From: Planctomycetota bacterium
GTDB taxonomy: Bacteria > Planctomycetota > Phycisphaerae > UBA1845
Assembly (NCBI GenBank): GCA_043806315.1
Contig: JAZDHF010000266.1
Span: 7,560 to 71,559, forward strand
Length of the DNA: 64,000 bases
Reading direction: 5' to 3'
Shown: in pieces, positions 1-64,000 of the stretch
Position numbering within the stretch: position 1 is the first letter of the stretch
Layout of the letters: every line of letters begins with the position of its first letter
The notes under the pieces: generated by a model
Database searches by the model: none
The model's input: the letters and a program-made list of their open reading frames with translations, nothing else
Told to the model about the DNA's origin: nothing
Translations under genes and position numbers: made by a program

Positions 1-85
1 TTCGGCCAGGTACACTCCGGGCGGCGCGGATAGGTCGCTCCAGGGGAGATCGGAATGGACGGCCCGTGGGAGCCGAACCCAGACT

Positions 86-418
86 TTATCTGGCATCGGT
101 CACCTCCGTTTCCGCCGGCGCGGGCGGGTCCGGGGAAAGGGCTTGATGGATGATCCACCCGAGTACGCATCGCAGGCAATTATCGTTGCCGCACAGTCCA
201 TCCTGGTTAGGCGAGGCGGGTTGCTCGTGATCCAAGGCAGAATGGATAACTGGGATGAGTTCTTCCAGTGCCCCCCGATACTGCTTCAGCATGGCGAGCG
301 CCCGGCGGATGGCGGCAATATCGTCGGGAGAAAGTTCGTCACCCCAAGCTAGAACCGTAAGTCTCCGTTGCGCCAGCACTTCCAGCCGCGCGAGCATCTG
401 GGGTTCAGTTTCCGGCAT
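86..418 (-). CDS. hypothetical early protein (110 aa)
   Basis: ORF is open 86..469. The in-frame ATG at 418 has an AGAGG-type SD about 7 nt upstream and overlaps the upstream stop (405) by 14 nt. No domain recognised. Confidence 0.5.
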   Translation of the reverse strand: MPETEPQMLARLEVLAQRRLTVLAWGDELSPDDIAAIRRALAMLKQYRGALEELIPVIHSALDHEQPASPNQDGLCGNDNCLRCVLGWIIHQALSPDPPAPAETEVTDAR

Positions 419-926
419 CGGGGGCCTCTTCCCATTCATCATAGATTCCGTCCCAGTCATATGCGCCATCGTGGGTCGCCGGCTTGGTTACCAACTCCTT
501 CAGATTGATCGCAATGCCGAGGCAGTACGGTTCCCCGTTTTCCATAATCTTGAACGTAGCGTGGGGCACGTCTGTCCGGTAACTCCAGGAATACTCAGGT
601 TCGCCCGGATCGCACCAGAGAGCCTCGATCTTGACTGCCAGTTTGTGACGCGCCTGCACCGTCTCCAGAACATCGTGCTTCTTGAGCACCTCGATATCGT
701 CGTGGTCGATCTCGGCCAACAAACCTCCATTGGAATCAATTAAGACCGTGCCACCGTCGCAGACTCCGACCTCATCGTTAATCGCGCCCCGCAGTTCGCA
801 ATTGTCGTCCGAGTACCCGAAGATCACAACGAGAGCCGACTTCTTAGCCTCAGCCTCTTCGGCCTTGGTAATTTCTTGGCCGACCTGTCGGCCTGTCAGT
901 TTCGCCGCCAACTCTTCCTTTGTCAT
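405..926 (-). CDS. hypothetical early protein (173 aa, acidic C-terminus)
   Basis: Long ORF whose start shares a tcat (ATGA) overlap with the upstream ORF at 923-926. No motif I can name. Confidence 0.7.
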   Translation of the reverse strand: MTKEELAAKLTGRQVGQEITKAEEAEAKKSALVVIFGYSDDNCELRGAINDEVGVCDGGTVLIDSNGGLLAEIDHDDIEVLKKHDVLETVQARHKLAVKIEALWCDPGEPEYSWSYRTDVPHATFKIMENGEPYCLGIAINLKELVTKPATHDGAYDWDGIYDEWEEAPDAGN

Positions 927-1207
927 TTCGCCTCCGGTTTAGGGTACGCCGCTCCATAGCCAGCGTCTACCCGGTTATCGCTCCGGTGGAGTTTCCAAAC
1001 CCCAGCGCCCTTTTGCGGGGCGCGATCTGGTGCCGGAGATCCTTCCTGCCGTTCTCGCCCTCGCCGTTGGCGATTGGCCGCAGTTTTCGGATCCCGGCAT
1101 AAGCTGGCGGGCCGGGTCGATGTTACCGGCCGTGTCCGCAGCGATTGACCGTCGCCTAGAACGTGCCGCGCGCACGCCGCCGCCAGCGTAAACTCGTTCA
1201 TTTCCAT
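923..1207 (-). CDS. hypothetical Arg-rich protein (94 aa), frame uncertain
   Basis: ATG at 1207 (MEMNEF...) follows a GGAAGG SD, and the stop overlaps the next start (ATGA at 923-926). Hand-counted codon-position GC is inconsistent along the ORF, so the coding frame in 927-1229 is not settled. Confidence 0.35.
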   Translation of the reverse strand: MEMNEFTLAAACARHVLGDGQSLRTRPVTSTRPASLCRDPKTAANRQRRGRERQEGSPAPDRAPQKGAGVWKLHRSDNRVDAGYGAAYPKPEAK

Positions 1208-1229
1208 CCCCGCCTTCCAATTGCCCTCT

Positions 1230-1622
1230 TCATTCCTCGCCTTCCCCGCAACCCGCCATGTCCCGCTCGTGATCACCGGGTTTGTCCCAGAGATCGCTTC
1301 GGAAATCGGCGATCGTAGAGAGTTTGTCGCAGCGTTTGCACCGGCTCACGCCGATAATCACGCCAAACCCGCCGCGGGCATCCCAGTCATGGCAACCCCA
1401 GGCACATAGTTCGGGAGCACTTGGGCGTCGGTAGAGAGACGCATCGGGGACAGCGGGGTAGGTACCCGCTGAGTTCGGCTCTGGCGAGGTTATGCGACGA
1501 TGCTCGCGCACTTCTTCGCGATCCATCACCGCCTGGTCCCGCTCCCATGCACGCGCCTGTCGATACGACGCAGGGAAACAAGACGCGCAGGCCGGATCGC
1601 CGCAGAGGCAGAGTTCAGGCAT
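1230..1622 (-). CDS. hypothetical Cys-rich protein (130 aa)
   Basis: ORF with CLCGDPACASC and CKRC clusters. Its start overlaps the upstream stop by 8 nt. Confidence 0.55.
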   Translation of the reverse strand: MPELCLCGDPACASCFPASYRQARAWERDQAVMDREEVREHRRITSPEPNSAGTYPAVPDASLYRRPSAPELCAWGCHDWDARGGFGVIIGVSRCKRCDKLSTIADFRSDLWDKPGDHERDMAGCGEGEE

Positions 1623-2793
1623 CCACCGCCCCCATCGTGAATCCAGCCGCTTGAGCTTCCGTAACCATGGCCTTGTAGACCTTGCGGCCGGTTTTGAAAT
1701 CGGGGATCTCGGTCAAGGTGGCGTAGCCGGCGGCTCCGAGCATTCGACCGAAAGCCGAACTGCCAAGAATCGTTTCGAGCGCATTGAACCCCTTCGCCAA
1801 TTCGATGCCAAGCAGCGAACCTTCCTGTGCTTTCATATCGGCAATCTTCCGTTCGGCGGTTCCCTGTTGAGTCGGTCCTTTCTCGCCTTCCGGCGGCTCC
1901 GCCGCAGTGTAGCGGATTTTGAGGGCCTGCTGAAACGTCGTCTCACCTTCCTTGATGGCGGTTCCGAGTTCGCGGAGCGTAGTCACATCCTCATCGCGCC
2001 ATTGTTCCACGGGCTTCCCGAGATAGTTGATAAGGTCGCTCGGGATCACACCGAGTCCACCGAAGCGGTCAATCCACTTCTTTACCGCCGCCTTCGGGTC
2101 GCTCTTGTCTTCTTTCGCCAAGGTTTCCGCGACCTTCTCTTCGCAATCCTCCAAGATGTCGCGCGGGCAGAGTTTCAGGAGGAAGTTTCTCTGCACCTTG
2201 GAAATGGCCGAATTCTGTTTCGCCAGAATCTCATCGTCCGTCGCCGCGACCAGGAACGTCATGTCGCCGCGCGAATTCACACGACTGGAGATCACATCGC
2301 GCCCTTCCGGGGGAAGCCATTCTTCGCCGCGTTTCTTCCCGCGCTTCTCGACTACCTTCGCAACCGTGACCTCTTGCGACCACGGTACGTTGCGCTGAAG
2401 ATCCGTCACGCCGATGCGGACGATTCTCAGCTGGTCGTCCTCGTAACTGGTAGAGGTCCACGGCTTGACGTTGCCCATTTCCTGAGCCAAGGTCTCCGCA
2501 AAACGGATGGTGAATCCGCGGGCTTTCGTTTCGGTCCACACGTCATTGATGAGCGCCTTGCCGACTGGCTTGCAGTAACGGGTCACCTCTGCGAATCGGG
2601 GGCGCCGGCAGTGATCCATCATCCGCCCCCGCACGTCTAGCCAGACGCGCGGGTGACGTTCGGCCATCACATACTCAGCCTGAATGATGGCCTGCTCACG
2701 CGCCGCTATCCCCGCGACGCTCTTCTCGGAAGTCGTAGCAATTTGCTCCGCGCCGAACTCTTCCCGCTTCACCAGCGCCTGCTGCTCATTCAT
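1615..2793 (-). CDS. early protein, possible RecT/Red-beta-type annealing protein (weak)
   Basis: 392-aa ORF coupled to both neighbours. AKQNSAISKVQRNFLLKLCP loosely recalls the RecT C-terminal motif (AKKTAIRRLFKYLP, from memory). Function is unverified. Confidence 0.6.
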   Translation of the reverse strand: MNEQQALVKREEFGAEQIATTSEKSVAGIAAREQAIIQAEYVMAERHPRVWLDVRGRMMDHCRRPRFAEVTRYCKPVGKALINDVWTETKARGFTIRFAETLAQEMGNVKPWTSTSYEDDQLRIVRIGVTDLQRNVPWSQEVTVAKVVEKRGKKRGEEWLPPEGRDVISSRVNSRGDMTFLVAATDDEILAKQNSAISKVQRNFLLKLCPRDILEDCEEKVAETLAKEDKSDPKAAVKKWIDRFGGLGVIPSDLINYLGKPVEQWRDEDVTTLRELGTAIKEGETTFQQALKIRYTAAEPPEGEKGPTQQGTAERKIADMKAQEGSLLGIELAKGFNALETILGSSAFGRMLGAAGYATLTEIPDFKTGRKVYKAMVTEAQAAGFTMGAVDA

Positions 2794-2956
2794 GCGGTGC
2801 CTCTTCGCTCGTCGGCTTCTCGCCCTTGCGCCACTTCCGTACCGGATTGCACGTCGCGCATCGCAACCCGCCGCGAAATCGGGTGAGATCGTGGCAGGCC
2901 AAGGCGCAGCGTAGTAACCGCAGGGCCGCTTTTAGGCTAGCCAAATAACTCAGCAT
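2786..2956 (-). CDS. small zinc-ribbon-like protein (56 aa)
   Basis: Not in the ORF track (under 60 aa). ATG at 2956 is preceded by GAGGAGGA 5 nt upstream. Product is MLSYLASLKAALRLLRCALACHD...RCATCN..., and the stop overlaps the MNEQQ start (ATGAATGA). Confidence 0.5.
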   Translation of the reverse strand: MLSYLASLKAALRLLRCALACHDLTRFRGGLRCATCNPVRKWRKGEKPTSEEAPHE

Positions 2957-2975
2957 CGGTTCCTCCTCGTTTTCT

Positions 2976-3003
2976 CCGGGCCGGTTCCCCTATCCCGGCC
3001 CGG
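2976..3003. repeat. GC-rich inverted repeat (9-bp stem CCGGGCCGG/CCGGCCCGG, 10-nt loop)
   Basis: Read directly. It sits in the apparently non-coding gap 2957-3332 and has no flanking U-run on either strand. Confidence 0.6.
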
Positions 3004-3332
3004 TTACTACCCTCTCCGGGCGACTCAGCGTGACGGCCAAGCCGCCCGGTACCTCATCATCTAAGTTGTGGTTAAACACCGTGTGCGTTCGGGCTAATAC
3101 CGCATGGCCCACCTCCTTCCTCTCCCGTCACGGAACTCTAAACTGGCGGCGCGGATTCTTACCGCTCCCTGTTCCGGCAGGACCGATGTCCCCGCCAATC
3201 GCACGCGGGCGCGAATCATCGGGTGTTCTCGCCACCTGACCGCCAGCAAGCTGGAGCCGGAGATCCGATCATCCGTCGGACTGACCCGCAGGTCCCGCAG
3301 CCTCGCAAGTCCCGGATCTCCGGCGTAAGTCA

Positions 3333-3863
3333 TCACAATGAACCTTCCTGTGCCACGATGATCTTGTTTTCGGCCTCTTCACGGGCGAGTTCATCATGCG
3401 CCTCGCTCCAGGTATCCATGGACGCGCCGTGAATCCGCTCCGTCTCATCCAGGCACGCCCTGAATTCCTCCGCTGACAATTCAGGTTTAGTGGCCCTCTC
3501 CGCCGCCCGCAGACTCTCCAATAACTCGTCCTTCCGCGGGCCGGTCACGGACGCGGCCTGGGCGCGGGCGGTGGCGATGGTCTGATCCCTGATGCTATAG
3601 GGCGAACCAGGCGGCTGGAGGCCCTCGAAAGTTGCAAGGAGCATTGATAGCGGAAGGCGCGGTTTCCCTTTTCGGTTTGCCACTTCCGCATCGTCCAGTC
3701 GATCAAGTACCGCGATCAGATGCTCCTTCTGCGGTAACATCGGCCCGTCGCCAGCCGCAATCGCCACCGCCTCCGCGAAGAAGTCGCGCCGCGGGTCGGG
3801 TGGTTCACACGCCGGACAATGGCAAGGGTAATCGTTTGGATCTCGAGGTGCTCCGTGTGTCAT
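3333..3863 (-). CDS. hypothetical early protein (176 aa)
   Basis: ORF. It contains IATARAQAASVTGP, encoded by a 39-bp DNA segment that recurs in gene 4188..4529. Confidence 0.7.
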   Translation of the reverse strand: MTHGAPRDPNDYPCHCPACEPPDPRRDFFAEAVAIAAGDGPMLPQKEHLIAVLDRLDDAEVANRKGKPRLPLSMLLATFEGLQPPGSPYSIRDQTIATARAQAASVTGPRKDELLESLRAAERATKPELSAEEFRACLDETERIHGASMDTWSEAHDELAREEAENKIIVAQEGSL

Positions 3864-3906
3864 TTGCTCCTCTTGACTGTCAACGTCCCGTCTCGCGCCC
3901 CGCTTC

Positions 3907-4191
3907 TCATGGCTTCCTTCCTGTCAGGGGTTCCACCTCAAAGACGTGAAACACTAGCGTTCCACGGAGAAGCTGGACGGTCCCGATGAATTGCTTTACC
4001 GGGTGATTGATCGGATGACCTGTTCCGGCCACCCTGAAATAGCGTTTTTCGGGCGCGTCTTCGAGATCTACCAGGACCCAGAGGCAAATGACTTCCCACT
4101 GGGCCTGAACCGAGAGGATAATTGCCCCACGGGGCATCTCAACCTCCAGAAACCCGCCGATCTCAAGCGGGTATTTATAGACCATTTTCAT
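3907..4191 (-). CDS. hypothetical small beta-rich protein (94 aa)
   Basis: ORF with a 4-nt overlap with the upstream gene 4188..4529. Confidence 0.7.
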   Translation of the reverse strand: MKMVYKYPLEIGGFLEVEMPRGAIILSVQAQWEVICLWVLVDLEDAPEKRYFRVAGTGHPINHPVKQFIGTVQLLRGTLVFHVFEVEPLTGRKP

Positions 4192-4529
4192 GGATGGTCA
4201 TTTCGCGCCGCCCGCGCCGCCACGTCTAGGCACGCCGTCAATTGCGCCACCTTCTCGGGATCGGTCACGGACGCGGCCTGAGCGCGGGCCGTGGCGATGG
4301 CAAATTTTCGGTAATCGAACGGTTTCGTCATCCGCAGAAAATGCCCATGGGACACTCTCTGCCGGTTATCGTCGAATCTGACATCTATCAGATATCCGTC
4401 TCCCTGACGGAAATACACCCGCTCAACTGTCGCAGGCTTCCAAAACTGGGAGTTGTCTCCCTGATCCCCTACGGGTGACCATACTTCGGCGTCGAATACC
4501 ACCAGACGAGTACCACGTTGGACACTCAT
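4188..4529 (-). CDS. hypothetical early protein (113 aa)
   Basis: ORF with 4-nt overlaps on both sides. It shares the IATARAQAASVTDP segment with 3333..3863. Confidence 0.7.
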   Translation of the reverse strand: MSVQRGTRLVVFDAEVWSPVGDQGDNSQFWKPATVERVYFRQGDGYLIDVRFDDNRQRVSHGHFLRMTKPFDYRKFAIATARAQAASVTDPEKVAQLTACLDVAARAARNDHP

Positions 4530-4723
4530 GTTGCCCTCCGTACTGCCAGCGTCCCATCACTCGCGCCCCTCACCGACGCCTCCAACAGACGCGACGCAGT
4601 TTTGAGTACCGGGCTATTTGTATTGCAGCCCATCCCAAGGAGCCTGCTCGCCAAGTACTGTAAATCCTTGGCTTCGTAATCCCGACTCAATCGGCGAATA
4701 GTCTCGGCTCGGCGGGTGGTCAT
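4526..4723 (-). CDS. hypothetical protein (65 aa)
   Basis: ORF chained to both neighbours by 4-nt overlaps. Confidence 0.55.
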   Translation of the reverse strand: MTTRRAETIRRLSRDYEAKDLQYLASRLLGMGCNTNSPVLKTASRLLEASVRGASDGTLAVRRAT

Positions 4724-4947
4724 GCCATCCTCCGCATGACCGATGATAATTTCGTCTTATCCTTTTTGGTCCAGCAAGGACACTGATCCCAAGTGTCCCA
4801 GACCCGCATAGGAGACGGCACATTGATCGGCAAGGGAGCCAGCCAACCTATAGGTGGCTTCCAGCCGCACGTCCCCATAGAGTACTTACCACTGGCCGAA
4901 AAGTCCCCGAGTTTACATGTCCCGCAGGTTGTTTTCGCCTTTGCCAT
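4720..4947 (-). CDS. hypothetical Cys-rich protein (75 aa)
   Basis: ORF with CGTC and CPC motifs. GGAGG lies 9 nt upstream of the ATG. Confidence 0.6.
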   Translation of the reverse strand: MAKAKTTCGTCKLGDFSASGKYSMGTCGWKPPIGWLAPLPINVPSPMRVWDTWDQCPCWTKKDKTKLSSVMRRMA

Positions 4948-4948
4948 C

Positions 4949-5053
4949 TCAGTCGGCCTCCAGAACTACGTGGTATATCGCCTTGTGTGTCCACATCGGA
5001 TCGAGTTTCCCCGCTACGCATTTTCTGAGTTGATCTGGAGTTTGTGCGCTCAC
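4949..5053 (-). CDS. possible micro-ORF (34 aa, GTG start)
   Basis: GTGA overlap with the upstream stop at 5050-5053. It ends 1 nt before the next ATG. Hand translation: VSAQTPDQLRKCVAGKLDPMWTHKAIYHVVLEAD. Confidence 0.3.
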   Translation of the reverse strand: MSAQTPDQLRKCVAGKLDPMWTHKAIYHVVLEAD

Positions 5054-5463
5054 GCAATTCTCCACAAGTTCCATACCCACAGAACCAGCCAGCAGATATA
5101 CTCCCGCCCCTGCCAGACGTTCAGCCAAAACAGGGCGCAGATCGCCGACCCGCAGATCCAGATTAGGAGTCGCTTCGTCCGTTGCTCCGCCAGAAGTTCT
5201 CCGATCAGGATGGCCTTCACGTCCTCAACCTGGTCGATCTCGGCCTTCAGGATAGCCTCGCGAGTGTCACGACGATTCATCTCGGCGCGCGCCTTGTCTT
5301 CCAGGTTCAGGAAGATTACGCTGATCGCGTCGAGCGGCGCATCGGGCGGGGGGTATGCGCGGCGGTGAAGGTCCTCGACCTCGCGGACGCCGGGGCCAGG
5401 CACGATCTGGATTTCGCCGAGCAATTGCTCGGCAGTCAACGATTCTGATTGTTGTTTGCTCAT
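5050..5463 (-). CDS. membrane-anchored protein (137 aa, C-terminal hydrophobic region)
   Basis: Start chosen at ATG 5463 (ATGA overlap with 5460..5669). The C-terminus LLIWICGSAICALFWLNVW...WLVLWVWNLW is strongly hydrophobic. Confidence 0.6.
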   Translation of the reverse strand: MSKQQSESLTAEQLLGEIQIVPGPGVREVEDLHRRAYPPPDAPLDAISVIFLNLEDKARAEMNRRDTREAILKAEIDQVEDVKAILIGELLAEQRTKRLLIWICGSAICALFWLNVWQGREYICWLVLWVWNLWRIA

Positions 5464-5669
5464 GCCCACCTCTTCACTTCTCTTACCGCCAGCGGGTACG
5501 CCCGCAGCCATCTCGTCGGGACTAGCGCCACTTCCCACCCCAGGCACAGCAGAAATGCCCTAACGTGCAATACGGCAAGCGCCAGGAGCACTAGCGGGCC
5601 GCGGTGAGAGCGGGAGTACTCCACGCCGAACACCAACGCTAGGGCGACGGCGGAAGCTTCGAGGATCAT
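5460..5669 (-). CDS. small membrane protein (69 aa, about 2 TM)
   Basis: Start at ATG 5669 (ATGA overlap with 5666..6157). Hydrophobic stretches are ILEASAVALALVFGV and LVLLALAVLHVRAFLLCLGW. Confidence 0.55.
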   Translation of the reverse strand: MILEASAVALALVFGVEYSRSHRGPLVLLALAVLHVRAFLLCLGWEVALVPTRWLRAYPLAVREVKRWA

Positions 5670-6157
5670 GCCAGCCTCCGCAAGTGCGAAGCGGAGCGGT
5701 TGCGATGGTAATAACGATTGGCGTTGACCGCATTGCAATCCTTGCAGCGACTTCCGGGAGTCCCCCCGTTGGACTTCGCAATCTCACTGAATGGCTTTGG
5801 CAAATTACATTGACAACACCGTTTCATCCTGACTGTAGCCAAGAACCTATTGATGACTCGGCTAGCATGATTCCCGTTGCATTTTCCAGTCGCCTGCCAT
5901 GCATAGAATATGGCTTGCTCTTCGGCTTGCTTGGCGGTGATCTCGGCTTCCAGGCACATTTTCCTCTGGGTTGCTTCTCGTTGCCTGCCCGTTATTCCGA
6001 ACCGCTTGGCAATCTGCCGCACCCATTCCCGCGAGACGCCGACTTCATCCGCAATGGCCTGGAAGCCGAGGGCCGGGTTATCGAGTAACCGCCGCACCAG
6101 CTCAGGATTGGCAATTGGAATCGGGCCTCTCACCGCCGCATCTTTCTTGTCAGCCAC
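5666..6157 (-). CDS. HTH DNA-binding protein with C-terminal Cys cluster (163 aa)
   Basis: HTH-like segment LGFQAIADEVGVSREWVRQIAKRFG, followed by a CCQC...CKDC zinc-ribbon-like cluster. Confidence 0.7.
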   Translation of the reverse strand: MADKKDAAVRGPIPIANPELVRRLLDNPALGFQAIADEVGVSREWVRQIAKRFGITGRQREATQRKMCLEAEITAKQAEEQAIFYAWQATGKCNGNHASRVINRFLATVRMKRCCQCNLPKPFSEIAKSNGGTPGSRCKDCNAVNANRYYHRNRSASHLRRLA

Positions 6158-6225
6158 GCCGACAGAATCACGCCGAACAGCGCGATGCCGAGCCAGAACA
6201 GCACCTCGATGGCGCGGGCCTTCAT
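6130..6225 (-). CDS. possible 31-aa single-TM peptide
   Basis: Hand-found. GAGGTGGAG SD precedes ATG 6225. Product is MKARAIEVLFWLGIALFGVILSAWLTRKMRR. It overlaps the next start by 28 nt. Confidence 0.35.
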   Translation of the reverse strand: MKARAIEVLFWLGIALFGVILSAWLTRKMRR

Positions 6226-6256
6226 CGTCTCCACCTCTTGCCGGGGCAGGTTTCTT

Positions 6257-6478
6257 TCACTTTGCCCCCATCTGCGCCGCGACCTGCGCGGCGATCTCGC
6301 GGATCAGATATGCAGTCCTACTTTGTCCGGTCCCGCGCAATGCGGCGGCCACCTTGAGCGCGCTCACCACCTCCCGGCATCGCGCCGGGCTTCGCTCTTG
6401 CTCTGCCAGCCGCGCGTTGACCCGCAGCGCCACTTCGGCGCGGAAGGCGGCAGTGTCGAGATCGCGGGTGGGCGTCAT
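6257..6478 (-). CDS. hypothetical protein (73 aa)
   Basis: Start at ATG 6478 (ATGA overlap with 6475..6765). This is the C-terminal part of track ORF 6257..6673. Confidence 0.55.
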   Translation of the reverse strand: MTPTRDLDTAAFRAEVALRVNARLAEQERSPARCREVVSALKVAAALRGTGQSRTAYLIREIAAQVAAQMGAK

Positions 6479-6765
6479 GCGGCCCTCCAAGATTTCCGCA
6501 TGATGTTCAACGCCATCCGCCGCCGGTTCTTGCGCGGTTCGCCACCGGCCACGTCGGCCCGGCTGACGTACCGGAACGCGGTTGCCAACGCCCGGTGTCG
6601 CTTCTGTTGGCGGCTGTCCAACGACGGCACAGGCACCGCAGCCGGCCGCTTCGGGTCCCGAATCGTCTGCCAAGCGGCTCGGAACATCTTCCGAATGCCG
6701 GAAGACCGGCGGGCAGCCAAACCCGCAATCCTCTCCTGGTGCCGGACTTGCGCGGGATCTCTCAT
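6475..6765 (-). CDS. hypothetical basic protein (96 aa)
   Basis: ORF with ATGA overlaps on both sides. Confidence 0.55.
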   Translation of the reverse strand: MRDPAQVRHQERIAGLAARRSSGIRKMFRAAWQTIRDPKRPAAVPVPSLDSRQQKRHRALATAFRYVSRADVAGGEPRKNRRRMALNIMRKSWRAA

Positions 6766-6944
6766 GCCGCCTCCGCGCCGGTCGTGAGTTTCTTCAGCCG
6801 CGCGAGTTCCCGCTCGATGGCGGCGGAGACGGCCTTATGCTTGCGCTCGCCCTTGGCGACCAAGCAAACGGTCACCGCCGATACTTCGCACATCCGCGCA
6901 ATCCGCGCTTGCGCGCCCCGTGGAAGTTTGATTCGTTTAGCCAT
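6762..6944 (-). CDS. Cro/Ner-like small HTH regulator (60 aa)
   Basis: MAKRIKLPRGAQARIARMCEVSAVTVCLV... has an HTH-like core. The ORF is open to 7103, but the extra 159 nt are AT-rich and contain a consensus-like promoter. Confidence 0.6.
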   Translation of the reverse strand: MAKRIKLPRGAQARIARMCEVSAVTVCLVAKGERKHKAVSAAIERELARLKKLTTGAEAA

Positions 6945-6951
6945 TGCTTCA

Positions 6952-6979
6952 ATCTTACGGAAGATTACGTAAATGTCAA
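6952..6979 (-). promoter_or_regulatory. sigma-70-like promoter TTGACA-16-TAAGAT, probably leaderless
   Basis: The -35 is at 6979-6974 and the -10 at 6957-6952, read on the minus strand. The ATG at 6944 lies 7 nt after the -10. The TTACGTAA palindrome (6965-6972) sits in the spacer. Confidence 0.45.
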
Positions 6980-7194
6980 TACCCTCATGAATATTTATTT
7001 TTGCTGGGTCAAAATCAGCGATTTCTGAAGGCTTCCAGGCATAGCGACGGCTTCCCTTGTCGTTTTTGCCTTCGCGGCCCTTCCGCAAGGTGTTGCCTTT
7101 CAACGTCAGTTCCGGTTCAGAGATCTTGGCGTAGACCGCTTGAGCTTAGTCTGTTAACGACGTGGACCGGGATGTAGCCGCCATACAGGTTCTA

Positions 7195-7359
7195 CTACCT
7201 GCCCAGCGCCCGGATTTCATCCTCGAAGTCTATCGCCATCGGTGCCTTTTTCCGTATCTCTTTGAAACAAGAGGCTGTTTTTTCATATTTCGGTTGCGAA
7301 GGAGCCTCAATAGCCAACCGTCCTGGACAGCCCAGGATAACCGGAACGTCAGCGAACAT
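7195..7359 (-). CDS. hypothetical small protein (54 aa)
   Basis: ATG at 7359 with GGAGG 7 nt upstream. This is the tail of track ORF 7195..7752. Local sequence is AT-richer. Confidence 0.4.
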   Translation of the reverse strand: MFADVPVILGCPGRLAIEAPSQPKYEKTASCFKEIRKKAPMAIDFEDEIRALGR

Positions 7360-7999
7360 TGGACTGCCTCCGTTTTTCATGATGGCCGTCCAACCAATAC
7401 ACATACCTAAACTTGGAAATTCTTGGGATTCGTGAAATCTCGATGCCGTCTGGGACGTGCGCCCGGCGCGAGTACCGCTTCCCCGCCGCGTCTTCGTAAT
7501 CGAACCGGGGCGTTTTCCGCTCTTGATCCGTATGCCCGTCGCTGATCCAGTTTCCGGCCCGGTAAATCGTACCCTGATGCCCCGCGGAGGGATCAGCGTA
7601 AGACACCAGACACCCAACATCGCGCCGGTTCTTCCGTAACCACTGAATCGCGCGGGACATAAACCACGTCTCTGCGTTCTTCGGGGTTCCGTCCTCAATG
7701 AATAGCCGCGCCAGTTCCCATGCCGCTGTTCCGTAACGCTTCGCGGTCTCACGCGGAGGTAGGGCGAACACGATACAGCCGATTACGGAGCACTTTTCGA
7801 TCAAGGCCAGCGTCAAGACGACAACTCCCGGCCAGTGGTGGAGGTAGTGCTTTCGAACGAGGTGGTCCACTGCGGGCCGCCCAACCTCCATCACCCTCCA
7901 ACCTGCGAATGGACGCAGTGCGAGCGTGGGAGTTGAAGCGTCGGTCTGTTTGGTGGATTCCGTACCACCCTCCCTCGAAGGGTCGCGGTGGGCTGGCAT
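7349..7999 (-). CDS. mom: Mom-family (GNAT-fold) DNA adenine modification protein-like
   Basis: 216-aa ORF. HYLHHWPG ... TPKNAETWFMSRAIQWLRK ... LVSYADPSAGHQGTIYRAGNW matches my recollection of the Mom-family signature (SYADP..GH.G.IY.A.NW). The start is uncertain (M1 at 7999 or M37). Confidence 0.6.
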   Translation of the reverse strand: MPAHRDPSREGGTESTKQTDASTPTLALRPFAGWRVMEVGRPAVDHLVRKHYLHHWPGVVVLTLALIEKCSVIGCIVFALPPRETAKRYGTAAWELARLFIEDGTPKNAETWFMSRAIQWLRKNRRDVGCLVSYADPSAGHQGTIYRAGNWISDGHTDQERKTPRFDYEDAAGKRYSRRAHVPDGIEISRIPRISKFRYVYWLDGHHEKRRQSNVR

Positions 8000-8064
8000 C
8001 GAGGGTACCAGCCCCAGAACCGCAATCCGTCAACCTCCGGATGCGCGCCGGAGGTCAATTCCAG

Positions 8065-8092
8065 AATAAAGGATACGCCGGGGAAAAGTCAA
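8065..8092 (-). promoter_or_regulatory. candidate promoter TTGACT-16-TTTATT upstream of the mom-like gene
   Basis: The -35 is at 8092-8087 and the -10 at 8070-8065 on the minus strand, about 60 nt upstream of ATG 7999. Confidence 0.35.
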
Positions 8093-8143
8093 GTGAAAAA
8101 TGGTGGCTCCGGTTGGGGGTCTACGGGCAGTTCGGGGGATGGT

Positions 8144-8192
8144 GAGCCGCGTTACCCCGGTTCCAACCGTGACCAGAGCCGCGTTACCCCGG
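8144..8192. repeat. two perfect 17-bp direct repeats GAGCCGCGTTACCCCGG (8144-8160, 8176-8192)
   Basis: Read directly. Period is 32 bp. They lie between the tRNA and the mom-like promoter. Confidence 0.8.
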
Positions 8193-8238
8193 CACGCGAT
8201 GGGATCCGAGTCGGGGACTGGCGGTTCTGTGCGAGGTA

Positions 8239-8312
8239 TCGGGGCGGCTCGATTCGAACGAGCAGCCTCCTGGTCCCAGGCCAGGCGCGCTACCGGGCTA
8301 CGCTACGCCCCG
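8239..8312 (-). tRNA. trnP: tRNA-Pro (anticodon UGG), 74 nt, no encoded CCA, C at position 33
   Basis: Cloverleaf built by hand. Acceptor stem CGGGGCG/CGCCCCG pairs 7/7. D arm is GCGT-AGCCCGGTA-GCGC. Anticodon arm is CCTGG-CCTGGGA-CCAGG. Variable loop is AGGCT. T arm is GCTCG-TTCGAAT-CGAGC. Discriminator is A. Confidence 0.85.
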
Positions 8313-8322
8313 ACAAGCGAAA

Positions 8323-8430
8323 GCGGTTCCTGGATACACCGGCCTGAGAACCCGTAACCAGGAACCGCCAGCGGATAGCGGAGCGCCGCGTCCGGCATTT
8401 GGACGCCTGGCCGTTTCCATGCGCTCCGCT
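8323..8430 (-). other. stacked inverted repeats (possible terminator or RNA processing structure)
   Basis: 11-bp stem GCGGTTCCTGG/CCAGGAACCGC (8323-8333 with 8358-8368). 10-bp stem AGCGGAGCGC/GCGCTCCGCT (8377-8386 with 8421-8430) encloses a 6-bp hairpin GCGTCC-ggcattt-GGACGC (8388-8406). On the minus strand the first hairpin is followed by TTTCGCTT. Confidence 0.5.
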
Positions 8431-8528
8431 GGTGCATTTCCATCTCCACTCTACGGGCGCCGACCGGGAAAGTCAAGCGTCACTCTCCTGTAATGGCGCA
8501 CTCGGCGAGCAGGGGGACGACTCCCTTT

Positions 8529-8870
8529 TCACCCCGGTATCCGTATAAACGAGACGATTCCCCCTACCGGCGTCGCCACACTGGACCCGATAACCAATCC
8601 AGTCCCGAGCGGCAATTTCTTGATGGCTCCAATAGGGCAGTAGGGAATCGCCACTCCGCCGTTCGCCGCGAAGGGCATGGGTCCACCGTAGACCTCTCCG
8701 AGGGTATCCTCTAAGGTGATTGAGTTCGCCGCAGTGCCTACCAGAATCCCGGAGACGAGCAGAATACACTTGCCCGCCACGCCCGCCACAACCGTCGTCG
8801 GGCCGAGCGCATTGATATTAACCGCCGCACTGTCCGAACCGGCGATTATCAGTGCATCATAGTTCCACAT
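8529..8870 (-). CDS. hypothetical small beta-rich protein (113 aa), last gene of the late operon
   Basis: ORF that overlaps the upstream gene end by 14 nt. Confidence 0.65.
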   Translation of the reverse strand: MWNYDALIIAGSDSAAVNINALGPTTVVAGVAGKCILLVSGILVGTAANSITLEDTLGEVYGGPMPFAANGGVAIPYCPIGAIKKLPLGTGLVIGSSVATPVGGIVSFIRIPG

Positions 8871-9282
8871 CCTGCACCCCCTCGACGATCTCGCCGTCGA
8901 TCTTGAGAGCCTCGTGAGGCGTGTCCCAGACCCGTTGCCAAGCCGGGGTGTAGGCGCGGCACCAACCGTGGTGCTCCCAAGGATGATTATGGTCGTTCCG
9001 TTTCACGATCTCATGGATGTTCGAATCGGGCGGGATATCCGGCGGAGGTTGCGGAGCGGCTGGCGGTCGGGAGGCGACCGGCGGCGGCTCCGACTGTTTC
9101 TCCGGGGCTGAGGGATGGCTTGCGGCGGGTTGCACCAAGCGGATAACCGTGGGTTCCGTCGCCTTTTCCGCAAGGCGTATCAGCAGGGCCGTATGAGTCG
9201 CAGTCGCTTTTCGTTGCGCGAGAAGGATGGCCGCCAGGGCAACCACGGCGACCACCTGAAGTACCAAAATCGCTTCTGTCAT
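8857..9282 (-). CDS. membrane-anchored protein (141 aa)
   Basis: ATG at 9282 (ATGA overlap with 9279..9473, GGGGG/TAGGA SD). It has an N-terminal TM helix (ILVLQVVAVVALAAILLA), a Pro-rich linker and a His/Trp-rich C-domain. Confidence 0.6.
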   Translation of the reverse strand: MTEAILVLQVVAVVALAAILLAQRKATATHTALLIRLAEKATEPTVIRLVQPAASHPSAPEKQSEPPPVASRPPAAPQPPPDIPPDSNIHEIVKRNDHNHPWEHHGWCRAYTPAWQRVWDTPHEALKIDGEIVEGVQDVEL

Positions 9283-9473
9283 AATCCTACCCCCATGAGA
9301 GTGCGGAGACGCGCCAGGACGACGGCGGGGGCACCCGTTAGGATGCCCCGATACGTCCACCCGATCTGCTGTCGCGCCGCCTGGTCGATGACGCCCGCCG
9401 GGAGAACTGAGATTGGGCCGGGAAATCCGACCCATGCTGCGGACTGGCGTTTGGCGCGACTGTCGATTGCCAT
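9279..9473 (-). CDS. hypothetical small protein (64 aa)
   Basis: ORF that starts 3 nt after the fibre-like gene stop and has an ATGA overlap with the next gene. Confidence 0.55.
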   Translation of the reverse strand: MAIDSRAKRQSAAWVGFPGPISVLPAGVIDQAARQQIGWTYRGILTGAPAVVLARLRTLMGVGL

Positions 9474-9475
9474 GG

Positions 9476-10750
9476 TTACGCTCCCGAGATCATCTCGTCT
9501 TCCGTGTACACCGTGCCGTCGTCAGCCAACGCCTTCTTCGCGATCTTCGTGCCTGCGTCGTTGTAGATGGCCTTTTCCGTGGCTGTGACCGTCAACTTAT
9601 TCCGCAGTGCCATGTACGGCAACATCACGGCCTGCTTGATCGTGGGCGTGGCCGTGGGTATGCCCTGCGCCGTCTCCGCGATCACGTCCGTTGCCAGTGC
9701 ATCCACCACTTCGGTGTTGACCTGCGCCGGCGTGGCCCTAGTCGAGACCGTCGCGTCGAGGTTGGCCATGCGGGCGTCGCCCAAGGCGGTCAGGCCCGCT
9801 CCGGCGGCCCCAAGAGTCGTTGCGATCCCATCGACTACGGTGTCCACGGTTGCCACGGGAGCGTTAAGGTTGGCGAGTCTTGCATCTCCGAGAGCGGTAA
9901 GGCCCGCGCCTGCCACCCCCACTGTGGTAATCAGCGCCGCCACGTCGCCGGTCTGGGTCGTGCTGGCGGCGGCTGTGCCCACGCTAGCTAGGACGGTTAC
10001 ACCTGCCGCGCAAGTCACGGCCTGGGTCTTGATGGTATTCACGTCCACCTTTTGAGCATCCGGCACGGTCGCCGCGATGGGAGTCTGAAGGGTGATTACC
10101 GTCGCCGCTCCGCCGTGCGTTCCGTTGGCGAGGGTGACAGCCGGTACGCTCCCCACCGATCCGCTGAGGTTGCCCGTGACATTGCCTGTGATGTTGGCCG
10201 TCAGCGCCGTAGTGATCGAAGTGGCCGCGTTCGCGCCCGCGATGAAGACTCCGCCAGCCGCGCCCGCGACCGCAGCCGGGATTGCGCCGCTGGGGACGGC
10301 GAGCGCCCCGATCAGTTTCGCATTCACGTCGGGAGTGCCTGCGGTCCCCGGAGTAAGCCAAGCCGTGCCGAGGAGTTGCGCCACGTTTATGTCGAGCAGA
10401 TCCGTTCCCACCAACGAGTCGTACACATTGGCGGGTAGCACGAAGTAATCGTCCCAGACGGGAAGAAAGGTTGCGGCCTCCGCCATCATCACGCGAAGCC
10501 TTCCGACTGTGTTCGTGTCCGTGGTGTCGAGAGTAACCAGAAACATCCCATAGGCGTCAAGCACGCTGGCGGTCACGGTCTGATGCCGAATCGCACCCGC
10601 TCCGCCGTTTTTACTCAGGAAGATTCCCGTCGTCGCATGGTCGATGGAGGTTATGATGCCCGCGCCCACCTCAAGAGTGACGCCATCCGTCTTGTCAAGG
10701 AACGGTCCAAATGAAATCACCGCCGCAGTGCTCTGCTTTAGGATCTTCAC
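9476..10750 (-). CDS. tail-fibre-like protein (424 aa, Ala/Thr/Gly-rich)
   Basis: Duplicated AGAGLTALGDAR(L/M)ANL(N/D)A segment and low-complexity shaft-like composition. ATGA overlap with the upstream gene. Confidence 0.7.
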   Translation of the reverse strand: MKILKQSTAAVISFGPFLDKTDGVTLEVGAGIITSIDHATTGIFLSKNGGAGAIRHQTVTASVLDAYGMFLVTLDTTDTNTVGRLRVMMAEAATFLPVWDDYFVLPANVYDSLVGTDLLDINVAQLLGTAWLTPGTAGTPDVNAKLIGALAVPSGAIPAAVAGAAGGVFIAGANAATSITTALTANITGNVTGNLSGSVGSVPAVTLANGTHGGAATVITLQTPIAATVPDAQKVDVNTIKTQAVTCAAGVTVLASVGTAAASTTQTGDVAALITTVGVAGAGLTALGDARLANLNAPVATVDTVVDGIATTLGAAGAGLTALGDARMANLDATVSTRATPAQVNTEVVDALATDVIAETAQGIPTATPTIKQAVMLPYMALRNKLTVTATEKAIYNDAGTKIAKKALADDGTVYTEDEMISGA

Positions 10751-12441
10751 CGCCCACCTCCCATTCGCTTATAAGTCGCCATCGCCACCGGGATCGAGAG
10801 ACCGCCGCCAGCGGCTGTGTAGGTGGCATAAATCGACGTTCTAACCGCCGTTAAAGTCCCATCCCAGGCGGCGATACTGGCGGGCCAAGTAGAGAACGTT
10901 GAGGCTTCGTACCTATTCGTGTAGGTCCCGGCATCGTAATAAATGTTCGTCGTGTTGGGTTGGTTATGGCAAAGGTTGTAACTGGCCGCAGCCAAAGACA
11001 CGACTAAAGCCTTCGTATACCACCGCGGAGTCGCATCCACAAAGGCGATAGTCGTCGTTGAACCTCGCAGAACAGCTGGAGAGTCATTATTGTAAATCCC
11101 CAATTGCGGAGTAGAGTTCACATTGATTTGTGCCGCATAAATAGAAATGGAAGAGACGTTGGCGGCTTCACTCAGGGCGTAAAGTGTGGCATAAACGTAG
11201 TTAGCATAGCGACCGTTGAATGAACCTCCAGCGGTGTCATAACCAAACACGGGATCGATGATAACCGGATACGCTGCGCTATCCAAAAATGCCTGCGGGA
11301 TAGTCACTGTCAAACTCCCCGCATTATAATTCAGCAACCCCCAAACCCATGATCCCACCGCGTCGATGGCTTTCGGACGGAACAAGTGTCCCAACTTCCC
11401 GGTGCGGTAGATCTTACCGGCAGTCGTGTTTAGCGGGCAGTTCTCCCAATAGATCGCATACGACCCGCCGATATGCGAAGGCCGGTCAGACCTTCCTCCT
11501 TCTGCGTCGATCTCCCAGGATGAACCGTCAGACTCAACATTCGCCAGCAAGGGTTGGTAATACCATTCCACGCCGGGCGTTTGCTGGACGGACATAGAAA
11601 TGGCGTTTACCGGCGGTCGTGAGGCCAGGTATATTTCAAACTCGATTCCTCCCTCGGCGCTTTGGATTCCGTAGAAGCGAACGCGGGCCGTCGAACTCTT
11701 CCACTCGATAACTCCATTGGCCTGCAATGCGGTTACCGATAGATTGGCGTCGGTCAGGCGGATAGATATGTTCGCCTCATTGTCCCATCGTTTGATCTTT
11801 ATTTGTGGCAAGTAAGCGGAACGCGTCGCTAGATCACCTATCTCCACTTCGATCTTATCCTTCACATCGGCTTTAGGAACACCGAGAAAGGTATTGTCCA
11901 CGACAGCATAAGTTATCGGAGTCGGTGTGTAATCTCCGGCTTGATATGTTACTTGAATTTCGATGCAGGAGATCCGGATAACCGGATTGGCGTCTGTCGA
12001 GATCACCCCGAAGTGCTGAAGCGGATTCGCGCCAATGCCATTAACATCATCCACGGTCCAAGGCAGCCCCGTGCGAGGGTTTAGCGGCCAATTATCCGAC
12101 CGCGGCGTATACGTCGTCCCGGCCGGATTATGAGTGGCAGAGGCGTAGTAGGTCCCGCCAACCCTCAGCCGACCACCGAGGTTGTTCGTGCCTGCGCTCG
12201 GTTCGGCGTCGTAATATCGCACCTGCACCGAAATGGCAAACGCATTTGCCGGAATCGAGAACGGAGCGAAGCCGAACGTGATGTTCCCGGCCGCCCTGCC
12301 GTGGGCCAGAAACTCCGTCGGTGTTGGATCGGGGTATTTCGCCAGACGCAGATAGCGGCTGCCAACCGCTACAGCGGGCGTGCCGGTCCATGTACCGGCA
12401 ACGGCGTAGTCGCTGATCGAAGGTCGGTTCTGGATGGGCAT
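10747..12441 (-). CDS. virion/tail-associated protein (564 aa), function unknown
   Basis: Long beta-rich ORF, visibly lower GC than its neighbours, lying in the fibre module. Confidence 0.75.
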   Translation of the reverse strand: MPIQNRPSISDYAVAGTWTGTPAVAVGSRYLRLAKYPDPTPTEFLAHGRAAGNITFGFAPFSIPANAFAISVQVRYYDAEPSAGTNNLGGRLRVGGTYYASATHNPAGTTYTPRSDNWPLNPRTGLPWTVDDVNGIGANPLQHFGVISTDANPVIRISCIEIQVTYQAGDYTPTPITYAVVDNTFLGVPKADVKDKIEVEIGDLATRSAYLPQIKIKRWDNEANISIRLTDANLSVTALQANGVIEWKSSTARVRFYGIQSAEGGIEFEIYLASRPPVNAISMSVQQTPGVEWYYQPLLANVESDGSSWEIDAEGGRSDRPSHIGGSYAIYWENCPLNTTAGKIYRTGKLGHLFRPKAIDAVGSWVWGLLNYNAGSLTVTIPQAFLDSAAYPVIIDPVFGYDTAGGSFNGRYANYVYATLYALSEAANVSSISIYAAQINVNSTPQLGIYNNDSPAVLRGSTTTIAFVDATPRWYTKALVVSLAAASYNLCHNQPNTTNIYYDAGTYTNRYEASTFSTWPASIAAWDGTLTAVRTSIYATYTAAGGGLSIPVAMATYKRMGGGR

Positions 12442-12442
12442 G

Positions 12443-12844
12443 TTATTGAGTCGGCGTTGTCTGCACGTCCAACGTCGCCGTGAGCACGCCCTTCTCGCTG
12501 ACTGTAATCTGCGCCGTGGCCGTCGTCGTCCTCAGATTCGTCGGCGGAGTCGGCCCCGCGTCTCCCTGGGCATCGTTGCTCGGGATGGATTCGAGACCTC
12601 CGGCGAACGCGCGGACCTGATAGCAGTAGATTCCGTAGGCGACCCCGCCATCGGTATACGTCTTCGCCGCGACCGCAGAAGCGTTGATCTTCGTCGGAAT
12701 AGGGACGGCCGGTGTCGGGCACGCGCCCGAAGCCCGGTAGACGTTGAAGGTCACTCCCGGAGCGGGGTGGTCCCAGTTCAGGATAACGTCGCGCGTCTGC
12801 CCTAAGGCCAGCGCCGCGAAAACGAAAAGCGTCGAGAGTCTCAT
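12443..12844 (-). CDS. FN3-like protein with signal-peptide-like N-terminus (133 aa)
   Basis: N-terminus MRLSTLFVFAALALG-QT. The pattern VILNWDHP...FNVYR...YCYQVRAF is FN3-like. Confidence 0.65.
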   Translation of the reverse strand: MRLSTLFVFAALALGQTRDVILNWDHPAPGVTFNVYRASGACPTPAVPIPTKINASAVAAKTYTDGGVAYGIYCYQVRAFAGGLESIPSNDAQGDAGPTPPTNLRTTTATAQITVSEKGVLTATLDVQTTPTQ

Positions 12845-12851
12845 GGTGTCC

Positions 12852-13103
12852 TCACTTCCCGGTCTGCCGATGTTCCTTCAATTCCTGATAGATCCGTTCG
12901 AGCATCCGGGCATTCGAATCCAGCCGCTCCAAGACGCCGGCCTGCACCTTTTCGACTATGGCAAGCCGCGTGAATAATTCCGCTTCAGCCGCGTGCCGTT
13001 GCATCGCCCACCCGCCCATCACGGACATCAGGAGAACCGCCAATATCCCCATGGCCCACCGGATGCTGATGAACCGCTCGCCGTTTTCGTTTTTACTCGT
13101 CAT
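12852..13103 (-). CDS. lysis-accessory candidate (83 aa; TM plus coiled coil, i-spanin-like)
   Basis: TM segment WAMGILAVLLMSVMGGWAM followed by a helical charged tail. It lies beside the holin and endolysin. Confidence 0.5.
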   Translation of the reverse strand: MTSKNENGERFISIRWAMGILAVLLMSVMGGWAMQRHAAEAELFTRLAIVEKVQAGVLERLDSNARMLERIYQELKEHRQTGK

Positions 13104-13186
13104 CGTGAACCTCCTGAGCTTGAGATGCCACAGCCTGCGCTACGGCGCGCCCCACAGCCACGGCGGGCAAGGGGCGATGGTTTACC

Positions 13187-13426
13187 CTATTCCCCATCCC
13201 AGGGGCGCTCCTGGGGCTTCAACGTGCCCGGCGGAGGGAAGGTCTTCACGTACAACGCGACCGCCAGCAGGCCGTTGACTACCAGACCGCCGCCGACGAT
13301 CTGCCAGAATGAGATGTCGAAAACGTCATACCCTAGCAGATTCCCGCCGATCACTGATCCGATTGCCGTGCTGAGACTGCCGATAGCCGCAGCCCCCAAA
13401 CCGTGAAGCCATTGTCGCCAGTTCAT
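13187..13426 (-). CDS. holin-like membrane protein (79 aa, about 2 TM)
   Basis: Two hydrophobic segments and a charged C-terminus. It lies immediately downstream of the endolysin (a 1-nt gap). Confidence 0.6.
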   Translation of the reverse strand: MNWRQWLHGLGAAAIGSLSTAIGSVIGGNLLGYDVFDISFWQIVGGGLVVNGLLAVALYVKTFPPPGTLKPQERPWDGE

Positions 13427-13427
13427 T

Positions 13428-14666
13428 TCACACCTCCACCTTCTCTCCCAAAAACATCGCCCGCTCCAACTCTCGCCGCGCTACCAGGGCATCCGAGACC
13501 ACGCCCCGCGAGTGCCGCCAGCGGGAGAATTGATTTGCGGCTTCGACAACCTTACCCTGATCGAGTAGCCGCACCAGGGTCGATGCCCGGAACGCCCCAG
13601 CGCCTATATTGAAGCAATTATGTGAGATCAAGCCATTGGAGAAGAATGTCTTTGTGCTTGTCTGAATGCTAATGACCTCTCCATGGATTGCCGACTTGAT
13701 CTCCAGGATGCCGGCCTTAGGGAGATTGTACATCCCCCTTACGCCGTCCCAATTTCGCATAGCGTTTGCGATGAGTCGCCTAGGGCGAAGAGTTCCGACC
13801 GCCCTAAATACATCAGGTAGGCCACCCTGAATATTATACTGCCCATAGGCGACCCCCTTATTCGGTTTGTGACACCCAACAATGAATCCGCGCTCCCTAA
13901 GAAGTCGAATAGCCAGGTCGGATACGGAGCCATCGTTTTGGCTGAACCCAACCTGTAACGACTTGTCTCCGGCTTGGCCTATAACGGTGGCATATCCTTC
14001 GCCGTCCAGAAACCCAGCAAGGTATCCTCCGTCATAACTGCAATCGGATTCCCACATGGGCAAGTATGGGAGTCTATAGATTCCATGCCGAAGTCCGCCG
14101 CGCCTTCCGTTTTCCGCTGTCATTCTGGCCGATAGTCGGTCTACGCGGGTCCATCGATACTTGGGATGGCCTGATGATTGAACCAGTATTCGATGGTCCG
14201 GAGTAGCGGTGAGTTCCCCATGATCGGTGAGAAGAATAAGTCGCTCCGACCGGAATCGCTTTACGGATTCGACGACGCCGATACGGAGTTTTCGGCTTTT
14301 CCCGCCATTAACATTTTCCTCATCTATGCCCCAGATTTGCAATCCCGGCCTTACGGAGTCAGCGGCGACCCAACAGAAATCGGCGGAGAGAATGCGGGTC
14401 TCCGGTGCCACACAAAGGCTCACAAGAGCATCGTACTGGCACTGTTCGAGAGGAACCCTGACCGTATTCACCGCCCGCTCGAATTCCCGCAGTCTCTCTC
14501 GTAGAAGCGCCTCCGCGTCAATCTCGGTGATCTCCCGGCCCAGCCATGCGGTCGGATTGACCTGGCAGCCGAACCCAATGGCCCAGCCGTCGGCGTCGGG
14601 ATAAAGGTGCGAGCGGAAACCTTCGGCGCGCTTCAGGAAACTGAGACCTTGGGGGCTGAGAATCAT
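13428..14666 (-). CDS. GH24 (T4/P22-type) lysozyme endolysin precursor interrupted by an intein (412 aa; 146 aa after splicing)
   Basis: N-extein is LKRAEGFRSHLYPDADGWAIGFG...QYDALVSL. C-extein is CFNIGAGAFRASTLVRLLDQG.... Joined, they give a normal-size lysozyme. Confidence 0.85.
   Translation of the reverse strand: MILSPQGLSFLKRAEGFRSHLYPDADGWAIGFGCQVNPTAWLGREITEIDAEALLRERLREFERAVNTVRVPLEQCQYDALVSLCVAPETRILSADFCWVAADSVRPGLQIWGIDEENVNGGKSRKLRIGVVESVKRFRSERLILLTDHGELTATPDHRILVQSSGHPKYRWTRVDRLSARMTAENGRRGGLRHGIYRLPYLPMWESDCSYDGGYLAGFLDGEGYATVIGQAGDKSLQVGFSQNDGSVSDLAIRLLRERGFIVGCHKPNKGVAYGQYNIQGGLPDVFRAVGTLRPRRLIANAMRNWDGVRGMYNLPKAGILEIKSAIHGEVISIQTSTKTFFSNGLISHNCFNIGAGAFRASTLVRLLDQGKVVEAANQFSRWRHSRGVVSDALVARRELERAMFLGEKVEV
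13617..14414 (-). mobile_element. class-1 intein with LAGLIDADG homing-endonuclease module (aa 85-350, 266 aa)
   Basis: Starts with Cys1 (TGT at 14414-14412, CVAPETRIL). Carries TPDH (block B) and YLAGFLDGEGY. Ends ...NGLISHN (AAT at 13619-13617) followed by Cys+1 (TGC at 13616-13614). The DNA is AT-richer than the flanks. Confidence 0.8.
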
Positions 14667-14788
14667 ATTATGAACCTACGCTCCAATGTCTTTCGGCTGA
14701 CGACCTTGGCTTTCTCAAGCCGTTTTAGGGCGCGCCGCAACGCTGGCATTCGCGCGCGGAGGCGGGCTTTGATGGCGGCGAGAGTCAC
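14663..14788 (-). CDS. possible 41-aa basic helical peptide upstream of the endolysin
   Basis: GTG at 14788 (GTGA overlap with the upstream stop), and the stop overlaps the endolysin ATG (ATGA at 14663-14666). Product is TLAAIKARLRARMPALRRALKRLEKAKVVSRKTLERRFII. Confidence 0.35.
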   Translation of the reverse strand: MTLAAIKARLRARMPALRRALKRLEKAKVVSRKTLERRFII

Positions 14789-14973
14789 TTCGGCACCATT
14801 GGCGGAATCGGGTCCGCCTCAACGTCAAGTCCGAGCTTCGCCCACAGCGGACGCCAGAACTTGTACCAGCGTCGCCAACCTTCCCGGCGCTCTTCAACTG
14901 GGACATCCGAATACAGTAGGATGAACACGTCGCAGATCCGCGAAATGGCAAGCGCCCAAGCGTCGGTGAGCAT
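14785..14973 (-). CDS. hypothetical protein (62 aa)
   Basis: ORF that starts 2 nt after the upstream stop. Confidence 0.5.
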   Translation of the reverse strand: MLTDAWALAISRICDVFILLYSDVPVEERREGWRRWYKFWRPLWAKLGLDVEADPIPPMVPK

Positions 14974-14974
14974 G

Positions 14975-15463
14975 TCACACCCCCAGTTTCTTGGCGATCC
15001 CTTGAATCAACGCCCGGTCTGCCGGCGTGAAGCCCTCAGTCTCTCGCGCGACGGCCGCTAGGTTTCGTATGTCCGGCAGGTTGCCGTACTTGAAATAGAG
15101 CTCGTACCCCTCTGGGATTTCCGCCAATGGCATCGGACAAGGCGGCACGCCCGCGCCTTCTACATTCGTGGCATCGGGCGGGATGTTTACTGATATCGCT
15201 TCGGCTTTGTCGATCTGCAACAGCTCAAGCATCGGCTTGCCGTCATCGCCGACAACCGGCAGGCCCAGTTCTGTGCGGGCGATCACGCGAGGATAAGACA
15301 CTTTCGCGCTCCGGCTCTTCCAGGCGTCCGGATCGGACCAGTACTTCGGCCTTCTCTTCGGATCGAACGGCGGTGGTTTCAAACCGATGGCCGTTTCGTA
15401 ATCCGCGGGCATAGCGTAAGTCTTAAACAGTGCCAAGTCCGCAATTGAATTCACTTTCGACAT
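14975..15463 (-). CDS. hypothetical protein (162 aa)
   Basis: ORF in the late operon. No motif recognised. Confidence 0.7.
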   Translation of the reverse strand: MSKVNSIADLALFKTYAMPADYETAIGLKPPPFDPKRRPKYWSDPDAWKSRSAKVSYPRVIARTELGLPVVGDDGKPMLELLQIDKAEAISVNIPPDATNVEGAGVPPCPMPLAEIPEGYELYFKYGNLPDIRNLAAVARETEGFTPADRALIQGIAKKLGV

Positions 15464-15502
15464 CCCTTTCTCCTTTTCCTACCACGCGGCTATTGCGCCG
15501 CG

Positions 15503-17116
15503 CTACATCGGTAATCTCACCCGGCCCGTATGCCACACGTTAGCCGCAGTTCTACCAGAATAAAATAGCTCCGCTTCCAGGTTCGTCCACACAACCGAAC
15601 CGCGATACAGGATTGCATTGTCCCATCCCGATACCGATGGACCCATCATAGGCAAGTCGGCGCAGACCCATAGAAGGCCAGTGCTAGCCATGCAAACGTT
15701 CAAACTCGTTACATCGAACAGCGCGAAATATTTAGAGCCGCGCTTAGTGACGTTCCCGTGGTGCAGGGAGTCGCCCATGCTGGCATTCCGAATCACCTTT
15801 GCGTCCACCTCCGCCGACCAAGTTCCGTCGGGAGTGGACGCCGTCCTGCGGAGTAGCGTATCCGGTGCGGCAGCCTCGTTGATATACCACATCACGTACT
15901 GCGCACCGTCCCAAACGACGGCCGGAGACGAGCAACAATTATTCGCCCCAGTGACCAGCGAGGTCGCAGCGCTCCATGCCACTCCATCCGAGGAAGATCG
16001 CACCAAGATTTCCCAAGTCGTCGCACTTCCAAGGCAGTAGAATAGATACAACTTTCCATCTTGCCCCAACAAGAGATCCACATCCGCGTTATGATAGCCT
16101 CCGCCCGGATCGGCCACAATCGGGTTAGTCAGTCCGGCTGGAACCACCCAAGCGGTCCCATCGTTGCTCGCCAAAATTGATGGATTTTCTTTCGTGGCAT
16201 CTCCACCTGGGAACGGCGTCATAGCCATCCAGTAGGAATAGCCGTTCCAGCCGACAGGGATATACAACACGTCCGGGTGCATCGCTTGGCCCGAAGTATC
16301 GTAGGTCGGCGTCGTCAGAGCGCTTGCCGCGTTTGCGATGGTCAGGTTGAGAGTCGAGGCGATACCCCATTTCGTAGCGAGATATCTCTGAGCTACGTAC
16401 ATGTCAGCCGCCGAGGGAGCGTGATTGTAGATCGCCAGTTCCGCAATGTCCCCGGTCAGATAGTTGGCGGTCCCGTCCGATCCAATGTAGAGCGCCGTAT
16501 TGCTGAGGCTTATGTCAACCGTACCCGCGACCGTGCTGAACTTTGCGCCGTTCACGTAGAAGGAAGCGTCGCAGGAAGCGTCAAACTCCGCCGCGACGAT
16601 CATCCATTCCGATGCAATCGCCGGGCGTTGAACAGAGAAGTAGTCCTTCACGCCCAACGTCGTGAAAATCAAAGTTCCGGCGGGGGCGGCGGTCCCGAAC
16701 TGGTATTGCCCGTCCTTGTACACCAGTTTCATCGCCGTCGTCGATTCGGTCTTGAAAACGCCGACGATAAACGCCGGAGCTGTCAGGTCCAGGGAATTGG
16801 AATCGACCGCCGCAAGAGTATCGCCTCCGTCGAAATGCACAGTGGGCTTACCGTTCAACTGGTTCGTCAGATATGTCGGTTTTTTGCTGGCAGTCGCTTG
16901 GGCGGTATGGTTCGCATAGACGGTCAGATCCGACCATGTAGTAACCGAATCATTGTTGGATAGTCCGGTGATCCTGTCGGCGGCGTACCATGCAACTAAG
17001 TTGGTCGTCGGAAGAGACGGAGTATAAAGAGAACCGTAAAAGGGTCCTCTGGAAACTTGCGAATAGCCCGCCAGGAGAAGGCCAAAGAAAATCGCCGGGA
17101 TGAACGAGGTTTTCAT
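15503..17116 (-). CDS. LamG/ConA-like lectin-domain fibre protein with C-terminal glycosidase-like domain and signal-peptide-like N-terminus (537 aa)
   Basis: N-terminus MKTSFIPAIFFGLLLAGYSQ. LamG-type pattern LVAWYAAD...VTTWSDL...KPTY...NGKPTVHFDG...LYIGSDG...GDIAELAIYN...RYLATKWGI. The C-terminal half looks beta-propeller-like. Confidence 0.7.
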   Translation of the reverse strand: MKTSFIPAIFFGLLLAGYSQVSRGPFYGSLYTPSLPTTNLVAWYAADRITGLSNNDSVTTWSDLTVYANHTAQATASKKPTYLTNQLNGKPTVHFDGGDTLAAVDSNSLDLTAPAFIVGVFKTESTTAMKLVYKDGQYQFGTAAPAGTLIFTTLGVKDYFSVQRPAIASEWMIVAAEFDASCDASFYVNGAKFSTVAGTVDISLSNTALYIGSDGTANYLTGDIAELAIYNHAPSAADMYVAQRYLATKWGIASTLNLTIANAASALTTPTYDTSGQAMHPDVLYIPVGWNGYSYWMAMTPFPGGDATKENPSILASNDGTAWVVPAGLTNPIVADPGGGYHNADVDLLLGQDGKLYLFYCLGSATTWEILVRSSSDGVAWSAATSLVTGANNCCSSPAVVWDGAQYVMWYINEAAAPDTLLRRTASTPDGTWSAEVDAKVIRNASMGDSLHHGNVTKRGSKYFALFDVTSLNVCMASTGLLWVCADLPMMGPSVSGWDNAILYRGSVVWTNLEAELFYSGRTAANVWHTGRVRLPM

Positions 17117-18270
17117 TGGAGGTCCCCCGAAAGAACGAAAATATCGGCCACGTAGGACAGCAAACTTGCGACAGCGTAGGCTCCCGCCGTTTTTGTGTAC
17201 GCTTGACGCTGGTAGAGGGTAGTCGATGAGACTGTAGGTGTTACGTTTCCTACCCCCAATTGGACGATGAGCGCGTTGAATCCTATTCCCAAGCTCGCAG
17301 GAATGGTCAAAGTAATCGCCGCCGCGTTGTTAAATGTGAGGATCTTGCCATTGTCACTGGAGGTCGCGTGAATCACCCATTGATCGGCCAGCGTGTGCCC
17401 TGTGGTTGCCTTGAAAGTGGCGGTAACTCCATCTATTAGCGTTTGCGGCGATCCGGTCATTGAGACGGTATTGGTCCATGAACCAGCGTCTTTCCGCCAT
17501 TTGAACGTATCGGGTGTCCCGGTCCCGTCCACAATCACGGTGTAAGTATGGCAGCCGGTGGCGATGTACGTTCCGGCACTGGTAGCATCGTTCAATCCCG
17601 CGCCGGTGAACACAACTGAATCGACCTGCGCCACAATGGTAACACTATGGGCGGTTCCGGTGTAAGCGCAAATCGGTACGGGTCCACTGATCCCGGTCCC
17701 ATCTTCAACCGCTACGCTCGGCACGATCCCGCCAGCAACCGGCCCGATCTTCGTGAGTTTGCCGACATCCCCAGCGGTGAGCGCCGCGGCCCCGGTGACG
17801 GCATCGGCGTCGGCAATCGCGGAGGGCACCCAAGAGACCGTGGTAGCGATGGCCCAAGCGTCGGCCAGGGTGTGCCCGTCGGTTGCTTTGAACGTGATCG
17901 TCACTTCGTCGGCGAGCGTCTGCGCCGCGCCGGTCATGGGAACTGCCGCGCTCAAGGCACCGCCATCCTGCCGCCACTTAAACTCGTCGGGGCTTGCTGC
18001 TGAACTGGAAATCACAATCTCGTAGAGCGACGCCGTGGCTGCCGTGCAAGTGCCCCCGGCTGAAGCGTCGTTCAGTCCCGCGCCCGTGAATACCGCCGAC
18101 GGAACCACGCATCTCCACAGAAGCGTCTGTAAGTTTGTCGGCGCGGTCGGGTCCACGTTCCGTCCACGAATACGCGTGGCGTTAGTCGAGCCGAACTCTT
18201 GGCCGTAGGCGGTAGCGCAGAACAAGATTAAGGCGGCGCATAGAATCAAGAGAACTACCAATCGTTTCAT
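17113..18270 (-). CDS. fibre/virion protein with internal domain duplication and signal-peptide-like N-terminus (385 aa)
   Basis: N-terminus MKRLVVLLILCAALILFCATAYG-QE. It contains two paralogous modules of about 85 aa (VFTGAGLND...FKWR.D.G...MTG..QTL.D.VT.TFKAT.GHTLAD.W). Confidence 0.75.
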   Translation of the reverse strand: MKRLVVLLILCAALILFCATAYGQEFGSTNATRIRGRNVDPTAPTNLQTLLWRCVVPSAVFTGAGLNDASAGGTCTAATASLYEIVISSSAASPDEFKWRQDGGALSAAVPMTGAAQTLADEVTITFKATDGHTLADAWAIATTVSWVPSAIADADAVTGAAALTAGDVGKLTKIGPVAGGIVPSVAVEDGTGISGPVPICAYTGTAHSVTIVAQVDSVVFTGAGLNDATSAGTYIATGCHTYTVIVDGTGTPDTFKWRKDAGSWTNTVSMTGSPQTLIDGVTATFKATTGHTLADQWVIHATSSDNGKILTFNNAAAITLTIPASLGIGFNALIVQLGVGNVTPTVSSTTLYQRQAYTKTAGAYAVASLLSYVADIFVLSGDLQ

Positions 18271-18271
18271 G

Positions 18272-21200
18272 TCAAAATCCCTTTCCCAGTGGCGCGAAGT
18301 GTTGCGCCGGTTTCTTCGCCGGGAAGACGTAGTTTGCGATGCGCGGTCCCGCTATCGGGATGCGACCGAAGACCTGACGAGCCAGCGACCGCATCTGCCA
18401 GTCGCCCTTTTTAATGCCCGCGCGACCGCCCGAGTACAGATTGTAGGCCGCGCTTCCGGCTTCCGAACCCGATGGCCCCGCCGCCCACTCGTACATCCGC
18501 TCCTTGCCCCACGCCATGCTCTGCATGAAGTCGGAGGCGACGCCAAGCGCGCCGTTCGACGCGATATCGTTCCAGTAGCGCTCCAAACCTTCGTCTTCAC
18601 GTTTCCTCCCGCTGATGAGGTTCCGCAATCCGAGAATCGCCTCTCCCGTAATCGGGAAGACCGTGCCTAGGACGAGGAGCGCACCAAAGGCTTCGCCGGG
18701 TCTGCCGCGCCGCAACTCTCCCACCAGTTCGTCCTGCACCAACTTAAACTGGTTGAACGCGAAGTTCTTAAATTGGAACGCCACGCGGCCCATCGGAGTA
18801 GATGCCCACTCCGGCAGGTCCAGATACCGCGCTCGAAACTGAGTCAGATCCGAGAATCGCTTGGCCGCTATCAAGGCGTCCTGCCCGGTTACCTTGCCCA
18901 CCGCCAAGAGATTGTCTGGGCCAAGCCCCATCTGTTCCAACCGGAATCGCGCCTTCGCATCCTTGGGATTCTTCTTCAGGCGTTCCAGCATGGAATCGGC
19001 GTAGATCCTGCCTATGTTGGCTGAGAGGATGCGATTCCATCGCTCGGTTGGCGTGAACCCAGTTGCCGTCAGGAACTTGCTCAATGCCGCGGAATCCTCT
19101 CCGGCATATCGGACCATCTCGTTGATGACGCCTTCGAGCGACGCGCCGGATTCCATTCCGAAACGCCGACCTTTCGGCGTGAGGGCGCGCGCCCATCCGC
19201 GAATCACGATGTCCGGTCGCTTCGTGACGAGCAACGGGTTCAGCGTTCCCTGAACCGAGTTGGCGATTGACGCCGTGCCGAGTCTGAACCCTTGCACGAT
19301 ACGGATAGCGCGGGAAGCCCGAGCGATTCCGGTATCCGGTTCGTTGGCGATGCGGAGAGCCTTGTTGACGTTCAGCCGCACATTGATGGCGTTCGGGTTC
19401 TGCGAGATCGACCGGACCAGTTCGTTGATGACTTCGTTGTTCTGTCCGAACTCTCGGACCTCGGCCAAGCGCATCGAAACGTCGTGAGTCCAGACGGGCA
19501 GGATGCGGAGTGGGTCGGGATCCCACAGAGGCAGGTCGATGTCGCGCGAGTATTCCAGACTCCCCTGCCGATGGATGTGTTGCTTGCGGAAAATCTTCAG
19601 GAGTTTGAAGGCGTTTGCTCGGGCTTGGGCCTCCGTCTTTCCCGTGACCTGTCCAGAGTCGATCAGATATTGCTCCAGCGCCCTCACTCGCCCGCCGCCA
19701 TCGACGTACTTTCGGTATCCGTCGATGAACGCCTGGGCCTCTTCCACGTTTTCCACTACCCCGAGGCGTTGCAGATTCGCCGCGATGTCGCGCCGAATCG
19801 GTCCCTTCTTTCCAAGGATGTCGGTGTTCGGAATTACCTGCGGGAAGTAGTCTTTCCATTCCTCGAAAGGACTCTTGACCCGCAACCGGACTCGTCTGTC
19901 GGCGTCTTCTGCCAGCCGCAGGGAGATCTTCTGCTGTGAGGTCAACTTCATCTCCGGCGACGGTAATTCGCCCGGCTCGAAGATGTGCGCCCGCGTCTTC
20001 ATGATCTTCGCGGCCTTCGCCTCCGTCGCCGTCTCTGCGGCGATGGAACGGAAGATGTCAGCGGTCTTCTGAATCTCGGGAGACGCAGCGGGCGCCTCGT
20101 TCCGCAGCACGTCGATCAGGGAACCGTCTCCGCTCCACCGTTGTTCCGGCGTCAGTTCGTGCAATCCGCCGTCGATCATCAGGCGAGCGATGCGCGGTCC
20201 CGCTTCCGTCGCTCCCACATCTTCGGCGTGGTACATCTTGCCGACAAGTTCCTTGCCTTCGGGGCCTTCGCGTTGGAGACGTGAAGCGGTGGAACGGAAG
20301 ATGGTATCCAGGAGGACTCGCGCGGCGTTCGGGCGTTTCGAGTACTCTGCGCCTTCGAGGATGGCATCCTTCTCGGCGGGTTTTAGGGAGAAGGAGCCGC
20401 GCTCGCCTTCGTTGGGGCGGGAAGTCGAGATGATTTTGCGCCCCTTCTCAGGTGGAGTCGAGTGCGTCCGGGGGGTCGGATAGTTCGGGTCAATCGAGCC
20501 ATCCGGTTTAACCGCTTGCACCTTCACTCTGAAGTCGCCGTCCGGTTTCTCGTTATATTCCAGAACCTTGTCCAGCCCACCGCCGTAAGCCTCGACGACG
20601 TTGCCGGGTTTGTAGAACTCCTTGCGCCGCGCGACTTCGGCCTTACGTGCCGCAGTTCCGGTCAGTTTCCCCTTCCTCTCCGCGACGGCCTTTGCGTTGC
20701 GGGTGGAGGCGGCGGCGAGGGGCGCGGGTTCCAGCAACGCGAGACGTTCCGCCTTTCCTTCCTTGGACAGATATGGACTCTGGCGCGTCGCCTCCGCCAT
20801 CTTTATCCGCTGTTGGGGAGTCAACTTCGCCAGATTCTCATGCCACTGAGGCGTGAGGACGTCCGATTGGACCTCGGTACGAGCACGTTCTCCGCGCGTG
20901 TCCACCACGAACGCCCGGTCTCCTTCTCTCACAACCTCGTCTCGACCAACCTCGAAATCAGAGATCTGGTCGGCACGCATGAGTTTCTTCGATCTCGCTG
21001 GCGGTTTCGCCGCAGGACGCGCGCTTGGGGCAACGGGTTCCGGTTTGACTGTCGATTCCCTTGCGGCTTGACGTTCAGCCTTCGCCTTCGCATCATAAGC
21101 GGCATACTCCGCGTGGTTCTTGTTCCATACAGCAACCGTGTTTCGAGCCTCTTCGAGCGTCGGGAAATTGCTGCCAAAGGTGCTGTTCAGACCACGGCTG

Positions 21201-24200
21201 AAATGCTTCACCTGATACTGACCGTCGGGCCAGCGATTGACGGTGTACACTCCGGTCCCGACATCCGGGTTTACGGCGGGGATCGTTTCGACGAACTCAG
21301 GTTTAGTGGGGGCGAGTTTTTCTTTTACCTCCGCCGTCTTCTGCTTCGCGGCTTCCGAGGCGGCTCGAAGTTTGTCCGCTCCCCGCTCCGGGCCAGCGGA
21401 CCCGGCAGCCTTCGGAGCGGCGGCGGCTTGGGTTTCCTTCAGTCTGTTCTGTGCATCCCGAAGAACCGCTTCCAATTCCTGTTTCCGTTGCCCAAGTCTT
21501 ACGTTTTCGGCACCAGCCTCTTTCGGTCGAAGGGTCCAAACGCTTCTGATGGATTGTTTCACCTGCTCAAGTTCGGATTCGGCCTTTACAACCTTCATCA
21601 ACGCGGCGTGTTCGGAAACCTCCATCCCCGCCGCAGGGCCAGCGGCCCCCACTTCAATAGGAGCGGCAGCGGGCTTGTTTACGGGGGCGACCTCCGCTGC
21701 GGTCGCTGGCCCTGGAGGTGGCTCGCGTGCGGGGGCGGCAATCCGTGGAGGCGCGGGTGGAGGCGCACCGGGAGGGAGAAGTCGGGAGAGCGCCCGCTTC
21801 AGATTCGGCAAATAGTTCAGGATGTACTGATCCAGAGTTGTTTCCCCCGCCGGTTTATTCAGCGCGACGACTTCCCTGACGTGACCTAAAATCACCGGGT
21901 CTTCCAAGGCGCGTGCGGCAACGGAAGCGGGCATCGCGTGTCGTCCACCGTTCACATCCTTGATGAAAACCTGTCGGTCTCCATGCTCCCGAACGATGGC
22001 AGAAAGATCATCGTCCGCAATGAGGTATCCTCCCTCCTTTGCGACCTCTTCCCATGACCGCACACCCGTAATGGGTTTCCGCGGCGGCAAATCCTGATCC
22101 ACTGGGGGAACCCTCGACACTCCATCGAACCGCTCCGCAAATGGGACTTCCGGCGAGACCCCGGCCAATTCAAGCCGATCCGATTCTGGAAGTTGATCGA
22201 ATAAACTGAACATCTGGGCCACGGCTTCATTCGGTTTACCTTCGGATAGCATCTGGGCGTAGCCGGGAGAATCCTTCGCTATCAACTGGAGATTTCGCTT
22301 GGCGATGCTCGCGAGTACCTTCCGTTGCCCTTCTGAACTTCGTTCCCAGATCGTCTCCCCCAACTCGTGCAACAAGGTTCCGTGCAAATCGGCCGCGTTT
22401 GGGTTCAGTCTGACAACCCCGCCCGCCGTGACTCCACCCTCTTGACTGAACTCGAAGGTGTTCGGCGAGTCAACCCGTATCTTCGTGATACCCGCCTGTT
22501 TTGCAAGTTGTTCTATGAGCGGGTTTGAACTGGCGCGCAGGAGACCCTCTTCAGCCTCTGGGGAGAGGGGAAACTTCAACTCAACATCCAACCTCGTTCC
22601 AGTTGGGACCAACCCTGCCGCTTCCCTCTTCGCTCCAGCAGCCTCAGCGGGGTGGGGCGGAGCGGGCGTGGTATCCTTAGAGTAATCCGCGACAGCGGAG
22701 GTGGACGGCTTGACCGTTGCGGGCGTGGGCGCTTCAGCCTGCGCCCGTTCAGGTTCATAGAAGTCTTTGCCGTAGCGATCTTCGATCTTCCCCTTCTCGG
22801 GTCCGTCGAGCCACTTAAACTTCCACCCCGGAATCTGATCGAACCCTCGACCCTTTCCAATGATCTCGACAGGCTGAAGGCCGCTTTCAGATTCGTGAGT
22901 CCACAGGATCTTCCCAGCCCCCGGAACTGCTGAACGCAATCCCTTCGCCCCAGATTCTACGCTTTCGATTTGAACTGGTCCTTCGTTCGTGTAGTTGGTG
23001 CGCTTCGACCGTTCTACCCAAGAGGGCAACCGGGGTGGCGGTTCAGACGGTCTCGCTACTTCAGGTGTCGGTCGGACTACCGGCGCGGGCGCGATGGAGC
23101 GCGTTCCCCCACGAGAAGAACTTGCAAACGCCCTAACCTGCTGATCGCTGAATACTCCCCCACGTCCATCGCCATACAGACCGATTCGCGGATTCCATGT
23201 AAGCGTGTCGCCCCCGTCGGTGACGTATGATTCCGCCATCCCCTCGGGAACGGGTGCCCGACCCGCCTCAAGAGCTTTCTGGGCCTCACTTCGCTGCTTG
23301 TAGACAGGGACCTGCGCTGGCGCGGGCGGAACAGGTTCGGCTGGCGCAACGGGTTCTCCCTTCGATGCGAGGTCGTTCCACTTGGCGCGGGGCATTACGT
23401 CTTCATGGACGTTGCCCTTGAGGTTGGTGAAACGGAACCGGACGTTGTCGCCTTCGGGACCGACGGGTTCGTAACTTCCCTGCTCAATGCGGAAAGGCGC
23501 AAGAGGCGCGTTCCGTCTCGCCAACTCGGCGGCTACCGTTGCGTCCAATGCTTCCAACGGCACTTCAGGGTCACCTGGCTTGACCGGCTTCGGTGGCTTC
23601 GACTTCTCTGCCAGGTCGAGCAACTGATCGTCGGGCAACTGCTTGATCGCCTCCGCCGTGGCCTTCTCGACCTCGACCGGTTGCATCTTGCGGATCTTGG
23701 CGGCAATCTCTGCAACCTTGGCTTCATTCTGCGCTTTGGCTTCCTCCGCAAGCGCCTTCGCCGCTTTCCGTTTCTCGCTGAAGATTTGGTCTGGCGTCTT
23801 GGGCTTCTCGCCTTCCGCGGCAGGTAGCGGCTTCGGTTCCGCACGTTTCTTCGCGTCGTTGAGCCACTGGCGTTGCGCCTTCTTCGTGATGGCGTTCAGC
23901 GGCTTGCCCGTGGCGTAGGACACCCCTGCGGTCTGCGCGGCTTCGACCAAAGCGACCTGTTTCTTCAGTTCCGCGAGATCCTTGGTGGACGGGACCGCGC
24001 CCTGCGGCGGAACTGCCTCTACAGGCGGTTTCTGCGCCCCCGGAGCCACGTCCGACCACTCGGGTTCCACCGGGCCTGCCAGCTTGCCGCGAAGGGCGCC
24101 AGCACGGGCACGAACGCGCGCCTGAGCCATCGAGAGAGGTTGGCCGGCCTCTCTTACCGAGACCTGCATTTCTTGACCTTCTCCCGCCCCGTGCAGTTGC

Positions 24201-24961
24201 GTTCGGGCAGCGACCTTACCGACCTGCTCGACAAGTCCAGGCTCTATCTTGACGCTCAGGTCCGGTACTTTCGCCTGTGGCGACAGATCCGGTTGGGCAA
24301 CCGCCGGCTGCTTCGTCAGAAGTTGCCGACTCTTCCCAATCGCGTGCTTGCCGGCGAGTAGTGCGAAGAGGGACTCCACCGTCCCAAGTCCCAGAGCGTG
24401 CGCCGCACCGGGGTAGTCACCAGACTTCACTTTGCCCCAGGCGTCCTTCCCGGCTTCGTAGGCCCCGGTCCCCATCGTTCCGCTGAAGTAGGCCGACAGA
24501 GCGGTGTCCGCGACCTGGAATGCCTTCATCCCAATTCGGGGGACCGCCTTGACCGCCGCGCCCGCCCCGCCGATGCCAAGCAGGAGGCTGGCGTTCTCCG
24601 CCGTACCGAGACCCTCGATGCCTTCGACGACTCCGCGCATCGCCTCCAGGGGGATGCCACCCTTCTCCTGGGGCAAGAGGAGGGACGGTTTGATCGGAGG
24701 CGTCTGCATGGCCTCGCGGCCCTGTTCCACCGTCATCTTGGCTTGCGGCATCGGGGCCGTCGGTGCGCCGAAGCGACTGATTGCGCCCGCGACCTTGGGT
24801 AAGGTTTCCTTGGCGTGGGCCAGCGCGCGATCCCAGGGGCCAACGGCGGGGACCGGAGCGGTGGCAGCCGTTGCCTCTGCCGGCGCGTTCTCGGCGAACC
24901 AATCTCCAGGCGGCGGAGGCGTTGCCGTACTTGGAGCGTTCTGGGTGAACCAGTCTGACAT
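18272..24961 (-). CDS. giant virion-internal/ejection-type protein (2229 aa)
   Basis: Single 6.7-kb ORF. Duplicated N-terminal DWF..NAP motif, Gly-zipper hydrophobic segments near both termini, and long Ala/Lys/Glu/Pro-rich linkers. It follows two smaller internal-protein-like genes. Confidence 0.75.
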   Translation of the reverse strand: MSDWFTQNAPSTATPPPPGDWFAENAPAEATAATAPVPAVGPWDRALAHAKETLPKVAGAISRFGAPTAPMPQAKMTVEQGREAMQTPPIKPSLLLPQEKGGIPLEAMRGVVEGIEGLGTAENASLLLGIGGAGAAVKAVPRIGMKAFQVADTALSAYFSGTMGTGAYEAGKDAWGKVKSGDYPGAAHALGLGTVESLFALLAGKHAIGKSRQLLTKQPAVAQPDLSPQAKVPDLSVKIEPGLVEQVGKVAARTQLHGAGEGQEMQVSVREAGQPLSMAQARVRARAGALRGKLAGPVEPEWSDVAPGAQKPPVEAVPPQGAVPSTKDLAELKKQVALVEAAQTAGVSYATGKPLNAITKKAQRQWLNDAKKRAEPKPLPAAEGEKPKTPDQIFSEKRKAAKALAEEAKAQNEAKVAEIAAKIRKMQPVEVEKATAEAIKQLPDDQLLDLAEKSKPPKPVKPGDPEVPLEALDATVAAELARRNAPLAPFRIEQGSYEPVGPEGDNVRFRFTNLKGNVHEDVMPRAKWNDLASKGEPVAPAEPVPPAPAQVPVYKQRSEAQKALEAGRAPVPEGMAESYVTDGGDTLTWNPRIGLYGDGRGGVFSDQQVRAFASSSRGGTRSIAPAPVVRPTPEVARPSEPPPRLPSWVERSKRTNYTNEGPVQIESVESGAKGLRSAVPGAGKILWTHESESGLQPVEIIGKGRGFDQIPGWKFKWLDGPEKGKIEDRYGKDFYEPERAQAEAPTPATVKPSTSAVADYSKDTTPAPPHPAEAAGAKREAAGLVPTGTRLDVELKFPLSPEAEEGLLRASSNPLIEQLAKQAGITKIRVDSPNTFEFSQEGGVTAGGVVRLNPNAADLHGTLLHELGETIWERSSEGQRKVLASIAKRNLQLIAKDSPGYAQMLSEGKPNEAVAQMFSLFDQLPESDRLELAGVSPEVPFAERFDGVSRVPPVDQDLPPRKPITGVRSWEEVAKEGGYLIADDDLSAIVREHGDRQVFIKDVNGGRHAMPASVAARALEDPVILGHVREVVALNKPAGETTLDQYILNYLPNLKRALSRLLPPGAPPPAPPRIAAPAREPPPGPATAAEVAPVNKPAAAPIEVGAAGPAAGMEVSEHAALMKVVKAESELEQVKQSIRSVWTLRPKEAGAENVRLGQRKQELEAVLRDAQNRLKETQAAAAPKAAGSAGPERGADKLRAASEAAKQKTAEVKEKLAPTKPEFVETIPAVNPDVGTGVYTVNRWPDGQYQVKHFSRGLNSTFGSNFPTLEEARNTVAVWNKNHAEYAAYDAKAKAERQAARESTVKPEPVAPSARPAAKPPARSKKLMRADQISDFEVGRDEVVREGDRAFVVDTRGERARTEVQSDVLTPQWHENLAKLTPQQRIKMAEATRQSPYLSKEGKAERLALLEPAPLAAASTRNAKAVAERKGKLTGTAARKAEVARRKEFYKPGNVVEAYGGGLDKVLEYNEKPDGDFRVKVQAVKPDGSIDPNYPTPRTHSTPPEKGRKIISTSRPNEGERGSFSLKPAEKDAILEGAEYSKRPNAARVLLDTIFRSTASRLQREGPEGKELVGKMYHAEDVGATEAGPRIARLMIDGGLHELTPEQRWSGDGSLIDVLRNEAPAASPEIQKTADIFRSIAAETATEAKAAKIMKTRAHIFEPGELPSPEMKLTSQQKISLRLAEDADRRVRLRVKSPFEEWKDYFPQVIPNTDILGKKGPIRRDIAANLQRLGVVENVEEAQAFIDGYRKYVDGGGRVRALEQYLIDSGQVTGKTEAQARANAFKLLKIFRKQHIHRQGSLEYSRDIDLPLWDPDPLRILPVWTHDVSMRLAEVREFGQNNEVINELVRSISQNPNAINVRLNVNKALRIANEPDTGIARASRAIRIVQGFRLGTASIANSVQGTLNPLLVTKRPDIVIRGWARALTPKGRRFGMESGASLEGVINEMVRYAGEDSAALSKFLTATGFTPTERWNRILSANIGRIYADSMLERLKKNPKDAKARFRLEQMGLGPDNLLAVGKVTGQDALIAAKRFSDLTQFRARYLDLPEWASTPMGRVAFQFKNFAFNQFKLVQDELVGELRRGRPGEAFGALLVLGTVFPITGEAILGLRNLISGRKREDEGLERYWNDIASNGALGVASDFMQSMAWGKERMYEWAAGPSGSEAGSAAYNLYSGGRAGIKKGDWQMRSLARQVFGRIPIAGPRIANYVFPAKKPAQHFAPLGKGF

Positions 24962-26292
24962 CAGATCCTCTTCGCCCCCTTACTCTCGTAGTGGCCGACC
25001 AACTCGGGTGGGACTTCTGTGACCGTACCGTCTGGCGCTCGCATCTTCACCTTGCCCGTTGGTCCCGTGTACGGCATCTCCGCCTCCGGAATCTCGGTGG
25101 TGACGGTACTCGGCGTCAACTGCTTCTTTCGCGGCCCTTCGACGAAGTAGAGAATAGCGTTATCGTCCTTCCCTTCCTTCCTCCAAGTAGTCCCATCGGG
25201 AGCGGTGCGCGTTTCTCCGTCCTTTACGCTCTCGGCGAACTTATCCGAAGGCTTGGCCCCTTTGAAGATTGCGGCCTTTCGGTATTCGATGCCCTGAATC
25301 CTTGCGGTCGTGGCCTTGAAGTTCGCCATCGCTGGCCGAATCGTAGTTTCGTCGTATACCCCGAGTTCGGCTTCTTCTCCGAGTTTGACTCGATCAGCGT
25401 GATATGGATCGGCTTCCTTATCGAGCGTCGCCAGTTGCGTCGCCGCTTTCGCGTGTTCGGCTTTCTGTTCCTTGCGTGCGGCTTCGGCCTTTCTGAATGT
25501 CGCTTCCTCTTCGGCCAATTCCAAACGGCGTTTGGCGGTAGCGCCTGCCCCGCTGGGCGGTTGCTGAGGTTTCCCAATCCCCTGAGTCTCTGGACCCGAG
25601 AGAACATTTAGACCTTCCGGCGTTCGCTCCAGGCCGGTTACGTTGCCGAATTTGTCCTCTGTCCAATGAACGGGGTATTGCTTCGGAGTTGGCGGTCGTC
25701 GCCTGTACTCCGTCAACGCCCGTGAAGCCTCCGTTGCCGCTCTGGATTGCTCTATCTGTGCTCTCCGCGCGATATTGGCTGGAATTTCAGAAGGAAGAAC
25801 CGTCGTTGCAACTCCCGGTTCCAACTCGAACGACTGTGCGTACTTCGCGCGACCCTCTTCCTTTGCCCCCATGTCGGCTAACGTTATCGCCCTGCGCGCT
25901 TCGGCGGCCCTGCTCTGCTTCTCCGCCTCGGTCGGCATCACCAACCGCTGGCCCCGATAGTTCAGCATCCGTTCGCCCACGTCGGTGCCGCTCACGCCGG
26001 TCCCAACTTCTTGCATGGCCCCGGTTTCGTCCGCGCGAAATCTCGGGACTCCGGCAAGCGACGCCCGAAACTCATCTTCCTCATTGACCGGCCGGATGCC
26101 CGCATTGGTCATCTGTATGCGCTGTTGAAGATCCTGGAGTTCGTTTTGCCGTTGCCTCTGCTGACGCGCCTCGGCAAGGGCCTCCTTCCGCATGGCGAGT
26201 TCTTCCTGCTGGCGACGTGCGTTGCGGAAGGCTTGGGTGAACTGCATCCCTGCGAGCAACCCTCTGACGAGTGGATCTGCGATGTCAGGCAT
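24961..26292 (-). CDS. coiled-coil internal virion protein candidate (443 aa)
   Basis: Charged, helical ORF whose stop overlaps the giant-gene ATG (TGATG at 24961). Confidence 0.7.
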   Translation of the reverse strand: MPDIADPLVRGLLAGMQFTQAFRNARRQQEELAMRKEALAEARQQRQRQNELQDLQQRIQMTNAGIRPVNEEDEFRASLAGVPRFRADETGAMQEVGTGVSGTDVGERMLNYRGQRLVMPTEAEKQSRAAEARRAITLADMGAKEEGRAKYAQSFELEPGVATTVLPSEIPANIARRAQIEQSRAATEASRALTEYRRRPPTPKQYPVHWTEDKFGNVTGLERTPEGLNVLSGPETQGIGKPQQPPSGAGATAKRRLELAEEEATFRKAEAARKEQKAEHAKAATQLATLDKEADPYHADRVKLGEEAELGVYDETTIRPAMANFKATTARIQGIEYRKAAIFKGAKPSDKFAESVKDGETRTAPDGTTWRKEGKDDNAILYFVEGPRKKQLTPSTVTTEIPEAEMPYTGPTGKVKMRAPDGTVTEVPPELVGHYESKGAKRI

Positions 26293-26295
26293 GGT

Positions 26296-26829
26296 TTACG
26301 CCCGTCCTTCTCCAGTTCCAACACCGGGGCCTTGATTATAAGGACTGGTGGCTGGTTTCCCACCGAAGTACGACCCCAAGGCCCCCATTCCCATCCCGGC
26401 GATCTGCATGATGTTCTCCAGCCAACTCTGGGTGGTCTTCTGGGTTCCCGATCCTTCTTGCCCCTTGTTCAGGCCCATGAGTGCGGCGGCCAGATTGTAG
26501 TTCTGATCCTCGCGCCCCAACAACATCTTGGCGAATTCGCTTTCTATCCCGCCGATCTCGCCTTGCCGGGCAAGTTCAAGACCCTTGATGCCCCCACCGA
26601 GCGCGCCACTCTTCCCGTACCCGCGCGAAGCCAGATTCGTGGCGAGTTTCTGAGGTAGACCTGCGAACCTGCGGTTCGTCGCGTCGATGGCGGCGATACG
26701 CAGGGGTTCCGTTCCGGCGGCGGGATTCGCGAGGCGGTCCTGAATGCCCGCCAGCAGCCGCTCATTGAGCGACTGGTATCCCGGAGACCACTCCGGCGTC
26801 TGCGTTGAAGACCAAGTGGTTGTTGGCAT
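26296..26829 (-). CDS. Gly/Met-rich internal virion protein candidate (177 aa)
   Basis: ATG at 26829 with GAGGAG 8 nt upstream. It overlaps the GNAT gene tail by 68 nt. The ORF is open to 26856. Confidence 0.6.
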   Translation of the reverse strand: MPTTTWSSTQTPEWSPGYQSLNERLLAGIQDRLANPAAGTEPLRIAAIDATNRRFAGLPQKLATNLASRGYGKSGALGGGIKGLELARQGEIGGIESEFAKMLLGREDQNYNLAAALMGLNKGQEGSGTQKTTQSWLENIMQIAGMGMGALGSYFGGKPATSPYNQGPGVGTGEGRA

Positions 26830-27313
26830 GTTCGAACTCCTCGCGCAATAGTCCAAGGGCGACCATATCCACCGGCCGTCCGTTTCTGAGCGTCTGCCCG
26901 CGCAGGACGCCCTCTTCCCTCAACCCGATTTCCCGCGCCAGGGATCGGATCGCATTGTTGTCGGCAAAAACAAAGGACAGAATCTTCCGGTAGCCCGCCG
27001 CGAAGATTTCCGCGTAGGCTTCTCGCATCGCCGGAACGCTTGTTCTCGGCTTCCAGAAGGAGCGGCGGAACGTTACGTGGGAAGTCCCGGCGACCGGCGA
27101 GGACGGCTCGAAGACGATCAATCCGCCTAACTCGTCGTCACGATACACGCCCCACGTCATTTGCCGCGCCATCCTCTCCATTTCCACGTCCACGAACTCG
27201 TCCAGGGTCTTCGGGCTGAAGTCGTCGGATATCTGCCGGCGGAACTGCTGGACCCACAGCCATACTCGCGGCAACTCGTACATGGGAAACGGTTTGACGA
27301 GATGCGCGGTCAT
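26762..27313 (-). CDS. GNAT-family N-acetyltransferase (183 aa)
   Basis: Start at ATG 27313 (ATGA overlap with 27310..28089). VFADNNAIRSLAREIGLREEGVLRGQTLRNGRPVDMVALGLLREEF reads as a GNAT core. Confidence 0.65.
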   Translation of the reverse strand: MTAHLVKPFPMYELPRVWLWVQQFRRQISDDFSPKTLDEFVDVEMERMARQMTWGVYRDDELGGLIVFEPSSPVAGTSHVTFRRSFWKPRTSVPAMREAYAEIFAAGYRKILSFVFADNNAIRSLAREIGLREEGVLRGQTLRNGRPVDMVALGLLREEFEHANNHLVFNADAGVVSGIPVAQ

Positions 27314-28089
27314 AGGCTCAGAAAATCCGCTCCTATCGGCAAAGTGTCCGGATGTTCCGATTTCGGCCAGCGGGCTTCCTCTCCATATATCGTCAATGCC
27401 ACCCCGTAAGGGTCCAAGATTGAGGCGGTTAGCGACGGCGTCTGGCGTCCAAAACGCCGGGTCGAAGTAGTCCACGCGCTCAGCCAGATCGCGGCAATGT
27501 GGGTCGGCGGGTAGATTACCGTATTGGACCCCGGCCCGCCCCATCCTACTTCCTTCGCGTACAACTGCACCAGTCTTGGGATGCTCGTTGCGGTAAACAG
27601 TCCCCAAGCCGTATCGGAATGCTCGGTCAGGGCCTCGGCGGTAGAATTTGTCGTAGCCGCTTGCATCTTCGCTTCCGCCTCCGTCGCCGGGTCCACCACC
27701 AAAGACGCTGACAATCTGTTCCCTGGAGCCAAGCTCATCCAATCGACCTCCATCAGCAACAGCCATGTGCCGATCTTGTCGAGAGACAACTTCGCTCCGG
27801 TTACCGGAGTGTTAGCCGCAGTAACCGAAAAGCCGGTGGCGGGCGGAGTCCAGTTGGCGTAGGCGTAGTGGACTGGGACGCTCACCTCGTACTCTTTGGG
27901 CCGCCCTACTTCGTACTCGATCTGGCGGAGTCGGTCGTTTAGGATCTTGAGACCTTCCGGGTCGGCAGTCCAGTTCTCCGGAAGGGTCAGGTGGACGCGA
28001 TTCGCCTCCGTTGCCCCGGCGCCTATTCGCACCACACCACGGCCCGTGTTCTGACTGCCTCCGGTGATCGTCTGCTCGAACCGCGTCAT
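27310..28089 (-). CDS. hypothetical virion protein (259 aa)
   Basis: ATG at 28089 (TGATG overlap with the upstream stop). Codon-3 GC is 17/20 in 27481-27540 for this frame, against 12/20 and 11/20 for the other two phases. Confidence 0.65.
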   Translation of the reverse strand: MTRFEQTITGGSQNTGRGVVRIGAGATEANRVHLTLPENWTADPEGLKILNDRLRQIEYEVGRPKEYEVSVPVHYAYANWTPPATGFSVTAANTPVTGAKLSLDKIGTWLLLMEVDWMSLAPGNRLSASLVVDPATEAEAKMQAATTNSTAEALTEHSDTAWGLFTATSIPRLVQLYAKEVGWGGPGSNTVIYPPTHIAAIWLSAWTTSTRRFGRQTPSLTASILDPYGVALTIYGEEARWPKSEHPDTLPIGADFLSL

Positions 28090-30392
28090 CACATGCTCAC
28101 TGGTAAATCGACCCACTCCGGCAATTCCGGCGTCTTCGTCACCGGAAGATCGAACCAAGACCAATCCAGCGGAGTCTTGGGGACTGGGAGTTCGGCCCAC
28201 TCCCAAACCGGAGCGGTCGGAGCGACGTACACGTCGGCCCAAGCGTACTGCTCCGGCGTCTGCGGAATCGGCATCGGAATCCACTGCCAGAGCACGATGC
28301 CGTTCTCCCCAATCGTGCGGGTCCACACGCGAATCTGGAAGACCTTCAGGTCCACCGCCCCAGCCTGAAGTTGGACCTTCAGCAAACGACCCTGAGCGGT
28401 TGGAGGCAAGCGAAGTTTCAGGGTCTCGGTCCCAGTCGTCGTCGCCAACGTGAATGATCGCACCAGGGTAACGTCGGACTTCGGGAGATCGGTCGAGAAG
28501 TCCAGCGTCCCCGCGCCGTCGTAGATCACCTCGATTTCCTTAAAGAGTTTGATCCGCTCCGAACCCACATCGTGCTCGGCTTCCACCATGCACAGTTGAC
28601 TCGTACCGGCCTCCAGGTACACGCCAATCGGCTTGACGTAAGCCCGCACTTGGAATAACCGGAACGCCGCCGTGCCCGCCAGCGTGACCCGCAGGAGGCG
28701 TCCGTACACGCCCACCATGGGCAGCATGTAGGTGCGGCGCCCCAACCCAGGCGGGACCGTCTGGACGGAGCGCGACGCCATCTCTCCCGCAGCATTACTC
28801 GTGTAAATCGTCGCCGTCAGCGCCGCATCGGTGTGCGCCTCCACCTCGACCTGGAGGATACGCTTAACCTTCTCGCTACCCAAGTCGATGATCGACGAGT
28901 CCCAGATATGCCCCAGACCCGCCTGATAGGCTTCGACGTAGTATCCGACCGGACGGAAGAAGACGTATGCGCCCCACAACCGGAACGCGGCCGATACCGC
29001 CGTTATGGTGATCTTGAGCAACCGGCCTTCGACCGCGGGCGCGATGGGCAGGTTGTACATGCGTCGCCCCGGCGTCGTGTCGGTGGTGTCGATGGTGTAG
29101 GACTGCCGCGCGTCCTGAGTCAGACCGGGCATCTCGGTGACGACGTTCACGGTGATCGGGCCGTCGGTGTCGAGGTCCAGTTGGATCTCGCGGAACTCCT
29201 TGACCTTAGGCGTCCCGCAGTCGAGGGAGTCCGACTCCCAGGTGCGCCCCGCCGCGCTCTCGTATCCCTCGACGTAGACCCCGTAGGGCTTCACCTCCAA
29301 CTTCGCGCCGTAGAGCCGCATCGCCGAAGACCCGCGCAATTTGACCCGCCAGAGTCGGCCTTCGAGATAGGGTTCGGTCGGTATCCGCATCATGCGGCGA
29401 CCCGTGGTAGTGGTCGTTGTATCGAACGTCGCGCCACGCTTGATGCTGAGGTTGTTTCCCGGAAGATCGGTAAGAACCTCCGCCCTCACTTCGCCGTCCG
29501 TGTCCAGGTCCAATTCGAGGCACTTTCCCACGCAGACGTGGCCGGGCGCGATGGGAACGTCGAACGAGTCGTAGATCGCTCCCGCGCCCGACTCGTAGGC
29601 TTCGATGTACGTCCCATAGCGCTGAATCCATGCTTTCAGGCCGTACAGGTAGAATTCTTCGGTTCCGTAGACGAGTACTCGCAGATGACGACCTTCGACG
29701 TAATCCGCGACGGGGACTTGGATTTTGCGCCTCGTTCCGGAGACCGCGATTTCCCTCTGAAACCGAGTCGCCATGGCGGTTCCCGGCATGTCGGTCGCCG
29801 CCTGAACATAAACTACGGTTGAGTTCTCAAGATCCAGTTCGAGCGCCCGGAGTCGCTTTACCTGTTGCGTTCCAAGGTCCAGTTCGTCCGTGTCGTGATG
29901 TTTCGCGCCGCGCGCCTCGATATAGTAATGCAGGAAGATTTGGAAAATTTGACAACCGATATTGGTATTGCCTTCGAGAAGCGTGTCGCCGTAGATCAAC
30001 ACCGCGCAGTTCTTTGCCTTTATGCCCTCTTCCCCGGCGCCGGCGGGAATCTTGAGAACGGTCTGGGTTCGAACGGTACTGACGATGTTCCCAAGATTGT
30101 AAGTGGCCGCTCCGTTATCGGTAACGAGTTCGACGGTGAGTGTGGCGCCCCCGGTGTTATGGTCGATCACCAGGTCCTGATACGTCTTCTTGTTGTTACC
30201 GGCTCCTTGGTCCAAGTAACCGGACATCCACCGGAGCGGAATGGCGGCTCCCCAATCCGTAACCCCATCCTCGATGGAATAAAGGTTCCCATCCCATTGA
30301 GACAACGCTCCCAGTAGGTCTCCGATATTGCCCTCGTAGTATAGAGAATCGAACCCCCGAGTATCCTGAAAGACGGCGCCTTCGGCGCTCAT
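28089..30392 (-). CDS. tail/nozzle-type structural protein built of about six 110-aa tandem modules with a Trp-rich C-terminal tail (767 aa)
   Basis: The motif G-R-R-x-Y/M-x-L/I-P...EGRLL+V recurs at about aa 220, 331, 442 and 551, with a degenerate copy near 654. The C-terminus carries W-x-W-x-x-LPV-x-KTP repeats. Confidence 0.75.
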   Translation of the reverse strand: MSAEGAVFQDTRGFDSLYYEGNIGDLLGALSQWDGNLYSIEDGVTDWGAAIPLRWMSGYLDQGAGNNKKTYQDLVIDHNTGGATLTVELVTDNGAATYNLGNIVSTVRTQTVLKIPAGAGEEGIKAKNCAVLIYGDTLLEGNTNIGCQIFQIFLHYYIEARGAKHHDTDELDLGTQQVKRLRALELDLENSTVVYVQAATDMPGTAMATRFQREIAVSGTRRKIQVPVADYVEGRHLRVLVYGTEEFYLYGLKAWIQRYGTYIEAYESGAGAIYDSFDVPIAPGHVCVGKCLELDLDTDGEVRAEVLTDLPGNNLSIKRGATFDTTTTTTGRRMMRIPTEPYLEGRLWRVKLRGSSAMRLYGAKLEVKPYGVYVEGYESAAGRTWESDSLDCGTPKVKEFREIQLDLDTDGPITVNVVTEMPGLTQDARQSYTIDTTDTTPGRRMYNLPIAPAVEGRLLKITITAVSAAFRLWGAYVFFRPVGYYVEAYQAGLGHIWDSSIIDLGSEKVKRILQVEVEAHTDAALTATIYTSNAAGEMASRSVQTVPPGLGRRTYMLPMVGVYGRLLRVTLAGTAAFRLFQVRAYVKPIGVYLEAGTSQLCMVEAEHDVGSERIKLFKEIEVIYDGAGTLDFSTDLPKSDVTLVRSFTLATTTGTETLKLRLPPTAQGRLLKVQLQAGAVDLKVFQIRVWTRTIGENGIVLWQWIPMPIPQTPEQYAWADVYVAPTAPVWEWAELPVPKTPLDWSWFDLPVTKTPELPEWVDLPVSM

Positions 30393-31792
30393 ACATTCAC
30401 CACCAGGGTGACGTTCTCTCCGCCCTGTTCCTTGTAACTGAAGTATAATCTGCCATGTTTAATCGCCATGCAGGCCCACCTTTTCTCTTCCGGGTCGGCG
30501 CTGCGGACCGGGTTCACTACGCCAGTCCCGCTCTGCCACCCCTTGAAGATCGGGTCCACTCGCTCGGTGATCTTGGTGGAATGGTCTCCATCGAAACGGT
30601 AAAGCCCCTCTCGTCCTTGGAAGTAATCCGCCCCGCCGTAGGATGCCCAAGCCCGGCGTCCGATAAGGCCCGTGTCGGAGTTGGTTTGCTCCAAGGTCCC
30701 GTCGTCCAGGTCTCCAACGAGTCGCCAAATCGAGTTCTCCTTATAAATGACGATCATGCGAGGGTGCAACGAAATTGCGACAACTTCCTCGTTCAATTCC
30801 CCTACGTCCGCCCAGTCCCCCTCGAAGTCGGAATTGGACCCGCGGAAGTACCACGGCATCGTTGCCGGCGTCCACCAGATCCGGTTCGGGTGAAGAAAGG
30901 AGCACGCCGCTATCAGGCGGTTGTTGTACGGCCCCGCCAAGATCTGCGCCGGCGGAGGCGGGTCGTGATCCTCTTCGAGCAGATCCCCCTGCTCAATCGC
31001 GATGGAATCGGTAACGGTCCCGTCGTCCACCCAGGTGGTCGTCGTGTTGTCGGAGATGGTGTGGACCCGATAGGGAGCCGGGAGCATCCCTCCGCTACGG
31101 TAGATGTGCCGCTTGTCAACCTCCCGGTTTAGGGATATAGGAATGTTCATCAACGTTGCGCTGAACGGATTGACCGGATCGATTATTTCCGGCGTTGGAC
31201 CCATTGGGTTCGATTCCTTGCCCTCCGCCGTATCGAACGTAGCGTAATATGTAACGGTTCCACCAAGCGTTCCTGCGGCCGGGGTTCCGTAAGCGTAAAA
31301 CGGACCCGCCGCTAAAATGAACGTGGTACTTGGAAGCCAGGGATAGAAAGAACCCAGAGCTCCTGGAAGGGCATAGGCCCCGCCCAAACTTCCATCGTCC
31401 CGGCCCTGTTTGATGTTGTCCACGATCCAAAGCCATCCGTCGTAGGAAACGGCACCAAACGGAAACCCGCTGAACTCCACGGGGTCTCCGGACCACGCAT
31501 CGCGCTTGATTTCGGCCATAGCGTCGCTCGCTCCGGCTTGGAAGAGGCGGTTTCCGGCGCCCACGTACCGCCATTTGGAGCCGATACCCTCTCCGCTGAC
31601 CAGAATCAGGGTATGAATGAACGCGTCCAGGGAGGACATTACTCGACTCATGCCCTCGCGCGAGCGAAGGTTTCCGACCGTATCCGCCCGCCAGTTCTTG
31701 GCACATTGAGCGCCATCCGGGGGGATCAGATCGGTTGGCTGGGTCAGGTGGAGGCCGCCGGAGAGGAGTTTTTGCGTCTGGACCTTAAACAT
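30389..31792 (-). CDS. structural protein (467 aa), beta-propeller-like
   Basis: Start chosen at ATG 31792 (AGGAG 8 nt upstream). The ORF is open to 31831. ATGA overlap with the downstream gene. Confidence 0.75.
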   Translation of the reverse strand: MFKVQTQKLLSGGLHLTQPTDLIPPDGAQCAKNWRADTVGNLRSREGMSRVMSSLDAFIHTLILVSGEGIGSKWRYVGAGNRLFQAGASDAMAEIKRDAWSGDPVEFSGFPFGAVSYDGWLWIVDNIKQGRDDGSLGGAYALPGALGSFYPWLPSTTFILAAGPFYAYGTPAAGTLGGTVTYYATFDTAEGKESNPMGPTPEIIDPVNPFSATLMNIPISLNREVDKRHIYRSGGMLPAPYRVHTISDNTTTTWVDDGTVTDSIAIEQGDLLEEDHDPPPPAQILAGPYNNRLIAACSFLHPNRIWWTPATMPWYFRGSNSDFEGDWADVGELNEEVVAISLHPRMIVIYKENSIWRLVGDLDDGTLEQTNSDTGLIGRRAWASYGGADYFQGREGLYRFDGDHSTKITERVDPIFKGWQSGTGVVNPVRSADPEEKRWACMAIKHGRLYFSYKEQGGENVTLVVNV

Positions 31793-31814
31793 CGCTTGAC
31801 TCCTGGTATACAAT
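31786..31814 (+). promoter_or_regulatory. candidate promoter TAAACA-17-TACAAT for the plus-strand cassette (leaderless)
   Basis: The -35 is at 31786-31791 and the -10 at 31809-31814. The ATG at 31821 lies 6 nt after the -10. Confidence 0.4.
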
Positions 31815-31820
31815 GGGGGC

Positions 31821-32024
31821 ATGGAAAGCAAGACATCGCTTCCAGTTCAGTTTCGCCATGCGGACTTCGGGCCGGTATTCGTCATTCCCAAGGGCCGCGA
31901 CGCCAAAGCCAAGAGACTCTACAAGTTCCTGAACTGGTTCTTTCGGAAACACAGGGTCCAATACGAGCGCGAAGTTTCCGGTCGTCTGTCCGATCAACTT
32001 CTTTACGGTGGAAGGAAGGGCTAA
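31821..32024 (+). CDS. opposite-strand small basic protein (67 aa)
   Basis: Codon-3 GC is 16/20 in 31861-31920 for this frame, against 12/20 for the third-codon phase of the competing minus ORF 31785..32342 and 9/20 for the remaining phase. Confidence 0.55.
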   Translation: MESKTSLPVQFRHADFGPVFVIPKGRDAKAKRLYKFLNWFFRKHRVQYEREVSGRLSDQLLYGGRKG

Positions 32025-32027
32025 TCC

Positions 32028-32345
32028 ATGACTCGCCGATGGCTGTTGAGTCTGCCGTTTGTCACAGCAATTGCCCGCCCGCTCTGGGCAGCACAGCAGC
32101 GCGCCCACCTCGCCCTGACACCCGCCCTTTGGAGTTTCGCTCTCGATTTCCAGTGTTCCGATCCGGTCCATGTCTTCGTGGACGGCGACGGGGAGCCAGT
32201 CCGCAAGTTGGTATTCCCCCCGAAGCGGCGCGGAATGGTCTGGATTCCAATGTGGACTCCGAGGCCCAAGACGATCCGCATAAGATTCGAAGCCGTCAAA
32301 CGACCGATGAAGTTGTGGGGTGCTCATGTCCGCGCCCCCCAATAA
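32028..32345 (+). CDS. opposite-strand secreted small protein (105 aa)
   Basis: Same frame as the previous ORF, 3 nt after its TAA. N-terminus MTRRWLLSLPFVTAIARPLWA-AQ is signal-peptide-like. It converges on and overlaps gene 32324..32977 by 22 nt. Confidence 0.55.
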   Translation: MTRRWLLSLPFVTAIARPLWAAQQRAHLALTPALWSFALDFQCSDPVHVFVDGDGEPVRKLVFPPKRRGMVWIPMWTPRPKTIRIRFEAVKRPMKLWGAHVRAPQ

Positions 32346-32977
32346 CCCGCGAACGCCTGTTCGTAGATCCCCTGAACGTCCCGGCAGAACTTCGCCGCCT
32401 CGGGCATCGACCCATCGGATTCCTTGCCGCGCGCCTCCGCCACCATGCGAAAGAACAGCCAGTCGGCCACGGCGGATGGCATATCGGGTTCGGTTGCCAC
32501 CGCCAGATCCGTCGGGTACTCGTGATGGAGAATCGCCAATACTTCGACGCCGTTGGGAATCTTATACAGACGGATGGTGGTCGTTCCCGAAACATCCTGG
32601 CAATACCGGGAAGGTGTTCCCGCCCCCATGCAGGCGTCGGTGGTCCATGTAGCCGACAGTGCCTCCAGTTCCCGTACATTGACCGCCCTGAGCGACCGCC
32701 CGCCCAAGGTGACGTGAATGGTCGATAGGTGGCGGGTGGGCAGTACGTAATCGGTCGTGCCAATCCCGGTAATGTTCGCGGTATCCCGCTCGACCCACAT
32801 GGCGAATCGGCGTGCCAAGTCCCGTTGCCCCTGGTTGGCCCATTCGATCAACTCGGCTTCGGTCCAATGGATCAGGTTGGCCGCGTCTTCGGAGTTCAGG
32901 CAGGGATAGACCTCCGCAACCCAGTCGCCCAGCGTTCTGGAGGCCGCCGGGCCTCCACCCATAAACCAAAAGATCAT
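32324..32977 (-). CDS. hypothetical virion protein (217 aa)
   Basis: ATG at 32977 (ATGA overlap with 32974..34260). The track ORF extends to 33235 inside the upstream gene. Confidence 0.65.
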   Translation of the reverse strand: MIFWFMGGGPAASRTLGDWVAEVYPCLNSEDAANLIHWTEAELIEWANQGQRDLARRFAMWVERDTANITGIGTTDYVLPTRHLSTIHVTLGGRSLRAVNVRELEALSATWTTDACMGAGTPSRYCQDVSGTTTIRLYKIPNGVEVLAILHHEYPTDLAVATEPDMPSAVADWLFFRMVAEARGKESDGSMPEAAKFCRDVQGIYEQAFAGYWGART

Positions 32978-34260
32978 GGCGTGATCTCGTAACCGTGAAG
33001 CGTGATGTCCGCAGTGAATCCGGTCCCAGAGGTATACTTCAGGATGTTGTCGGCGGCAGCCGAAATCCAGGGACGGATGAACGACTGGGTGATCTGATCC
33101 GCCACGGCCCACGTTCCCGCGAGAATCGTAGTTGCGGCTGTGTTGGTCCCATCGAAGAGAGTACAAGTCCCTGCGGTGATGACCTTCATGAATATGTCGG
33201 TGATGACGAATTTCTTGCCCGCCGCCGGGTCCCAAATCGTCACACCGGTTTGCGAGGCCACCAACGCCAGGAAGGTCGAAACACGTGTCTGGTCGCCGTA
33301 GGCCGGGGCGGTCAGGACGGGAGCCGTCTGCGTCCCGAGTTCCACTGCCGCCGCGCTACGAAGGGTGACCTCAAGAGGGTCTGCCGCAGTCGCCAATTCC
33401 GTTCCGGCGGCGTTGCGCAAGCAGACCTCGACCGGATCGGCGGCGGTTCCAAGTGCCGTCCCCGCCGCATTCCTGAGACAGACCTCGACTGGGTCCGTCG
33501 CCGTCCCGAGTTCCGTCCCGTCGTTCATTCGCAAATTGACATGGATCGCCCGTTTCGCCGTGATGCGAGCGATACTGGCCTGATCTTCGGTCGGGTCGCC
33601 AGCCAAGGTTTCGTTGTACACGCCGCCGATCACCTGGAGCTTCGTCGTGCCCTCGGTGAACCCGGTCTTGTCCTGCTGTCCCACTCCGATAGCCACAGAC
33701 TGAACCACATCCACCTTCATGGCCTTGACCGCAGCGACGGTCGAGATGCCCACTGTGTCGGTCCCATCGCTAACCTTGACCGGCCATCCGTTCGCCACTG
33801 CTGCCGGAGTGCCCTGGTTAGCCGTGACCATGCCGTCCACGGTAATGACGTTCCCGCCGTCGTCGATGGACAGATTCCCGCCACCGTCATCAACTGACAG
33901 CGTGGTGGAGTTGTCGGTCACCGGCAGGGCCGTGATCGGCGCCGCGCCATCGGACAGGCGCACGAAGACGGGTGTGGATACAGGCGCGTCTACCGTGAGT
34001 GAACCGGCGTTGTCGTCTACCCCCAAGGCCCCCCCGCCGTCGTCCACGGACAAGGTGGTGGAGTTGTCGCCAACCTGGACGACGCCACCGACCCGCGTCA
34101 CGTCCACATCCAAACCGTAAGTAGCGTCGGCTGGGATTAGGGTTCGGATTCCCTCCGCGCTGATCGCGAGTTTCACGACCTGAGCGTGCGAGGAATCGGC
34201 GACGATTTGATCCGTGCAGGCGGATGCGCCAGCGCCGGGCGTGAGACTCAAATTATCCAT
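32974..34260 (-). CDS. repeat-containing virion surface protein (428 aa)
   Basis: GGGGG SD 5 nt upstream of the ATG. DNSTTLSVDDGGG occurs twice, and there are four 19-aa tandem repeats. Confidence 0.75.
   Translation of the reverse strand: MDNLSLTPGAGASACTDQIVADSSHAQVVKLAISAEGIRTLIPADATYGLDVDVTRVGGVVQVGDNSTTLSVDDGGGALGVDDNAGSLTVDAPVSTPVFVRLSDGAAPITALPVTDNSTTLSVDDGGGNLSIDDGGNVITVDGMVTANQGTPAAVANGWPVKVSDGTDTVGISTVAAVKAMKVDVVQSVAIGVGQQDKTGFTEGTTKLQVIGGVYNETLAGDPTEDQASIARITAKRAIHVNLRMNDGTELGTATDPVEVCLRNAAGTALGTAADPVEVCLRNAAGTELATAADPLEVTLRSAAAVELGTQTAPVLTAPAYGDQTRVSTFLALVASQTGVTIWDPAAGKKFVITDIFMKVITAGTCTLFDGTNTAATTILAGTWAVADQITQSFIRPWISAAADNILKYTSGTGFTADITLHGYEITP
33307..33534 (-). repeat. 4 x 19-aa (57-bp) tandem coding repeat LR-x-x-x-G-T-x-L-x-T-A-x-D-P-x-E-V-C/T
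   Basis: aa 243-318 of the 428-aa protein, read from the translation: LRMNDGTELGTATDPVEVC / LRNAAGTALGTAADPVEVC / LRNAAGTELATAADPLEVT / LRSAAAVELGTQTAPVLTA. Confidence 0.75.
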
Positions 34261-34269
34261 AGTACCCCC

Positions 34270-34298
34270 TTGCCAAGTGTACCCACTTGGTGTATCAT
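34270..34298 (+). promoter_or_regulatory. sigma-70-like promoter TTGCCA-17-TATCAT on the plus strand, with a hairpin in the spacer
   Basis: The -35 is at 34270-34275 and the -10 at 34293-34298. A 7-bp inverted repeat CCAAGTG-tacc-CACTTGG (34273-34290) lies between them. Confidence 0.4.
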
Positions 34299-34327
34299 TA
34301 CTTCGTCTCTACATTCGTGGCAAGAAC

Positions 34328-34438
34328 ATGCCCGGCGATACAAGCGGCTATGGCACCTACTACCACGAATGGCAAACAACCCTTGCAAAGATCCGCGAAC
34401 TTGAAGAGCGGGTTAAGCATTTGTCACCGCCAAAGTAG
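34328..34438 (+). CDS. possible 36-aa antisense-oriented ORF
   Basis: MPGDTSGYGTYYHEWQTTLAKIRELEERVKHLSPPK sits downstream of the promoter above. The SD is weak. It overlaps the 3' end of minus gene 34413..35123 by 26 nt. Confidence 0.3.
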   Translation: MPGDTSGYGTYYHEWQTTLAKIRELEERVKHLSPPK

Positions 34439-35123
34439 TCGGTCTCCTTACGTCTTGTTTCAAAGCGCGGGAAAGGTCCGTCGTGATGGTTTCCGCGGGG
34501 ACTGTGTCGTACCGCAGATCGAGGCTTCGTGCCCGAACGTAACGAGCGGCCTTTCCCGCACACTCGATGAACCGTTGCATCAGGGGCAGCGCGCTTTCCA
34601 ACGCCTGCCCGCCTTCCTTCAACCTGAGAAACGGGATCGCCGCCTCGATCAGGTCAGGATGATATTGTTCGGGGATCTCTGGGATGTCTCCGTTCGCCGA
34701 CATTACGACTGGAGTCCTCGCGTAGATCACCGCCAACGAGGTTCCGGGGGCCGCCGGATGACGATAGACCGCGAGCGAGTCCAACCCCAAGTGGACGTAC
34801 CGTTCCACCGTGCCCTCCACCGTTTCCCAATAGCAATTCAACGCGGCCAGTTGAGCGACGGTGGCGGGTCGGATCTTGGAGGTTCCCAAGTTCACCCGCA
34901 ATGGAACCAACCAATCCGGGAACGTGTCGCGCATGTGATACCACGCCAGCGCCGCAGTCAAGGGCAGCGCCCCGGTCGTTTCGAGACATAGCGATAACAG
35001 GACGAACAACCGTTGCGAGCGATTCAAGGCCGCAGAAACTTCAGCCGAAGAATAGTAACCCGTTCCGTCGTCCGGTTCGTCCAGACGTTGCCACACTTCG
35101 GTTCTTAGCGCCGATAGAGTCAT
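34413..35123 (-). CDS. hypothetical virion protein (236 aa), adaptor/connector-like by position
   Basis: ORF with an ATGA overlap with the upstream gene. Confidence 0.7.
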   Translation of the reverse strand: MTLSALRTEVWQRLDEPDDGTGYYSSAEVSAALNRSQRLFVLLSLCLETTGALPLTAALAWYHMRDTFPDWLVPLRVNLGTSKIRPATVAQLAALNCYWETVEGTVERYVHLGLDSLAVYRHPAAPGTSLAVIYARTPVVMSANGDIPEIPEQYHPDLIEAAIPFLRLKEGGQALESALPLMQRFIECAGKAARYVRARSLDLRYDTVPAETITTDLSRALKQDVRRPTTLAVTNA

Positions 35124-36130
35124 GGCAATTGGAACGGGAACGATCTCGCCACTCCACGCAGTTCCCGATGGCGCGCGAATCTATCCGCCATCCGGATCTG
35201 AGCGGCGGGCATCTTGGCGCATTCCGCCGCCAGCATTTCATTCGCTCCGCGAAGGTAGGCAGCCTCGGCGCGGTCGGCTCCCGCGTAGTCCTTCTCTTTG
35301 AATAGAGCGTCCGCCGTCACGCCGGCGTAGAGAACGTCCGGGTTGACCCAAGACGGAATATAACCGTCCGTGTCGGCAACGTCGAACATCGCAGGGTCCT
35401 GAAGATACCAGTAAGGCAACGCCATGACCTCGATTGGAACCGGGTGAACCTCGACCTGTTGCTTCTTTGGACTGCTCCTATCGTCCATGTGCGGGGCGTA
35501 GCGCAGCGGGTTCCCGGTAGAGACTCTGTTCGGGTCGATGGCATCCAACTCCTCCATGCTGACTCGATCCAATGGGCGACTCCGTCCGGGGCATCGCATA
35601 CCCAGGAACTCGCGGCAGTCGGCGGGCAACGGAAAGATATTCCGCCAGATGGAGTAGGTCGCTAGAAGGTTGGTCGCGCCTTCGTAGTCCCGGTCCAGAA
35701 ACCCGGCCCCCGGAGCGGAGTAGATAAACTCGTAGTAGGCCGAGTCGTTGCCGATTCGGATGCTACACCCATCCATATCGGATGTCCAGACCGTCGCGGT
35801 CCCCTCGATGCCATCGCCGCCGAGAGTCGCAGCAACCGTTCCAGAGGTGTACTGCGCTACGGTCGATATGGCATCCTGGATCTTCGTCTGCTGCCACGGG
35901 ATGCGCCGGGCAATACGCCGTAGGCGTTCGTTGATGAAACTCTGAAGGATATCCGGGTCAAGTCCGGAGTGTCGTTTCTGGCACTGAAATTGGAATTCGC
36001 CGAAGGTCGGATTTTGAACGCTCACGATCTTTCCTCCTTCACTGATTCGCCAATCCCCCGCATCACAAAAGCGCCCATTATTGAACCACGGCTCCCCGGC
36101 GGCGGGCGGTTGAGGTTCATCCCCCGGCAA
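35120..36130 (-). CDS. hypothetical virion protein (336 aa)
   Basis: ORF in the structural operon. Confidence 0.7.
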   Translation of the reverse strand: MPGDEPQPPAAGEPWFNNGRFCDAGDWRISEGGKIVSVQNPTFGEFQFQCQKRHSGLDPDILQSFINERLRRIARRIPWQQTKIQDAISTVAQYTSGTVAATLGGDGIEGTATVWTSDMDGCSIRIGNDSAYYEFIYSAPGAGFLDRDYEGATNLLATYSIWRNIFPLPADCREFLGMRCPGRSRPLDRVSMEELDAIDPNRVSTGNPLRYAPHMDDRSSPKKQQVEVHPVPIEVMALPYWYLQDPAMFDVADTDGYIPSWVNPDVLYAGVTADALFKEKDYAGADRAEAAYLRGANEMLAAECAKMPAAQIRMADRFARHRELRGVARSFPFQLP

Positions 36131-36171
36131 CCGAATTTAATCGATTTGTGGTCAAACGCCGGCATGGTTCC

Positions 36172-39100
36172 TCATTCCACCTTCACCGTCATCGGCGCAC
36201 CCAACGAGACCCGCGCCAAACCTGCCGTGAGGTATTCGACGAAAACCGGATGATTCCCCTGCCGGGCGTCCATATTGACTTGACAGGGGGAACTCGAACA
36301 GGTCGTGATTGTTACTTTGCCTGAGGGCGCCGTTGAGGTGAACTTCGCCAGCGTCGCCCCGGCGGGCATGAAAAAGCCGAACTGCATCGCCCGCACGACT
36401 TCCGGCGCCACTCCACCCAACCTCACCGCGGGCCATTGGTGGGCCATTCCCATGCCAAAGAAAAAGCCGGTCCATTTATACGCGCCCAAGGAAACATCGG
36501 AGTTCTCATCGCGGACATAGTTGCTGTCCGAGTAGACGCCGCCGGTCGTGTAGGGCGGGTAGCCCCAGACCGAGCCGTAGGCGGTATCGCCCCAGCTCTG
36601 GACCGTGGGCGTGGGGACCGCCTCGTACTGCGCTCGCAACGCCGAGGACGCCTCCGCCGTCAGCACCCGGCCCGCGCGGATGGAAGCCGGATTCAAGCCG
36701 TAGTTGCATCCGACCTGCCGGAACTCGAATGCCGTCCCCGGCGGCGAGGTGACGTAGGGTTCGCATTGGTCGAACACCCGTCCGTAGTGCAGCCCCTGAG
36801 TCTCGGGATCGTATCCGGTCGAGTAGATCCACGCAGCGGCCAGTGGAAGCAACGCCGCGTAACCGGAGGAGATAGTTGGGTCGTCGTTCTGGCTGGCCCA
36901 GGTGAAGGCGTGCGTTTTCACCCCGAGCATGAACGGCTGCTGACCTCGGCCAGCGATGCCGTTAGCGCCGTAGACATAGATGTGAGACGTAGTGGAGTTC
37001 GCCCCGTCCCAAGCGCGTTGGAGCGTGATTTGAATGGCGCTATCCAATCTGCACACCCAGTTCTTCGCTAACTGCGCGCTGTCTTGGCTCTCTCCAATCG
37101 TCGCAACTCCCCCGAAACTGTCGATCATCCAGGTGATCGAGCCGGTGTCGCCAGGCCACAGTGCGGACAGGGTTAGCGGGCTGGATGTTCCGGTGTATTT
37201 GTAGAACCCCGTGTAAGGGGAACCGCTCCGCGTGCCGGTCACTGCGATCATGTTGCCGGAAGTGAAACCGCTGCCCGTGAGCGTTGCGGAAGCGCTAGTT
37301 GCGCTTCCCGTTCCGCTGGCGGTCACTTTGCATCCTGTATTCGTAGCGGTCAGTCCAGTTCCGGCGGCCGTCGCGCTGCCGTTTGTTAGTGTAAGATGTG
37401 GACTGGCGTTGTTCCATAAGGAGGTCGCCCACGAGTTGTCCGTCTGTTTGCAGTTCTGATCTCGCGTCAGGACGGCGGTTAGACTGGCCTTCCAGGCTGC
37501 GCGTTTGGTCGCGTCCGGGTCGAAGTTCGCTCCCAACGTGAGGGCCGCGGCGAGGTACCCGCTGTCCCTGGCGTCGTAATCGTAGCATCCGGCCGCGCCG
37601 ATCGCTCCACCCGCGACGTAGGGCCGCACATCCCCCCAGCCGATCGGGGCGGATGAGTTAAGCAGGACGTTCGCAATCGCGCCAAGGGCGCCCCCGCCGT
37701 AGTTCAGCGGAGACCCGCCTGGGTTGGATACCTCCGGGTTGCGAATCCAGTTGTCGTCCATCTCGTTGGCGGCGGTTAGGGCAGAAGTCAAGCCCGAACG
37801 GTAGTAAAGCGCCCGGTGCGCCAACCCTTCGCCATAGAAGTTCGGGCCGTATGAATTGCGGTACCCAAGGCCGTCCACGAAGGTGTAGGTCTTGCCGGAG
37901 AAGGTGTCGTTATCCAACCCGCCGCCGTATTCGATTCCCGGCTTCCCATACGCCGCCGTCTCGGATTCGCAGCCAGTCGCAAGCACCAGGGCCTTCGTTT
38001 CGCTGGCGTCCACGCGGGTGTAACCGAGACCCCAATAGCGGGTGCTGACTTGAACGATCTTATAGGTGAATGTTCCGGCGTCCGCATCGGCTGGATAGGC
38101 GCGGGCGAGCGTGATGCTGGTGGCACCGCCGACCGAGGAGACATAGGCCGCGAACACAAACGGCGTCCCTACGGCATGAGTCGCGGCGACGCGCAGCCAA
38201 ACCGAACTCCCCCCGGTGACTCCGTTTGCCGTGGTCCAGACCGTTCCCACGCCGGTAACCGCCGTCGAGCCGGGTGTCATCGTGACGGTTCCCGTGGAGT
38301 AGGGCACTCGCCCCGCGGGACCGTTTGCGCCCGCTGGACAGATCGGGACCGCGGCATCGGTCAGGAATGTCGTGGCGGTCCCAGTGACGCGATACTGACC
38401 TATGTATGTCGTCGTGGCGGTCCAAGCCTGCGCGTTCTGGCCGCGCCCGTCGTAACAAACGGTCAACGTGTTCCCGGAGGCGGAGCAGACGCGGACCTCC
38501 TCGGTGGTATAAGACTGCTGACAACCCGTACTGCCCGTTCCTAAACAGATACGCACCGGCGTCCCCGGAAGACCGGCAAGATCCAGTTTCGTCGCGTCGG
38601 CCACAACGATAGTCAAGTCCGTTGCGTTGATGGTTGTTGCCAGGGTGGTGTCGGCGGTTCCAATGCTGCCGACCCCGGCAAGAATGAAACTGACCGTCCC
38701 GGCGCCGTCGTGGATGAAACTCGGGTGGGCAATCGAGTACCCGTTTCCAGCCACGGTTTCGTAGACGGCTTTCCGTAAGGTGGTGGCCGCCAGCGCCCGC
38801 TCGTCCGCGTAGCCCCAAGGGTTCCGCCCATAGGCGATCATCGGACCGAAGATCGAGTCCACGTTCGGATCGGCGTTCACCACCACACCGTTGTCGTCGG
38901 TGGCAACCGCTCCGATGTGGGCGGTTCCGGTTCCCATCTGCCCCGCCGGGTCGGTGACTTGAAGTTGAATAAGGTAGTCCCCGAATACCAGGCCAGTCAG
39001 CGTCGGAGTGCCACTAGTGCGGCTGGACCATAATGGAACAGACGGGCCGCTAAGGCTCTGCCAGAAATAGATGACGCCCGCGCCCGCGTCGCTTTGGCTG

Positions 39101-39855
39101 TAACTCCCGGACCCGTCCAACTGGCCCGCGTGTCCCGCGCGAAGACTGACCGTATTCGTCCACGATGGGGCGCCGTAAGTTTTCAGTAGTGGGAACACGA
39201 GCGTCTGACCGGGCGTGGCCGGGTACGTTGCAGACCCTCCGCTCAGGGTAGCGGTGTACCCGTTCCCGCTGGAGTCGGTCAAGCCACCATCGAACTTCCA
39301 CTCCAGCAGATCGCCAGTATCGGCGGTGACTGGCGGGCGGGAGTTCGTATCGGCCAACGACGTAAACAGACGCGTATACGCCGTACTCATAGCTTCGCCC
39401 GCGCCTTGGACCCACGCTCCATTACCGTTCGAGCCGGAGTGTCCCGTGTACTGCTGGATCGTCCCGACGAACCTCGTTCCGTTCACGTCCCATGCTTCGC
39501 AGCGGGTCTGCAATGTGGCGTGGTCGATCTGAAAACGATACGAGAAGAACTTGCTAGGTAGCGCTGATAGATCGATCCCGCAAAAACTCCCGCCCGTCCC
39601 TCGTGTCCAATAAATCTGGTAATACAGCGCCCCGGCATTGTTCTTCGCCTGAATGTCGATTCCGCAGGCTGCAACATCCGCCGGATGCCCCGGAGTCCAA
39701 TTGTCGGTCCAGTCGTGAATGGACTGCTCCAACCGGCAGGGGGTCTCGACGGCCTGCGCCACGACGGAGGTGTTCTCGGCCTTGGCAGCGGTGACCCGAA
39801 GCGACTGGCCCGCGAACGCCGTGAAGGCAACCAAGAACAGAGTTAGGGGTCTCAT
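36172..39855 (-). CDS. large multi-domain receptor-binding/depolymerase-like protein with signal-peptide-like N-terminus (1227 aa)
   Basis: Start at ATG 39855 (ATGA overlap). N-terminus MRPLTLFLVAFTAFAG-QS. It contains a LamG-like segment (LLEWKFDGGLTDSSGNGYTA) and a PKD/Ig-like segment (VIYFWQSLSGP...LQVTDPAGQ). Confidence 0.75.
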   Translation of the reverse strand: MRPLTLFLVAFTAFAGQSLRVTAAKAENTSVVAQAVETPCRLEQSIHDWTDNWTPGHPADVAACGIDIQAKNNAGALYYQIYWTRGTGGSFCGIDLSALPSKFFSYRFQIDHATLQTRCEAWDVNGTRFVGTIQQYTGHSGSNGNGAWVQGAGEAMSTAYTRLFTSLADTNSRPPVTADTGDLLEWKFDGGLTDSSGNGYTATLSGGSATYPATPGQTLVFPLLKTYGAPSWTNTVSLRAGHAGQLDGSGSYSQSDAGAGVIYFWQSLSGPSVPLWSSRTSGTPTLTGLVFGDYLIQLQVTDPAGQMGTGTAHIGAVATDDNGVVVNADPNVDSIFGPMIAYGRNPWGYADERALAATTLRKAVYETVAGNGYSIAHPSFIHDGAGTVSFILAGVGSIGTADTTLATTINATDLTIVVADATKLDLAGLPGTPVRICLGTGSTGCQQSYTTEEVRVCSASGNTLTVCYDGRGQNAQAWTATTTYIGQYRVTGTATTFLTDAAVPICPAGANGPAGRVPYSTGTVTMTPGSTAVTGVGTVWTTANGVTGGSSVWLRVAATHAVGTPFVFAAYVSSVGGATSITLARAYPADADAGTFTYKIVQVSTRYWGLGYTRVDASETKALVLATGCESETAAYGKPGIEYGGGLDNDTFSGKTYTFVDGLGYRNSYGPNFYGEGLAHRALYYRSGLTSALTAANEMDDNWIRNPEVSNPGGSPLNYGGGALGAIANVLLNSSAPIGWGDVRPYVAGGAIGAAGCYDYDARDSGYLAAALTLGANFDPDATKRAAWKASLTAVLTRDQNCKQTDNSWATSLWNNASPHLTLTNGSATAAGTGLTATNTGCKVTASGTGSATSASATLTGSGFTSGNMIAVTGTRSGSPYTGFYKYTGTSSPLTLSALWPGDTGSITWMIDSFGGVATIGESQDSAQLAKNWVCRLDSAIQITLQRAWDGANSTTSHIYVYGANGIAGRGQQPFMLGVKTHAFTWASQNDDPTISSGYAALLPLAAAWIYSTGYDPETQGLHYGRVFDQCEPYVTSPPGTAFEFRQVGCNYGLNPASIRAGRVLTAEASSALRAQYEAVPTPTVQSWGDTAYGSVWGYPPYTTGGVYSDSNYVRDENSDVSLGAYKWTGFFFGMGMAHQWPAVRLGGVAPEVVRAMQFGFFMPAGATLAKFTSTAPSGKVTITTCSSSPCQVNMDARQGNHPVFVEYLTAGLARVSLGAPMTVKVE

Positions 39856-40946
39856 CGAATGCTTATCCCCCTGTGCCGCGTCGCCCCAGTGCCGGCGTAG
39901 GTTTCCCACGTTCCACCTCCGACCCAGAAGGTGCTCGGGTCGAATTGGTTGTTATACTCGGCTAGAATCCAGTCGGCGGAACGGACAATGGAGGAAAGGC
40001 ACACCTCGTCAAGAATGGAACCGCTTGCCATCGGATAAGCCGTATTACCCCGATTAAGGAGTTGCCCTGTAGCGCTGAAAGTTGAAAAGTGCGTAGTGCC
40101 AGTTGTTCCACTTGGCGCACCATTGATGTAAAACTGTGTAATTGTACCATCGCTGGTCAAGACGACGTAGTAATATCCGGTTACAGAGATGGAACCAGCG
40201 GCGCTCAAAGCTCGGTTGGTATAATTTCCGCCGAACAAGTGAGTTCCATTGTCCACCATTATCTCCATCGAATCACCATCGCTCGCGTAAATGGAGATAA
40301 TCCCCTGATAACTGGCTACATCGGCAAAATGTACCCAAGCCGACAGCGTTAGCACATTAGAACTAAATAAGTTAGCTGGTAATGTTATTTGTTGCGTTAC
40401 CCCACTAGACTGCGCCCCACCGTCAACTTTCCCCGCAACTGCCGAAGCATTAACTACTGTGCCATGCTTAGCATTCGAAGTTGAATCCAATGCGCTCAGT
40501 GTCGTCCCGTTCGGCAAGTGCCACACCCCTAGGTAGTTCGAGTTCCAGACGCCGGTTATGTTCTCCTGGCTGGTGGTGACGGAAGCGTTTCCCACGAAGA
40601 TATATGTCAAGGTATTAGCCAAGTGGGAAACCGAAGGTTCTCGAACCCAGACGCAGAACTCGCCCGTCGCATGGTCGTACCGCTCGATCTCGTGATCCAA
40701 CCTCGTGTTTCCAGGAGCGTCGCTGGTGAGAACGATGTCGTAGCCGTTCAGATCCGTCGCGTAGCCGCCATGAGAAGTGTGGGCCAGGGCCGCATCCGTT
40801 CGGCAATAGAGCGCCGGAAAGTTCGCGTGCGTCGAACTGCCCACCTTGGTGTAGTCGATAGCATCGGTGTAGCGATAAGTGTACCCGTTGCCCCAGGCTC
40901 CCCAGCAGGGAAGGGCCAGCAACGCAAGGATGAGGAGTTTCGTCAT
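39852..40946 (-). CDS. DUF2341 plus LamG-like fibre protein with signal-peptide-like N-terminus (364 aa)
   Basis: Start at ATG 40946 (ATGA overlap). N-terminus MTKLLILALLALPCWGAWG. DUF2341-like pattern NFPAL...GYDIVLTSD...LDHEIERYD...GEFCVWVREP...TYIFVGN, then a LamG-like HLPNG...SAWVHF. The DNA is markedly AT-richer. Confidence 0.75.
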   Translation of the reverse strand: MTKLLILALLALPCWGAWGNGYTYRYTDAIDYTKVGSSTHANFPALYCRTDAALAHTSHGGYATDLNGYDIVLTSDAPGNTRLDHEIERYDHATGEFCVWVREPSVSHLANTLTYIFVGNASVTTSQENITGVWNSNYLGVWHLPNGTTLSALDSTSNAKHGTVVNASAVAGKVDGGAQSSGVTQQITLPANLFSSNVLTLSAWVHFADVASYQGIISIYASDGDSMEIMVDNGTHLFGGNYTNRALSAAGSISVTGYYYVVLTSDGTITQFYINGAPSGTTGTTHFSTFSATGQLLNRGNTAYPMASGSILDEVCLSSIVRSADWILAEYNNQFDPSTFWVGGGTWETYAGTGATRHRGISIR

Positions 40947-43900
40947 GGCAGTTGGAAGATCAGCGTCACGATCAGTCCCTTGGTCCCCGTCCCGGCCACG
41001 TCCACGTCCACGCGGATAATCTGATCCGTCGCCACATCGTCCTTGGTCGCATCGATCACCGCCGCCGCCGCCGCGCTGGTCGTCGAGTTCTCGTTGATGT
41101 CGATGGTCATTCGAGTCGAAAGCATGTCGTCGCCCACGCCCGAGCAGGCGTTTCCAGTGGCGGCGTAGGCGCAACGAGTGATCTGGACGGTTGGCACGCC
41201 CGACGTGCTGGCGGTGATGACTTGCGCCTTCACGCCCACCAGGTTCATCCCGTTCAGTCCCGGTGGAACTACGGAGTATATCTTCCCGTCGCCGGTGGCA
41301 ACATCGTCGATTGGGCCAAACACTTCCAGTTGAACCGTCCTGGTGCCGAAGATCGTGGAACCAGCGAGGCCGTCCGGCGTCACTGCGAGCGCAGCGGAAC
41401 TCCCCGCCGTCGTCTGAGCGGCGTTGGCAAACAGGGGCGTGCTCACCAGTTCCTTGAAGGCTCCCGCTGCCGTGTCCAGTGCGGCATCGTAAGAAATCGC
41501 GTAGTCCAGACCCGCCAAACAGGCCATGCTGGTCGCGCCATCGGCACCGAATAGTTTCTTCGCCCCGAGCGTGTCGATGTTCAGGGTCGCCGGAGTCCCG
41601 GTGCAGTTTACGTCGGGCCGGAACTTCAGGGCCATGCCGTTTGTGTAGGCCGTCAGGACGGGCAGCAACGTCGCAGTGAAGACCGTTCCACTGGCGCTGG
41701 CTGGGATCGCCACCGTGTCCGTTCCCGCCTGCCCTTGCGCCCGCGAAAGCATCGTGGCGGTATCGGCGCTCACGGTGGGGTTGCCCGCTTGGAGGTCGCC
41801 ATTGACCACGAGTATCCCGGCGCCGGCTTCGAGCGTCCGGCTGACAGTCGTATTGACGGCGACGCGACCTACCATCCCGTTTGAGCCAGGGTCGCCAAGC
41901 CCACCGCCGCCCCCAGATCCACCGCCTCCGCCGGGATACCAGTACGTCCCGTCGAAGACAAGGGAGAGCATTTGGTTCTGAGCAACCGTCTGAGTCTTGG
42001 CGATACGTCCGGCGCCGGACCCGCCCGTGGCCACGCCACCTGGCGCGGCGTTGGTGAACACCAGCGCGATCTCCCGCCCGATCCACCCTCCCGTGATCTT
42101 GGTTACGGTGGTCGTTCCGGTGACTTCGAACGTCGGGTTCATCGGCGCGGCGATGGTGGCTCCCGAGGCGACGGTGCCGATCACGTCGTCGATGCCCTGA
42201 TTCTCGCTGAGAACAACCCGAGTCAATGCCCCGCCAACAACCAAAGGAGCCGTGTCGTTATTGTACAGGGAGTTTCCAGAGATCATTCCATCTGTAAGCG
42301 CACCAGCAATGACAATTCCATACTTCTGGTGGCCGGTACCTGTTGTGTTATAAATCGGACAGTTTGTGACTTGCACTCGCGTAGCGCCGTCTACGATCTG
42401 GACGGCCCCTATCGCCGCAGTGTTGCTAAGGTTGTTGTCAGTAATCGAGACGCCATTGATTCTGATATATCCAGTGCCCGCATTCTGACCGATCCAAAGA
42501 CCGTTGATGCTGCCTCCGGCTATCCATCCCCCTGTGAATTCAATGTCGCCGGCGTTGATCGTGGGTCCGTAAGCGATTGCCACTACGGGGCCAACCGCCG
42601 GGAAAGTAAGTCCCTGAGAGTGGAAATGGCAGTCGTTGAACCGTATCCCGCCAAACGCCCCGGTTCCTGCAATCGTAAGGACGTAACTGCGTGCGCCGTC
42701 CACTTGGCAACCAACGAACTGAAGGTTTACCGTATAATCTGGCGTAACCGAAGTAACTGCAATCCCCGTATCTCCGGCGAACCCAGAATTGGTGACCCAG
42801 ACTCCATCTGCATTGTTGATGATGATTCCGTATTGTAGGACGTTTGCATTCGTAAGCGGATAACCAAACGATAGACTTCGATTAATGTAAGTATTCACAG
42901 CCATTCCAGTAATTTGAATACCGGAGATTGCCTTGTAGGTCATATCCCCGTTCATATACAGGAAATCGTCGATGTTGGAGAAACTGGTGCCGTTCAGGAA
43001 AAGCCCATACCTGCCATTGAAAATCTGCACGTTGGACACCCTGGCCGTCGTGCCCGTATTGTAAAAGATCCCCGCTCCGCTCGTCGGGATGTTGTTTCCT
43101 CCGTGGATCGACAGATCCCGAAACCAAACCTCCTTACCCGCGCCCGAAATGAAGAACATATCGCCGGTAGTAAAGTCGGATGCTCGTTGGACCATCCACC
43201 CGCCAGGACCGTGACCCTCGATAGTAATGTTCTTGGAAATGGTAACTGGAGCGTGAAAGTAAATAGGACCAGTGGCTTCCCAGTCCGGTATGGCAATCCG
43301 AATTACCGCTGGCTCTCCTGACGCCTGCACCGCCTCCTGAATCCCTCCCGTCGCGCTGGCGATGTTGAATGCTCCGCTGTGGTTATAGACTGGAATGAAT
43401 GTGATTGTCCCTGTTGGGTCCCCGGCGTGACCCGCGCCCCCCGTGATGAGAACCGCCTCCGCCGTGCCGGTCCCCCCGGAGATGTAGAGGTAGTGCGCCG
43501 CATCGTCGTGGTTCACGCCCAACGGCATTGGCGTGAGCGTCACCGTATTCGGCGCTCCGCCGTTCAGGGTCCCGCCCGGAGTCTGCGCGGCGAAGTTATA
43601 ACGCGAAACCGAAGTAGCCAGGGTGGTCGCCATCCCAGTGCTCACCACGTCGCCGGTCAGATTCCCCGTGATGCTGGCGGCACTGCCGCTTGCGTTTCCC
43701 GAGAGAGTCGCGGTAAGCGTGCCCGGAACGGTCAGGTTTTGAATCGTGGCGGTTTGGGTTCCCAGGACATAACTCAGGCCGGAGTCTCCGCCGAAGGCCC
43801 CGACTTTATTGAACTGGACGTTGCCGTTCGCTCCGCCCGGAGCGGTAGCCGATCCTCCGCTCAACAGCGTCCAGGTGTCTAGCGACGTGCAACCGAACCA

Positions 43901-44233
43901 GTTCTGACCCGCCGCCGCGTCGGTGTCGAAGAAGACCTGGCCGGGGACGCAAGCCACCGGCGCCGTGACTCCCGCCTTGTGACTGATCGGATGCCAAGCA
44001 TAGGAGGCTACGCCGGTCTGGACGCACTCCCAGAGTTGGGTAGGCACAGTCGCCGGGTTACCCGTCTGGAGATAGTAGGAGTTGACTTCCCCCGAGGCGT
44101 CGCAGGAGGCGGCGGTCGGGGCGGCGGTCCCGTAGGCCGTGATGCGTCCGCTCGCCCCGAACACCTGCGCTCGAATCGGAACCGCCGCCAGCGCCAGAAG
44201 CGCCGCCAGAACGATGAATCTAGGCATGGTCAC
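40943..44233 (-). CDS. tailspike, right-handed beta-helix (pectin-lyase-fold) depolymerase-like, signal-peptide-like N-terminus (1096 aa)
   Basis: N-terminus MTMPRFIVLAALLALAAVPIRA-QV. Beta-helix rungs NITIEGHG, LSIHGGNN, VSNVQIFNGRYGLFLNGT, GIIINNADGVWVTNSGF. Confidence 0.8.
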   Translation of the reverse strand: MTMPRFIVLAALLALAAVPIRAQVFGASGRITAYGTAAPTAASCDASGEVNSYYLQTGNPATVPTQLWECVQTGVASYAWHPISHKAGVTAPVACVPGQVFFDTDAAAGQNWFGCTSLDTWTLLSGGSATAPGGANGNVQFNKVGAFGGDSGLSYVLGTQTATIQNLTVPGTLTATLSGNASGSAASITGNLTGDVVSTGMATTLATSVSRYNFAAQTPGGTLNGGAPNTVTLTPMPLGVNHDDAAHYLYISGGTGTAEAVLITGGAGHAGDPTGTITFIPVYNHSGAFNIASATGGIQEAVQASGEPAVIRIAIPDWEATGPIYFHAPVTISKNITIEGHGPGGWMVQRASDFTTGDMFFISGAGKEVWFRDLSIHGGNNIPTSGAGIFYNTGTTARVSNVQIFNGRYGLFLNGTSFSNIDDFLYMNGDMTYKAISGIQITGMAVNTYINRSLSFGYPLTNANVLQYGIIINNADGVWVTNSGFAGDTGIAVTSVTPDYTVNLQFVGCQVDGARSYVLTIAGTGAFGGIRFNDCHFHSQGLTFPAVGPVVAIAYGPTINAGDIEFTGGWIAGGSINGLWIGQNAGTGYIRINGVSITDNNLSNTAAIGAVQIVDGATRVQVTNCPIYNTTGTGHQKYGIVIAGALTDGMISGNSLYNNDTAPLVVGGALTRVVLSENQGIDDVIGTVASGATIAAPMNPTFEVTGTTTVTKITGGWIGREIALVFTNAAPGGVATGGSGAGRIAKTQTVAQNQMLSLVFDGTYWYPGGGGGSGGGGGLGDPGSNGMVGRVAVNTTVSRTLEAGAGILVVNGDLQAGNPTVSADTATMLSRAQGQAGTDTVAIPASASGTVFTATLLPVLTAYTNGMALKFRPDVNCTGTPATLNIDTLGAKKLFGADGATSMACLAGLDYAISYDAALDTAAGAFKELVSTPLFANAAQTTAGSSAALAVTPDGLAGSTIFGTRTVQLEVFGPIDDVATGDGKIYSVVPPGLNGMNLVGVKAQVITASTSGVPTVQITRCAYAATGNACSGVGDDMLSTRMTIDINENSTTSAAAAAVIDATKDDVATDQIIRVDVDVAGTGTKGLIVTLIFQLP

Positions 44234-44574
44234 CCCTTCAGGTGCGCCGCCACCAAAGTAAGGATACGGTTGCCCCCTTGGTTGACCGGCACGCCCGTCG
44301 TACCGCTTCGGACCTTGAGATACTTGATCCCCGCGAATTCGGACACCGGCATGACGATGGCCCGAGATACGGCGGTTGCGACGGAGTACTCCGTACCGCT
44401 GGCGTCGTACAGGTTGTTGTAGGTCACGTTGTCGTCGCTGGACTGGAAGGTAATAACGGCGGCGGTCCAGGCGGCGGGCATGTCGATCCGCGACAACGTG
44501 CCGGAACCCAGATAGACCGCCGCCGACAGACTCTCGCCGTTCAGAATGGTCGCGCTGATGATGTTATTCTGCAT
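44230..44574 (-). CDS. hypothetical small beta protein (114 aa)
   Basis: ORF with an ATGA overlap with the tailspike start. Confidence 0.65.
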   Translation of the reverse strand: MQNNIISATILNGESLSAAVYLGSGTLSRIDMPAAWTAAVITFQSSDDNVTYNNLYDASGTEYSVATAVSRAIVMPVSEFAGIKYLKVRSGTTGVPVNQGGNRILTLVAAHLKG

Positions 44575-44622
44575 CGGGCCGTCTCCTGAAACGGGGGCCG
44601 AAGCCCCCGCTCGTTGGATTGC

Positions 44623-45639
44623 TTACGCGCCGGTTACCGGCAACATCAATCCGGAACCAGTCGTTGCTACCGGGACACGCCCGCTGGTGTAGACGATGCC
44701 CGAAATGCCGGCCGCAGTCTCCCAGTTGAGCGCTCCCACGTAGGAGCAATTGTCCAGGATGATGTACGGCGAATGCCCCCCGGCGGTCACAGCCAGAGCC
44801 TCCAACATGGTGGCTCCGCCGGCGGCGTTGGTCCCGACGTTGAGGAACAGGCAGTTCCGGAACAGAAGCATCCGGTCGTGACCGGCAGATCCACGTCGCA
44901 GGAAGTGGTGGGTATTCGCCCCGGCCCACGTCAAGATGAGACAGTCCTCAAAGACGTTGCGGGTGGCCAATATCGGACCCGTCAGGGAACCGCCCATGAT
45001 GATCTCGGCGTTGTCCGCCGTCCCGCGCGTGATCGTGTCCAGTCCGATGGTGCAACCTTTGAACAGGTTTTCCGAACCCGACAGATACAGACTATAGGCG
45101 TCTGCGATGTCGTTGTTGTCGTGTCCGATCCCGGCGATATGGCAGTTCACGAAGACGTTTCGGTCTCCGGTGACCTTCAAACATCCGGTTGGAAGCGTTC
45201 CCGCCACTCCGGCGTAGAACCCGATGTTCTCGAACCGGCATCCGTCCGCGCTGACGGTGAACAGGTTGCTCGCCGTATCGTAGGTCGAAGCGAATGCGAT
45301 CCTGGACCGATGAGATATCCTCGGCCCGGCGTTCACGCCGATCAGGTGGACGTGATCCTTGGCCCAATCGAGGGTGGCCGATAGATAGTCGGTACACCAG
45401 TACGTTCCGGCGACGTTTCCGCTGGCGTTTCCTTCGGCGTACAAATAAACCACGTCGTTCTGGTTGGCTGTCGCCAACTGCTGCGCTTTGAGCGCCGTCT
45501 TGAGCGAGTGAGTTATGGAGCGACCCTTGTTCCCGTCCAACCCCGTTCGGGGCTTGACGTTAAAGACCTTCCCCTGTGTGTGCATGAACGGGCCGATGAA
45601 CAGGTTGGCCTGGCAAATGTCGAGGTTACTGAGTCCCAT
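44623..45639 (-). CDS. beta-helix protein directly downstream of the capsid gene (338 aa)
   Basis: Repeated N-x-F-x-x-C rungs: NVFVNCHIAG, NLFKGCTIGL, NVFEDCLILT, FRNCLFLNVG. Confidence 0.7.
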   Translation of the reverse strand: MGLSNLDICQANLFIGPFMHTQGKVFNVKPRTGLDGNKGRSITHSLKTALKAQQLATANQNDVVYLYAEGNASGNVAGTYWCTDYLSATLDWAKDHVHLIGVNAGPRISHRSRIAFASTYDTASNLFTVSADGCRFENIGFYAGVAGTLPTGCLKVTGDRNVFVNCHIAGIGHDNNDIADAYSLYLSGSENLFKGCTIGLDTITRGTADNAEIIMGGSLTGPILATRNVFEDCLILTWAGANTHHFLRRGSAGHDRMLLFRNCLFLNVGTNAAGGATMLEALAVTAGGHSPYIILDNCSYVGALNWETAAGISGIVYTSGRVPVATTGSGLMLPVTGA

Positions 45640-45700
45640 TTCGATTTCTCCCTATCCCTTGGTTGTGGGGCCGGTTGCCCGGCCCCGTAGGCGGATACGG

Positions 45701-46630
45701 TTAGGCGCCGGGCGTTCCGACCAGTCCGAGGTAATCGGACCAGCCGAACGACTCGGCGTACCACATTGCCGTCTTGGCACTCCGTGTGTCGAAGTCCACG
45801 TCGTGCAGGGTATCCGGTTCCTCGCGCTGGTAGTGCCGGAGTTCGCTGTCCTCCGGCGCGCACACGACGAACCAGGCGTCCGCGTCGGTCAGATAATCCC
45901 AGCACCAGAAGTCGGTGAAGGCCGGGAAACCGTCGCGGTACTGAAGCGCGTTCACGGCTCGGTTAGCCGTGTCGCTACGGTCGCGGGACTTCAGAACTTC
46001 GCCCGCGGTGAATTCCAGGTCGGAGGGGACGACCAGAGCGCGCGGCGGGATTCTCACCCGCTTGCCGGTCTGGTCCTTCATCTGTCGCATCAAGGTCAGG
46101 ATCAGGCGCAGGCTGTCGTCGTCGAAGTCGGCGGCGGTGGCCAGGATGTTGCTCTGAGTCCCGCCCGTGTAGACCTGCGGGTGAGTCAGCGAAAACAGCG
46201 CCACGCCGTCCGGACCCGCCGTCGCGCCAGCCGTAAACCCGTTGTTGAACGTTGCCGCGTGCGCGAGTTCGCGGGTCTCCTTGGCGCTCTTGCCGAGTTC
46301 GGTCGCCATCCGCTTGATGATGCCGAACTTGTCGTCCCGGATCAGTTGGTGTGAGGTCTTGAAACCCTTCGCGTAATCCAGGTGCGTATAGGTCTTGTCG
46401 AACAACTGCACCGGCTGGTCGTAACTGACCGCCGCGCCTTCGTTCAACGTGGTGAACAGTCCCATCCCGCTGATTCCGGTGGTCTGTTCGTTCGACCGGC
46501 TAGATGTCATCTGCCGGAAAATGCGCTTCCACTGGTCGGGGTATTGGCCGAACTTGCCCATGATTACCTCGTCCAGCATGGGAAGCATCGTGGTGAGTTG
46601 CGTGTCGGTGTACTGAGCTCTTGTCATCAT
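45701..46630 (-). CDS. major capsid protein (HK97-fold type, 309 aa)
   Basis: Position after the scaffold and decoration-like genes, typical size, and a sequence that reads like an HK97-family MCP by eye. Confidence 0.75.
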   Translation of the reverse strand: MMTRAQYTDTQLTTMLPMLDEVIMGKFGQYPDQWKRIFRQMTSSRSNEQTTGISGMGLFTTLNEGAAVSYDQPVQLFDKTYTHLDYAKGFKTSHQLIRDDKFGIIKRMATELGKSAKETRELAHAATFNNGFTAGATAGPDGVALFSLTHPQVYTGGTQSNILATAADFDDDSLRLILTLMRQMKDQTGKRVRIPPRALVVPSDLEFTAGEVLKSRDRSDTANRAVNALQYRDGFPAFTDFWCWDYLTDADAWFVVCAPEDSELRHYQREEPDTLHDVDFDTRSAKTAMWYAESFGWSDYLGLVGTPGA

Positions 46631-46645
46631 GGTGATCCGTCTCCT

Positions 46646-47167
46646 TTACACACCGACCGTCGCACCGTGCATCCGGTGGCTGTTGAACAGAACCTCGACG
46701 CGGCACCAACCGCCGTAGGCGTTGTCGGGCACGTTGAGTTTCTGAAGCAGGTGAACGTCGAACGTGGCGGTTTCGGCGGCGCCCGTCTCGTTGATCTCGT
46801 GACCCGAGATCTGAGTGATAGCCGATCCGGCTCCGGCTACGAGGTCGGCGTTCAACCCCATGTCCGCTTCCGCGAAACCGTCCGTCGCGTTGTTGTCCTG
46901 GGCCTCGAAGACCACGTAGGGGTCCTCGATGCACAGGTGAGTGGTGGCGGTGAGCGTCGCTCCGTAGTTCAGCGCGACGCCGCTGATAAGCAACGTGTGC
47001 GCGCTCAAACTCGAATCGATAGTCCCGTCGTTCAGGCGATTGTAAGCGTCCCCGATGAAGATCGCCGGTTCGCTCCCTACCGCCTTACTGCGTTCCGCAA
47101 GGATGATGGCTCCGCCTTGGTAGTGACGGAGGGGCCTCAACCCATGCGGATTGTCCGCATTGGCCAT
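46646..47167 (-). CDS. head decoration-like protein (173 aa)
   Basis: ORF immediately upstream of the MCP. Beta-rich with a DNPHGLRP N-terminus. The call rests on position only. Confidence 0.45.
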   Translation of the reverse strand: MANADNPHGLRPLRHYQGGAIILAERSKAVGSEPAIFIGDAYNRLNDGTIDSSLSAHTLLISGVALNYGATLTATTHLCIEDPYVVFEAQDNNATDGFAEADMGLNADLVAGAGSAITQISGHEINETGAAETATFDVHLLQKLNVPDNAYGGWCRVEVLFNSHRMHGATVGV

Positions 47168-47185
47168 TTGATTCTCCTTTGTGTG

Positions 47186-47929
47186 TTACTCGACTGCGTT
47201 ACCTCGTCGGATGTGAACACCTTCCGCGGCGACCGGCTGGCCGCCGCTGCGGAGAATCTCGCCGGGCCTGATAGCCAAGCCACCTTCGCGAACGAACCGC
47301 TCCTGGTTCACCTGCATTCTTTCGCCAATCTCTTTTTGCTGAGCGTCGGACTCGGCCTTGTTGCGCGCGCGCCGCTTCGCCGCCATCTCCTCGGGCATCT
47401 CGCCCAGGAATAGGTTGCGTCCGACCTTTACTAACTCGCCGCGCTTATTCTTGACCGGATTCCACCCACGCAGACCGGCCTGGTTGCATCGCTTCTCGCC
47501 GAGAAACCGCTGAGCCATGCCCGGTTTCGCAAATGCGCTCGCGGTGTCCTTGAGGATGTCCGGATTCTCGAAGTTCTGAAATTCCCGATCCTCGGTAGGG
47601 GGACTGTAAGTTCTCGTTTCCCACTTCTTACCAGTCTCGCTCTCGAATGCCGCGATGCCTTCGTCCGTGTTGCGGAATGCGATCAGCGCCACCTGCTCCG
47701 GCGTGAAGTGCAGGTCGGCGATCAACTTCCCGCCCATGTGACACTGCGCGATGTCGATTTCGCGTTCCATGGAACCTTCCGGGGCGACGAACACTTTCGA
47801 CTCACCCACGCCCGCAAAGACCCCGGATTCCCTTCGCGCTTCGCTGCGCGCCTGACGCACCGCCTTCTCCCGCTTGTGGCGTTCCCGCGTCTCCGCCGCT
47901 TTCTGCCGCGCTTCAAGTGTCCAAGCCAT
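47186..47929 (-). CDS. hypothetical head-assembly protein (247 aa)
   Basis: ORF whose ATG overlaps the scaffold stop (TAATG at 47929). Confidence 0.65.
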   Translation of the reverse strand: MAWTLEARQKAAETRERHKREKAVRQARSEARRESGVFAGVGESKVFVAPEGSMEREIDIAQCHMGGKLIADLHFTPEQVALIAFRNTDEGIAAFESETGKKWETRTYSPPTEDREFQNFENPDILKDTASAFAKPGMAQRFLGEKRCNQAGLRGWNPVKNKRGELVKVGRNLFLGEMPEEMAAKRRARNKAESDAQQKEIGERMQVNQERFVREGGLAIRPGEILRSGGQPVAAEGVHIRRGNAVE

Positions 47930-48828
47930 TACTGGAACCTCCCTTGCGTGTCGCGTCCGGGTCGGTAGACCATGCGGGGACCCCGCGCCATTCGCTTGAG
48001 AAGAGCCTCCTCGGAAATGTCCGGGCCGCCGCCCGCCTGATTGAACTTCCGCATCATGTCCTTGGCTTCGTCGTCAAGGGCGATGGGTTTGTCGTCCGAG
48101 AACTCGCCGCCGCCATAGCGTCCCGTATCGCCCGCTTGCGCCGCGATACGAGTGCGGCGCTCGGCTTCGGTCTCTTTCGGTTTCCTGGCTTCCGCGATCT
48201 CGAAGGCGGCCTTCAGCCGCGCCGTTGCGGTCTTGACCGCGATCTTGATGGCGGCGGGGCTTTTGGCAAGGGACTTGTCGAGCGAGATCATTTCCTGATA
48301 GTCCTTCTGGGTCTCCCTGAAGAGTTCGCTCGACTCGTTCTCCAAATCCGGGTATTTGGCAATCAGTTGAGCGTGACTCGTGGCACTTCCGATCTTGGCG
48401 TCAACCCTGGCTTGAATAGTCTCTTCGATGTCCTTCGCCGGCAGGTATCCGCGTTTCGCCATGTACTCGTCGATGGCCTTGGACCCGACCGTGGCGAGTT
48501 TGTTCACGAACTTATCGGGATCTTCGTCCTCGTCTGGTTCGGCCGGGGCCGCCTTCGTTCGTTTGGCCGGCGGCTCGTCCTCATCGCCCCTGGGCGCAGT
48601 GACGCCTTGGGCTTTGTTGTACCAGTGCAGGGCGCTTTGGTTCAGTTCCTCGATCTGCCTGTTCTTTTCCGCGAGTTCGGTCTCGTAATCGCGGGCGGGT
48701 TTGCCGTCGGGCTTCGCGTCGGCCTTGACAGCGGGTTTCTTGTCGGGTTCGCCGCCCGGCGGTTTGCCGGAGTCGGGAACGGGTGGAGATGCGGCGTCTG
48801 GACCGCCGACAATCTCGGGATCGGGCAT
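47929..48828 (-). CDS. scaffolding protein candidate (299 aa)
   Basis: Highly charged and helical with Pro/Lys/Glu/Asp-rich linkers, lying between the portal and capsid genes. Confidence 0.65.
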   Translation of the reverse strand: MPDPEIVGGPDAASPPVPDSGKPPGGEPDKKPAVKADAKPDGKPARDYETELAEKNRQIEELNQSALHWYNKAQGVTAPRGDEDEPPAKRTKAAPAEPDEDEDPDKFVNKLATVGSKAIDEYMAKRGYLPAKDIEETIQARVDAKIGSATSHAQLIAKYPDLENESSELFRETQKDYQEMISLDKSLAKSPAAIKIAVKTATARLKAAFEIAEARKPKETEAERRTRIAAQAGDTGRYGGGEFSDDKPIALDDEAKDMMRKFNQAGGGPDISEEALLKRMARGPRMVYRPGRDTQGRFQ

Positions 48829-48926
48829 AGGTTCACCTTTCGTATTGATTTGGACTGCCAGCGGGAATATCGGCAGGGGAAATGTGAAAGCCTATCGCGG
48901 GAAAGGACTAAGGGGCGTTACGGGGA

Positions 48927-49268
48927 CTACTTCAATCCGCGAATGTGGCCGTACTGAGTGCTGCCGTACAAATCCCTCCGTTTGGGTTCGTACTTCGCGG
49001 AACAGGGGAGACACAACACTTGCAGAATGGCATCCTTGTAGTGGAGTTTCATACGGACTTCGGGATTGACTTGCTTCAGGTGGGCAAACGTAACGCCGCA
49101 CTCCTGACAACCGCGCGGCGGGTTCAGGCAAAGTACCTTCAATGCTTTGTTGTGGCGCTCATGACATGCCCAACACAGGTAACCCGAGCGAACGTCGCCT
49201 ATTAGTTCGCGCGGATCTATGTAGTGCGAACACAATTTACACCGCTTGCCGAAGATGATGACGGGCAT
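48927..49268 (-). CDS. four-CxxC zinc-binding protein (113 aa)
   Basis: CKLC, CWAC, CQEC and CLPC. GDVRSGYLCWAC weakly recalls the endonuclease VII core (G.VRGLLC..CN), but the DHDH motif is absent. Confidence 0.6.
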   Translation of the reverse strand: MPVIIFGKRCKLCSHYIDPRELIGDVRSGYLCWACHERHNKALKVLCLNPPRGCQECGVTFAHLKQVNPEVRMKLHYKDAILQVLCLPCSAKYEPKRRDLYGSTQYGHIRGLK

Positions 49269-49274
49269 GGTCAG

Positions 49275-49349
49275 TTACTTCTTCTTACAGGGCCTCGGCG
49301 GACGCTTCGGCGGAACTATTGCCTTCGGATATGCGGCCCGAGTCATCAT
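49275..49349 (-). CDS. micro-ORF C (24 aa, MMTRAAYPKAIVPPKRPPRPCKKK)
   Basis: Hand translation. ATGA overlap with micro-ORF B at 49346-49349. Confidence 0.3.
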   Translation of the reverse strand: MMTRAAYPKAIVPPKRPPRPCKKK

Positions 49350-49480
49350 TTCTTCTTCGCTCCTCCCTTCCCCGCCGGAGGTTTCGCCATCGGCGGTTTC
49401 GGTACGCCACCGGACTTCGCCCATGGCGGAATCCATGCGGGTTTCGTCGGTCTCGGAGCCGACTTCGGCGCTGGTTTCAT
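49346..49480 (-). CDS. micro-ORF B (44 aa, Pro/Lys-rich)
   Basis: Hand translation MKPAPKSAPRPTKPAWIPPWAKSGGVPKPPMAKPPAGKGGAKKK. ATGA overlaps at both ends. Confidence 0.35.
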   Translation of the reverse strand: MKPAPKSAPRPTKPAWIPPWAKSGGVPKPPMAKPPAGKGGAKKK

Positions 49481-49647
49481 TTTCGTTTCTCTCCTCGTTT
49501 GATTACCGCGTTCGCCCGCCGAATCGCGGACCCTTCACTCGCTCCCTTGGCGAGTAGACGATCAGCGATGTGCGCCCACTGGCGCTGTTCCTCCGGCGTG
49601 TCGGCTTTCTTGGTATGCGACTTTGCCTGCGACGGTTTCCAGGGCAT
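49477..49647 (-). CDS. micro-ORF A (56 aa, basic)
   Basis: Hand translation MPWKPSQAKSHTKKADTPEEQRQWAHIADRLLAKGASEGSAIRRANAVIKRGEKRK. TAATG overlap with the 84-aa gene at 49647. Confidence 0.45.
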   Translation of the reverse strand: MPWKPSQAKSHTKKADTPEEQRQWAHIADRLLAKGASEGSAIRRANAVIKRGEKRK

Positions 49648-49901
49648 TACTTACCCCCCTCTTTCAACTGCTCGGCGATCTCTTCTATAAGGATACGCGG
49701 GGCCTGCAAAGCCAACCTCAGCCCATCGCGTTTCCCTCTAGCTTCCCGCACCACGTCCCAGTTCGGGGCCTTGTGCTCCTCGTCGGCGGCGCGAAGTTCC
49801 AGCGACTCCAGTTTGCGGACGATCAGCGCCCATCCCGCACTGGCGAGGACCTGTTCGAGGTGCTGGAGTTCGATGGCGGTGGTGCGGATCGGCAGGTTCA
49901 T
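49647..49901 (-). CDS. hypothetical protein (84 aa)
   Basis: ORF with an ATGA overlap with the portal stop. Confidence 0.6.
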   Translation of the reverse strand: MNLPIRTTAIELQHLEQVLASAGWALIVRKLESLELRAADEEHKAPNWDVVREARGKRDGLRLALQAPRILIEEIAEQLKEGGK

Positions 49902-52042
49902 TGCGTCTCCGGCAACCCGAGCGGCTGGTTAGCGCCCTCAAGCCCCGCCTCGAACTCATCGGGGGGCAGACCTCCAGGGATGGGCGGTGGGCTTGCCGAA
50001 CCCGGCGTCGGAGGAATTGCGCCGGGCCGACCTGGAGGAACCGCTCCCATCCCCGGAGTGGCAGGCGAACCCGGAGCCTGCTGGCTCGCCTGAACCTGCT
50101 GGGCCATCTTCTCGGCCAAAGCCGACATCATAACCTTCGCCATCTTCTGTTTCTGGTGCTCTTTGATGTGCGCCGCCATCATTTGTTGCGCCTGCCGGTC
50201 GGTGCTGCTGTCGGCCCGTTGGACGTGGTCGATGACGTGCAACTCGTCGTTGTCCTCGGGGTGCGCGTGAATCTCTTCACCCTGAAGCATTAGGGTCCAC
50301 TCTTCCTTGGGGTTCTTCATCAGACCCATGTCCGGCGGTTCGGGAACCACGTCGGCGAAATTGTCGTCACCCAGGGCTGCATGGATCTTCTTGGCTAACG
50401 TCCACAACGCCTTGGGACTCTGGACGATCAGCGGGTTGGTCAGATCCAACTGATACATCGCGAGGGCGTTCTGTTTCTTCGCCTCGCGCGACCAGACGCT
50501 CGACGCGAACCGGATGTCGAAGTCGTATCGCCCCGCCCGTTCCCCCTTGGCGATCTTGGCCCCTCCGCCTTGCAAACTGTGGCCGGGCAAGTCGTCCTCG
50601 GCTACACGGAAGAACAATTCCTCCGGAGCGTAGAGGCAGTCGAGTTCCCAGATGTCGCGCAGGATCGTCCGCATGTCCTCGCGCAGGAACCGCACGTCCA
50701 GACCGCTCAACCGGATGTTCCCCTGCTCGATCATGGCGATCTGGCCGGTTGCCGTGCGCGGCTCGTTGGGGCGGTCGCTCGAACGACCCATCCCGAACGA
50801 TGACAGGCCGGCGGTTTTCTCGCCTATCGCCTCGATCGCTTGGCTCTTGATGGTGAATGCCACCGGGTCGAACGAACCTTTGACCTCGCGCACGGCAGAC
50901 GGGTCCGTGGTCGGGTATGCCATCCGCGGCGCCAGTTTTTGAACCTTCGGGTCCCAACCCTCTCCGGGTTTGTAGAAGACCGACGGCGACGAAGCGAACT
51001 CTCCCGCCTCCGTCATGATGTTGTGATTGGCGCTCTCCTCATCCTCCAGATGGCCGATCTGTTCCCCCGTCCCCGAAGGCCAGTAGGAACCGTCGTAGAC
51101 TAGAGACGTTTCCGCAAACGGCCGCTTGTTCTGCATCCCAGGCCGGATCTCTTCGAGGTCCTGGACGCCGATGATCCCATCGCGTCCCTCCAAGGTAACG
51201 TCGGGTAGCATTCGCACGACCAAGTGCCGGGGCGGAACGGCCTTGTCCTTTTTCGCTTCAGACCGCCAGTACCCGTACCACTCCCAGACCTGCAAGGTGT
51301 TCCGGGGGGACAGACCGCCCTCGTATAGAACTCCTTCGGCCTCGTCCTTGTCGGCCTGGACCGGCTCGGTGGAAGCGTCGCGGTGGATTCCCTCCTCCGC
51401 CGCCCCGATAATTTTGACCCAGTCCTTGCGGATGCCCTGGTAAAGCGTCCCCTCTCTCGACAGGAGTTCGTCCGGGGTGGCGCGGTATTTCCGCACGACG
51501 AACGAGAACTTCTGGATCGAATCCACGTTCTCGGCGGGAACCACGATGTCGTCGGGCCAGAGCGGGAAGAAGCCGGGCCGGTCCTCGTACACGTCTCCCG
51601 TGCATGGGTCGATCTCCTGCCACCACGGCGTGTAGGCGATGGACTTGCCGAACAATCGGCGCCGGAATGTGAACACCGCCAGCGGCCTGGTCGCGTTCAT
51701 GCTGTCCAGAACGCGCCAAGTCATGTAGCGTCCGATCTTCTCCACGTTACGCTGGTCCGCCGGGCCGGTGGGTTTCGCGATGATCTCGGCATCGTCGCCC
51801 ATCAGCGCGTCGAAGTCGCGCGCCCAAAGCTGGAAGACGTACCACTGGACCATGGGCACGCGGAAGTTCGACCGCCCCTTCTCGTCCGCCGATTGCGGAT
51901 CGTAGCGGCAACGCCACCGTTGCCATAGATCGCGCATCTTCTCCAGGCGTTCTTGATGCTGCGGCAGCGCCCCGGTGAAGTCCTCGCGGATGCGGTAGGC
52001 CAGCCGCTTCAGTTCGGCCTCGGGCAGTTTCAGTTGCGCCAT
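49898..52042 (-). CDS. portal protein (714 aa)
   Basis: Lies immediately downstream of TerL (a 4-nt gap), is of portal size, and has a Pro/Gly-rich C-terminal tail. Confidence 0.75.
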   Translation of the reverse strand: MAQLKLPEAELKRLAYRIREDFTGALPQHQERLEKMRDLWQRWRCRYDPQSADEKGRSNFRVPMVQWYVFQLWARDFDALMGDDAEIIAKPTGPADQRNVEKIGRYMTWRVLDSMNATRPLAVFTFRRRLFGKSIAYTPWWQEIDPCTGDVYEDRPGFFPLWPDDIVVPAENVDSIQKFSFVVRKYRATPDELLSREGTLYQGIRKDWVKIIGAAEEGIHRDASTEPVQADKDEAEGVLYEGGLSPRNTLQVWEWYGYWRSEAKKDKAVPPRHLVVRMLPDVTLEGRDGIIGVQDLEEIRPGMQNKRPFAETSLVYDGSYWPSGTGEQIGHLEDEESANHNIMTEAGEFASSPSVFYKPGEGWDPKVQKLAPRMAYPTTDPSAVREVKGSFDPVAFTIKSQAIEAIGEKTAGLSSFGMGRSSDRPNEPRTATGQIAMIEQGNIRLSGLDVRFLREDMRTILRDIWELDCLYAPEELFFRVAEDDLPGHSLQGGGAKIAKGERAGRYDFDIRFASSVWSREAKKQNALAMYQLDLTNPLIVQSPKALWTLAKKIHAALGDDNFADVVPEPPDMGLMKNPKEEWTLMLQGEEIHAHPEDNDELHVIDHVQRADSSTDRQAQQMMAAHIKEHQKQKMAKVMMSALAEKMAQQVQASQQAPGSPATPGMGAVPPGRPGAIPPTPGSASPPPIPGGLPPDEFEAGLEGANQPLGLPETQ

Positions 52043-52046
52043 GTTC

Positions 52047-53792
52047 TCACATCCTTATTCTTATAGCCGTCTCGTCGGACCGCCCCGTCCGGTAGTCCAC
52101 CGCCTGCGGTCGGATCTCGACCACCTCCCCGCCCGGCAGGATCTTCCGGTCGCGCGGGGCCGTCCGCAACGCCACCACCGCCAGCGCCAGCGCTAAGACA
52201 GTATCGTCATGACACCCCTGACTGGCTTCCGCCTTCCCGCTGGCCTTGATGACGAAGGTCCGCAATTCCTGGAGGGTCACGGAGTCGTGCACGATAATGG
52301 ACCCCTCGCGCAACGCCGTGTCCAGCGCCGAAACCAACTGGGGCCGCGTCACCATGTCGGTGCGCCACCCGAGCGAGCCTTCCTGGCCGCGGTGTTGCTG
52401 GTCCGGACTGGGTTGCCTGCGGTAGATGAGGTGCAGCGGATAGCCGAGGCGAAGCAGTTCCTCCAGCAGGCCGATCTCAATGTTGACCTCTATAATAATG
52501 TAGGCCCAGTTGTAAAACCGTCCTAGATCGTACAGATATTGCGCGAAGGTGGCGGGGGTGAGACGCTCCCGGACCACAGCGACCTGTTCCCCCACGTCCT
52601 GATCGAGCACTTGAGCGACCGAGTAGTTCGGGTCGCCGGCCACCAACTCGCTCCCCTGCGCGATGTCGGCCCCGATGACGTAACCCCTGCCCGCCACCGG
52701 CCTTTTGAACAGCGACATCTCGCCATGTTCGCGGGTGAAGAACTGCACCGAACGCCGGGTCCCCACGGCGATCTCCTCCAGCCCGCCCAGGATCGGGTCG
52801 CGAAACGTCGGCATCCGGGCGATGGAACGCACGTCGAAGCGCGGTCGCCCGGAAGTGAGGAAGGCCTCTTCCGGGCTGATCGGCATTTCTTGATGGAAAC
52901 GGTCCTCGCTGTTCTTGCACTGGTTCGCGATCCACCAGCGCCGCCAGTTCAACTGTTCCAGAACCAACGAGTGCTGCTGTTGCAAGTCCTTCTCTTCGCG
53001 CGTGAGGGACCGTTCCAACTCGATCTTCTCCCGGTCGTCCCGAAACGGGCGTCGGTATTCGGGGTGCTCGTTCCACCCGAAAAAGACCGGGACCCATTCG
53101 CTGCCGCCTTTCGGGTTCGTGGCCTGCTTCCAGAGGTCGTAGAACTCGCCGCCGACGCCGTTCGCCGTGCTCTCCACGATCACCATGGTGTCCGCGTCGT
53201 CCGGGACCGCCTGCATGAGCGCAGTCTGAACCGTCGCCGGATCGCGCCAGAAGGCGAACTCGGACAGGTGCAGGAACCGCAGATTGAAGGACCGGCCCAC
53301 CACCACCGCGTCCGCCGACTTCACCTGGATATAGGAGGAATTGGACCATTCCAGTCGCTCCTCGTTGTCCTTCACCAACGGAGGCAATGCGAACCCGCGC
53401 GCCGCCCGATAGGATTCCTGAAACTGCTGGTAGTAGCCGAACAGGTTCTTCGCGCTGTCGTACTTCTCGCTCACCACGAAGCACTGCTGGCCCGGCGTGA
53501 ACGCGACGCGCCGAAAGAACTCCGAAGCCACGCCCACACTGAAGGAGACCTGCCGGGCCTTGAGCACCACCACCCGCACGGGCCGCTTGCGCTCCCGTTG
53601 GCGCTCGATCACTTCGTCCAGCCGCTTCTGCGCGGGCCACAGATCGAGCGGAACCGACACACCCTTCTTGTCCCGGATCGACAGGTTCTCCCGGCACCAG
53701 ACCTCGTGACCCCCGCGATGGCCGGCGAGGGCGAAGGCCAAGGCCATGTCGGCGGGGGAGAGAGTCTGGGTTGCGGTCACGGCTCCACCCAC
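52047..53792 (-). CDS. terL: terminase large subunit (581 aa)
   Basis: ATPase-type VVVLKARQVSFSVG, MVIVESTANGVGGEFYDLW, and C-terminal nuclease-type CHDDTVLALALA. The portal gene follows. Confidence 0.9.
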   Translation of the reverse strand: MGGAVTATQTLSPADMALAFALAGHRGGHEVWCRENLSIRDKKGVSVPLDLWPAQKRLDEVIERQRERKRPVRVVVLKARQVSFSVGVASEFFRRVAFTPGQQCFVVSEKYDSAKNLFGYYQQFQESYRAARGFALPPLVKDNEERLEWSNSSYIQVKSADAVVVGRSFNLRFLHLSEFAFWRDPATVQTALMQAVPDDADTMVIVESTANGVGGEFYDLWKQATNPKGGSEWVPVFFGWNEHPEYRRPFRDDREKIELERSLTREEKDLQQQHSLVLEQLNWRRWWIANQCKNSEDRFHQEMPISPEEAFLTSGRPRFDVRSIARMPTFRDPILGGLEEIAVGTRRSVQFFTREHGEMSLFKRPVAGRGYVIGADIAQGSELVAGDPNYSVAQVLDQDVGEQVAVVRERLTPATFAQYLYDLGRFYNWAYIIIEVNIEIGLLEELLRLGYPLHLIYRRQPSPDQQHRGQEGSLGWRTDMVTRPQLVSALDTALREGSIIVHDSVTLQELRTFVIKASGKAEASQGCHDDTVLALALAVVALRTAPRDRKILPGGEVVEIRPQAVDYRTGRSDETAIRIRM

Positions 53793-54097
53793 TGTTCCAC
53801 CCAGCGGTCGAGTTGTACGTCGGTGAGGGGTTGGTCGGTGATTACTTTCGGAGGGGGCAACTCATCCTGAATCCAGGTGTGGCCGAAGTAACAGTTGAAG
53901 TACCACGAACCGTCGCCTGGGTATCGGCTCTTGTTCATGTCCGGCTTGGACCCGCAGAACGGACAGTGGTAGGGATGAAACGAACAATGCGCGGATCGCT
54001 TTGAGCACCACTCCGCGTGTTCTCCCGTCCCGAACACGCACTTCTCGCACGCCATCGCTGGGTCCGGGTTGTAGGGGCGGGAGCGGAGGTCGGCCAT
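53777..54097 (-). CDS. Cys/His-rich zinc-ribbon protein (106 aa), Lar-like CPFCG element
   Basis: CEKC...HCPFCGSKP...WYFNC. It overlaps the TerL start by 16 nt. Confidence 0.55.
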   Translation of the reverse strand: MADLRSRPYNPDPAMACEKCVFGTGEHAEWCSKRSAHCSFHPYHCPFCGSKPDMNKSRYPGDGSWYFNCYFGHTWIQDELPPPKVITDQPLTDVQLDRWVEQWVEP

Positions 54098-54291
54098 CAG
54101 TTCCTCGACTCGTCTTCCGCTACCCCCACCGGAACGCGGTCGTAGCAGACACGGTAACCCACGGCCAGGCGCTCTCCGGCCCGCGAGGCTTCCACTTGGC
54201 TGGCGAAGCGGTCCACCTCCACGTACCCGGCGTGGGGGCCGTCCTTGCGGATCTGGAGTACCCAGGGCTTCAGGGGTTCAGGGTTTGGCAT
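54097..54291 (-). CDS. hypothetical protein (64 aa)
   Basis: ORF with a 1-nt stop/start overlap at 54097. Confidence 0.5.
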   Translation of the reverse strand: MPNPEPLKPWVLQIRKDGPHAGYVEVDRFASQVEASRAGERLAVGYRVCYDRVPVGVAEDESRN

Positions 54292-54544
54292 GGCTTTTCC
54301 TTATCCTCTTTCTGAGCGCGAACAGCGCGCCAGCCATCTCGCGTCTAACCTCGGGAGTCGCCAAGACCTCGCGAAAGTGAACGGCCAACGACTGGCGAAT
54401 GCAGTTCAACTCCCTGAGTTCGTCGGCGGTTATGGCGAGCCGGCGGAAGTCTGGCAGACACAGGTCGAGCTTTCGCCTCAGTATAGCCAGCCGCGCCAGG
54501 GCCTTGCGGGGGACGCGGGGCTTTATACTTCCCGGCTCCTCCAT
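54278..54544 (-). CDS. hypothetical helical protein (88 aa)
   Basis: ORF that starts 10 nt after the sigma-factor stop. Confidence 0.5.
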   Translation of the reverse strand: MEEPGSIKPRVPRKALARLAILRRKLDLCLPDFRRLAITADELRELNCIRQSLAVHFREVLATPEVRREMAGALFALRKRIRKSHAKP

Positions 54545-54553
54545 AATTCCTCC

Positions 54554-55135
54554 TTATACCTGCTCCCTCAGCCTCTTTACCGCCCGTTCCTTCCACGCCT
54601 CCACGGTGTTGGCCTTAACCGGACGCCGCATCAGCCGGGCGATCTCCCCGAACCCCAACCCGGCGCAGTAACGCAGGCGCACCACCAGGCGCAGGCGCAC
54701 CGGCAGAGCGTCCACCCGGCGCCAGACGGCGGCGCGAAACTCCTCGTAAGCCATTAAGGACTCGGGGGATGGAGCGGAATCGGCGCGGTAAGTTGCCCGG
54801 TTAGCCGACCAGTCTGGAGTTTCATCGCTCAGAAACATCCGCGGAACCCCTTGCGGCACCCAGGTCAGCCGCGCCGGCTTCCTCCGCCCCAAGTCCCGAA
54901 CCGCCCCCGCTACCGGCTTCCTGATCCACGCGCCCAGCGGGACGCCGCGGGAAGCGTCCCAGCGGTCCACCGCCTGCACCAGAGCCAGGTAGGCTACCTG
55001 GCGGGCTTCGGCCAACTCGATCCAAGGGGGCAACTTCCGATGCTCCCGCTCGGCAAGACCGGCGGCAAGCGGCATCTGGGAGAGAATCAGCGACTCGCGC
55101 GCCTTGCCGTTGCCTTTGGCGGGCGCTTGCCTCAC
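54554..55135 (-). CDS. sigma-70-family (ECF-like, two-domain) RNA polymerase sigma factor (193 aa)
   Basis: Region-2-like YLALVQAVDRWDASRGVPLGAWIRKPVAGAVRD. Region-4 HTH LRYCAGLGFGEIARLMRRPVKANTVEAWKERAVKRLRE. Confidence 0.8.
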   Translation of the reverse strand: MRQAPAKGNGKARESLILSQMPLAAGLAEREHRKLPPWIELAEARQVAYLALVQAVDRWDASRGVPLGAWIRKPVAGAVRDLGRRKPARLTWVPQGVPRMFLSDETPDWSANRATYRADSAPSPESLMAYEEFRAAVWRRVDALPVRLRLVVRLRYCAGLGFGEIARLMRRPVKANTVEAWKERAVKRLREQV

Positions 55136-55326
55136 CCCGCCTCCAGGTTGCCCACGGCGCTGTATCGGGGCTTCGAGGGCGCGGTCCGGACCTGGCGCAG
55201 CCGGACCTCTTCGGCGTCGCCCCGCTTGCGCTCGGCCTCGGCCACCTCAAGCGCCAATTCACGCCGCTCCAGGTCGGATAACGCGCGACCGCGCCAGTCC
55301 CAGGCGCGCTTACGGGCGCCGGTCAT
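55132..55326 (-). CDS. hypothetical charged helical protein (64 aa)
   Basis: ATG at 55326 (ATGA overlap), and the stop overlaps the sigma start (55132-55135). The codon-position GC sample at 55201-55260 is compatible with this frame. Confidence 0.45.
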   Translation of the reverse strand: MTGARKRAWDWRGRALSDLERRELALEVAEAERKRGDAEEVRLRQVRTAPSKPRYSAVGNLEAG

Positions 55327-55499
55327 GGCGCGCAGCTCCAGAGCACGGCGGCCCCCACCCAGCAGCAGACCGCTCCGCGCCACTCTCCCAGCGCCAGGCA
55401 GACGGCGCCGGCCACGGCGAAGCCGACGGCAAGGATGCGGGAGAGCAGCCGGACCCGAGCGAGGGTCTCGGCGGTGACTTGGCGGGCGGGCTTCATCAT
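55323..55499 (-). CDS. small membrane protein (58 aa)
   Basis: MMKPARQV...ILAVGFAVAGAVCLALGEWRGAVCCWVGAAVLW. ATGA overlaps on both sides. Confidence 0.4.
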   Translation of the reverse strand: MMKPARQVTAETLARVRLLSRILAVGFAVAGAVCLALGEWRGAVCCWVGAAVLWSCAP

Positions 55500-55624
55500 C
55501 GACACCCGTGGCAGGATGAGCACTGCCGGCAGGCTTTGCCACCTGGGAGACCGCGCGCCACGAACGTCATCTGCGTTTGTTTCGTGGCCGTTGGCTTTTC
55601 GTATACCTTCGCGTTTGGTTTCAT
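55496..55624 (-). CDS. 42-aa peptide ending in CxxCxxCxxC
   Basis: Hand translation MKPNAKVYEKPTATKQTQMTFVARGLPGGKACRQCSSCHGCR. The stop overlaps the next ATG (55496-55499). It is the first ORF of the sigma operon. Confidence 0.4.
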   Translation of the reverse strand: MKPNAKVYEKPTATKQTQMTFVARGLPGGKACRQCSSCHGCR

Positions 55625-55687
55625 GCGCTTCCGATAACCTCCATTATGTAAACTTCACTCACTGATTCTAAAGGACTTACGGGCGAG

Positions 55688-55740
55688 GTTTTCCACAGGG
55701 CAAAAACCCCAATGAAAACGCTATGTTTTCTGTGGAAAAC
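55688..55740. repeat. perfect 11-bp inverted repeat GTTTTCCACAG / CTGTGGAAAAC with a 31-nt spacer
   Basis: Arms at 55688-55698 and 55730-55740, starting 3 nt after the stop of the winged-helix gene. Confidence 0.7.
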
Positions 55741-55742
55741 GC

Positions 55743-56285
55743 TCATGACGCACACTCCGCAAGCCGAATGTCAACGGCGGACATAACCTTCCGGTCAAGT
55801 TTCAGATCTAGGTTGCAGGATCGGCAGTGGCCGACTCGGAGTAATCCACCGCGCGGTTGCCGGCAACGCGGGCAGATGACGGACGGCTTACTCCGGCGCT
55901 CGGTCGGAACTGCGGCGGGTTTTGCCGGCGTTTGGGCGATTCCTTTGCCGGCGAACACGGGTGAGGTTAGTTCATACCATGACCGCTGGCCGTTCGCGGT
56001 CTTGCCTATCCTGATATCCCCATGGACTACCAGATCGGCAATCCTGCGTTGCACGGTCGAGCGACCCTTCCCGATGAACCGTCCCAAAGCTCGGACACCG
56101 ATACTCGAACGGCCCCCTGAGAGCGTCTTGAGAGACAGAATCCCAAGGATCACCTTCGCGTCCGAGTGCAATCCCGGATCGAGTAAGGCGTCCGCATCCG
56201 TGCGCCCAAACCAGTGTCTTTTGACCTTCCCGACATCCAAAAGCGTCCCATCTGGGTGGGACGGTTTGTCTTGAAAGCGTCCCAT
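55743..56285 (-). CDS. winged-helix DNA-binding protein (180 aa) with C-terminal CPRC...CRSC zinc ribbon
   Basis: LHSDAKVILGILSL...SIGVRALGRFIGKGRSTVQRRIADLVVHGDI is a wHTH-like pattern. Start chosen at ATG 56285. The ORF is open to 56507, but 56301-56360 shows no codon-position GC bias. Confidence 0.6.
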   Translation of the reverse strand: MGRFQDKPSHPDGTLLDVGKVKRHWFGRTDADALLDPGLHSDAKVILGILSLKTLSGGRSSIGVRALGRFIGKGRSTVQRRIADLVVHGDIRIGKTANGQRSWYELTSPVFAGKGIAQTPAKPAAVPTERRSKPSVICPRCRQPRGGLLRVGHCRSCNLDLKLDRKVMSAVDIRLAECAS

Positions 56286-56296
56286 CTGGGTGGGAC
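56240..56296. promoter_or_regulatory. two perfect 23-bp direct repeats, each containing the palindrome GTCCCA-N6-TGGGAC (operator-like)
   Basis: AAAGCGTCCCATCTGGGTGGGAC occurs at 56240-56262 and 56274-56296, 34 bp centre to centre. The second copy contains the chosen ATG (56285-56283). Confidence 0.7.
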
Positions 56297-56520
56297 ACGT
56301 AATAGAAGAACCTACTACACAGGCAACTTTGCGCGCCAGTTGCGTCATCCGACGCGCCTCCGTGCAGCAAGTTCCGCCTGAACCGCAGCGGCGCGCGCGG
56401 AGAATTCTCGCGTGTTTCGGTTTAACCGTCGGTAGAATTCCCGCTCTGAATCTGCCACCCTCAACCCCGCCCGCTTCCCAGTCCTCGCCGGCTCGGGATT
56501 GCGCCAAATGACCGCCAGCC

Positions 56521-57216
56521 TCACGGCTTACCGCCCCCCACGGTTCCGGCGTCCACCACCCGCCGCCCCGCCGGCAAGCCCCGCTCCTCCGCCATGATGC
56601 CGGCCGCGGCGCGCTCGATCCTGGCCCAGCGCTCGGGGTCAGCCTGCTGAATGGCTTGCACCGCGTCGTAAGTGACCGTCAGACGCTGCTCGCCGGGCTT
56701 GAGCTGTTGGCCGCTCTCCTGCCACTGACCGACCTCGATAGCAGCCTGGCGCTGGTACTCCCGCACTTCTTTGAGGTAAGCCGGGTTTGGTTCGGGCACC
56801 TCTACCAATCCTGTCAACTTCGTATGGATTTTGTCGAGCGCGCGAACACGCTCAATCCGTCGCGCGATGGAAAATGAGAGAACATCCTCTGAAATCAACG
56901 ACTTGTGCTTCTCGACTTCGGCGCGAAACTCGGGATGAACCTTCCAATATGCGACAGTTCGTGGCGAAACATTGCAGTCGCGCGCAATGGCCGGGTCTGA
57001 AATCTTGTCCTCTGCGACAAGCACGGCGGCCTTACGAGAGGAAGTGTTCCAGCGGAACGGCCTGCAAGTTTCAGGGGTTTTCTCGCAATTGTCGGCAACT
57101 GAGGTGCAGCTTTCCGCAAGAATCGCGCAATCTGAAGCAATCGGCGGGCAATTTTCAGCGACAACCGTGCAATCGCTCACACTTATACTTTGCACTTCCG
57201 ACATTAACCGTGTCAA
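56521..57216 (-). CDS. terminase small subunit-like HTH protein (231 aa from TTG 57216; 227 aa from ATG 57204)
   Basis: AAVLVAEDKISDPAIARDCNVSPRTVAYWKVHPEFRAEVEK (HTH) and KEVREYQRQAAIEVGQWQE read like TerS proteins I recall. It lies 2.7 kb upstream of TerL, with the sigma operon in between. Confidence 0.5.
   Translation of the reverse strand: MTRLMSEVQSISVSDCTVVAENCPPIASDCAILAESCTSVADNCEKTPETCRPFRWNTSSRKAAVLVAEDKISDPAIARDCNVSPRTVAYWKVHPEFRAEVEKHKSLISEDVLSFSIARRIERVRALDKIHTKLTGLVEVPEPNPAYLKEVREYQRQAAIEVGQWQESGQQLKPGEQRLTVTYDAVQAIQQADPERWARIERAAAGIMAEERGLPAGRRVVDAGTVGGGKP
57064..57183 (-). repeat. six-fold Cys heptad coding repeat, seen as phased GCA(A) every 10-11 bp
   Basis: Cys codons (gca on the plus strand) sit at 57064, 57085, 57106, 57127, 57148 and 57169, exactly 21 bp apart. 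Additional GCAA sit at 57095, 57116 and 57137. Confidence 0.8.
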
Positions 57217-57432
57217 TGTCTTTTTTTTCTTGCTCTGTCAATTCTCATTAACCCGCTTCTTTTGATAGATTTAGGTTCATTTCGTCGCTTCGCTCCGATG
57301 TTTGGCTGCAATCCGCTGATACTATTGAGTTTACGCGTTTCCGCTTTCAGATCCCGGTTTCGCTTGTGACGCTTAAACTTCTTTTTCTCACATGTTATCA
57401 TAGGGTTAGAGGCTCTTGCGCTCGTGAGCTTG

Positions 57433-57460
57433 TTGACTCACCAGCGGACGGGTGTAGACT
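57433..57460 (+). promoter_or_regulatory. sigma-70-like promoter TTGACT-16-TAGACT for the rightward block
   Basis: The -35 is at 57433-57438 and the -10 at 57455-57460. An AGAGG SD lies 6 nt before ATG 57477. It sits in the 260-bp AT-rich divergent intergenic region. Confidence 0.5.
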
Positions 57461-57476
57461 TTAGATAGAGGTCACG

Positions 57477-57692
57477 ATGTATATGTCCTACACCCGTCAG
57501 TACCGCTTGGACCTGGTAGACACCGCCACTGGCGCCCGTCTCGCCAGTTATCCCGAGACTCAGCGCCGGCACGCGCAGCGTGAGGCCGTCCGCTTGTCCC
57601 TCGATCTCAGCGGCGGGCGCAACATGTACCGCGTGGCCGTGGTAGCCGTGCCTGTGATGGTACGACCGAACCTAGAGGAGTGTGCGGCGTGA
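57477..57692 (+). CDS. hypothetical protein (71 aa)
   Basis: First ORF after the promoter, with a good SD. Confidence 0.6.
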   Translation: MYMSYTRQYRLDLVDTATGARLASYPETQRRHAQREAVRLSLDLSGGRNMYRVAVVAVPVMVRPNLEECAA

Positions 57693-57823
57693 AACGACGC
57701 GACTGGTACACGGACCTGTCACACTTGCGGACGGACTACAGCCCATGGCTCATTGTCCGTTGCCCGCTACGGCGCCAGTACTGCCCGGTGTTCTTTTGGC
57801 TGTGGCTCGGGGCGCCACTGTAG
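57689..57823 (+). CDS. possible 44-aa protein (GTG start)
   Basis: GTGA overlap at 57689-57692. Codon-3 GC is 16/20 in 57701-57760 for this frame, against 9/20 for the track ORF 57682..58323 frame. Confidence 0.45.
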   Translation: MKRRDWYTDLSHLRTDYSPWLIVRCPLRRQYCPVFFWLWLGAPL

Positions 57824-57870
57824 CGCCGCGCCCGCCCGGCCGGCGGGAGAGAAGTGGGGAGGAAACGGAA

Positions 57871-58323
57871 ATGGTACACATTAGCATTGTCCGCCAAAGC
57901 GCTCGCGAATGGTGGTTTTTTCGGCAGTTGCGGAGGCAAGGAAGCCACGCTGAAGCGCGCCGCCTGGAGAATCGCTCCACCCGCGATAACATTTCCCACG
58001 TCCGCCAAACTCTTGCCAATGGTGGCGCCCTAACCATCGGTCGCGGGGGATGGACCCTGCATGAGAGCGCGAATGTCACGCTGTCTGGACACGGAGCGGA
58101 CACGTCCGCCACCGTGGCGCTTATCCGAGCTTGCGGGATCCCTATCATCGACAGTCGCACAATACCGGACGATTCCATCGCCCGTACTGTCGGCTTGCCG
58201 ATGCTAGGGCTTGCCGGTATTCGGCCCCAGGACAAATACGGCTGGCTTGATCGGGCGCCGCTTTCCGTATTCGCGCGCAATTACCGCGACCTGGGGGCGA
58301 CCATTGAGAATCTAACCGCTTGA
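57871..58323 (+). CDS. hypothetical protein (150 aa)
   Basis: ATG at 57871 with GGAGG 9 nt upstream. This is the C-terminal part of track ORF 57682..58323. Confidence 0.6.
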   Translation: MVHISIVRQSAREWWFFRQLRRQGSHAEARRLENRSTRDNISHVRQTLANGGALTIGRGGWTLHESANVTLSGHGADTSATVALIRACGIPIIDSRTIPDDSIARTVGLPMLGLAGIRPQDKYGWLDRAPLSVFARNYRDLGATIENLTA

Positions 58324-58380
58324 CTTCTCACCCTAGGCCGGCTTGCCGGCACGGGGCGGAAGGTTTAGCGAAAGGAAAAC

Positions 58381-58608
58381 ATGATTATCACCCTGAAACG
58401 CTCTGGAAACTGCGCACAGTGCGGCGCCGCTCTGCCTGCGGGAACACGGGCATCCTGGTATCGCAACGGCAAGGTGTACGGGTTCGATTGCCACAGTCGC
58501 ACCGGCAAACCGGCCGCCCGTCGCGCGGTAGAGCCAGTTTCTCGGGAAGATTATCCGTGTTCCGACGCTGGCTATGAAGACGCTTGCGCCCGCGCTTGTG
58601 GATTCTGA
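58381..58608 (+). CDS. zinc-ribbon protein (75 aa)
   Basis: CAQC...FDCH plus C-terminal Cys residues. AGGAAAAC lies just before the ATG. Confidence 0.6.
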   Translation: MIITLKRSGNCAQCGAALPAGTRASWYRNGKVYGFDCHSRTGKPAARRAVEPVSREDYPCSDAGYEDACARACGF

Positions 58609-58615
58609 GGATACT

Positions 58616-58840
58616 ATGCTCTTCGATAACCTCGACGACTACCACGCCGAGCACCTGCCCTATGCCGGCGGGACCTCTCAACCCTTACCGGATGCGGACG
58701 CGCAGCCCGACACCGAGCGCACACCCAAGCTCGACGCGGAACGGGTGACGCTGCAATTTCGCGTCAAGAGCGCCCGGACCTTGCGCGATCTAAGTGAGAC
58801 TCCGCTCTTCGGGGGACCGAGACAGATGAGGTTACTATGA
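58616..58840 (+). CDS. hypothetical acidic protein (74 aa)
   Basis: ATG at 58616 with GAGGA 6 nt upstream. ATGA overlap with the next gene. Confidence 0.5.
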   Translation: MLFDNLDDYHAEHLPYAGGTSQPLPDADAQPDTERTPKLDAERVTLQFRVKSARTLRDLSETPLFGGPRQMRLL

Positions 58841-59526
58841 AGCCCCTTGTGGAAAAATACAAACCGCGCGTGCTCGCGGAATTTGCGGGCATGAACCGCC
58901 CCAAGGCGATCCTGGGCGCCGTCGCACGAGAGCCGTATTCGAGCGCATGGCTGCTGCTAGGGGATAGTAGGACCGGGAAGACCACAATGGGGCTGGCGTT
59001 TGCCGAAGCGATCGGCGCCCAGGTGGTCCATATCCCCTCGCGCGAGTGCGATCTTGAGCGCGTGCAACAGGTTTGCCACAACTGCCACAGCGGCCTATTG
59101 TTTGCCAAGTGGACCCTGGTACTCGTCGATGAAGCCGATCAGATGAGTAAGCCGGCACAGCTCGCGTTCCTGAGCAAGCTCGACACTACGGCTATGCCGC
59201 CGAACACAGTGTTTGTGTTCACAGCCAATTCCACGGAAAAACTTGAGGACCGCTTTCTCTCCCGCGTGAGAACGCTCCGGTTTGAAACGTCGGACCTCTT
59301 AGAACCGGGCGCTGCTTTGTTGTCGCGGATCTGGCACGCCGAGACCGGCAACGGAGACTCGATGGACTTTCGGGCGATTCTCACGACGGCTGGTATGAAC
59401 CTCCGCGCGGCCATCATGGAACTGGAAATGCTCGCGCTTGTGGCACCCCGGACGTGGGGCTGCGCGTGCGGCGAGACGAATCCGCAGCGCTGGGAAGTCT
59501 GCGGAGAATGCGGACGGCCACAATGA
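58837..59526 (+). CDS. RFC/clamp-loader-like AAA+ ATPase with C-terminal zinc finger (229 aa)
   Basis: EKYKPRVLAEFAG (RFC box II-like), Walker A GDSRTGKTT, Walker B LVLVDEADQM, SRVRTLRF (SRC-like). C-terminus is WGCACGETNPQRWEVCGECGRP. Confidence 0.75.
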   Translation: MKPLVEKYKPRVLAEFAGMNRPKAILGAVAREPYSSAWLLLGDSRTGKTTMGLAFAEAIGAQVVHIPSRECDLERVQQVCHNCHSGLLFAKWTLVLVDEADQMSKPAQLAFLSKLDTTAMPPNTVFVFTANSTEKLEDRFLSRVRTLRFETSDLLEPGAALLSRIWHAETGNGDSMDFRAILTTAGMNLRAAIMELEMLALVAPRTWGCACGETNPQRWEVCGECGRPQ

Positions 59527-59741
59527 AAACCAAAGACCTATTGCGCGCGTTCCGGCGGGGCTGTAGACCGCTCCTGTCCTGGAACCGGGCAGAGTACCAG
59601 GACTGCAACACTAGGCTGGTGTGCGGTCGTTGCGGACGCTGTATCCTGCACTGCACTTGCCCACCACCTGAGATGCGCTTTCGGGACCGCGAAAATAAAT
59701 CGCTTGAAAAGCGCGCAAGCGGTTGTATGATGGAAGTGTAG
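59523..59741 (+). CDS. Cys-rich protein (72 aa)
   Basis: ATGA overlap at the start. Contains VCGRCGRCILHCTC. Confidence 0.55.
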   Translation: MKTKDLLRAFRRGCRPLLSWNRAEYQDCNTRLVCGRCGRCILHCTCPPPEMRFRDRENKSLEKRASGCMMEV

Positions 59742-59777
59742 CCGCACCCCGGCGCGGACAAGACGGGGAAAGGGGAA

Positions 59778-60380
59778 ATGATGGGCGAATACGCAATACG
59801 AAAATCCGATCAAACCGAAATCAAGATCGGAACCTGCGAGAGTATGTACTATCTGCGATACGAAGACCGCGCCAACGTGGAACCGCTAACTGGGAATGTC
59901 GATCCGCTGAGAGATGCGGAGAGGCTGCGTTTCCGGTTGCCATTCCCGGATGAGGACGGGGTTCCTCCGGGGCAGTATACCCCATACAACCGGGGCGTCC
60001 GCCTCACCCGTAAACGCGGCGAGGGCCAGCGGGAATACTGGGAAGACTTCGCGGACGAAACCACAGTCGAGAATCCGGGTATCGTACAACTCCACCACGA
60101 GAGCGGGTTGCTCCTGAACGTGCCCTGCTACCACGGGCACAAGTTACCCGACGTGACCGACTCCATGAAGGCCTTTTGGAACGGCAAATCTCACTCGTTG
60201 GAGTTATCCCAACTCCGGCCCGTGGGGGTGAACGGGGACACCCAAGTCTGGCCGATTGTGCGTTGCCGTCACTGTGGGCAAGCGTGGCGTTACCAATGGG
60301 CCGACGTGTGGGATTATATCCCGGACGATTTGCGGAAGCGTTTGGCTGTGTACGCGGGCCTCAACGAAGCGACCGCCTGA
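59778..60380 (+). CDS. hypothetical protein (200 aa) with C-terminal CRHC
   Basis: ORF with a GGGGAAAGGGG SD region upstream. Confidence 0.7.
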   Translation: MMGEYAIRKSDQTEIKIGTCESMYYLRYEDRANVEPLTGNVDPLRDAERLRFRLPFPDEDGVPPGQYTPYNRGVRLTRKRGEGQREYWEDFADETTVENPGIVQLHHESGLLLNVPCYHGHKLPDVTDSMKAFWNGKSHSLELSQLRPVGVNGDTQVWPIVRCRHCGQAWRYQWADVWDYIPDDLRKRLAVYAGLNEATA

Positions 60381-60385
60381 TCGTT

Positions 60386-60610
60386 ATGAGCAAACTCCGC
60401 CCCGAGTCCCCGCTGGTGCGCGAGACTGCGGCGACCTACCGGGGGCGCTCGATCATGGTCGAGCTCTCCCCGCACTGCTTGACGCTGCGGCTCAAGCGCC
60501 ACAAGCACAGCGTTACTGTGACGTGGGAAACCGTGCTCGCGCTCGGTTACAAGATCCTCGCGCGCTCCGAGATGGCAGAGCGGAAAACGAAACGAAAGGG
60601 GAAACGATGA
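60386..60610 (+). CDS. hypothetical basic protein (74 aa)
   Basis: ATG at 60386, 6 nt after the previous stop. It lies inside track ORF 60176..60610. Confidence 0.55.
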   Translation: MSKLRPESPLVRETAATYRGRSIMVELSPHCLTLRLKRHKHSVTVTWETVLALGYKILARSEMAERKTKRKGKR

Positions 60611-60798
60611 AGAAAATCAGCCAGGCACTACTGAGCGCCTACGCCCGCATCCTGGGCAGCATCGGCGGCAAGGCCGGAAGCCGAGCCGACAAGGTCCGCG
60701 CGTGCCAGATCGGAAATGCGATGCTCACGCCGGAAGAGAGAACGGCGCGAGCGCGGAAAGCTGGTCTGGCGAGCGCGAAGGCGCGGAGGCGAGCATGA
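60607..60798 (+). CDS. hypothetical basic protein (63 aa)
   Basis: ATGA overlap at 60607-60610. Confidence 0.55.
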   Translation: MKKISQALLSAYARILGSIGGKAGSRADKVRACQIGNAMLTPEERTARARKAGLASAKARRRA

Positions 60799-61034
60799 CC
60801 GACCGCGAGCGCCTGCGCTGGGAATGCCAACGCCACCTGGACCGGCGGCCCATCACGGGCCGCGAATCCGGCCCGGCGGCATGGCTGGCGATCCTCGTGG
60901 GCTTGGCTCTGGCGGTCGCGGTCCTGTGGGGCCTCGGGCGCCTAGCGCCGCTGATCCCGCCCAGCCTGGTACTTGGCGGGTTTTCGCTGGCGGGGCTTGT
61001 CGCCGCCGGCTGGCTGTGGCTGAGATTGAGGTAA
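60795..61034 (+). CDS. membrane protein (79 aa, 2 TM)
   Basis: ATGA overlap at 60795-60798. Hydrophobic segments are AAWLAILVGLALAVAVLWGL and LVLGGFSLAGLVAAGWLWL. Confidence 0.55.
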   Translation: MTDRERLRWECQRHLDRRPITGRESGPAAWLAILVGLALAVAVLWGLGRLAPLIPPSLVLGGFSLAGLVAAGWLWLRLR

Positions 61035-61083
61035 CCTCACGCGCCAGGCGGGCGCGGGTAAGACAGGGACGGAGCGCAAGAAA

Positions 61084-61320
61084 ATGGAATACCGAATCAC
61101 CATAACCGAATGCACAGATCGCGGCGAGCAGCTCCCGATCTGGGCCAAGACCGTAGCGGCAGGCAACCCCAATGCGGCCGCAAAGTTGGCAAACGGGATG
61201 TTTAAGGGCCACGGCTGGGCGCCACGCCTCTACCGTGCGGCCGTACAGCTCCAGGATCAGCCCAAACGCTGGATAGCCTGGCTAAACGGCACGTATCGGA
61301 TGGATATTGAGATTGCCTAG
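61084..61320 (+). CDS. hypothetical protein (78 aa)
   Basis: ORF. Confidence 0.6.
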   Translation: MEYRITITECTDRGEQLPIWAKTVAAGNPNAAAKLANGMFKGHGWAPRLYRAAVQLQDQPKRWIAWLNGTYRMDIEIA

Positions 61321-61381
61321 CCCCCGCCCGCTTCAGGCGCTGCCAAGAGCGCCTGGGTGTGGGCAGGAAAGAGGAGGAAAC

Positions 61382-61669
61382 ATGGAAGATATGAAAGGAC
61401 CGCATAATGGGCCATGGGAAACGCCCGGTACTGACGGGCCTGATAGAGTTGTCTCATTCCGGGACAGAACCGGCAAGCGCCGCACGTTGGCTCATGTACA
61501 CGGGCGCACGAATGCCGAAAGGGACGCCAACGCCCGGCTGATAGCGGTCGCGCCAGACATGCTGGCGGCGCTGGAAGCCTGGCTCGCTCCGGATCACACT
61601 CCGGAAACCTACGATGCTGCGTTGCGCCTAGCTCACGCGGCACGCGCCAAGGCCAGGGGGGCCGCATGA
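61382..61669 (+). CDS. hypothetical protein (95 aa)
   Basis: ATG at 61382 preceded by AAGAGGAGGAAAC. The track ORF begins at 61307. Confidence 0.55.
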
Positions 61670-61839
61670 AGAAATCCGAGGTCGTGATCGGCGCGACGTA
61701 CCGCGCCAAAGTCAGCGGGCGGATGGTCAACGTCCGCATCACGGGGTACTCAGTCTACGGCGGGTGGACCGCGACCAGCCTACAGACCGGGCACGCGGTC
61801 CGCATCAAGACCGCGGCGCGGCTGAGGGGGAAGGTCTAA
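61666..61839 (+). CDS. hypothetical small protein (57 aa)
   Basis: Not in the track. ATGA overlap at 61666-61669. Product is [57 protein letters not shown]. Confidence 0.5.
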
Positions 61840-61856
61840 TCTTGACCTTTTCGTTA
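61831..61856 (+). terminator. weak intrinsic terminator at the end of the rightward block
   Basis: AAGGTC-taatctt-GACCTT followed by TTTCGTT. It spans the stop codon, at the convergence point with the minus-strand genes. Confidence 0.4.
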
Positions 61857-61928
61857 CGCGCCGTATAACGAATCGGTACAGATTCAACCACGCGCAACAT
61901 CCTTCGCCGACGTGCTAATTGAGTCTGC

Positions 61929-62441
61929 CTATGCCCGCGTTGACGCCTTGGCCGCTCTACGCACCGAGCTGACTAGTAATTCCGCCCGGTTGGCCGCCCG
62001 CGTCGCCTGGCGCTTAACCTCGGCACTTCTAGCCGCCGCCTCGCACATGGCATCGCGCTTTCGGGTCGGGAAGGGCGGCGCGGCCTCCGGGAGCGGCCGG
62101 ATCGGGATATCCACTTCGACCGCCGCAGCCCCGAAGAACATCTCGGGGCCAAACATTTCCAGCCGCTCACCGTCAGGTCGTACCAGCCGCACCTTCCAGC
62201 CATCCGCCGGCGATCTTGTGCGGTAACCCTCAGCCTCCAGGCCGTTGAACTCCGACACCCGGCACCGGATCACCACCAAGGCGCGCGTGCCGAGTTGGTC
62301 GGGGCGCCAATGACGCCGGATGGGTCCGGGCGCTAGGATGCTTGCTGTTTTTGGCCCGCGCGAAAGAACCGGATTACGCCGCGGGCGACCATTCACCGGC
62401 ACGCCCTTGGCGAGTAGCGCGGCCCGAATGGCGGGTCTCAT
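61929..62441 (-). CDS. hypothetical protein (170 aa)
   Basis: ORF with an ATGA overlap with the upstream gene. Confidence 0.6.
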   Translation of the reverse strand: MRPAIRAALLAKGVPVNGRPRRNPVLSRGPKTASILAPGPIRRHWRPDQLGTRALVVIRCRVSEFNGLEAEGYRTRSPADGWKVRLVRPDGERLEMFGPEMFFGAAAVEVDIPIRPLPEAAPPFPTRKRDAMCEAAARSAEVKRQATRAANRAELLVSSVRRAAKASTRA

Positions 62442-62710
62442 TTCAACCTGTCCGCTCCGCGTTCGGTGGCTACGGCGATCCGCACTAGGGCGTCCGCTAT
62501 CCGCTCAAGCTGGCGCGTGCAGTCGGGCTGTATGGCGGGAGAGGTTTGCGAGACGACGGACGGTCGCCCTCGCGGCGGCGGAGGTGGCGGGTCACACTGC
62601 GGCCTATTGTATAGCACAGGCGTGCCAGAGCACTGGTGCGGGATACCCTCCGCTATCGGCCCACCGCACGACTGGCAGGCGAAGGTTACGTTCGGCTCTC
62701 CGCTCATCAT
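62438..62710 (-). CDS. hypothetical protein with CQSC and a Pro-rich linker (90 aa)
   Basis: ORF with 4-nt overlaps on both sides. Confidence 0.55.
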   Translation of the reverse strand: MMSGEPNVTFACQSCGGPIAEGIPHQCSGTPVLYNRPQCDPPPPPPRGRPSVVSQTSPAIQPDCTRQLERIADALVRIAVATERGADRLK

Positions 62711-62970
62711 GTTTCTCCTTTCCCGCGCTCCCGCGCGGCAATCAGCCTATCAAGAGCGGCCCGTAAGCCCAGCGGGTTCGAGAGTGCATCGAACAGTTCG
62801 CCGGGCCGGAGTTTGGCGAGACAGTCCAGACGCGTCTGTTCGGTCTCTAGGGCCAGGACGAGTTCCTCAGCGATTCCGAACAGTGGCTTCCGCGCGAGTT
62901 CATCGGGCGTAAAGGCGCGAGTATGATTGTGCAACGCCTCCCGAACCTCCGCCAGCCGTTCCGGGGTCAT
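62707..62970 (-). CDS. hypothetical helical protein (87 aa)
   Basis: ORF with 4-nt overlaps on both sides. Confidence 0.6.
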   Translation of the reverse strand: MTPERLAEVREALHNHTRAFTPDELARKPLFGIAEELVLALETEQTRLDCLAKLRPGELFDALSNPLGLRAALDRLIAARERGKGET

Positions 62971-63188
62971 GGGCGCACCTCACCCACGATCCGGACAATC
63001 TCGGAAACGGCATCATCCAGACATGCGACGTGCGCCCGCCGACCGCGACCGCCGTCGTAGTATCTATTTCCGGCCACGATATCGGTGTTGCAAATATCGC
63101 AGTAGTTCAGGTACATGCACGTTCGGATGGGTCGCAGGCGGAGTTTCATGACTTGCTTCAAGGTGAGCGGTTTAGTTTTCACTTCCAT
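62967..63188 (-). CDS. hypothetical Cys-containing protein (73 aa)
   Basis: ORF that overlaps the helicase 3' end by 17 nt. Confidence 0.55.
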   Translation of the reverse strand: MEVKTKPLTLKQVMKLRLRPIRTCMYLNYCDICNTDIVAGNRYYDGGRGRRAHVACLDDAVSEIVRIVGEVRP

Positions 63189-64000
63189 ATTCCTGTTCCT
63201 TTGCTGTCAATTCAAACCGGGTGAATCGTTTAAAATGCGATAGTTCTAAGTACAATCCGGTCAGGCCATACCGATTCTTACCGAGTTTCAGCCACGTCTT
63301 AACCGGGCCTTTTGCGAATGTCGAACTTGCTAAGGTTCGCTCTACATCTTCCTTGTCTGGGTATAGTAAGAACACCGCCGCAGCGTCTTCTTCGATAGCT
63401 CCAGACCCACGCAAGTCCGATACTTCCGGTTCAACCCGGTGTTGGTGCGCGGCGTTGCGACTTGTTTGGGAAACCAGGAGGATAGGGCAGTCAATGGCTT
63501 TCGCCGTGTCCTTCATCGCGCGAGAAATGGCCGTGAACTTCTCATAATCTCCCCGCACACTTCCGGTCGTCGCCATCAATTGCATGTGGTCTACGATAAC
63601 GAGGTCGATCCGCTCGTTTTTCTTCAGCCGTTGGCACTCTTCGACCAGATACTCGGGAGTGACCCCGCACCTGACGTTCACCAGTAGACGATATTGCATC
63701 AGTTCCCGGCAAGCGGCAGACAATTCTTTCGCATCGGCGTCCACAAGCCCACCGCGGCGTTGAGCCAACTGGTACTCCAATAGATCAACCTTCGCTTCAA
63801 TCGCCACAAGGCGTTGAAACACGTCACGCCAGCCCATCTCCAGGGAATACATGAGTACACCGTGGCGCTTTCGGATGGCCGTCAGAGCGAACTGAAGCGC
63901 AAGACTTGTTTTCCCGGTTCCCTGATCGGCCCCGAGAACGTAGACTTCGCCGGCCCGCATCCCACCGCCGAGTGCGGACGTAAGTTTTGAAAACGGTGTC
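63172..64000 (-). CDS. dnaB: DnaB-family replicative helicase, C-terminal RecA-like domain (5' end outside the window)
   Basis: Walker A GADQGTGKTS, then YSLEM, Walker B LVIVDHMQLM, LLVSQTSRN and DLRGSGAIEEDAAAVFLLY. The frame stays open through ...LTSALGGG to position 64000. Confidence 0.85.
   Translation of the reverse strand, partial: TPFSKLTSALGGGMRAGEVYVLGADQGTGKTSLALQFALTAIRKRHGVLMYSLEMGWRDVFQRLVAIEAKVDLLEYQLAQRRGGLVDADAKELSAACRELMQYRLLVNVRCGVTPEYLVEECQRLKKNERIDLVIVDHMQLMATTGSVRGDYEKFTAISRAMKDTAKAIDCPILLVSQTSRNAAHQHRVEPEVSDLRGSGAIEEDAAAVFLLYPDKEDVERTLASSTFAKGPVKTWLKLGKNRYGLTGLYLELSHFKRFTRFELTAKEQEYGSEN

Follow-up and report, generated by a model that had tools for sequence, protein, structure and literature searches.

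In bacteriophage Mu, the com gene encodes a small zinc-finger protein and lies just upstream of mom, which it overlaps. Control of Mu mom is described in terms of the Com zinc finger, a Com-binding hairpin and a translation inhibition structure (PMC6483171). The reaction of Mom is now described as the transfer of glycine from Gly-tRNA-Gly to adenine N6, followed by rearrangement to N6-carbamoylmethyl-dA (PMC13219725). Within the Mu protein, residues H58, Y59, R111, S124, D149 and Y159 are reported to be important, the R151A substitution is inactive in vivo, an HTH-like insertion after the GNAT core (residues ~175–209) is needed for activity, and removal of 20 N-terminal residues lowers activity (PMC13219725). 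Metavirome mining has recovered >8000 Mom homologues (PMC13219725), and homologues are common in phages unrelated to Mu, with 231 phage records found here. Non-Mu members of the family, grouped in PHROG 1384, include proteins of Mycobacterium phage DillTech15 (gp95), Salmonella virus VSiP, Vibrio phage ICP1, and Listeria and Enterococcus phages. To our knowledge, nobody knows how phages other than Mu restrain Mom.

A Mom-family GNAT protein in an uncultured tailed phage

We analysed a 64,000 nt stretch of DNA, called the window below, whose source is an uncultured aquatic or groundwater tailed phage. The identical phage was recovered as DNA contigs in three sequencing runs, with no variants. 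The gene under study is the following.

7349–7999, minus strand: Mom-family GNAT gene (mom), 216 aa from the ATG at 7999

An initial annotation, made from the sequence alone, had recognized a Mom-family GNAT signature in this ORF, with exact coordinates, and had proposed HMM and structural comparison with Mu Mom; Pfam, PHROG, PDB profile and Foldseek searches all agreed with it. The 216 aa product, which contains LVSYADPSAGHQGTIYRAGNW, scored 101.1 bits on PF25680 of Pfam, whose cut-off is 27.1, with residues 42–213 aligning to profile positions 11–195 of 202, and matched PHROG 1384 with an E value of 1.1e-32. A profile built from close relatives had Mu Mom (8BV8) as its sole match in the PDB (E 7.7e-13). 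Foldseek placed chains B and A of 8BV8 first and second for the AF2 model of the protein (pLDDT 85.4), with E values of 2.7e-11 and 7.4e-10 and TM scores of 0.60–0.64, and the next GNATs followed at 4.5e-6 or weaker.

The alignment paired Mu residues H58, Y59, R111, S124, D149 and Y159 with H51, Y52, R98, T111, D136 and Y146. Five of these are invariant among relatives, and the sixth, T111, is S or T there; the hydroxyl of Mu S124 is kept here as threonine. Mu W48, W181 and R151 are not conserved, and the motif reads SYADPSAGH here rather than SFADERCGR as in Mu. S138 occupies the place of R151, a position that is S or A in all 15 aligned non-Mu members, with a near-invariant H three residues on; R151 is a Mu-specific feature and not one of the Mom family. 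We considered S138 as a sign of new chemistry and rejected it, as SYADP(S/A)xGH is the family norm, including at loci with an adjacent tRNA-Gly. A possible counterpart of the Mu insertion follows the GNAT core. These ~40 extra residues (about 157–195) are confidently modelled, mostly as strands, and their strongly conserved sequence, TDQERKTPRFDY, is unrelated to that of Mu. A further likeness to Mu (8BV8; Silva et al. 2026, PMC13219725; Karambelkar et al. 2020, PMC7261163) is the position of the gene at the end of the late region, whereas the window phage has neither a com gene nor Mu-like transposition genes.

By family membership, fold and conserved catalytic residues, ORF 7349–7999 encodes a true Mom-family GNAT protein. 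Its identity to Mu Mom is only 23%. Within its family, which is large and already known, it is unexceptional. The argument of the initial annotation that a Mom unlinked to Mu-like genes would be novel does not hold in view of the 231 phage records and >8000 metavirome homologues. Nor does the Mu product which it gave, N6-methylcarbamoyl-adenine, now superseded by glycyl transfer and N6-carbamoylmethyl-dA (PMC13219725). Judged by homology, the enzyme would act as a transferase of GNAT fold, with charged tRNA as the source of an aminoacyl group (most likely glycine) that it puts on adenine N6 in double-stranded phage DNA, and the resulting N6-carbamoylmethyl-dA would confer resistance to restriction.

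Like the non-Mu Moms of deposited phages, this is a stand-alone gene of a Mu-unrelated tailed phage with a SYADP-type motif, but identity to any deposited phage protein is at most about 38%. The closest relatives (55–76% identity) are all metagenomic, many of them encoded by contigs that fall into bins of Acidobacteriota and further soil phyla, and a scan of viral contigs with protein patterns yielded no close Mom. Most close relatives lie inside operons and have no leader of the kind described below, and three further ones (P0003, P0004 and P0011) lie at a contig end or in leaderless operons. Taken alone, ORF 7349–7999 is of routine interest, another divergent Mom, with which the family now reaches phages of soil and groundwater bacteria that have been little studied.

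Promoter, leader RNA and start of mom

The region upstream of and overlapping the beginning of mom holds the following features.

8063–8092, minus strand: P2, sigma-70-type promoter-like site, TTGACT (8092–8087), 18 nt spacer, TATTCT (8068–8063)
8030–8058, minus strand: H0 hairpin, from the fold, core CCTCCGG (8054–8048) with CCGGAGG (8040–8034), loop CGCGCAT
7984–8024, minus strand: H1 (start-codon hairpin), inner 9 bp of 8014–8006 with 7998–7990, loop CCCTCGA
7967–7983, minus strand: H2 hairpin, ACCCTTC with GGAGGGT, burying the Shine–Dalgarno-like GGGAGGG (7974–7968)
7952–7969, minus strand: H3 hairpin, GGTGG with CCACC

The P2 hexamers match the sigma-70 consensus at nine of 12 positions, and the region 6500–9000 contains four promoter-like sites, compared with 0.7 +/- 0.8 in shuffled sequences. 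The same hexamers, with TAATCT as a variant of the -10, recur at 17 nt spacing in three relatives (L012, L013/14 and L003/4), where the spacers have diverged, and homology between the window and these relatives starts exactly at the P2 -35. A promoter had been annotated at 8065–8092. The site and its TTGACT stand, but the -10 is better placed at 8068–8063, giving TATTCT after an 18 nt spacer rather than TTTATT (8070–8065) after 16, because the relatives keep TTGACT and TATTCT or TAATCT. The conserved hexamers support P2 as the predicted, dedicated sigma-70-type promoter of mom.

Downstream of P2 lies a leader of ~170 nt with hairpins H0 to H3. In L012 and L013 the H0 stem reads CCCCGG/CCGGGG, with both sides changed. 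The stem reported earlier within H1, GGGCTGG (8014–8008) with CCAGCCC (7996–7990), is present and extends to 9 bp, with a 6 bp outer helix (8024–8019 with 7989–7984), and in this fold the U and G of the AUG (ATG 7999–7997) are paired. The predicted free energy of H1 is -16.5 kcal/mol with a z score of only -2.0 against shuffles, which is weak by itself; H1 is validated because relatives conserve it with compensatory changes. All four lineages keep it paired, two pairs are changed on both sides, and one of them occurs as three pair types (UA, GC and CG). H2 and H3 overlap by 3 nt and are therefore alternatives, and H3 falls within a 36 nt block (7976–7941) that the window, L012 and L013/14 share without a single difference.

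L012, L013/14 and L003/4 all retain the promoter hexamers together with H0, H1 and H2. Across the leader alignment, 96% of cells were paired and five pairs were changed on both sides; the covariation score exceeded all 500 shuffles and all slid controls, a result drawn from four independent leader sequences, hence with thin statistics. Rfam searches of the leader (201 nt and 1.7 kb; E up to 10) returned only noise (RAGATH-31 at 16.7 bits, where its gathering score is 71.8) and no T-box, riboswitch or known sRNA. A scan of IMG/VR for further leaders, using a 26-mer from the invariant block, an H0 pattern and an H1–H2 pattern, gave zero matches. A conserved reading frame in the leader was rejected on account of 1 nt indels among L012, L013 and the window that shift the frame. 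The same held for a 110 aa ORF of L012, and the products resemble out-of-frame GC-rich sequence.

The putative start of mom is ATG 7999. It has no Shine–Dalgarno sequence, and it is not conserved: relatives have CAC at this position, and mom of L003/4 starts 33 nt further downstream, with its ATG directly after H2. These observations raise the alternative that translation begins at ATG 7891 (180 aa) or GTG 7870 (173 aa), that 7892–7999 is untranslated leader and that the ATG in the hairpin is fortuitous. ATG 7891 is preceded at 3 nt by GGAGG, the strongest Shine–Dalgarno near any candidate start, the database's own gene call is the 173 aa form from GTG 7870, and residues 1–26 of the 216 aa form are predicted to be disordered. 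However, the first structured strand of the AF2 model (residues 34–38, pLDDT >90) would be cut off by a start at 7891, as would F-x-x-W-x-V, which is kept in frame among relatives. Mom of relatives starts 3–20 residues before the W or Y corresponding to W34, unlike a 7891 start, and ATG 7999 is the only ATG, GTG or TTG in frame upstream of W34. The 3 nt spacing at 7891 is short in comparison with the 4–8 nt at other genes of the phage, and Mu Mom loses activity on deletion of 20 N-terminal residues (PMC13219725). We consider a later start unlikely and take ATG 7999 as the probable start of mom.

The promoter-leader-mom unit among relatives and its proposed control

Comparison with the relatives delimited two further features.

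7355–7913, minus strand: mom core segment, 559 bp, absent from L013/L014, where its flanks are contiguous
7033–7354, minus strand: apparently non-coding block that follows mom and is conserved in L013/14

By blastn, window 8093–7914 corresponds to L013 1399–1577 (83.5% identity) and window 7354–7033 to L013 1578–1901 (79.6%). A 54 aa ORF at 7195–7359 has a good Shine–Dalgarno sequence, but it is interrupted by TAG in L013. L012 also keeps the leader and is without mom, other sequence following in its place, and leader identity in mom-less L012 and L013/14 is 82–84%. In L003, the opening ~17 codons of mom are homologous to the part of the 'leader' retained in L013, and for this reason L013/14 resemble derivatives from which mom was deleted. 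What L003/4, an otherwise unrelated phage, has in common with the window is limited to a tRNA-Pro and the promoter-leader-mom unit; no other protein matches. Since so little else is shared, promoter, leader and mom appear to travel together. At three junctions found through homologues of the neighbouring HTH protein (L052–L054) there is no leader; L052 and L053 have the early operon and lack P2, leader and mom.

Our reading is that of a mobile cassette which occupies the late/early junction, in the order sigma-70-type promoter (8092–8063), structured leader and mom. The gene would be cargo in a variable junction between the late operon with tRNA-Pro and the leftward early operon, and the locus documents a junction where tRNA genes, promoter-leader unit and mom shuffle as separate blocks. 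The arrangement recalls the morons of lambda- and HK97-like phages in its own promoter, its position at a module junction, its clean presence or absence among relatives and its sharing with an unrelated phage, but differs in including a long structured leader and in having no obvious terminator after mom.

The location of the leader helices points to translational control in cis. H1 would bury the AUG used here and H2 the Shine–Dalgarno-like GGGAGGG, for which reason translation is most likely held low; the folded leader would keep synthesis of a potentially harmful enzyme low or conditional, with no need for Com. The reading that we favour, with somewhat more confidence than doubt, is a functional Mom in a promoter-leader-mom cassette whose leader hairpins throttle translation in cis, the upstream repeats lying outside the cassette. 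Mom modifies DNA and draws on charged tRNA, and a Com-free promoter and folded leader would be a candidate second solution to its control.

The analogy with Mu com-mom extends to hairpins upstream of and over the putative mom start signals and, by likely purpose, to restraint of a harmful enzyme. The differences are the missing Com, the dissimilar RNA sequence, the occurrence of the leader without mom and the non-conserved position of the start codon. As the initial annotation had already noted, no com-like gene is evident: tblastn with Mu Com against the window gave a best E value of 0.42, far from mom, and a scan of ORFs up to 150 aa found none with two CxxC motifs closer than 1 kb to mom. 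The ORF nearest to mom that carries a zinc ribbon (5666–6157) exceeds 150 aa and lies about 1.2 kb downstream. The comparison of H1 with a Com-type, mom-specific hairpin does not hold up, as H1 is a helix of a leader also present in mom-less L012 and L013/14, and the ATG within it is peculiar to this phage.

An unrelated trans factor could still act in place of Com, with a phage or host RNA-binding protein opening H1, or H1 and H2, for late translation of mom as in Mu. The layout is Mu-like, with a stable upstream hairpin beside a helix that buries ribosome-binding signals (compare the Mu model, PMC6483171), H2 and H3 overlap and could alternate, and the H1 stem sequence is conserved beyond the needs of pairing. 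Against this, there is neither a Com homologue nor an adjacent small zinc-finger ORF, and no single gene is found together with the leader in all of the window, L003/4, L012 and L013, leading us to regard such a switch as decidedly unlikely.

Persistence of the leader in mom-less phages suggests a different alternative, in which it belongs to the early region as a small non-coding RNA, a 5' stabilizer or an antitermination RNA of put/nut type that serves the leftward early transcript; mom would have landed downstream of it, and the hairpin would have no specific role for mom. The 82–84% identity and invariant 36 nt block in L012 and L013/14 are consistent with this idea, as is the position of the leader, which in window-type relatives is always upstream of an HTH-led early operon, and the 1 nt indels rule out a conserved reading frame running through it. 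However, the same promoter-leader unit precedes mom in the dissimilar L003/4, L013/14 have the look of phages that lost mom by deletion, the early operon of L052/L053 comes with no leader, and no Rfam family matches. An early-region element is a tentative explanation, on the improbable side, and we retain cis throttling of mom as the preferred one.

The tRNA-Pro and 17 bp repeats upstream of the cassette

Upstream of the cassette lie four additional features.

8448–8477, minus strand: P1, second promoter-like site, CTTGACTTTCCC ... TAGAGT, ahead of tRNA-Pro
8238–8313, minus strand: tRNA-Pro(UGG), C33, CCA not encoded, 239 nt upstream of the mom ATG
8176–8192, no strand assigned: 17 bp direct repeat copy 1, GAGCCGCGTTACCCCGG on the plus strand
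8144–8160, no strand assigned: 17 bp direct repeat copy 2, exact, 32 bp from copy 1

P1 and P2 have CTTGACTTT in common, and a P1-like site is also found in L052 and L012. The tRNA-Pro homologues of L003/4 and L052 have U33 and an encoded CCA.

The adjacency of a tRNA gene to an enzyme family that uses charged tRNA (PMC13219725) raises the question of a functional link, in which the C33 tRNA-Pro would be a private aminoacyl donor of Mom, the leader would sense tRNA through a T-box-like AGGGUGGUAC, or both. In both lineages with mom, the cassette has a tRNA-Pro ahead of it; C33, as in the tRNA-Pro of the window, is rare, and an extra odd tRNA-like gene with C33 adjoins the promoter in L003/4. 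At four distant Mom loci, a tRNA-Gly or an aberrant tRNA lies directly upstream of mom. The invariant leader block fits ten of the 14 positions of the T-box consensus AGGGUGGNACCGCG (RF00230; PMC11297988), including UGGU complementary to ACCA, and this 10 nt identity, AGGGUGGUAC, sits beside the helix that buries the Shine–Dalgarno-like sequence. On the other hand, the leader has no Stem I, specifier loop or antiterminator topology, no T-box model matched even at an E value of 10, and chance alone would produce such a 10-mer 0.58 times per window, so that for the window as a whole the motif is within chance. About 20 close Mom relatives have no tRNA within 3–6 kb, L052/L053 have tRNA-Pro and no mom, and the adjacent tRNA is Pro, not Gly. 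We find a functional tRNA link highly improbable. The same very low probability attaches to its most developed form, a mobile cassette with a new Com-independent, tRNA-sensing riboregulator whose UGGU could base-pair with the ACCA terminus of tRNAs that have A73, the adjacent tRNA-Pro with its decoding-impaired C33 among them. If true, the phage would couple production of an enzyme that consumes tRNA and modifies DNA to the supply of tRNA, or this Mom would use a non-glycine aminoacyl donor provided by the phage.

The twin exact 17 bp repeats had been described at the positions given above, and they are locally non-random: two exact 17-mers 32 bp apart have an estimated local chance of about 4e-4, and GAGCCGCGTTACCCCGG has only these two copies in the window, even at three mismatches. 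Their suggested role as regulator sites is less well supported. The repeats are absent from every other promoter and leader locus, a 17-mer scan of IMG/VR gave zero matches, and a 12 nt core of the repeat recurs beside tRNA-Pro in L052/L053, which lack promoter, leader and mom. Because they are absent at the other leader loci and their core lies near tRNA-Pro in mom-less relatives, the repeats are unlikely to be general mom regulators. RNA structure was rejected as an explanation, the folding of the repeat region giving a z score of -1.2. The repeats lie in the non-conserved spacer between tRNA-Pro and the cassette. They are probably sites for a DNA-binding protein tied to the tRNA or the late/early junction rather than a part of the mom cassette.

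Identity of the Mom protein

All features listed in the initial annotation were found where it placed them. The Mom-family motif is present in the 216 aa ORF at 7349-7999 (minus strand), and the assignment of this ORF to the family is secure. In HMM searches it scored 101 bits for Pfam PF25680 (Mom), where the cut-off is 27, and matched PHROG 1384 with an E value of 1e-32. A profile built from the ORF and 21 relatives had a single match among PDB sequences, the Mu Mom crystal structure 8BV8 (E 7.7e-13). The top two Foldseek matches of the AlphaFold2 model (pLDDT 85) were chains of 8BV8 (E 2.7e-11 and 7.4e-10), with ordinary GNAT acetyltransferases trailing by four to five orders of magnitude.

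Identity between Mu Mom and the window Mom is only 23%. The Mu residues marked as important by mutagenesis, H58, Y59, R111, S124, D149 and Y159 (PMC13219725), align to H51, Y52, R98, T111, D136 and Y146; five of the six are invariant among relatives, and the T111 position is occupied by S or T. Mu R151 differs, aligning to S138. We rejected S138 as evidence of new chemistry, because the motif SYADP(S/A)xGH is common to all 15 aligned non-Mu members, including loci in which a tRNA-Gly gene adjoins mom, which makes Mu the outlier. The earlier description of the Mu product as N6-methylcarbamoyl-adenine is out of date: Mom moves glycine from Gly-tRNA-Gly onto N6 of adenine in dsDNA, and the adduct then rearranges to N6-carbamoylmethyl-dA (PMC13219725).

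The window phage is a tailed phage, encoding a large terminase, major head protein, internal virion proteins and an endolysin, and no Mu-like genes were seen in the scanned parts of the window. The occurrence of Mom in such a phage had been considered noteworthy, a view refuted by its distribution. A tblastn search gave Mom-like genes in 231 deposited phage genomes, many of them with a Mom-like annotation already in place, and with hosts including Vibrio, Listeria, Paenibacillus, Enterococcus, Mycobacterium, Staphylococcus and Salmonella. Close relatives of the window Mom number hundreds in the protein database, and >8000 homologues were mined from viromes in a 2026 study (PMC13219725). The window Mom adds a member to a known family and does not represent a new system. 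Aquatic and groundwater metagenome runs contain the phage at 100% identity; in MAG collections, the contigs carrying the closest Mom relatives were binned with Acidobacteriota, Solirubrobacterales and comparable soil groups.

A conserved promoter and leader upstream of mom

The proposed mom promoter was recovered as a promoter-like site at 8092..8063, one of four such sites in the region around mom, compared with 0.7 +/- 0.8 in shuffles. Two related loci from a groundwater site, L012 and L013/L014, begin to match the window precisely at the -35 hexamer (8093), with 82-84% identity, and their upstream sequence is unrelated to the window. The L012 match ends at 7924, after which the leader is followed by unrelated sequence with no convincing ORF. 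The L013/L014 match ends at 7914 and continues without a break into window 7354-7033; the absent 559 bp (7913-7355) holds Mom residues 30-215. A third relative, L003/L004, encodes a Mom 73% identical to that of the window, in the order three canonical tRNA genes ending in tRNA-Pro(UGG), TTGACT-17-TAATCT, the same hairpins, then mom. No other L003 protein matched the window, indicating that tRNA-Pro plus promoter-leader-mom is a unit common to otherwise unrelated phages.

Two observations lead us to read promoter-leader-mom as one putative cassette and L013/L014 as its likely deletion derivatives: promoter and leader accompany mom in a genome unrelated to the window, and the stretch of 'leader' retained by L013 is homologous to the N-terminal codons of L003 mom. 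In most other close relatives, mom is embedded in a replication-type operon, overlaps the gene upstream of it and lacks a leader. What our analysis adds is this conserved, uncatalogued promoter-leader unit moving with mom, together with a mosaic late/early junction. The promoter-like sites at 8448-8477 (before the tRNA) and 8063-8092 (before mom) both contain CTTGACTTT, and similar sites at L052:3464-3495 and L012:156-190 suggest a common promoter type in this phage group.

The start-codon hairpin forms as the initial annotation described, with GGGCTGG (8014-8008) pairing with CCAGCCC (7996-7990). On folding, the stem grows to 9 bp, pairing the U and G of the AUG, and gains an outer 6-bp helix (dG -16.5 kcal/mol, with a z of only -2.0). 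RNAalifold applied to four distinct leaders gave four hairpins:

H0, 8058-8030, minus strand: leader hairpin
H1, 8024-7984, minus strand: the start-codon hairpin of the initial annotation
H2, 7983-7967, minus strand: hairpin with the Shine-Dalgarno-like GGGAGGG as its 3' arm
H3, 7969-7952, minus strand: hairpin overlapping H2 by 3 nt

In each of the four leaders H1 is paired along its whole length, with one position reading U:A, U:A, G:C and C:G, and another A:U versus G:C; H0 also contains pairs with both sides changed. Across the alignment 96% of cells pair, five pairs carry double changes, and the covariation score exceeded all 500 shuffles and every slid control. Coming from four sequences only, this covariation is suggestive, not conclusive, support for the predicted structure. 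A 36-nt block (7976-7941, minus strand) is identical in the window, L012 and L013/14, and its flanks diverge. A conserved reading frame through H1 was excluded by 1-nt indels between these leaders. An Rfam search of the leader returned no family for this RNA.

Translation start and control of mom

In the gene call of the source pipeline, mom starts at GTG 7870 and gives a 173-aa product; an internal ATG at 7891 has GGAGG 3 nt upstream. A start upstream of W34 is favoured by three observations. In the AlphaFold2 model, residues 1-26 are disordered, confidence is high from about residue 31, and the first strand spans residues 34-38; F-x-x-W-x-V is conserved in frame among relatives, whose proteins start 3-20 residues before the W/Y; and ATG 7999 is the sole in-frame ATG/GTG/TTG upstream of W34. 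Translation probably starts at ATG 7999, which has no Shine-Dalgarno sequence, as is the case for many genes of this phage. Only the window has ATG in the H1 loop, where the other leaders have CAC, and pairing is kept by a matching G-to-A change in the opposite arm. The L003/4 mom ATG lies directly after H2, in frame with window GGT codon 12.

The leader helices would cover both the AUG used in the window and the Shine-Dalgarno-like element. The simplest mechanism, we infer, is restraint in cis of initiation on mom, whose product modifies DNA and consumes charged tRNA. The leader could instead be an early-region RNA element in its own right, an alternative kept alive by its persistence, apparently under constraint, where mom is absent. 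The presence of the hairpin, as part of the conserved leader, in the mom-less L012 and L013/L014 also leaves the proposed analogy to Com control in Mu unsupported as stated. A Com-like activator acting on the leader is an unlikely alternative and has no candidate: as had been noted, no com-like gene is evident, with no homologue of Mu Com in the window and no zinc-finger ORF adjoining mom, nor is there any gene that co-occurs with the leader from one lineage to the next.

The mom stop codon is overlapped by a 54-aa ORF at 7195-7359 (minus strand), which has a GGAGG at good spacing. Its frame is broken by TAG in L013, yet conservation extends over its C-terminal part (APM..DFEDEIRA), where several changes are synonymous; it may be a very small peptide gene.

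tRNA genes and the late/early junction

A tRNA-Pro(UGG) gene that the initial annotation did not mention lies at 8238-8313, on the same strand as mom and 239 nt upstream of the ATG. Unlike its L003 and L052 homologues, which have U33 and CCA, this gene has C33, seen in contigs from two sequencing runs, and does not encode CCA. Because Mom uses charged tRNA, the neighbourhoods of Mom relatives were checked for tRNA genes, and none was found within 3-6 kb of ~20 close relatives. Four loci of a distant Mom clade (~30% identity; Chloroflexota and Proteobacteria MAG contigs) carry tRNA-Gly(CCC) or an aberrant tRNA (ARAGORN: 2-nt anticodon) directly upstream, <=150 nt from the mom start or overlapping it (L029:774-849, L030:2962-3038, L043:2863-2938, L046:2848-2923). 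Within the invariant leader block, AGGGUGGUAC matches positions 1-10 of the T-box consensus AGGGUGGNACCGCG (PMC11297988); chance alone would give this 10-mer 0.58 times per window, and a T-box model search of the leader gave no match. A functional tRNA link at the window mom locus is very improbable.

Between tRNA-Pro and the mom promoter, L003 and L004 share an odd tRNA-like gene of class II (L003:3416-3500). Its variable arm is long, its anticodon loop reads UCCGAAC (CGA with C33), and CCA is encoded. It was missed by ARAGORN and scored 30.8 bits, below gathering, against the Rfam tRNA-Sec model.

The twin 17-bp repeats were confirmed: GAGCCGCGTTACCCCGG occurs exactly twice, 32 bp apart, and allowing up to three mismatches gave no third copy in the window. 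They are real, and too close together for chance. They sit in the only non-conserved part of the module, a spacer of 145 nt that separates tRNA-Pro from the -35; RNA folding of this spacer gave no significant structure. The same spacer has a different sequence in L003/4, including the odd tRNA-like gene, and a terminator in L012 and L013. The earlier suggestion that the repeats could be regulator sites of mom was not supported as stated: neither the 54 fetched loci nor IMG/VR contain the 17-mer, and its 12-nt core CCGCGTTACCCC occurs once in L052/L053 (L052:3751-3762, L053:208-219), 33 nt after tRNA-Pro, with its orientation to the tRNA reversed compared with the window. L052/L053, a relative, has tRNA-Pro and the early operon and lacks both promoter-leader and mom; this recurrence argues for a putative protein-binding site of the tRNA/late-early junction, not of mom. 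The L052 early region (4618-7699) contains RtcB, a radical SAM gene and a transposase-like gene, all missing from the corresponding place in the window, a further sign of heavy mosaicism around the late/early junction.

Follow-up and report, generated by a model that had tools for sequence, protein, structure and literature searches.

This locus raises the question of whether a 266-residue insert that interrupts a GH24 lysozyme is a protein-splicing element and, if so, whether it is a parasite of the lysozyme gene or a device by which the phage times lysis. The window, that is, the whole stretch of 64,000 nucleotides analyzed here, is a phage genome with genes for the large and small terminase, virion proteins, a helicase, and a clamp loader; the lysozyme locus itself is summarized in Table 1. 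NCBI has an entry identical to the precursor protein, titled [quoted passage not shown], from a contig of 72,369 bp. We conclude, with a probability of roughly 0.85, that the insert is a genuine class-1 intein in which a single-motif LAGLIDADG homing endonuclease is embedded, and that it is a selfish mobile element lodged in the SL/CFNIG motif of the probable endolysin of a tailed phage.

Table 1. Features of the intein-containing lysozyme locus and the genes that follow it (window coordinates)
Feature	Residues	Position	Strand	Basis or remarks
Whole precursor, GH24 lysozyme plus intein	412 aa plus stop	13428..14666	(-)	PF00959 and PDB alignments
N-extein, N-terminal lysozyme lobe	aa 1-84	14415..14666	(-)	PF00959 profile 1-75; catalytic Glu15, Asp24
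Intein	aa 85-350 (266 aa)	13617..14414	(-)	Cys85 (Cys1); T155-x-x-H158, block B; His349-Asn350, block G
Predicted homing-endonuclease domain, one LAGLIDADG core	~aa 205-310	13737..14054	(-)	Motif YLAGFLDGEGY; predicted fold
C-extein, C-terminal lysozyme lobe	aa 351-412	13431..13616	(-)	PDB lysozyme alignment; Cys351 (+1) first, CFNIGAGAF...
Candidate holin	79-aa ORF	13187..13426	(-)	Hydrophobic segment aa 38-62 and Gly/Ala-rich N-terminal segment; directly downstream of lysozyme
Second lysis-cassette candidate (holin, antiholin, or spanin-like)	83-aa ORF	12852..13103	(-)	TM segment aa 10-35, charged helical tail

The preliminary description had proposed that a GH24 lysozyme is split by 266 residues inside an SL-x-FNIG motif and that excision of residues 85 to 350 leaves a normal 146-residue lysozyme, and both proposals hold. 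The Pfam profile PF00959 matches the 412-residue protein in two stretches, the better of which covers residues 12 to 85 (profile positions 1-75), and residues 3 to 85 and 352 to 406 align with PDB lysozymes in which the two stretches adjoin in a single chain (9kbs, residues 42-127 and 128-182). In the PDB sequence comparison, the N-extein aligns with the P22, AbLys, and SpmX lysozymes. The joined exteins (146 residues) match PF00959 over its full length (profile 1-125 of 125, E = 2.5e-34) and share 32 to 44% identity with PDB lysozymes over structurally aligned segments; the product spliced in silico has a GH24 catalytic domain. E15 and D24 are invariant in an alignment of five intein-bearing lysozymes (see below); the third position of the catalytic triad is occupied by Ala29 rather than Thr or Ser, as it is by Ala in P0020 and P0041, the nearest relatives that lack the intein. 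At the insertion site, intein-free relatives read SLCFNIG, SFCYNVG, or LLAFNIG, and the search for intein-free alleles that had been suggested earlier confirms the exact insertion point, with a junction that reads SLCFNIG.

The insert begins with CVAPET, carries T155-P-D-H158 and a single LAGLIDADG-type motif (YLAGFLDGEGY), and ends in SHN, followed by Cys351, such that the class-1 signature first recognized by eye (Cys1, TPDH, one LAGLIDADG motif, terminal Asn, and Cys+1) is present in full. The profile searches proposed alongside it did not bear this out, with the Pfam intein and LAGLIDADG models remaining subthreshold on the insert: Intein_splicing and LAGLIDADG_3 reach E = 0.21 and 0.075, respectively, which is below significance, and PDB sequences likewise give only subthreshold matches to the insert alone. 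The identity of the insert as an intein therefore rests on homology searches and predicted structure. An NCBIfam model for an intein-containing radical-SAM protein matches residues 62 to 353 (E = 9e-11) at a score far under its curated whole-protein cutoff, and relatives of the same intein family do reach PF14890 (8e-12).

The homology is extensive and runs end to end. The intein of mycobacteriophage Cali gp243 (C289..N557) aligns with the insert from Cys1 to His-Asn/+1 at 33% identity (BLASTP, E = 3e-39), and a tblastn search of phage genomes matches residues 73 to 351 with terminase-like proteins of cluster C1 mycobacteriophages (33% identity, E = 1e-32). Splicing in a reporter construct was demonstrated for one intein of this group, Pham3880-g from ScottMcG gp245 (Kelley et al. 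2016, PMC5050341); autocatalytic splicing is thus experimentally established for a homolog of 33% identity and, by analogy, is predicted here. An exhaustive phmmer search of 1.84 billion representatives yields more than 140 proteins that match residues ~82 to 352 inside large proteins. When the host proteins of ten relatives were compared with Pfam, seven gave a match, comprising three DNA polymerase A proteins (one fused to a uracil-DNA glycosylase domain), a RecA, a portal protein, and a UvrD helicase, plus one match to Intein_splicing; the terminase-like host of this family is known separately, from the mycobacteriophage alignment. In 170 intein segments cut out between Cys1 and His-Asn of family proteins, residue +1 is Cys in 99, Ser in 54, and Thr in 17. 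An alignment of 35 family members shows no variation at C1, H74 (the block-B His), H265, or N266, and the block F aspartate common to many class-1 inteins is missing from this intein and across the family. A homolog, the Pham3880-g intein, splices nonetheless. When all six-frame ORFs of the window are searched with the family HMM, the lysozyme copy is the only one, with none in, for instance, the terminase or the helicase.

The predicted structure points to the same assignment. An AlphaFold2 model of the precursor has a mean pLDDT of 82, with residues 90 to 340 mostly above 85 and the extein parts modeled less confidently (pLDDT 54-76). The top Foldseek matches of this model in the PDB are TliVMA, PI-SceI, PhoVMA, and PI-PfuI, with GH24 lysozymes ranking after the inteins; mini-inteins and a hedgehog Hint domain also match (target-normalized TM 0.55-0.81, most 0.66-0.81), and the splicing domain is accordingly modeled with a Hint fold. 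Together with the end-to-end homology and the intein-free alleles, this predicted fold upholds the earlier reading of the insert as a class-1 intein that is full-length and harbors a homing endonuclease. The endonuclease domain is modeled with an alpha-beta-beta-alpha-beta-beta-alpha-alpha arrangement, and a model of the endonuclease domain alone (pLDDT 90) matches I-Tsp061I, I-CreI, and I-MsoI (25-26% identity), as well as I-CeuI and I-CvuI. Asp221/Glu223, Gln243, and Arg297 are conserved in this domain in both the family and five-lysozyme alignments, and the model thus predicts a LAGLIDADG core fold that retains conserved acidic residues. With a single LAGLIDADG core, the endonuclease would need to dimerize. 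A homodimeric endonuclease would be expected to have a palindromic target; the reconstructed intein-free target is symmetric at 5 to 6 of 11 positions, which is uninformative, and has no obvious palindrome.

This intein also occupies the corresponding lysozyme site on four further phage contigs, whose proteins are 45 to 53% identical to the present one over the full length; one of these sister proteins, P0003, has an extra PG_binding_1 domain. The five lysozyme inteins share 46 to 59% identity with one another and at most about 40% with inteins of other host proteins, and the exteins of the same five proteins are only 36 to 54% identical. In four of these proteins, the exteins are most closely related to lysozymes that lack an intein, among them the present one (67%), P0004 (60-63%), and P0005 (54%); the top matches of the P0003 extein are near-tied. 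Base composition also sets the insert apart, as had been noted from its visibly AT-richer sequence: its G+C content is 0.53 versus 0.61 to 0.62 in the flanking exteins, its GC3 is 0.545 versus 0.70 to 0.71, and this GC3 is lower than in any of 219 segments of 798 nt sampled by sliding along 22 other genes of the window (minimum 0.556). Intein GC3 is also lower in three homologous loci. Since the lysozyme parts are not sisters and the insert is a GC3 outlier, a mobile, homing element is indicated. Cleavage of an intein-free allele is suggested indirectly, by inteins that are mutually closest while their exteins interleave with intein-free lysozymes and by the atypical GC3.

Further intein-bearing lysozymes were sought by searches in which lysozymes with an unrelated intein family could escape. 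A word-indexed protein search retrieves six proteins with the insert and 17 with the 35-sequence intein profile, among which the lysozyme inteins are the same five. No further lysozyme intein was found in IMG/VR with the junction pattern HNC[FY]N[IV]G or in GTDB species genomes, the latter returning only inteins of other host proteins; one candidate, L026, which matches query residues 43 to 412, was rejected as a Rv2578c-type radical-SAM intein. Metagenome contigs contribute at least 80 loci, and the 23 with partial matches (residues 1-85, 1-123, or 330-410) that were inspected are all intein-free SLCFNIG lysozymes; these partial matches were considered as hidden inteins and rejected as alignment artifacts.

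These features are consistent with the following scheme. Translation would give a 412-residue precursor in which the 266-residue intein splits a core helix of the C-terminal lobe, and which is most likely inactive; we take the split helix to correspond to helix 93-106 of T4 lysozyme, which is buried. Because the insertion splits a core helix, lysozyme activity very probably needs splicing. Cys85 would form a thioester with Leu84, aided by Thr155/His158, and attack of Cys351 on this thioester would give a branched intermediate. Cyclization of Asn350, aided by His349, would then release the intein, and an S-to-N shift would restore a Leu84-Cys351 peptide bond. The product would be a normal 146-residue lysozyme that builds up in the cytoplasm until a holin gives access to the wall. 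The freed intein, as a dimer, would probably cleave, at this motif, lysozyme alleles without an intein that are carried by co-infecting phages, and repair would copy the intein into the cut allele; homing of this kind would account for its recurrence at one lysozyme site in phages that are unrelated.

This scheme supposes that the intein is alive. If it had decayed and no longer spliced, the gene would yield a dead lysin or cleavage products only and the host would be lysed by another enzyme, a reading compatible with the subthreshold Pfam models, the missing block F aspartate, and the lower pLDDT of the exteins in the precursor model (54-76). We consider decay highly improbable, given that Cys1, Ser/Thr-x-x-His, His-Asn, and Cys+1 are intact in all five sequences, and invariance of the catalytic positions at only about 50% overall identity argues for purifying selection. 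Furthermore, the endonuclease acidic residues are kept, the reading frame is open over 412 codons, the exteins retain Glu15, Asp24, and the full-length Pfam match, and no other lysin was recognized among the 30 other ORFs scanned in the window.

Two small membrane-protein genes lie directly downstream of the lysozyme gene, and the lysozyme is thus plausibly the endolysin. Their transmembrane segments come from a hydropathy scan, and neither the 79-residue nor the 83-residue ORF has a match in PHROG; the former is a candidate holin by size, position, and hydrophobicity, and the latter may also act in lysis. The spliced lysozyme has neither a signal nor a SAR (signal-anchor-release) sequence and should therefore depend on a holin. 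It is unlikely that the enzyme is instead a virion-associated lysozyme acting at ejection, in which case splicing would serve particle assembly or infection. The gene does sit among late and structural genes, with a Laminin_G_3 virion-protein-like ORF upstream and large unknown ORFs downstream, but the mature product is a bare catalytic domain of 146 residues outside any virion-attachment or tape-measure context, the two membrane-protein genes follow it immediately, and P0003 has a typical endolysin architecture of PG_binding_1 plus GH24.

The preliminary description had gone further and suggested that the Cys1/Cys+1 pair could make lysin maturation slow or redox-gated, a post-translational lysis timer; this finds no support in the comparison with the sister inteins and with intein-free lysozymes. 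In its general form, the proposal is that the intein has been recruited for regulation and that conditional splicing (slow, or sensitive to redox or temperature) acts beside the holin by setting the supply of active lysin and hence the burst size or the time of lysis. With the insertion in a core helix, activity very probably requires splicing, the Cys1/Cys+1 pair is found in five of five lysozyme inteins, and a redox-trapped DnaE intein (3nzm) is among the Foldseek matches. Moreover, the Pham3880-g intein, alone among five tested, left visible precursor and is thus comparatively slow (PMC5050341), and conditional splicing via disulfides or oxidation of the catalytic cysteines is documented, for example, for the mycobacterial DnaB intein (PMC6195587). 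Cys+1, however, is native to many intein-free lysozymes, and more family members have Cys/Cys than any other pairing (99 of 170), so the pair is not a special adaptation. A conserved extra cysteine acting as a redox switch was considered and rejected after alignment of the five sequences: conservation extends neither to C98, C208, and C269 in the intein nor to C34 and C76 in the exteins, leaving only the catalytic Cys1/Cys+1 pair, and the alignment thus appears to lack the dedicated cysteine arrangement expected of a redox switch. The precursor is made in a reducing cytoplasm. Where lysis follows the canonical holin-endolysin scheme, its timing is set by the holin while endolysin, which accumulates beforehand, is in excess. 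Finally, the closest lysozyme relatives lack the intein, and its mobile, patchy distribution is that of a parasite rather than of a domesticated regulator. Co-option is thus very unlikely. We would give slightly less credence still to the proposition that splicing during infection is conditional or rate-limiting, for instance, through a Cys85-Cys351 disulfide under oxidative stress or through temperature. If true, conditional splicing would couple active endolysin, and hence the time or success of lysis, to host physiology, as a protein-splicing checkpoint beside the holin.

What sets this selfish class-1 intein apart is its host. We found no report of an intein in a lysis enzyme, in agreement with the initial impression, in a literature search with little reach into subscription journals and in which absence is no proof; the papers retrieved concern inteins as purification tags, inteins of phage genes other than lysins, or explicitly negative findings. 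Known intein hosts are dominated by enzymes of DNA replication, repair, recombination, and packaging and by other ATPases, with no lysozyme or lysin in two censuses (PMC5050341, PMC4760082), and none of 224 mycobacteriophage lysins surveyed is interrupted (PMC3314691). The host protein thus looks new and the element itself an ordinary intein. Such a case would extend the range of homing-intein hosts to a glycosidase that acts outside the cytoplasm and has no nucleotide-binding function, and would make the conserved lysozyme motif SL-C-FNIG a homing site common to unrelated phages. Cell lysis or zymogram activity could serve as a convenient readout for natural or engineered conditional protein splicing. 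The locus also bears on annotation, in that the protein was deposited merely as a "glycoside hydrolase family protein"; the intein escapes standard Pfam scans, and such precursors would therefore be mis-sized in endolysin mining.

Among known systems, the nearest are the Pham3880-g inteins of cluster C1 (ScottMcG gp245 and Cali gp243; PMC5050341), which belong to the same family (33% identity from Cys1 to His-Asn) and share with the lysozyme intein the block A, B, and G residues and a compact single-LAGLIDADG middle domain. They differ in host and +1 residue, a terminase-like ATPase with Ser versus a GH24 lysozyme with Cys, and the lysozyme inteins have an extra Arg/Gly-rich stretch of ~20 residues (RMTAENGRRGGLRHG) before the endonuclease domain, which only a minority of the family has. 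PI-SceI/VMA1, PI-PfuI, and TliVMA likewise combine a Hint fold with an inserted LAGLIDADG endonuclease and Cys1 ... His-Asn/Cys+1 chemistry; these harbor a two-motif monomeric endonuclease and extra DNA-recognition regions (350-450 residues or more), whereas the lysozyme intein has 266 residues and a single I-CreI-like core that would need to dimerize. Group I introns with homing endonucleases are found in lysin genes of the staphylococcal phages K and Twort and of Streptococcus thermophilus phages. Each is likewise a self-splicing homing element at a conserved endolysin site whose removal leaves a normal lysin, but the introns are removed as RNA, with no precursor protein, whereas the intein would be removed as protein from an inactive precursor that must mature. 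Finally, P22 gp19, the lambdoid R21/DLP12 catalytic domain, and Acinetobacter phage AbLys1 align with the entire spliced product and share its Glu-8x-Asp pair; the product departs from these canonical soluble GH24 endolysins in being interrupted by an intein and in having Ala29 for Thr/Ser, as do its closest intein-free relatives.

The lysozyme of the window is encoded in two pieces by a single precursor. PF00959 (Phage_lysozyme) matches this precursor in two stretches, the first pairing residues 12–85 with profile positions 1–75, and a PDB search aligns residues 3–85 and 352–406 to solved GH24 lysozymes in which the two stretches are directly contiguous, e.g., residues 42–127 and 128–182 of 9kbs. 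Joining the lysozyme parts, or exteins (residues 1–84 and 351–412), in silico gives the normal 146-residue lysozyme that excision had been predicted to leave, with a match to the whole PF00959 profile (1–125 of 125, E = 2.5e-34). The insert begins with Cys, harbors Thr155-Pro-Asp-His158 and one LAGLIDADG-type motif (YLAGFLDGEGY), and ends in His349-Asn350, followed by Cys351 (the +1 residue). The preliminary description of the reading frame, its split, the insert bounds, and the motifs is correct in every particular, as is its remark that the insert is richer in A+T than its flanks: G+C is 0.53 versus 0.61–0.62 in the exteins, and a GC3 of 0.545 falls below all 219 insert-sized sliding windows from 22 other genes of the window (mean, 0.717; minimum, 0.556). 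At lysozyme residue 29 (14579–14581, minus strand), where the Glu-Asp-Thr catalytic triad of GH24 enzymes has its third member and Thr or Ser is found in most relatives, the window protein has Ala (GWAIGFG); since P0020 and P0041, the intein-free lysozymes closest to it, have Ala too, we consider this a clade trait rather than decay.

Curated Pfam models fall short of proof on the insert alone (Intein_splicing, E = 0.21; LAGLIDADG_3, E = 0.075), and a PDB sequence search with the insert alone gave no informative match. Homology, predicted fold, and insertion site, in contrast, all support the proposed class 1 intein, and we regard these lines of evidence as decisive. In a tblastn search of 50,697 phage genomes, residues 73–351 match terminase-like proteins of cluster C1 mycobacteriophages, including Cali, LRRHood, and ET08 (33% identity, E = 1e-32), and the pairwise alignment with Cali gp243 (E = 3e-39) runs end to end from Cys289 to Asn557/Ser558, i.e., from intein residue 1 to +1. 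Kelley et al. (2016) name this cluster C1 intein Pham3880-g and showed splicing of its ScottMcG gp245 representative in a reporter assay, which left behind more precursor than was seen with the other inteins of that study (PMC5050341).

The intein family to which the window element belongs is large and already known, and the element is typical of it. In an exhaustive phmmer search of 1.84 billion representative proteins, many large proteins match only residues ≈82–352; 170 family segments bounded by Cys1 and His-Asn were extracted from them, of which 99 are followed by Cys, 54 by Ser, and 17 by Thr. A 35-sequence family alignment shows no variation at Cys1, the His of block B, the penultimate His, or the terminal Asn. 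A Pfam scan of the host proteins of ten relatives gave a match in seven, comprising three family A DNA polymerases (one fused to a uracil-DNA glycosylase domain), a RecA, a portal protein, a UvrD-type helicase, and one match to the intein-splicing domain itself; the evidence for a terminase-like host comes instead from the mycobacteriophage alignment. In some host proteins the family is represented two or three times: among relatives P0016 (1,616 residues) and P0022 (899 residues), a terminase-like protein harbors two family members and a third, different intein, and a RecA harbors two copies.

Many intein-free lysozymes read DALVSLCFNIG or SFCYNVG where the intein sits; removing the intein and joining the exteins would therefore restore the native motif, and Cys+1 is a residue native to lysozymes. 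The junction aligns between residues ≈90 and 91 of P22 lysozyme, which we take to correspond to the buried helix 93–106 in the C-terminal lobe of T4 lysozyme. In the nearest intein-free allele, P0020 (147 residues), the motif is LLAFNIG; Ala takes the +1 position, at which the intein requires Cys, Ser, or Thr as a nucleophile, so this allele could not support splicing if invaded. P0020 may be a resistant allele or represent a never-invaded lineage.

An AlphaFold2 model of the precursor (mean pLDDT 82, the intein part mostly above 85–90) finds its best PDB matches in the endonuclease-bearing inteins TliVMA, PI-SceI, PhoVMA, and PI-PfuI, followed by mini-inteins and a hedgehog Hint domain (target-normalized TM 0.55–0.81, most 0.66–0.81) and then by GH24 lysozymes. 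The endonuclease domain, predicted as α-β-β-α-β-β-α-α and modeled alone with a pLDDT of 90, matches I-Tsp061I, I-CreI, I-MsoI, I-CeuI, and I-CvuI; the last four are homodimeric enzymes (I-CreI and I-MsoI at 25–26% identity). From this fold and these matches we assign a single LAGLIDADG core, whose predicted activity would need a dimer of inteins. Textbook inteins of the PI-SceI type harbor a two-motif monomeric nuclease, whereas the window intein and its family harbor this single I-CreI/I-MsoI-like core, discussion of which we did not find in the intein literature examined. Conservation of the motif acidic residues Asp221 and Glu223, as well as of Gln243 and Arg297, holds both for the family and for the lysozyme inteins, which suggests present or recent selection on the nuclease.

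Among 5.8 billion protein clusters, the whole architecture is shared by only four other proteins (P0002–P0005; 45–53% identity over ≈98% of the length), found on different phage-like contigs of 52–79 kb with unrelated neighborhoods. One adjoins an integrase, and one has an added N-terminal PG_binding_1 domain, a classic endolysin architecture. IMG/VR, GTDB species genomes, and the best 80 metagenome loci yielded no further example in non-exhaustive scans, which would also miss lysozymes invaded by unrelated intein families. The intein position is identical in all five lysozymes, and their inteins share 46–59% identity with one another but no more than ≈40% with family members from other host proteins. 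The exteins (36–54% mutual identity) have intein-free closest relatives in four of five cases, e.g., at 67% identity for the window protein (P0020), 60–63% for P0004 (several metagenome lysozymes), and 54% for P0005, with the top matches of P0003 nearly tied. A single group of inteins in hosts interleaved with uninvaded alleles is the pattern left by site-specific horizontal spread (homing) or repeated loss, and the outlying composition of the insert, seen in the window and also in three homologous loci, agrees with this. A free-standing NUMOD4/HNH_3 homing-endonuclease gene lies ≈2.6 kb upstream of P0003 (1477–2121 of its contig, minus strand), so this late-gene region holds more than one mobile endonuclease element.

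Ordinary class 1 protein splicing is the best-supported account of these data. Cys85 would undergo an N-to-S acyl shift aided by Thr155/His158, trans-thioesterification would move the acyl group to Cys351, Asn350 would cyclize with the aid of His349, and an S-to-N shift would remake the peptide bond of the mature lysozyme. From fold, residue conservation, and distribution, we infer that a dimer of the released intein would cut intein-free alleles of co-infecting phages and spread by repair. Since a 30-kDa insert in the buried helix of the C-terminal lobe should prevent an active enzyme from forming, splicing is likely obligatory for activity; this, and the comparatively slow splicing of the ScottMcG gp245 homolog (PMC5050341), would suit the earlier proposal of a dedicated post-translational lysis timer or redox gate. 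We consider such a role very improbable and found no data in its support: Cys+1 is already present in uninvaded lysozymes, Cys/Cys is the commonest pairing across the family, the other cysteines of the window intein and exteins are not conserved among the five, and the precursor is made in a reducing cytoplasm. Moreover, canonical lysis systems already hold surplus endolysin by the time the holin triggers.

The window is a tailed-phage genome, almost all on the minus strand, that also encodes a small-terminase-like ORF, virion and internal-virion proteins, a DnaB-like helicase, and a clamp-loader-like protein. The sigma-factor-like ORF lies just downstream of the terminase genes, and large parts of the structural module are uncharacterized. 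An identical NCBI protein ("glycoside hydrolase family protein") derives from a 72-kb contig of a Planctomycetota MAG; assignment to this host thus depends solely on binning. Three small ORFs lie immediately downstream of the lysozyme, with 79 residues (strong hydrophobic segment), 83 residues (N-terminal membrane segment and charged helical tail), and 133 residues (signal-peptide-like start), none with a PHROG family match. These ORFs, the small single-domain product, and its lack of a signal or signal-anchor-release (SAR) sequence make a holin-dependent endolysin the most likely role of the mature lysozyme. No other lysin was recognized among the 30 other ORFs scanned, and the window holds no second intein of this family.

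Coordinates of the split lysozyme and other features of the window
Feature	Position	Strand	Remarks
Lysozyme precursor ORF	13428–14666	minus	412 aa
Insert (intein)	13617–14414	minus	aa 85–350; 266 aa
Endonuclease domain	13737–14054	minus	≈aa 205–310; single LAGLIDADG core, ≈105 aa
tRNA-Pro	8238–8313	minus	anticodon TGG; single
2,229-aa ORF	18272–24961	minus	no match in Pfam or PHROG
1,245-aa ORF	36172–39909		weak PKD-like or NosD-like matches
1,096-aa ORF	40943–44233		weak PKD-like or NosD-like matches
Large terminase	52047–53792		
Sigma-factor-like ORF	54554–55135	minus	193 aa; weak match to phage RNA polymerase sigma factors (PHROG E = 1.9e-5)

The intein itself is ordinary; its host protein, of a class new to inteins, is the unusual feature. 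Two intein censuses mention neither lysozyme nor lysin (PMC5050341, PMC4760082), and a survey of 224 mycobacteriophage Lysin A genes reports all of them free of interrupting introns and inteins (PMC3314691). A full-text literature search likewise found no report of an intein in a lysis enzyme, in keeping with the novelty first claimed. In practice, the lysozyme intein is of use for following protein splicing through lysis, and it calls for care in annotation when endolysins are mined. The closest known precedent is provided by the group I introns of staphylococcal and streptococcal phage lysin genes, which interrupt lysins at the level of RNA, not protein.

Follow-up and report, generated by a model that had tools for sequence, protein, structure and literature searches.

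Six late genes of a phage contained in a 64,000-nucleotide stretch of DNA (the window, by which we mean the whole stretch that was analysed) begin with what are probably genuine, cleavable signal peptidase I (SPase I) signals tuned to a preference of the host for Gln at +1. In the reading that we favour, to which we assign a probability of about 0.6, all six proteins would therefore reach the periplasm by export at a late stage of infection and the three encoded in a contiguous block would form a cassette for the attack on a polysaccharide. This cassette is best read as a beta-helix depolymerase that gained a signal, a DUF2341/LamG protein and a 1227-residue protein captured together with its signal from the exopolysaccharide loci of a Bryobacterales-like (Acidobacteriota) host, all predicted to be polysaccharide-active. 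Our account starts from directly observed signal-like sequences, homologies, genomic contexts and a link between cysteine pairs and signals, from which we infer export, cleavage, enzymatic activity and a role after export.

Signal-peptide-like N-termini of six late proteins

The six open reading frames were located on the minus strand, with coordinates and N-termini matching those of a first-pass annotation, whose description of the N-termini as signal-peptide-like is borne out by an n-h-c organization in six of six cases against a background of about 1%. Each protein combines Lys or Arg within its first 2–5 residues with an uncharged, Leu/Ala/Phe-rich h-region of 10–18 residues, in line with the stretch of roughly 7–18 residues near the N-terminus of Sec/SPase I substrates, and with a small residue at position –1 of the predicted cleavage site (marked here by a slash). 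Position +1 is occupied by Gln in five proteins (IRA/Q, FAG/Q, AYG/Q, GYS/Q and ALG/Q) and by Asn in the sixth, encoded at 39852–40946 (GAWG/N). Small residues at –1 and –3 are clear for AYG/Q, GYS/Q, ALG/Q and AWG/N; position –3 is Ile in IRA/Q of the tailspike and Phe in FAG/Q of the protein at 36172–39855, for which the alternative AFA/GQ is canonical.

The signal assignments rest on our n-h-c heuristic combined with comparative evidence. In strict form, the rule was run on the 372 ORFs in six frames that encode 60 or more residues. It flagged six, four of them among the genes described here; the other two of our genes escaped it only because the listed ORF has a start further upstream. Stop-free 45-mers beginning with Met numbered 655 over all frames, of which 11 (1.7%) resembled signals and just four carried an [AGS]/Q ending, and in a gene-by-gene scan of hydrophobicity the six genes were conspicuous among the late genes of the minus strand. 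None of them contains the lipobox [LVI][ASTVI][GAS]C with Cys at +1. The protein at 39852–40946 is the only one with a Cys (LALPC) close to where its h-region ends; a lipoprotein (SPase II) signal was rejected here in view of the Pro at –1 and a family consensus ending in GAWG/NGY. SAR domains, weakly hydrophobic and uncleaved N-terminal TM segments of muralytic enzymes with a composition rich in Gly, Ala and Ser, were rejected as well, as the hydrophobic cores are rich in Leu, Phe and Ile and accompanied by cleavage motifs, and the proteins are not muralytic.

Gene starts and translational coupling

For the tailspike, the ORF begins with GTG 44233, and an AAGGGG Shine-Dalgarno-like motif is located just upstream of ATG 44227, from which a protein of 1094 residues starting with MPRF is called at NCBI; the hydrophobic segment is included from either start. 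Similar motifs precede the signal-encoding starts at 36172–39855, 17113–18270, 15503–17116 and 12443–12844. ATGA overlaps connect genes at 40946/40943, 39855/39852 and 17116/17113, so that the gene at 39852–40946 is coupled at each end, and the junction at 44233/44230 is either a GTGA or a gap of two nucleotides. Translational coupling within a late operon, as proposed in the first-pass annotation, is confirmed by these junctions. Promoter- and terminator-like sites around the cassette are not in excess over chance, which assigns it to the late operon, and its GC3 is similar to that of neighbouring genes.

ORFs in DNA of 60% GC often extend upstream of the true start, and in the tailspike gene an in-frame GTG directly follows the predicted cleavage site; the hydrophobic stretches might thus be untranslated read-through, with the true starts located downstream. 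The Shine-Dalgarno-like motifs and stop/start overlaps at the signal-encoding starts, the retention of the signal at the protein level in orthologues and about 100 cellular homologues and the lack of a start codon near the cleavage site of the other five genes render the probability of such an artefact practically negligible.

A tailspike with a predicted signal peptide

The first gene of the block (40943–44233, minus strand) encodes a predicted tailspike-type beta-helix depolymerase, as assigned from AlphaFold2 (AF2) modelling, Foldseek searches and homologues with the Pfam domain Beta_helix. Its predicted Sec/SPase I signal peptide of n-h-c layout (MPRFIVLAALLALAAVPIRA/QVFG, 44168–44227) encompasses a helix modelled by AF2 at residues 3–13. 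The N-terminal module of the mature protein (residues about 21–165, 43733–44167) contains two Cys-pair repeats (C42/C68 and C93/C113) and a fibre-like NVQFN..GAFGGDSGLSY segment. It is followed by a right-handed beta-helix, the putative catalytic or receptor-binding body (41933–43630), which is modelled with a pLDDT above 90 over residues 200–765 and whose best PDB matches are the phage tailspikes or depolymerases K64-1 S2-4, CBA120 TSP3, Sf6, Det7 and LKA1 gp49 (probability 1.0, E about 1e-5).

In L001, a sister phage with 87% identity to the window phage in the major capsid protein, the orthologous protein P0004 carries the signal MRRIFVLAVLVALAGTPVAA/QVFG and shares the N-terminal module, with 60% identity over residues 1–197; the remainder of the two proteins is unrelated. 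In sequence, this is the classic pattern of a conserved anchor with a swapped head. Within the beta-helix body, residues 210–300 form a conserved entry domain of about 90 residues (YNFAAQTPGG...HYLYISGGTGTAEAVLITGG...GIQEA), which is present in 170 IMG/VR loci and, among GTDB representative genomes, only in six of Acidobacteriota.

Immediately upstream and coupled to the tailspike gene, a protein of 114 residues without signal is encoded on the minus strand (44230–44574). It has no family match and occupies the matching position in L001 (74% identity) and in a second phage, L066 (31%), always just upstream of signal-bearing genes. The downstream neighbour of the cassette encodes a SU10-type head-to-tail adaptor (35120–36130, minus strand; Pfam SU10_adaptor, 3.5e-8), and in related phages the adaptor gene adjoins the tailspike gene irrespective of whether the latter carries a signal. 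The block had been annotated as a run of tail-fibre genes; this holds for the tailspike-like product of 40943–44227, but the proteins encoded at 36172–39855 and 39852–40946 are of host type.

Signals and cysteines in the tailspike family

Of the tailspike homologues, 37 of 75 in the database set and about 22 of 59 from IMG/VR start with a comparable predicted signal, mostly ending in A/G/S followed by Gln; in the database set, Gln is at +1 in about 28 of the 37. Signal-less proteins begin with MATPTPVFPxxIATD where signal-bearing ones read ..CAQ/TAKFPTAIATD; the predicted mature end in this family thus coincides with the N-terminus of the signal-less forms, and both share a FPxxIATD..RGFDGT..WHHN N-domain. 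At least two podophage lineages that are unrelated to each other encode signal-bearing tailspikes within their structural modules.

The presence of a signal is linked to cysteine pairing. Two positions of the entry domain covary as either V/A or C/C, the latter in 10 of 13 signal-bearing versus 2 of 25 signal-less IMG/VR proteins (Fisher p = 3e-5) and in 10 of 19 versus 3 of 26 proteins of the database set (p = 0.006). Homologues with signal contain 1.49 Cys per 100 residues compared to 1.01 in those without (p = 5e-5), and their Cys counts are even in 28 and odd in 9 proteins compared to 20 and 18; in all four comparisons shared ancestry is ignored. The tailspike of the window itself has M/G at the covarying pair and an odd number of 11 Cys. 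From their recurrence across the family, the match of start sites and the pairing of cysteines, the signals look functional.

Host-type proteins encoded in the cassette

The third gene of the block (36172–39855, minus strand) encodes a PKD-domain protein of 1227 residues with the predicted signal MRPLTLFLVAFTAFAG/QSL. Its 314 homologues, located on contigs of up to 752 kb, are 40–81% identical over 90–100% of the length, the homology including the K319L-like PKD domain, and every named one belongs to Bryobacteraceae or Bryobacterales. Cellular copies are found among genes for glycosyltransferases, Wzx, Wzy, PIG-L, deacetylases and a PEP-CTERM protein, and the window protein is 65% identical to a copy inside an exopolysaccharide cluster of Bryobacterales; the window copy and that of locus L094 instead reside in phage contexts. 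A signal is found in 99 of 120 homologues, with Gln at +1 in 86 of the 99; in the family it ends with ..AG/QSL, in the window copy with AFAG/QSL. Nine Cys are invariant and further ones nearly so in an alignment of 40 sequences. Judged by these homologies, the protein is a captured member of a family from Bryobacterales exopolysaccharide loci that has inherited its signal peptide. The argument of the first-pass annotation that ATGA coupling speaks against the insertion of host genes fails for 36172–39855, since its product belongs to a family of cellular secreted proteins.

An AF2 model of residues 321–1227 (pLDDT 92) displays helical-repeat and beta-sandwich domains. It has no significant fold match in the PDB, and an enzymatic activity is therefore only suggested by weak matches to alpha/alpha-toroid glycosidases and glucuronyl C5-epimerase.

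Between these genes, 39852–40946 (minus strand) encodes a protein of 364 residues with the predicted signal MTKLLILALLALPCWGAWG/NGYTYRY and the Pfam domains Laminin_G_3 (3.8e-15) and DUF2341 (2.5e-5). Its family comprises forms with signal (..GAWG/NGYTYRR) and without (MAYTYRR..). Host genomes contain a DUF2341 domain matching the N-terminal half of the protein fused to the 1227-residue family: residues 16–158 share 44% identity with the DUF2341 part of a Bryobacterales fusion protein of 1999 residues (P0190).

Signal-bearing proteins outside the cassette

Three further signal-bearing proteins are encoded elsewhere on the minus strand. The protein of 385 residues at 17113–18270 (..CATAYG/QEFGSTNATRIRG) contains two copies of a repeat module with one Cys pair per copy. 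The module matches the C-terminus of a Phage_stabilise protein from locus L002 (58% over 79 residues), and the protein's mature N-terminus resembles that of the signal-bearing L066 tailspike (QAFGSANANRIRGR). The adjacent gene at 15503–17116 encodes a LamG and BNR/sialidase-like protein of 537 residues (..LLAGYS/QVSRG) with six Cys in its mature part, which matches Pfam Laminin_G_3 (5e-14) and weakly BNR_2, PHROG families of virion structural proteins (1e-21 and 3e-19) and the carbohydrate-binding protein 6n1a of the PDB (1e-17).

The protein of 133 residues at 12443–12844 (..AALALG/QTRD) is encoded at the end of the lysis cassette, after the endolysin (13428–14666), a two-TM holin-like ORF of 79 residues (13187–13426) and, directly adjacent, an i-spanin-like ORF of 83 residues with a TM segment and a coiled-coil (12852–13103). 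Its position fits an o-spanin, but with 133 residues and no lipobox Cys it does not qualify as a canonical one. Its N-terminus is signal-like as annotated, although export is unsurprising for a periplasmic protein at this location. The endolysin contains no N-terminal hydrophobic segment.

Host and residue preference at +1

All named relatives are from Acidobacteriota. The host is thus probably a member of this phylum rather than of the Planctomycetota, as which the contig is labelled at NCBI, and the phage, one of soil or groundwater, probably infects Acidobacteria. Gln at +1 of SPase I substrates, cyclised to pyroglutamate, has been published as Q-rule only for Bacteroidetes, in a study whose survey was limited to Bacteroidetes, Chlorobi, Spirochaetes, Chlamydiae and Cyanobacteria, and phages and prophages of Porphyromonas gingivalis encode signal-bearing proteins that obey the rule of their host (PMC10367356; PMC10653852). 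The same residue follows the predicted cleavage site in five of the six proteins and in most signal-bearing homologues, but here homology points to Acidobacteriota and not to Bacteroidetes as host, and a Pfam scan revealed no T9SS C-terminal domain. For Acidobacteria, the preference rests on a handful of host proteins. The proteins encoded by the P. gingivalis phages have no known function and are not tailspikes.

Discussion

In the favoured scenario, the cassette would be expressed from the late operon and its products exported by Sec with cleavage of their signals. Disulfides would then form in the periplasm, where the new N-terminal Gln may cyclise, and the proteins would attack the host polysaccharide layer from outside the cytoplasm, to be freed at lysis. 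Among the three explanations offered in the first-pass annotation, the first, exported proteins instead of ordinary parts assembled in the cytoplasm, is the best supported.

The annotation had rightly called a signal unexpected on a tailspike. In its right-handed parallel beta-helix, its N-terminal part conserved among related phages, its exchanged distal part and a gene near the adaptor in the structural module, the protein resembles tailspike depolymerases such as P22/Sf6 gp9-type proteins, CBA120 TSPs and Klebsiella capsule depolymerases. It differs by the Sec-type signal, shared by about 40–50% of its family, and by Cys pairs found largely in signal-bearing forms. To our knowledge, known tailspike depolymerases lack signal peptides and are assembled cytoplasmically, and a literature search on tailed phages revealed no signal-bearing, exported tailspike. 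PslG, AlgL and BcsZ are periplasmic or secreted glycan-processing proteins encoded in exopolysaccharide clusters. The signal-bearing cellular homologues of the 1227-residue protein are likewise encoded in such clusters, but the protein itself lacks a sequence or significant fold match to these enzymes and is encoded in a phage late operon.

With tailed phages assembling in the cytoplasm and the genes showing translational coupling to structural ones, the N-termini could instead be uncleaved helices of cytoplasmic fibres, such as tail anchors or membrane-active segments used during infection. We regard this as very unlikely, because signal-less homologues in two families start exactly at the predicted mature N-terminus. 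The small-x-small/Q ends resemble those of host secreted proteins, the Cys pairs track the segment and the cores are Leu/Phe-rich. SAR endolysins likewise engage host Sec with an N-terminal hydrophobic segment of a late protein, but differ in core composition, and the endolysin of the window has no such segment. Equally scarcely credible, if not more so, is that the genes are lysogenic-conversion morons, whose secreted products would be made by a prophage to alter the surface of its host and prevent superinfection, with no relation to virion production. P. gingivalis prophages do carry secreted proteins that follow the Q-rule (PMC10367356), the 1227-residue protein is host-derived and homologous spikes reside on Acidobacteriota genome contigs. 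Yet the block overlaps with neighbouring late genes by ATGA/GTGA junctions, shares their GC3 and shows no excess of promoter or terminator motifs, and L066, whose adaptor is only about 30% identical, has retained the order in which the signal-bearing genes lie between the 114-residue gene and the adaptor. No integrase was noticed in the window, whose early genes were not systematically annotated. The lambda proteins Lom and Bor are secreted or outer-membrane morons, small, with their own transcription signals and expressed in lysogens; the proteins described here are similarly signal-bearing, presumably host-interacting and encoded among tail genes, but they are large, enzyme-like and translationally coupled, with no autonomous signals detected.

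The remaining alternative, which we consider possible but rather unlikely, places the last assembly step outside the cytoplasm. The tailspike, and perhaps the proteins of 385 and 537 residues, would be virion components that undergo export, signal cleavage, disulfide bonding and trimerisation in the periplasm. Their docking onto particles that contain DNA but lack spikes would have to await the holin: it would take place in the brief phase after the inner membrane has been opened, in which cytoplasm and periplasm form a single compartment still enclosed by wall and outer membrane, or after burst. The N-terminal 165–200 residues are 60% conserved between sister phages with unrelated spike bodies, signal-bearing and signal-less spikes share their N-domain, and both keep their slot beside the adaptor gene; the conserved module and the shared slot suggest that the spike belongs to the virion and is not a free enzyme. 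In the ORF list, no other large fibre-like ORF is found near the adaptor in 20 kb of locus L010. An endolysin without hydrophobic N-terminus next to a two-TM holin-like ORF fits a large-hole holin, which would let particles and periplasmic proteins mix, and tailspikes of P22 can be attached in vitro to heads that lack them. The signal peptide on the tailspike argues against cytoplasmic assembly. Conversely, our literature search gave no precedent in tailed phages. The signal-less, fibre-like candidates at 44623–45639, 32974–34260, 10747–12441 and 9476–10750 could be the real receptor-binding proteins, the conserved module might serve trimerisation or anchoring in the envelope, and two of the three genes of the block encode secreted proteins of host type with no link to virions.

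The favoured reading, export of a polysaccharide-attack cassette, suggests that maturation of these late phage proteins takes place outside the cytoplasm, the site of virion assembly. Of particular interest is that the exported tailspike may later join virions. We entertain only tentatively that a sizeable group of podophages of soil and groundwater Acidobacteria carries spikes that are exported by Sec, cleaved, disulfide-bonded, N-capped and mounted after holin action, and that would in this way, being exposed, have evolved to be hardened for life in soil. If true, the assembly of these tailed phages would be completed by a last step outside the cytoplasm.

Genome organisation and probable host

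The late genes of the window, every one of which is located on the (-) strand, describe a podovirus-like phage. They include the large terminase (52047-53792), a portal-sized gene (49898-52042), a major capsid protein of the HK97/Mu-gpT type (45701-46630), an SU10-type adaptor (35120-36130), tail-tube/nozzle-like genes (30389-31831 and 28089-30392), a giant protein of 2229 residues (18272-24961), which has no PHROG match and sits at the position of podophage internal or ejection proteins, and a lysozyme-type endolysin (13428-14666). Neither the portal nor the tailspike gave a tblastn match among GenBank phages, and scans of IMG/VR with the portal alone, the tailspike alone or a two-sequence capsid alignment did not find relatives. 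Directly after the capsid gene, a 338-residue protein (44623-45639, (-) strand) with nine cysteines and neither signal nor family match looks by eye like a short β-helix and could be a fibre without a signal or a decoration protein. Within the structural module, a 334-residue protein (26762-27766, (-) strand) has an acyl-CoA N-acyltransferase-like C-terminal part, and the related phage locus L002 carries an acetyltransferase gene at a comparable position. The Phage_lysozyme match of the endolysin falls into two stretches (residues 12-85 and ~351-409), separated by about 265 residues that start with a cysteine, end in ..SHN|C, weakly match LAGLIDADG and look like an intein. A single tRNA gene, tRNA-Pro (TGG), is found at 8238-8313 (-).

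The tailspike is identical to NCBI MFH1110991.1, listed as 'MAG: hypothetical protein [Planctomycetota bacterium]' and encoded on a contig of 72,369 bp. Its entry domain, a conserved segment of about 90 residues in the β-helix body, matches six GTDB representative genomes, all of them from Acidobacteriota (three Bryobacterales, two Ca. Sulfotelmatobacter and one Terriglobales). The named homologues of two further proteins, a 1227-residue protein and a LamG protein, are exclusively from Bryobacteraceae or Bryobacterales in the former case and acidobacterial in the latter. Since the named relatives of all three are Acidobacteriota, mostly Bryobacterales, the assignment to Planctomycetota probably reflects a binning error, and the host, against the NCBI bin, is probably a member of the Acidobacteriota.

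Predicted signal peptides of six late genes

The first-pass annotation had assigned Sec-type signal-like N-termini to six genes, which encode the tailspike, the LamG protein (39852-40946), the 1227-residue protein (36172-39855) and proteins of 385 (17113-18270), 537 (15503-17116) and 133 residues (12443-12844). All six ORFs and their N-termini are present in the sequence as described, and the claimed stop/start coupling is borne out; the 385-residue gene starts 1 nt past the stop of the giant 2229-residue ORF. Each N-terminus proceeds from a basic n-region to an uncharged core rich in Leu, Ala and Phe and a small residue at position -1, and in five of the six a glutamine directly follows the predicted cut. 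The signal calls are heuristic. A strict n-h-c rule is passed by 6 of 372 six-frame ORFs in the window, four of which are claimed genes, while 11 of 655 Met-started 45-mers from the same DNA appear signal-like and only four contain [AGS]|Q. The signal-like N-termini of the claimed genes thus far exceed chance.

For the tailspike, ATG 44227 is the most likely start codon, supported by an upstream AAGGGG motif and the same start in the NCBI call, and Shine-Dalgarno-like motifs precede the signal-encoding ATG in four of the other genes. An in-frame GTG at codon 24 of the tailspike (44158-44160, (-) strand) is located directly past the predicted cut (AQ|V), with no start codon near the cut in the other five genes. 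If used as an internal start, it would give rise to a signal-less cytoplasmic isoform by dual initiation. As for the nature of the segments, lipoprotein signals were rejected for lack of a lipobox, T9SS cargo because Pfam shows no C-terminal domain and SAR domains because the composition of the N-termini is wrong. Judged from sequence, genuine Sec/signal peptidase I signals are the best-supported assignment.

A tailspike family with and without signals

An AlphaFold2 model of the tailspike (40943-44227) contains a confident β-helix between residues 200 and 765, whose top Foldseek matches in the PDB are phage tailspikes and capsule depolymerases. A sequence search of the PDB with this protein found nothing. 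By its predicted fold, it is a tailspike-type depolymerase. In L001, a sister phage from Hainich groundwater with a capsid protein of 87% identity, the gene order is the same, with a 114-residue gene followed by a signal-bearing spike and another signal-like gene. The two spikes are 60% identical over residues 1-197, including the signal, and show no similarity thereafter. Such a combination of a conserved proximal module with an exchanged distal body is typical of tailspikes.

The N-terminal segment is shared with the L001 spike and absent from part of the homologues, with 37 of 75 proteins in the database set carrying a signal, mostly ending in A/G/S|Q. Signal-less homologues start with MATPTPVFPxxIATD, the very point where signal-bearing ones resume past the cut (..CAQ|TAKFPTAIATD). 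The LamG family displays the same pattern (..GAWG|NGYTYRR with and MAYTYRR without signal). These starts mark the signal as an apparent add-on in the spike family. As a full-length alignment of 28 tailspikes proved too diverse for searching genomes, we used a 95-column alignment of the entry domain for this purpose. In IMG/VR, 170 loci contain the entry domain, and about 22 of 59 classifiable spikes bear a signal. Together, the sets put the share of members with Sec-type signals in this tailspike family at about 40-50%.

In the entry domain, a pair of covarying positions holds either V/A or C/C. Among IMG/VR spikes, 10 of 13 with a signal have the C/C pair, against 2 of 25 without one (p = 3e-5), and the start positions of these two are doubtful. 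In the database set, the pair occurs in 10 of 19 proteins with and 3 of 26 without a signal (p = 0.006). The cysteine content is higher in signal-bearing spikes (p = 5e-5), where even counts are also commoner. All of these p-values ignore shared ancestry. Additional cysteine pairs in the N-domain were by eye confined to signal-bearing forms (e.g. the database homologues P0018, P0011 and P0016). This tracking of cysteine pairs with the signal agrees with the prediction of oxidative folding in the periplasm. Where the spike bears a signal, about 8 of 16 loci encode further signal-bearing ORFs, versus 2 of 12 where it does not, which is only suggestive of export status as a genome-wide trait. In two IMG/VR homologues (L058, ~6802 onward, and L062, ~9485 onward), MTPTFGK, the start in their relatives, is preceded by additional N-terminal sequence that contains a twin-arginine-like motif (MADPTRRDLLFAPALALGS and MNPTRRSLLVAPALALGS), so that a few members of the family may carry a Tat-type signal. 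A signal-bearing homologue of the entry domain with 1145 residues is encoded on a 275-kb Terriglobales contig (L006, 6789-10226), and since no obvious phage genes flank it by eye, the family may also include cellular secreted proteins.

Host-type secreted proteins of the proposed cassette

The first-pass annotation had interpreted the block at 36172-44233 as three consecutive fibres. Its observation of signals was confirmed; its interpretation stands in part only, as it holds for the tailspike, whereas the other two are, by homology to Bryobacterales proteins, host-type secreted proteins, so that their signals have a commonplace origin. The 1227-residue protein aligns end-to-end with 314 homologues at 40-81% identity, on contigs of up to 752 kb. 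At four cellular loci, the homologue resides amid glycosyltransferases, Wzx, Wzy, PIG-L and polysaccharide deacetylases, acyltransferases and a PEP-CTERM protein, and one of these copies, in L093, shares 65% identity with the phage protein. Another copy, of 68% identity, is present in a further phage-like contig (L094). A signal is found in 99 of 120 homologues and exposes a glutamine in 86, typically as ..AG|QSL, as also in the window. By this conservation, the signal is ancestral in the family and was acquired along with the gene. The window thus shows phage capture of a signal-bearing gene from a host exopolysaccharide cluster.

A model of residues 321-1227 (pLDDT 92) has no Foldseek match in the PDB at E ≤ 0.001; weak fold matches are to α/α-toroid glycosidases and a glucuronyl C5-epimerase, and the one real, good match among viral models comes from an uncultured phage and is itself uncharacterised. 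A PDB sequence search recovered the PKD domain only. The genomic context suggests a putative polysaccharide-directed activity. In the LamG protein, a DUF2341 domain is combined with LamG, and the DUF2341 half shares 44% identity with the C-terminal region of a Bryobacterales protein of 1999 residues, where DUF2341 is fused to the 1227-residue family. Signal-bearing LamG relatives adjoin signal-bearing spikes in the phage loci L066 and L083 and share a contig with the spike homologue P0002.

Concerning the remaining signal-bearing genes, the 537-residue protein contains LamG and a sialidase-like region, matches PHROG families annotated as virion structural proteins and finds one carbohydrate-binding protein in a PDB sequence search. 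The 385-residue protein contains two Cys-pair repeat modules, a module that recurs in L002 as the C-terminal part of a Phage_stabilise-type protein. The 133-residue protein follows the endolysin, a holin-like and an i-spanin-like ORF and may act in the periplasm, in lysis or on the envelope; its identity as o-spanin was rejected for lack of a lipobox.

Secreted proteins of Bryobacterales in the host loci L089, L091, L092 and L093 mostly carry a glutamine past the predicted cut, including a few that are unrelated to the 1227-residue family (..AAG|QTE, ..SAAA|QTR). This host-like cleavage motif is, besides the add-on pattern and the cysteines, a third argument that the signals of the phage proteins work. 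The Q-rule, a glutamine at +1 of signal peptidase I substrates, was described as Bacteroidetes-specific from groups that did not include Acidobacteria, and our data hint that it may extend to Bryobacterales. As in the window, phages of P. gingivalis encode Q-rule signal proteins, whose function is uncharacterised (PMC10367356).

Discussion

Tailed-phage morphogenesis is taught as an entirely cytoplasmic process. To our knowledge, tailspike depolymerases carry no export signal, in contrast to the spike of the window and about half or slightly less of its family. We found no literature report on signal peptides of tailspikes, and papers on RcGTA and VarioGold turned out to be false leads. The signal-bearing tailspike, together with the breadth of the feature across the family, is a real variant that has apparently not been described before.

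In the best-supported reading, the signals are real and the block is a cassette whose products are exported, act on polysaccharide and are made together with the late proteins. An autonomous moron unit was rejected, as promoter and terminator motifs around the cassette were not in excess and no promoter or terminator of its own was detected. The arrangement of the 114-residue gene, signal-bearing genes and adaptor is kept in L066, with an adaptor of only about 30% identity. That an exported spike might end up on the particle is suggested by the conserved proximal module and by an adaptor-side slot that is interchangeable with signal-less spikes. Its docking would require prior opening of the inner membrane by a holin, and the endolysin, which itself lacks an export segment, fits a holin forming large holes. 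Precedent for such extracytoplasmic docking was not found in the literature, and we regard the addition of the exported tailspike to the particle after holin opening as rather unlikely, with a probability of slightly above one in four.

The signal-bearing spikes could thus be free, oxidatively folded depolymerases released alongside virions, which, if true, would help to strip the slime from a host that makes exopolysaccharide in abundance, or they could be spikes mounted on particles outside the cytoplasm. Either possibility would be new to depolymerase biology and is directly testable.
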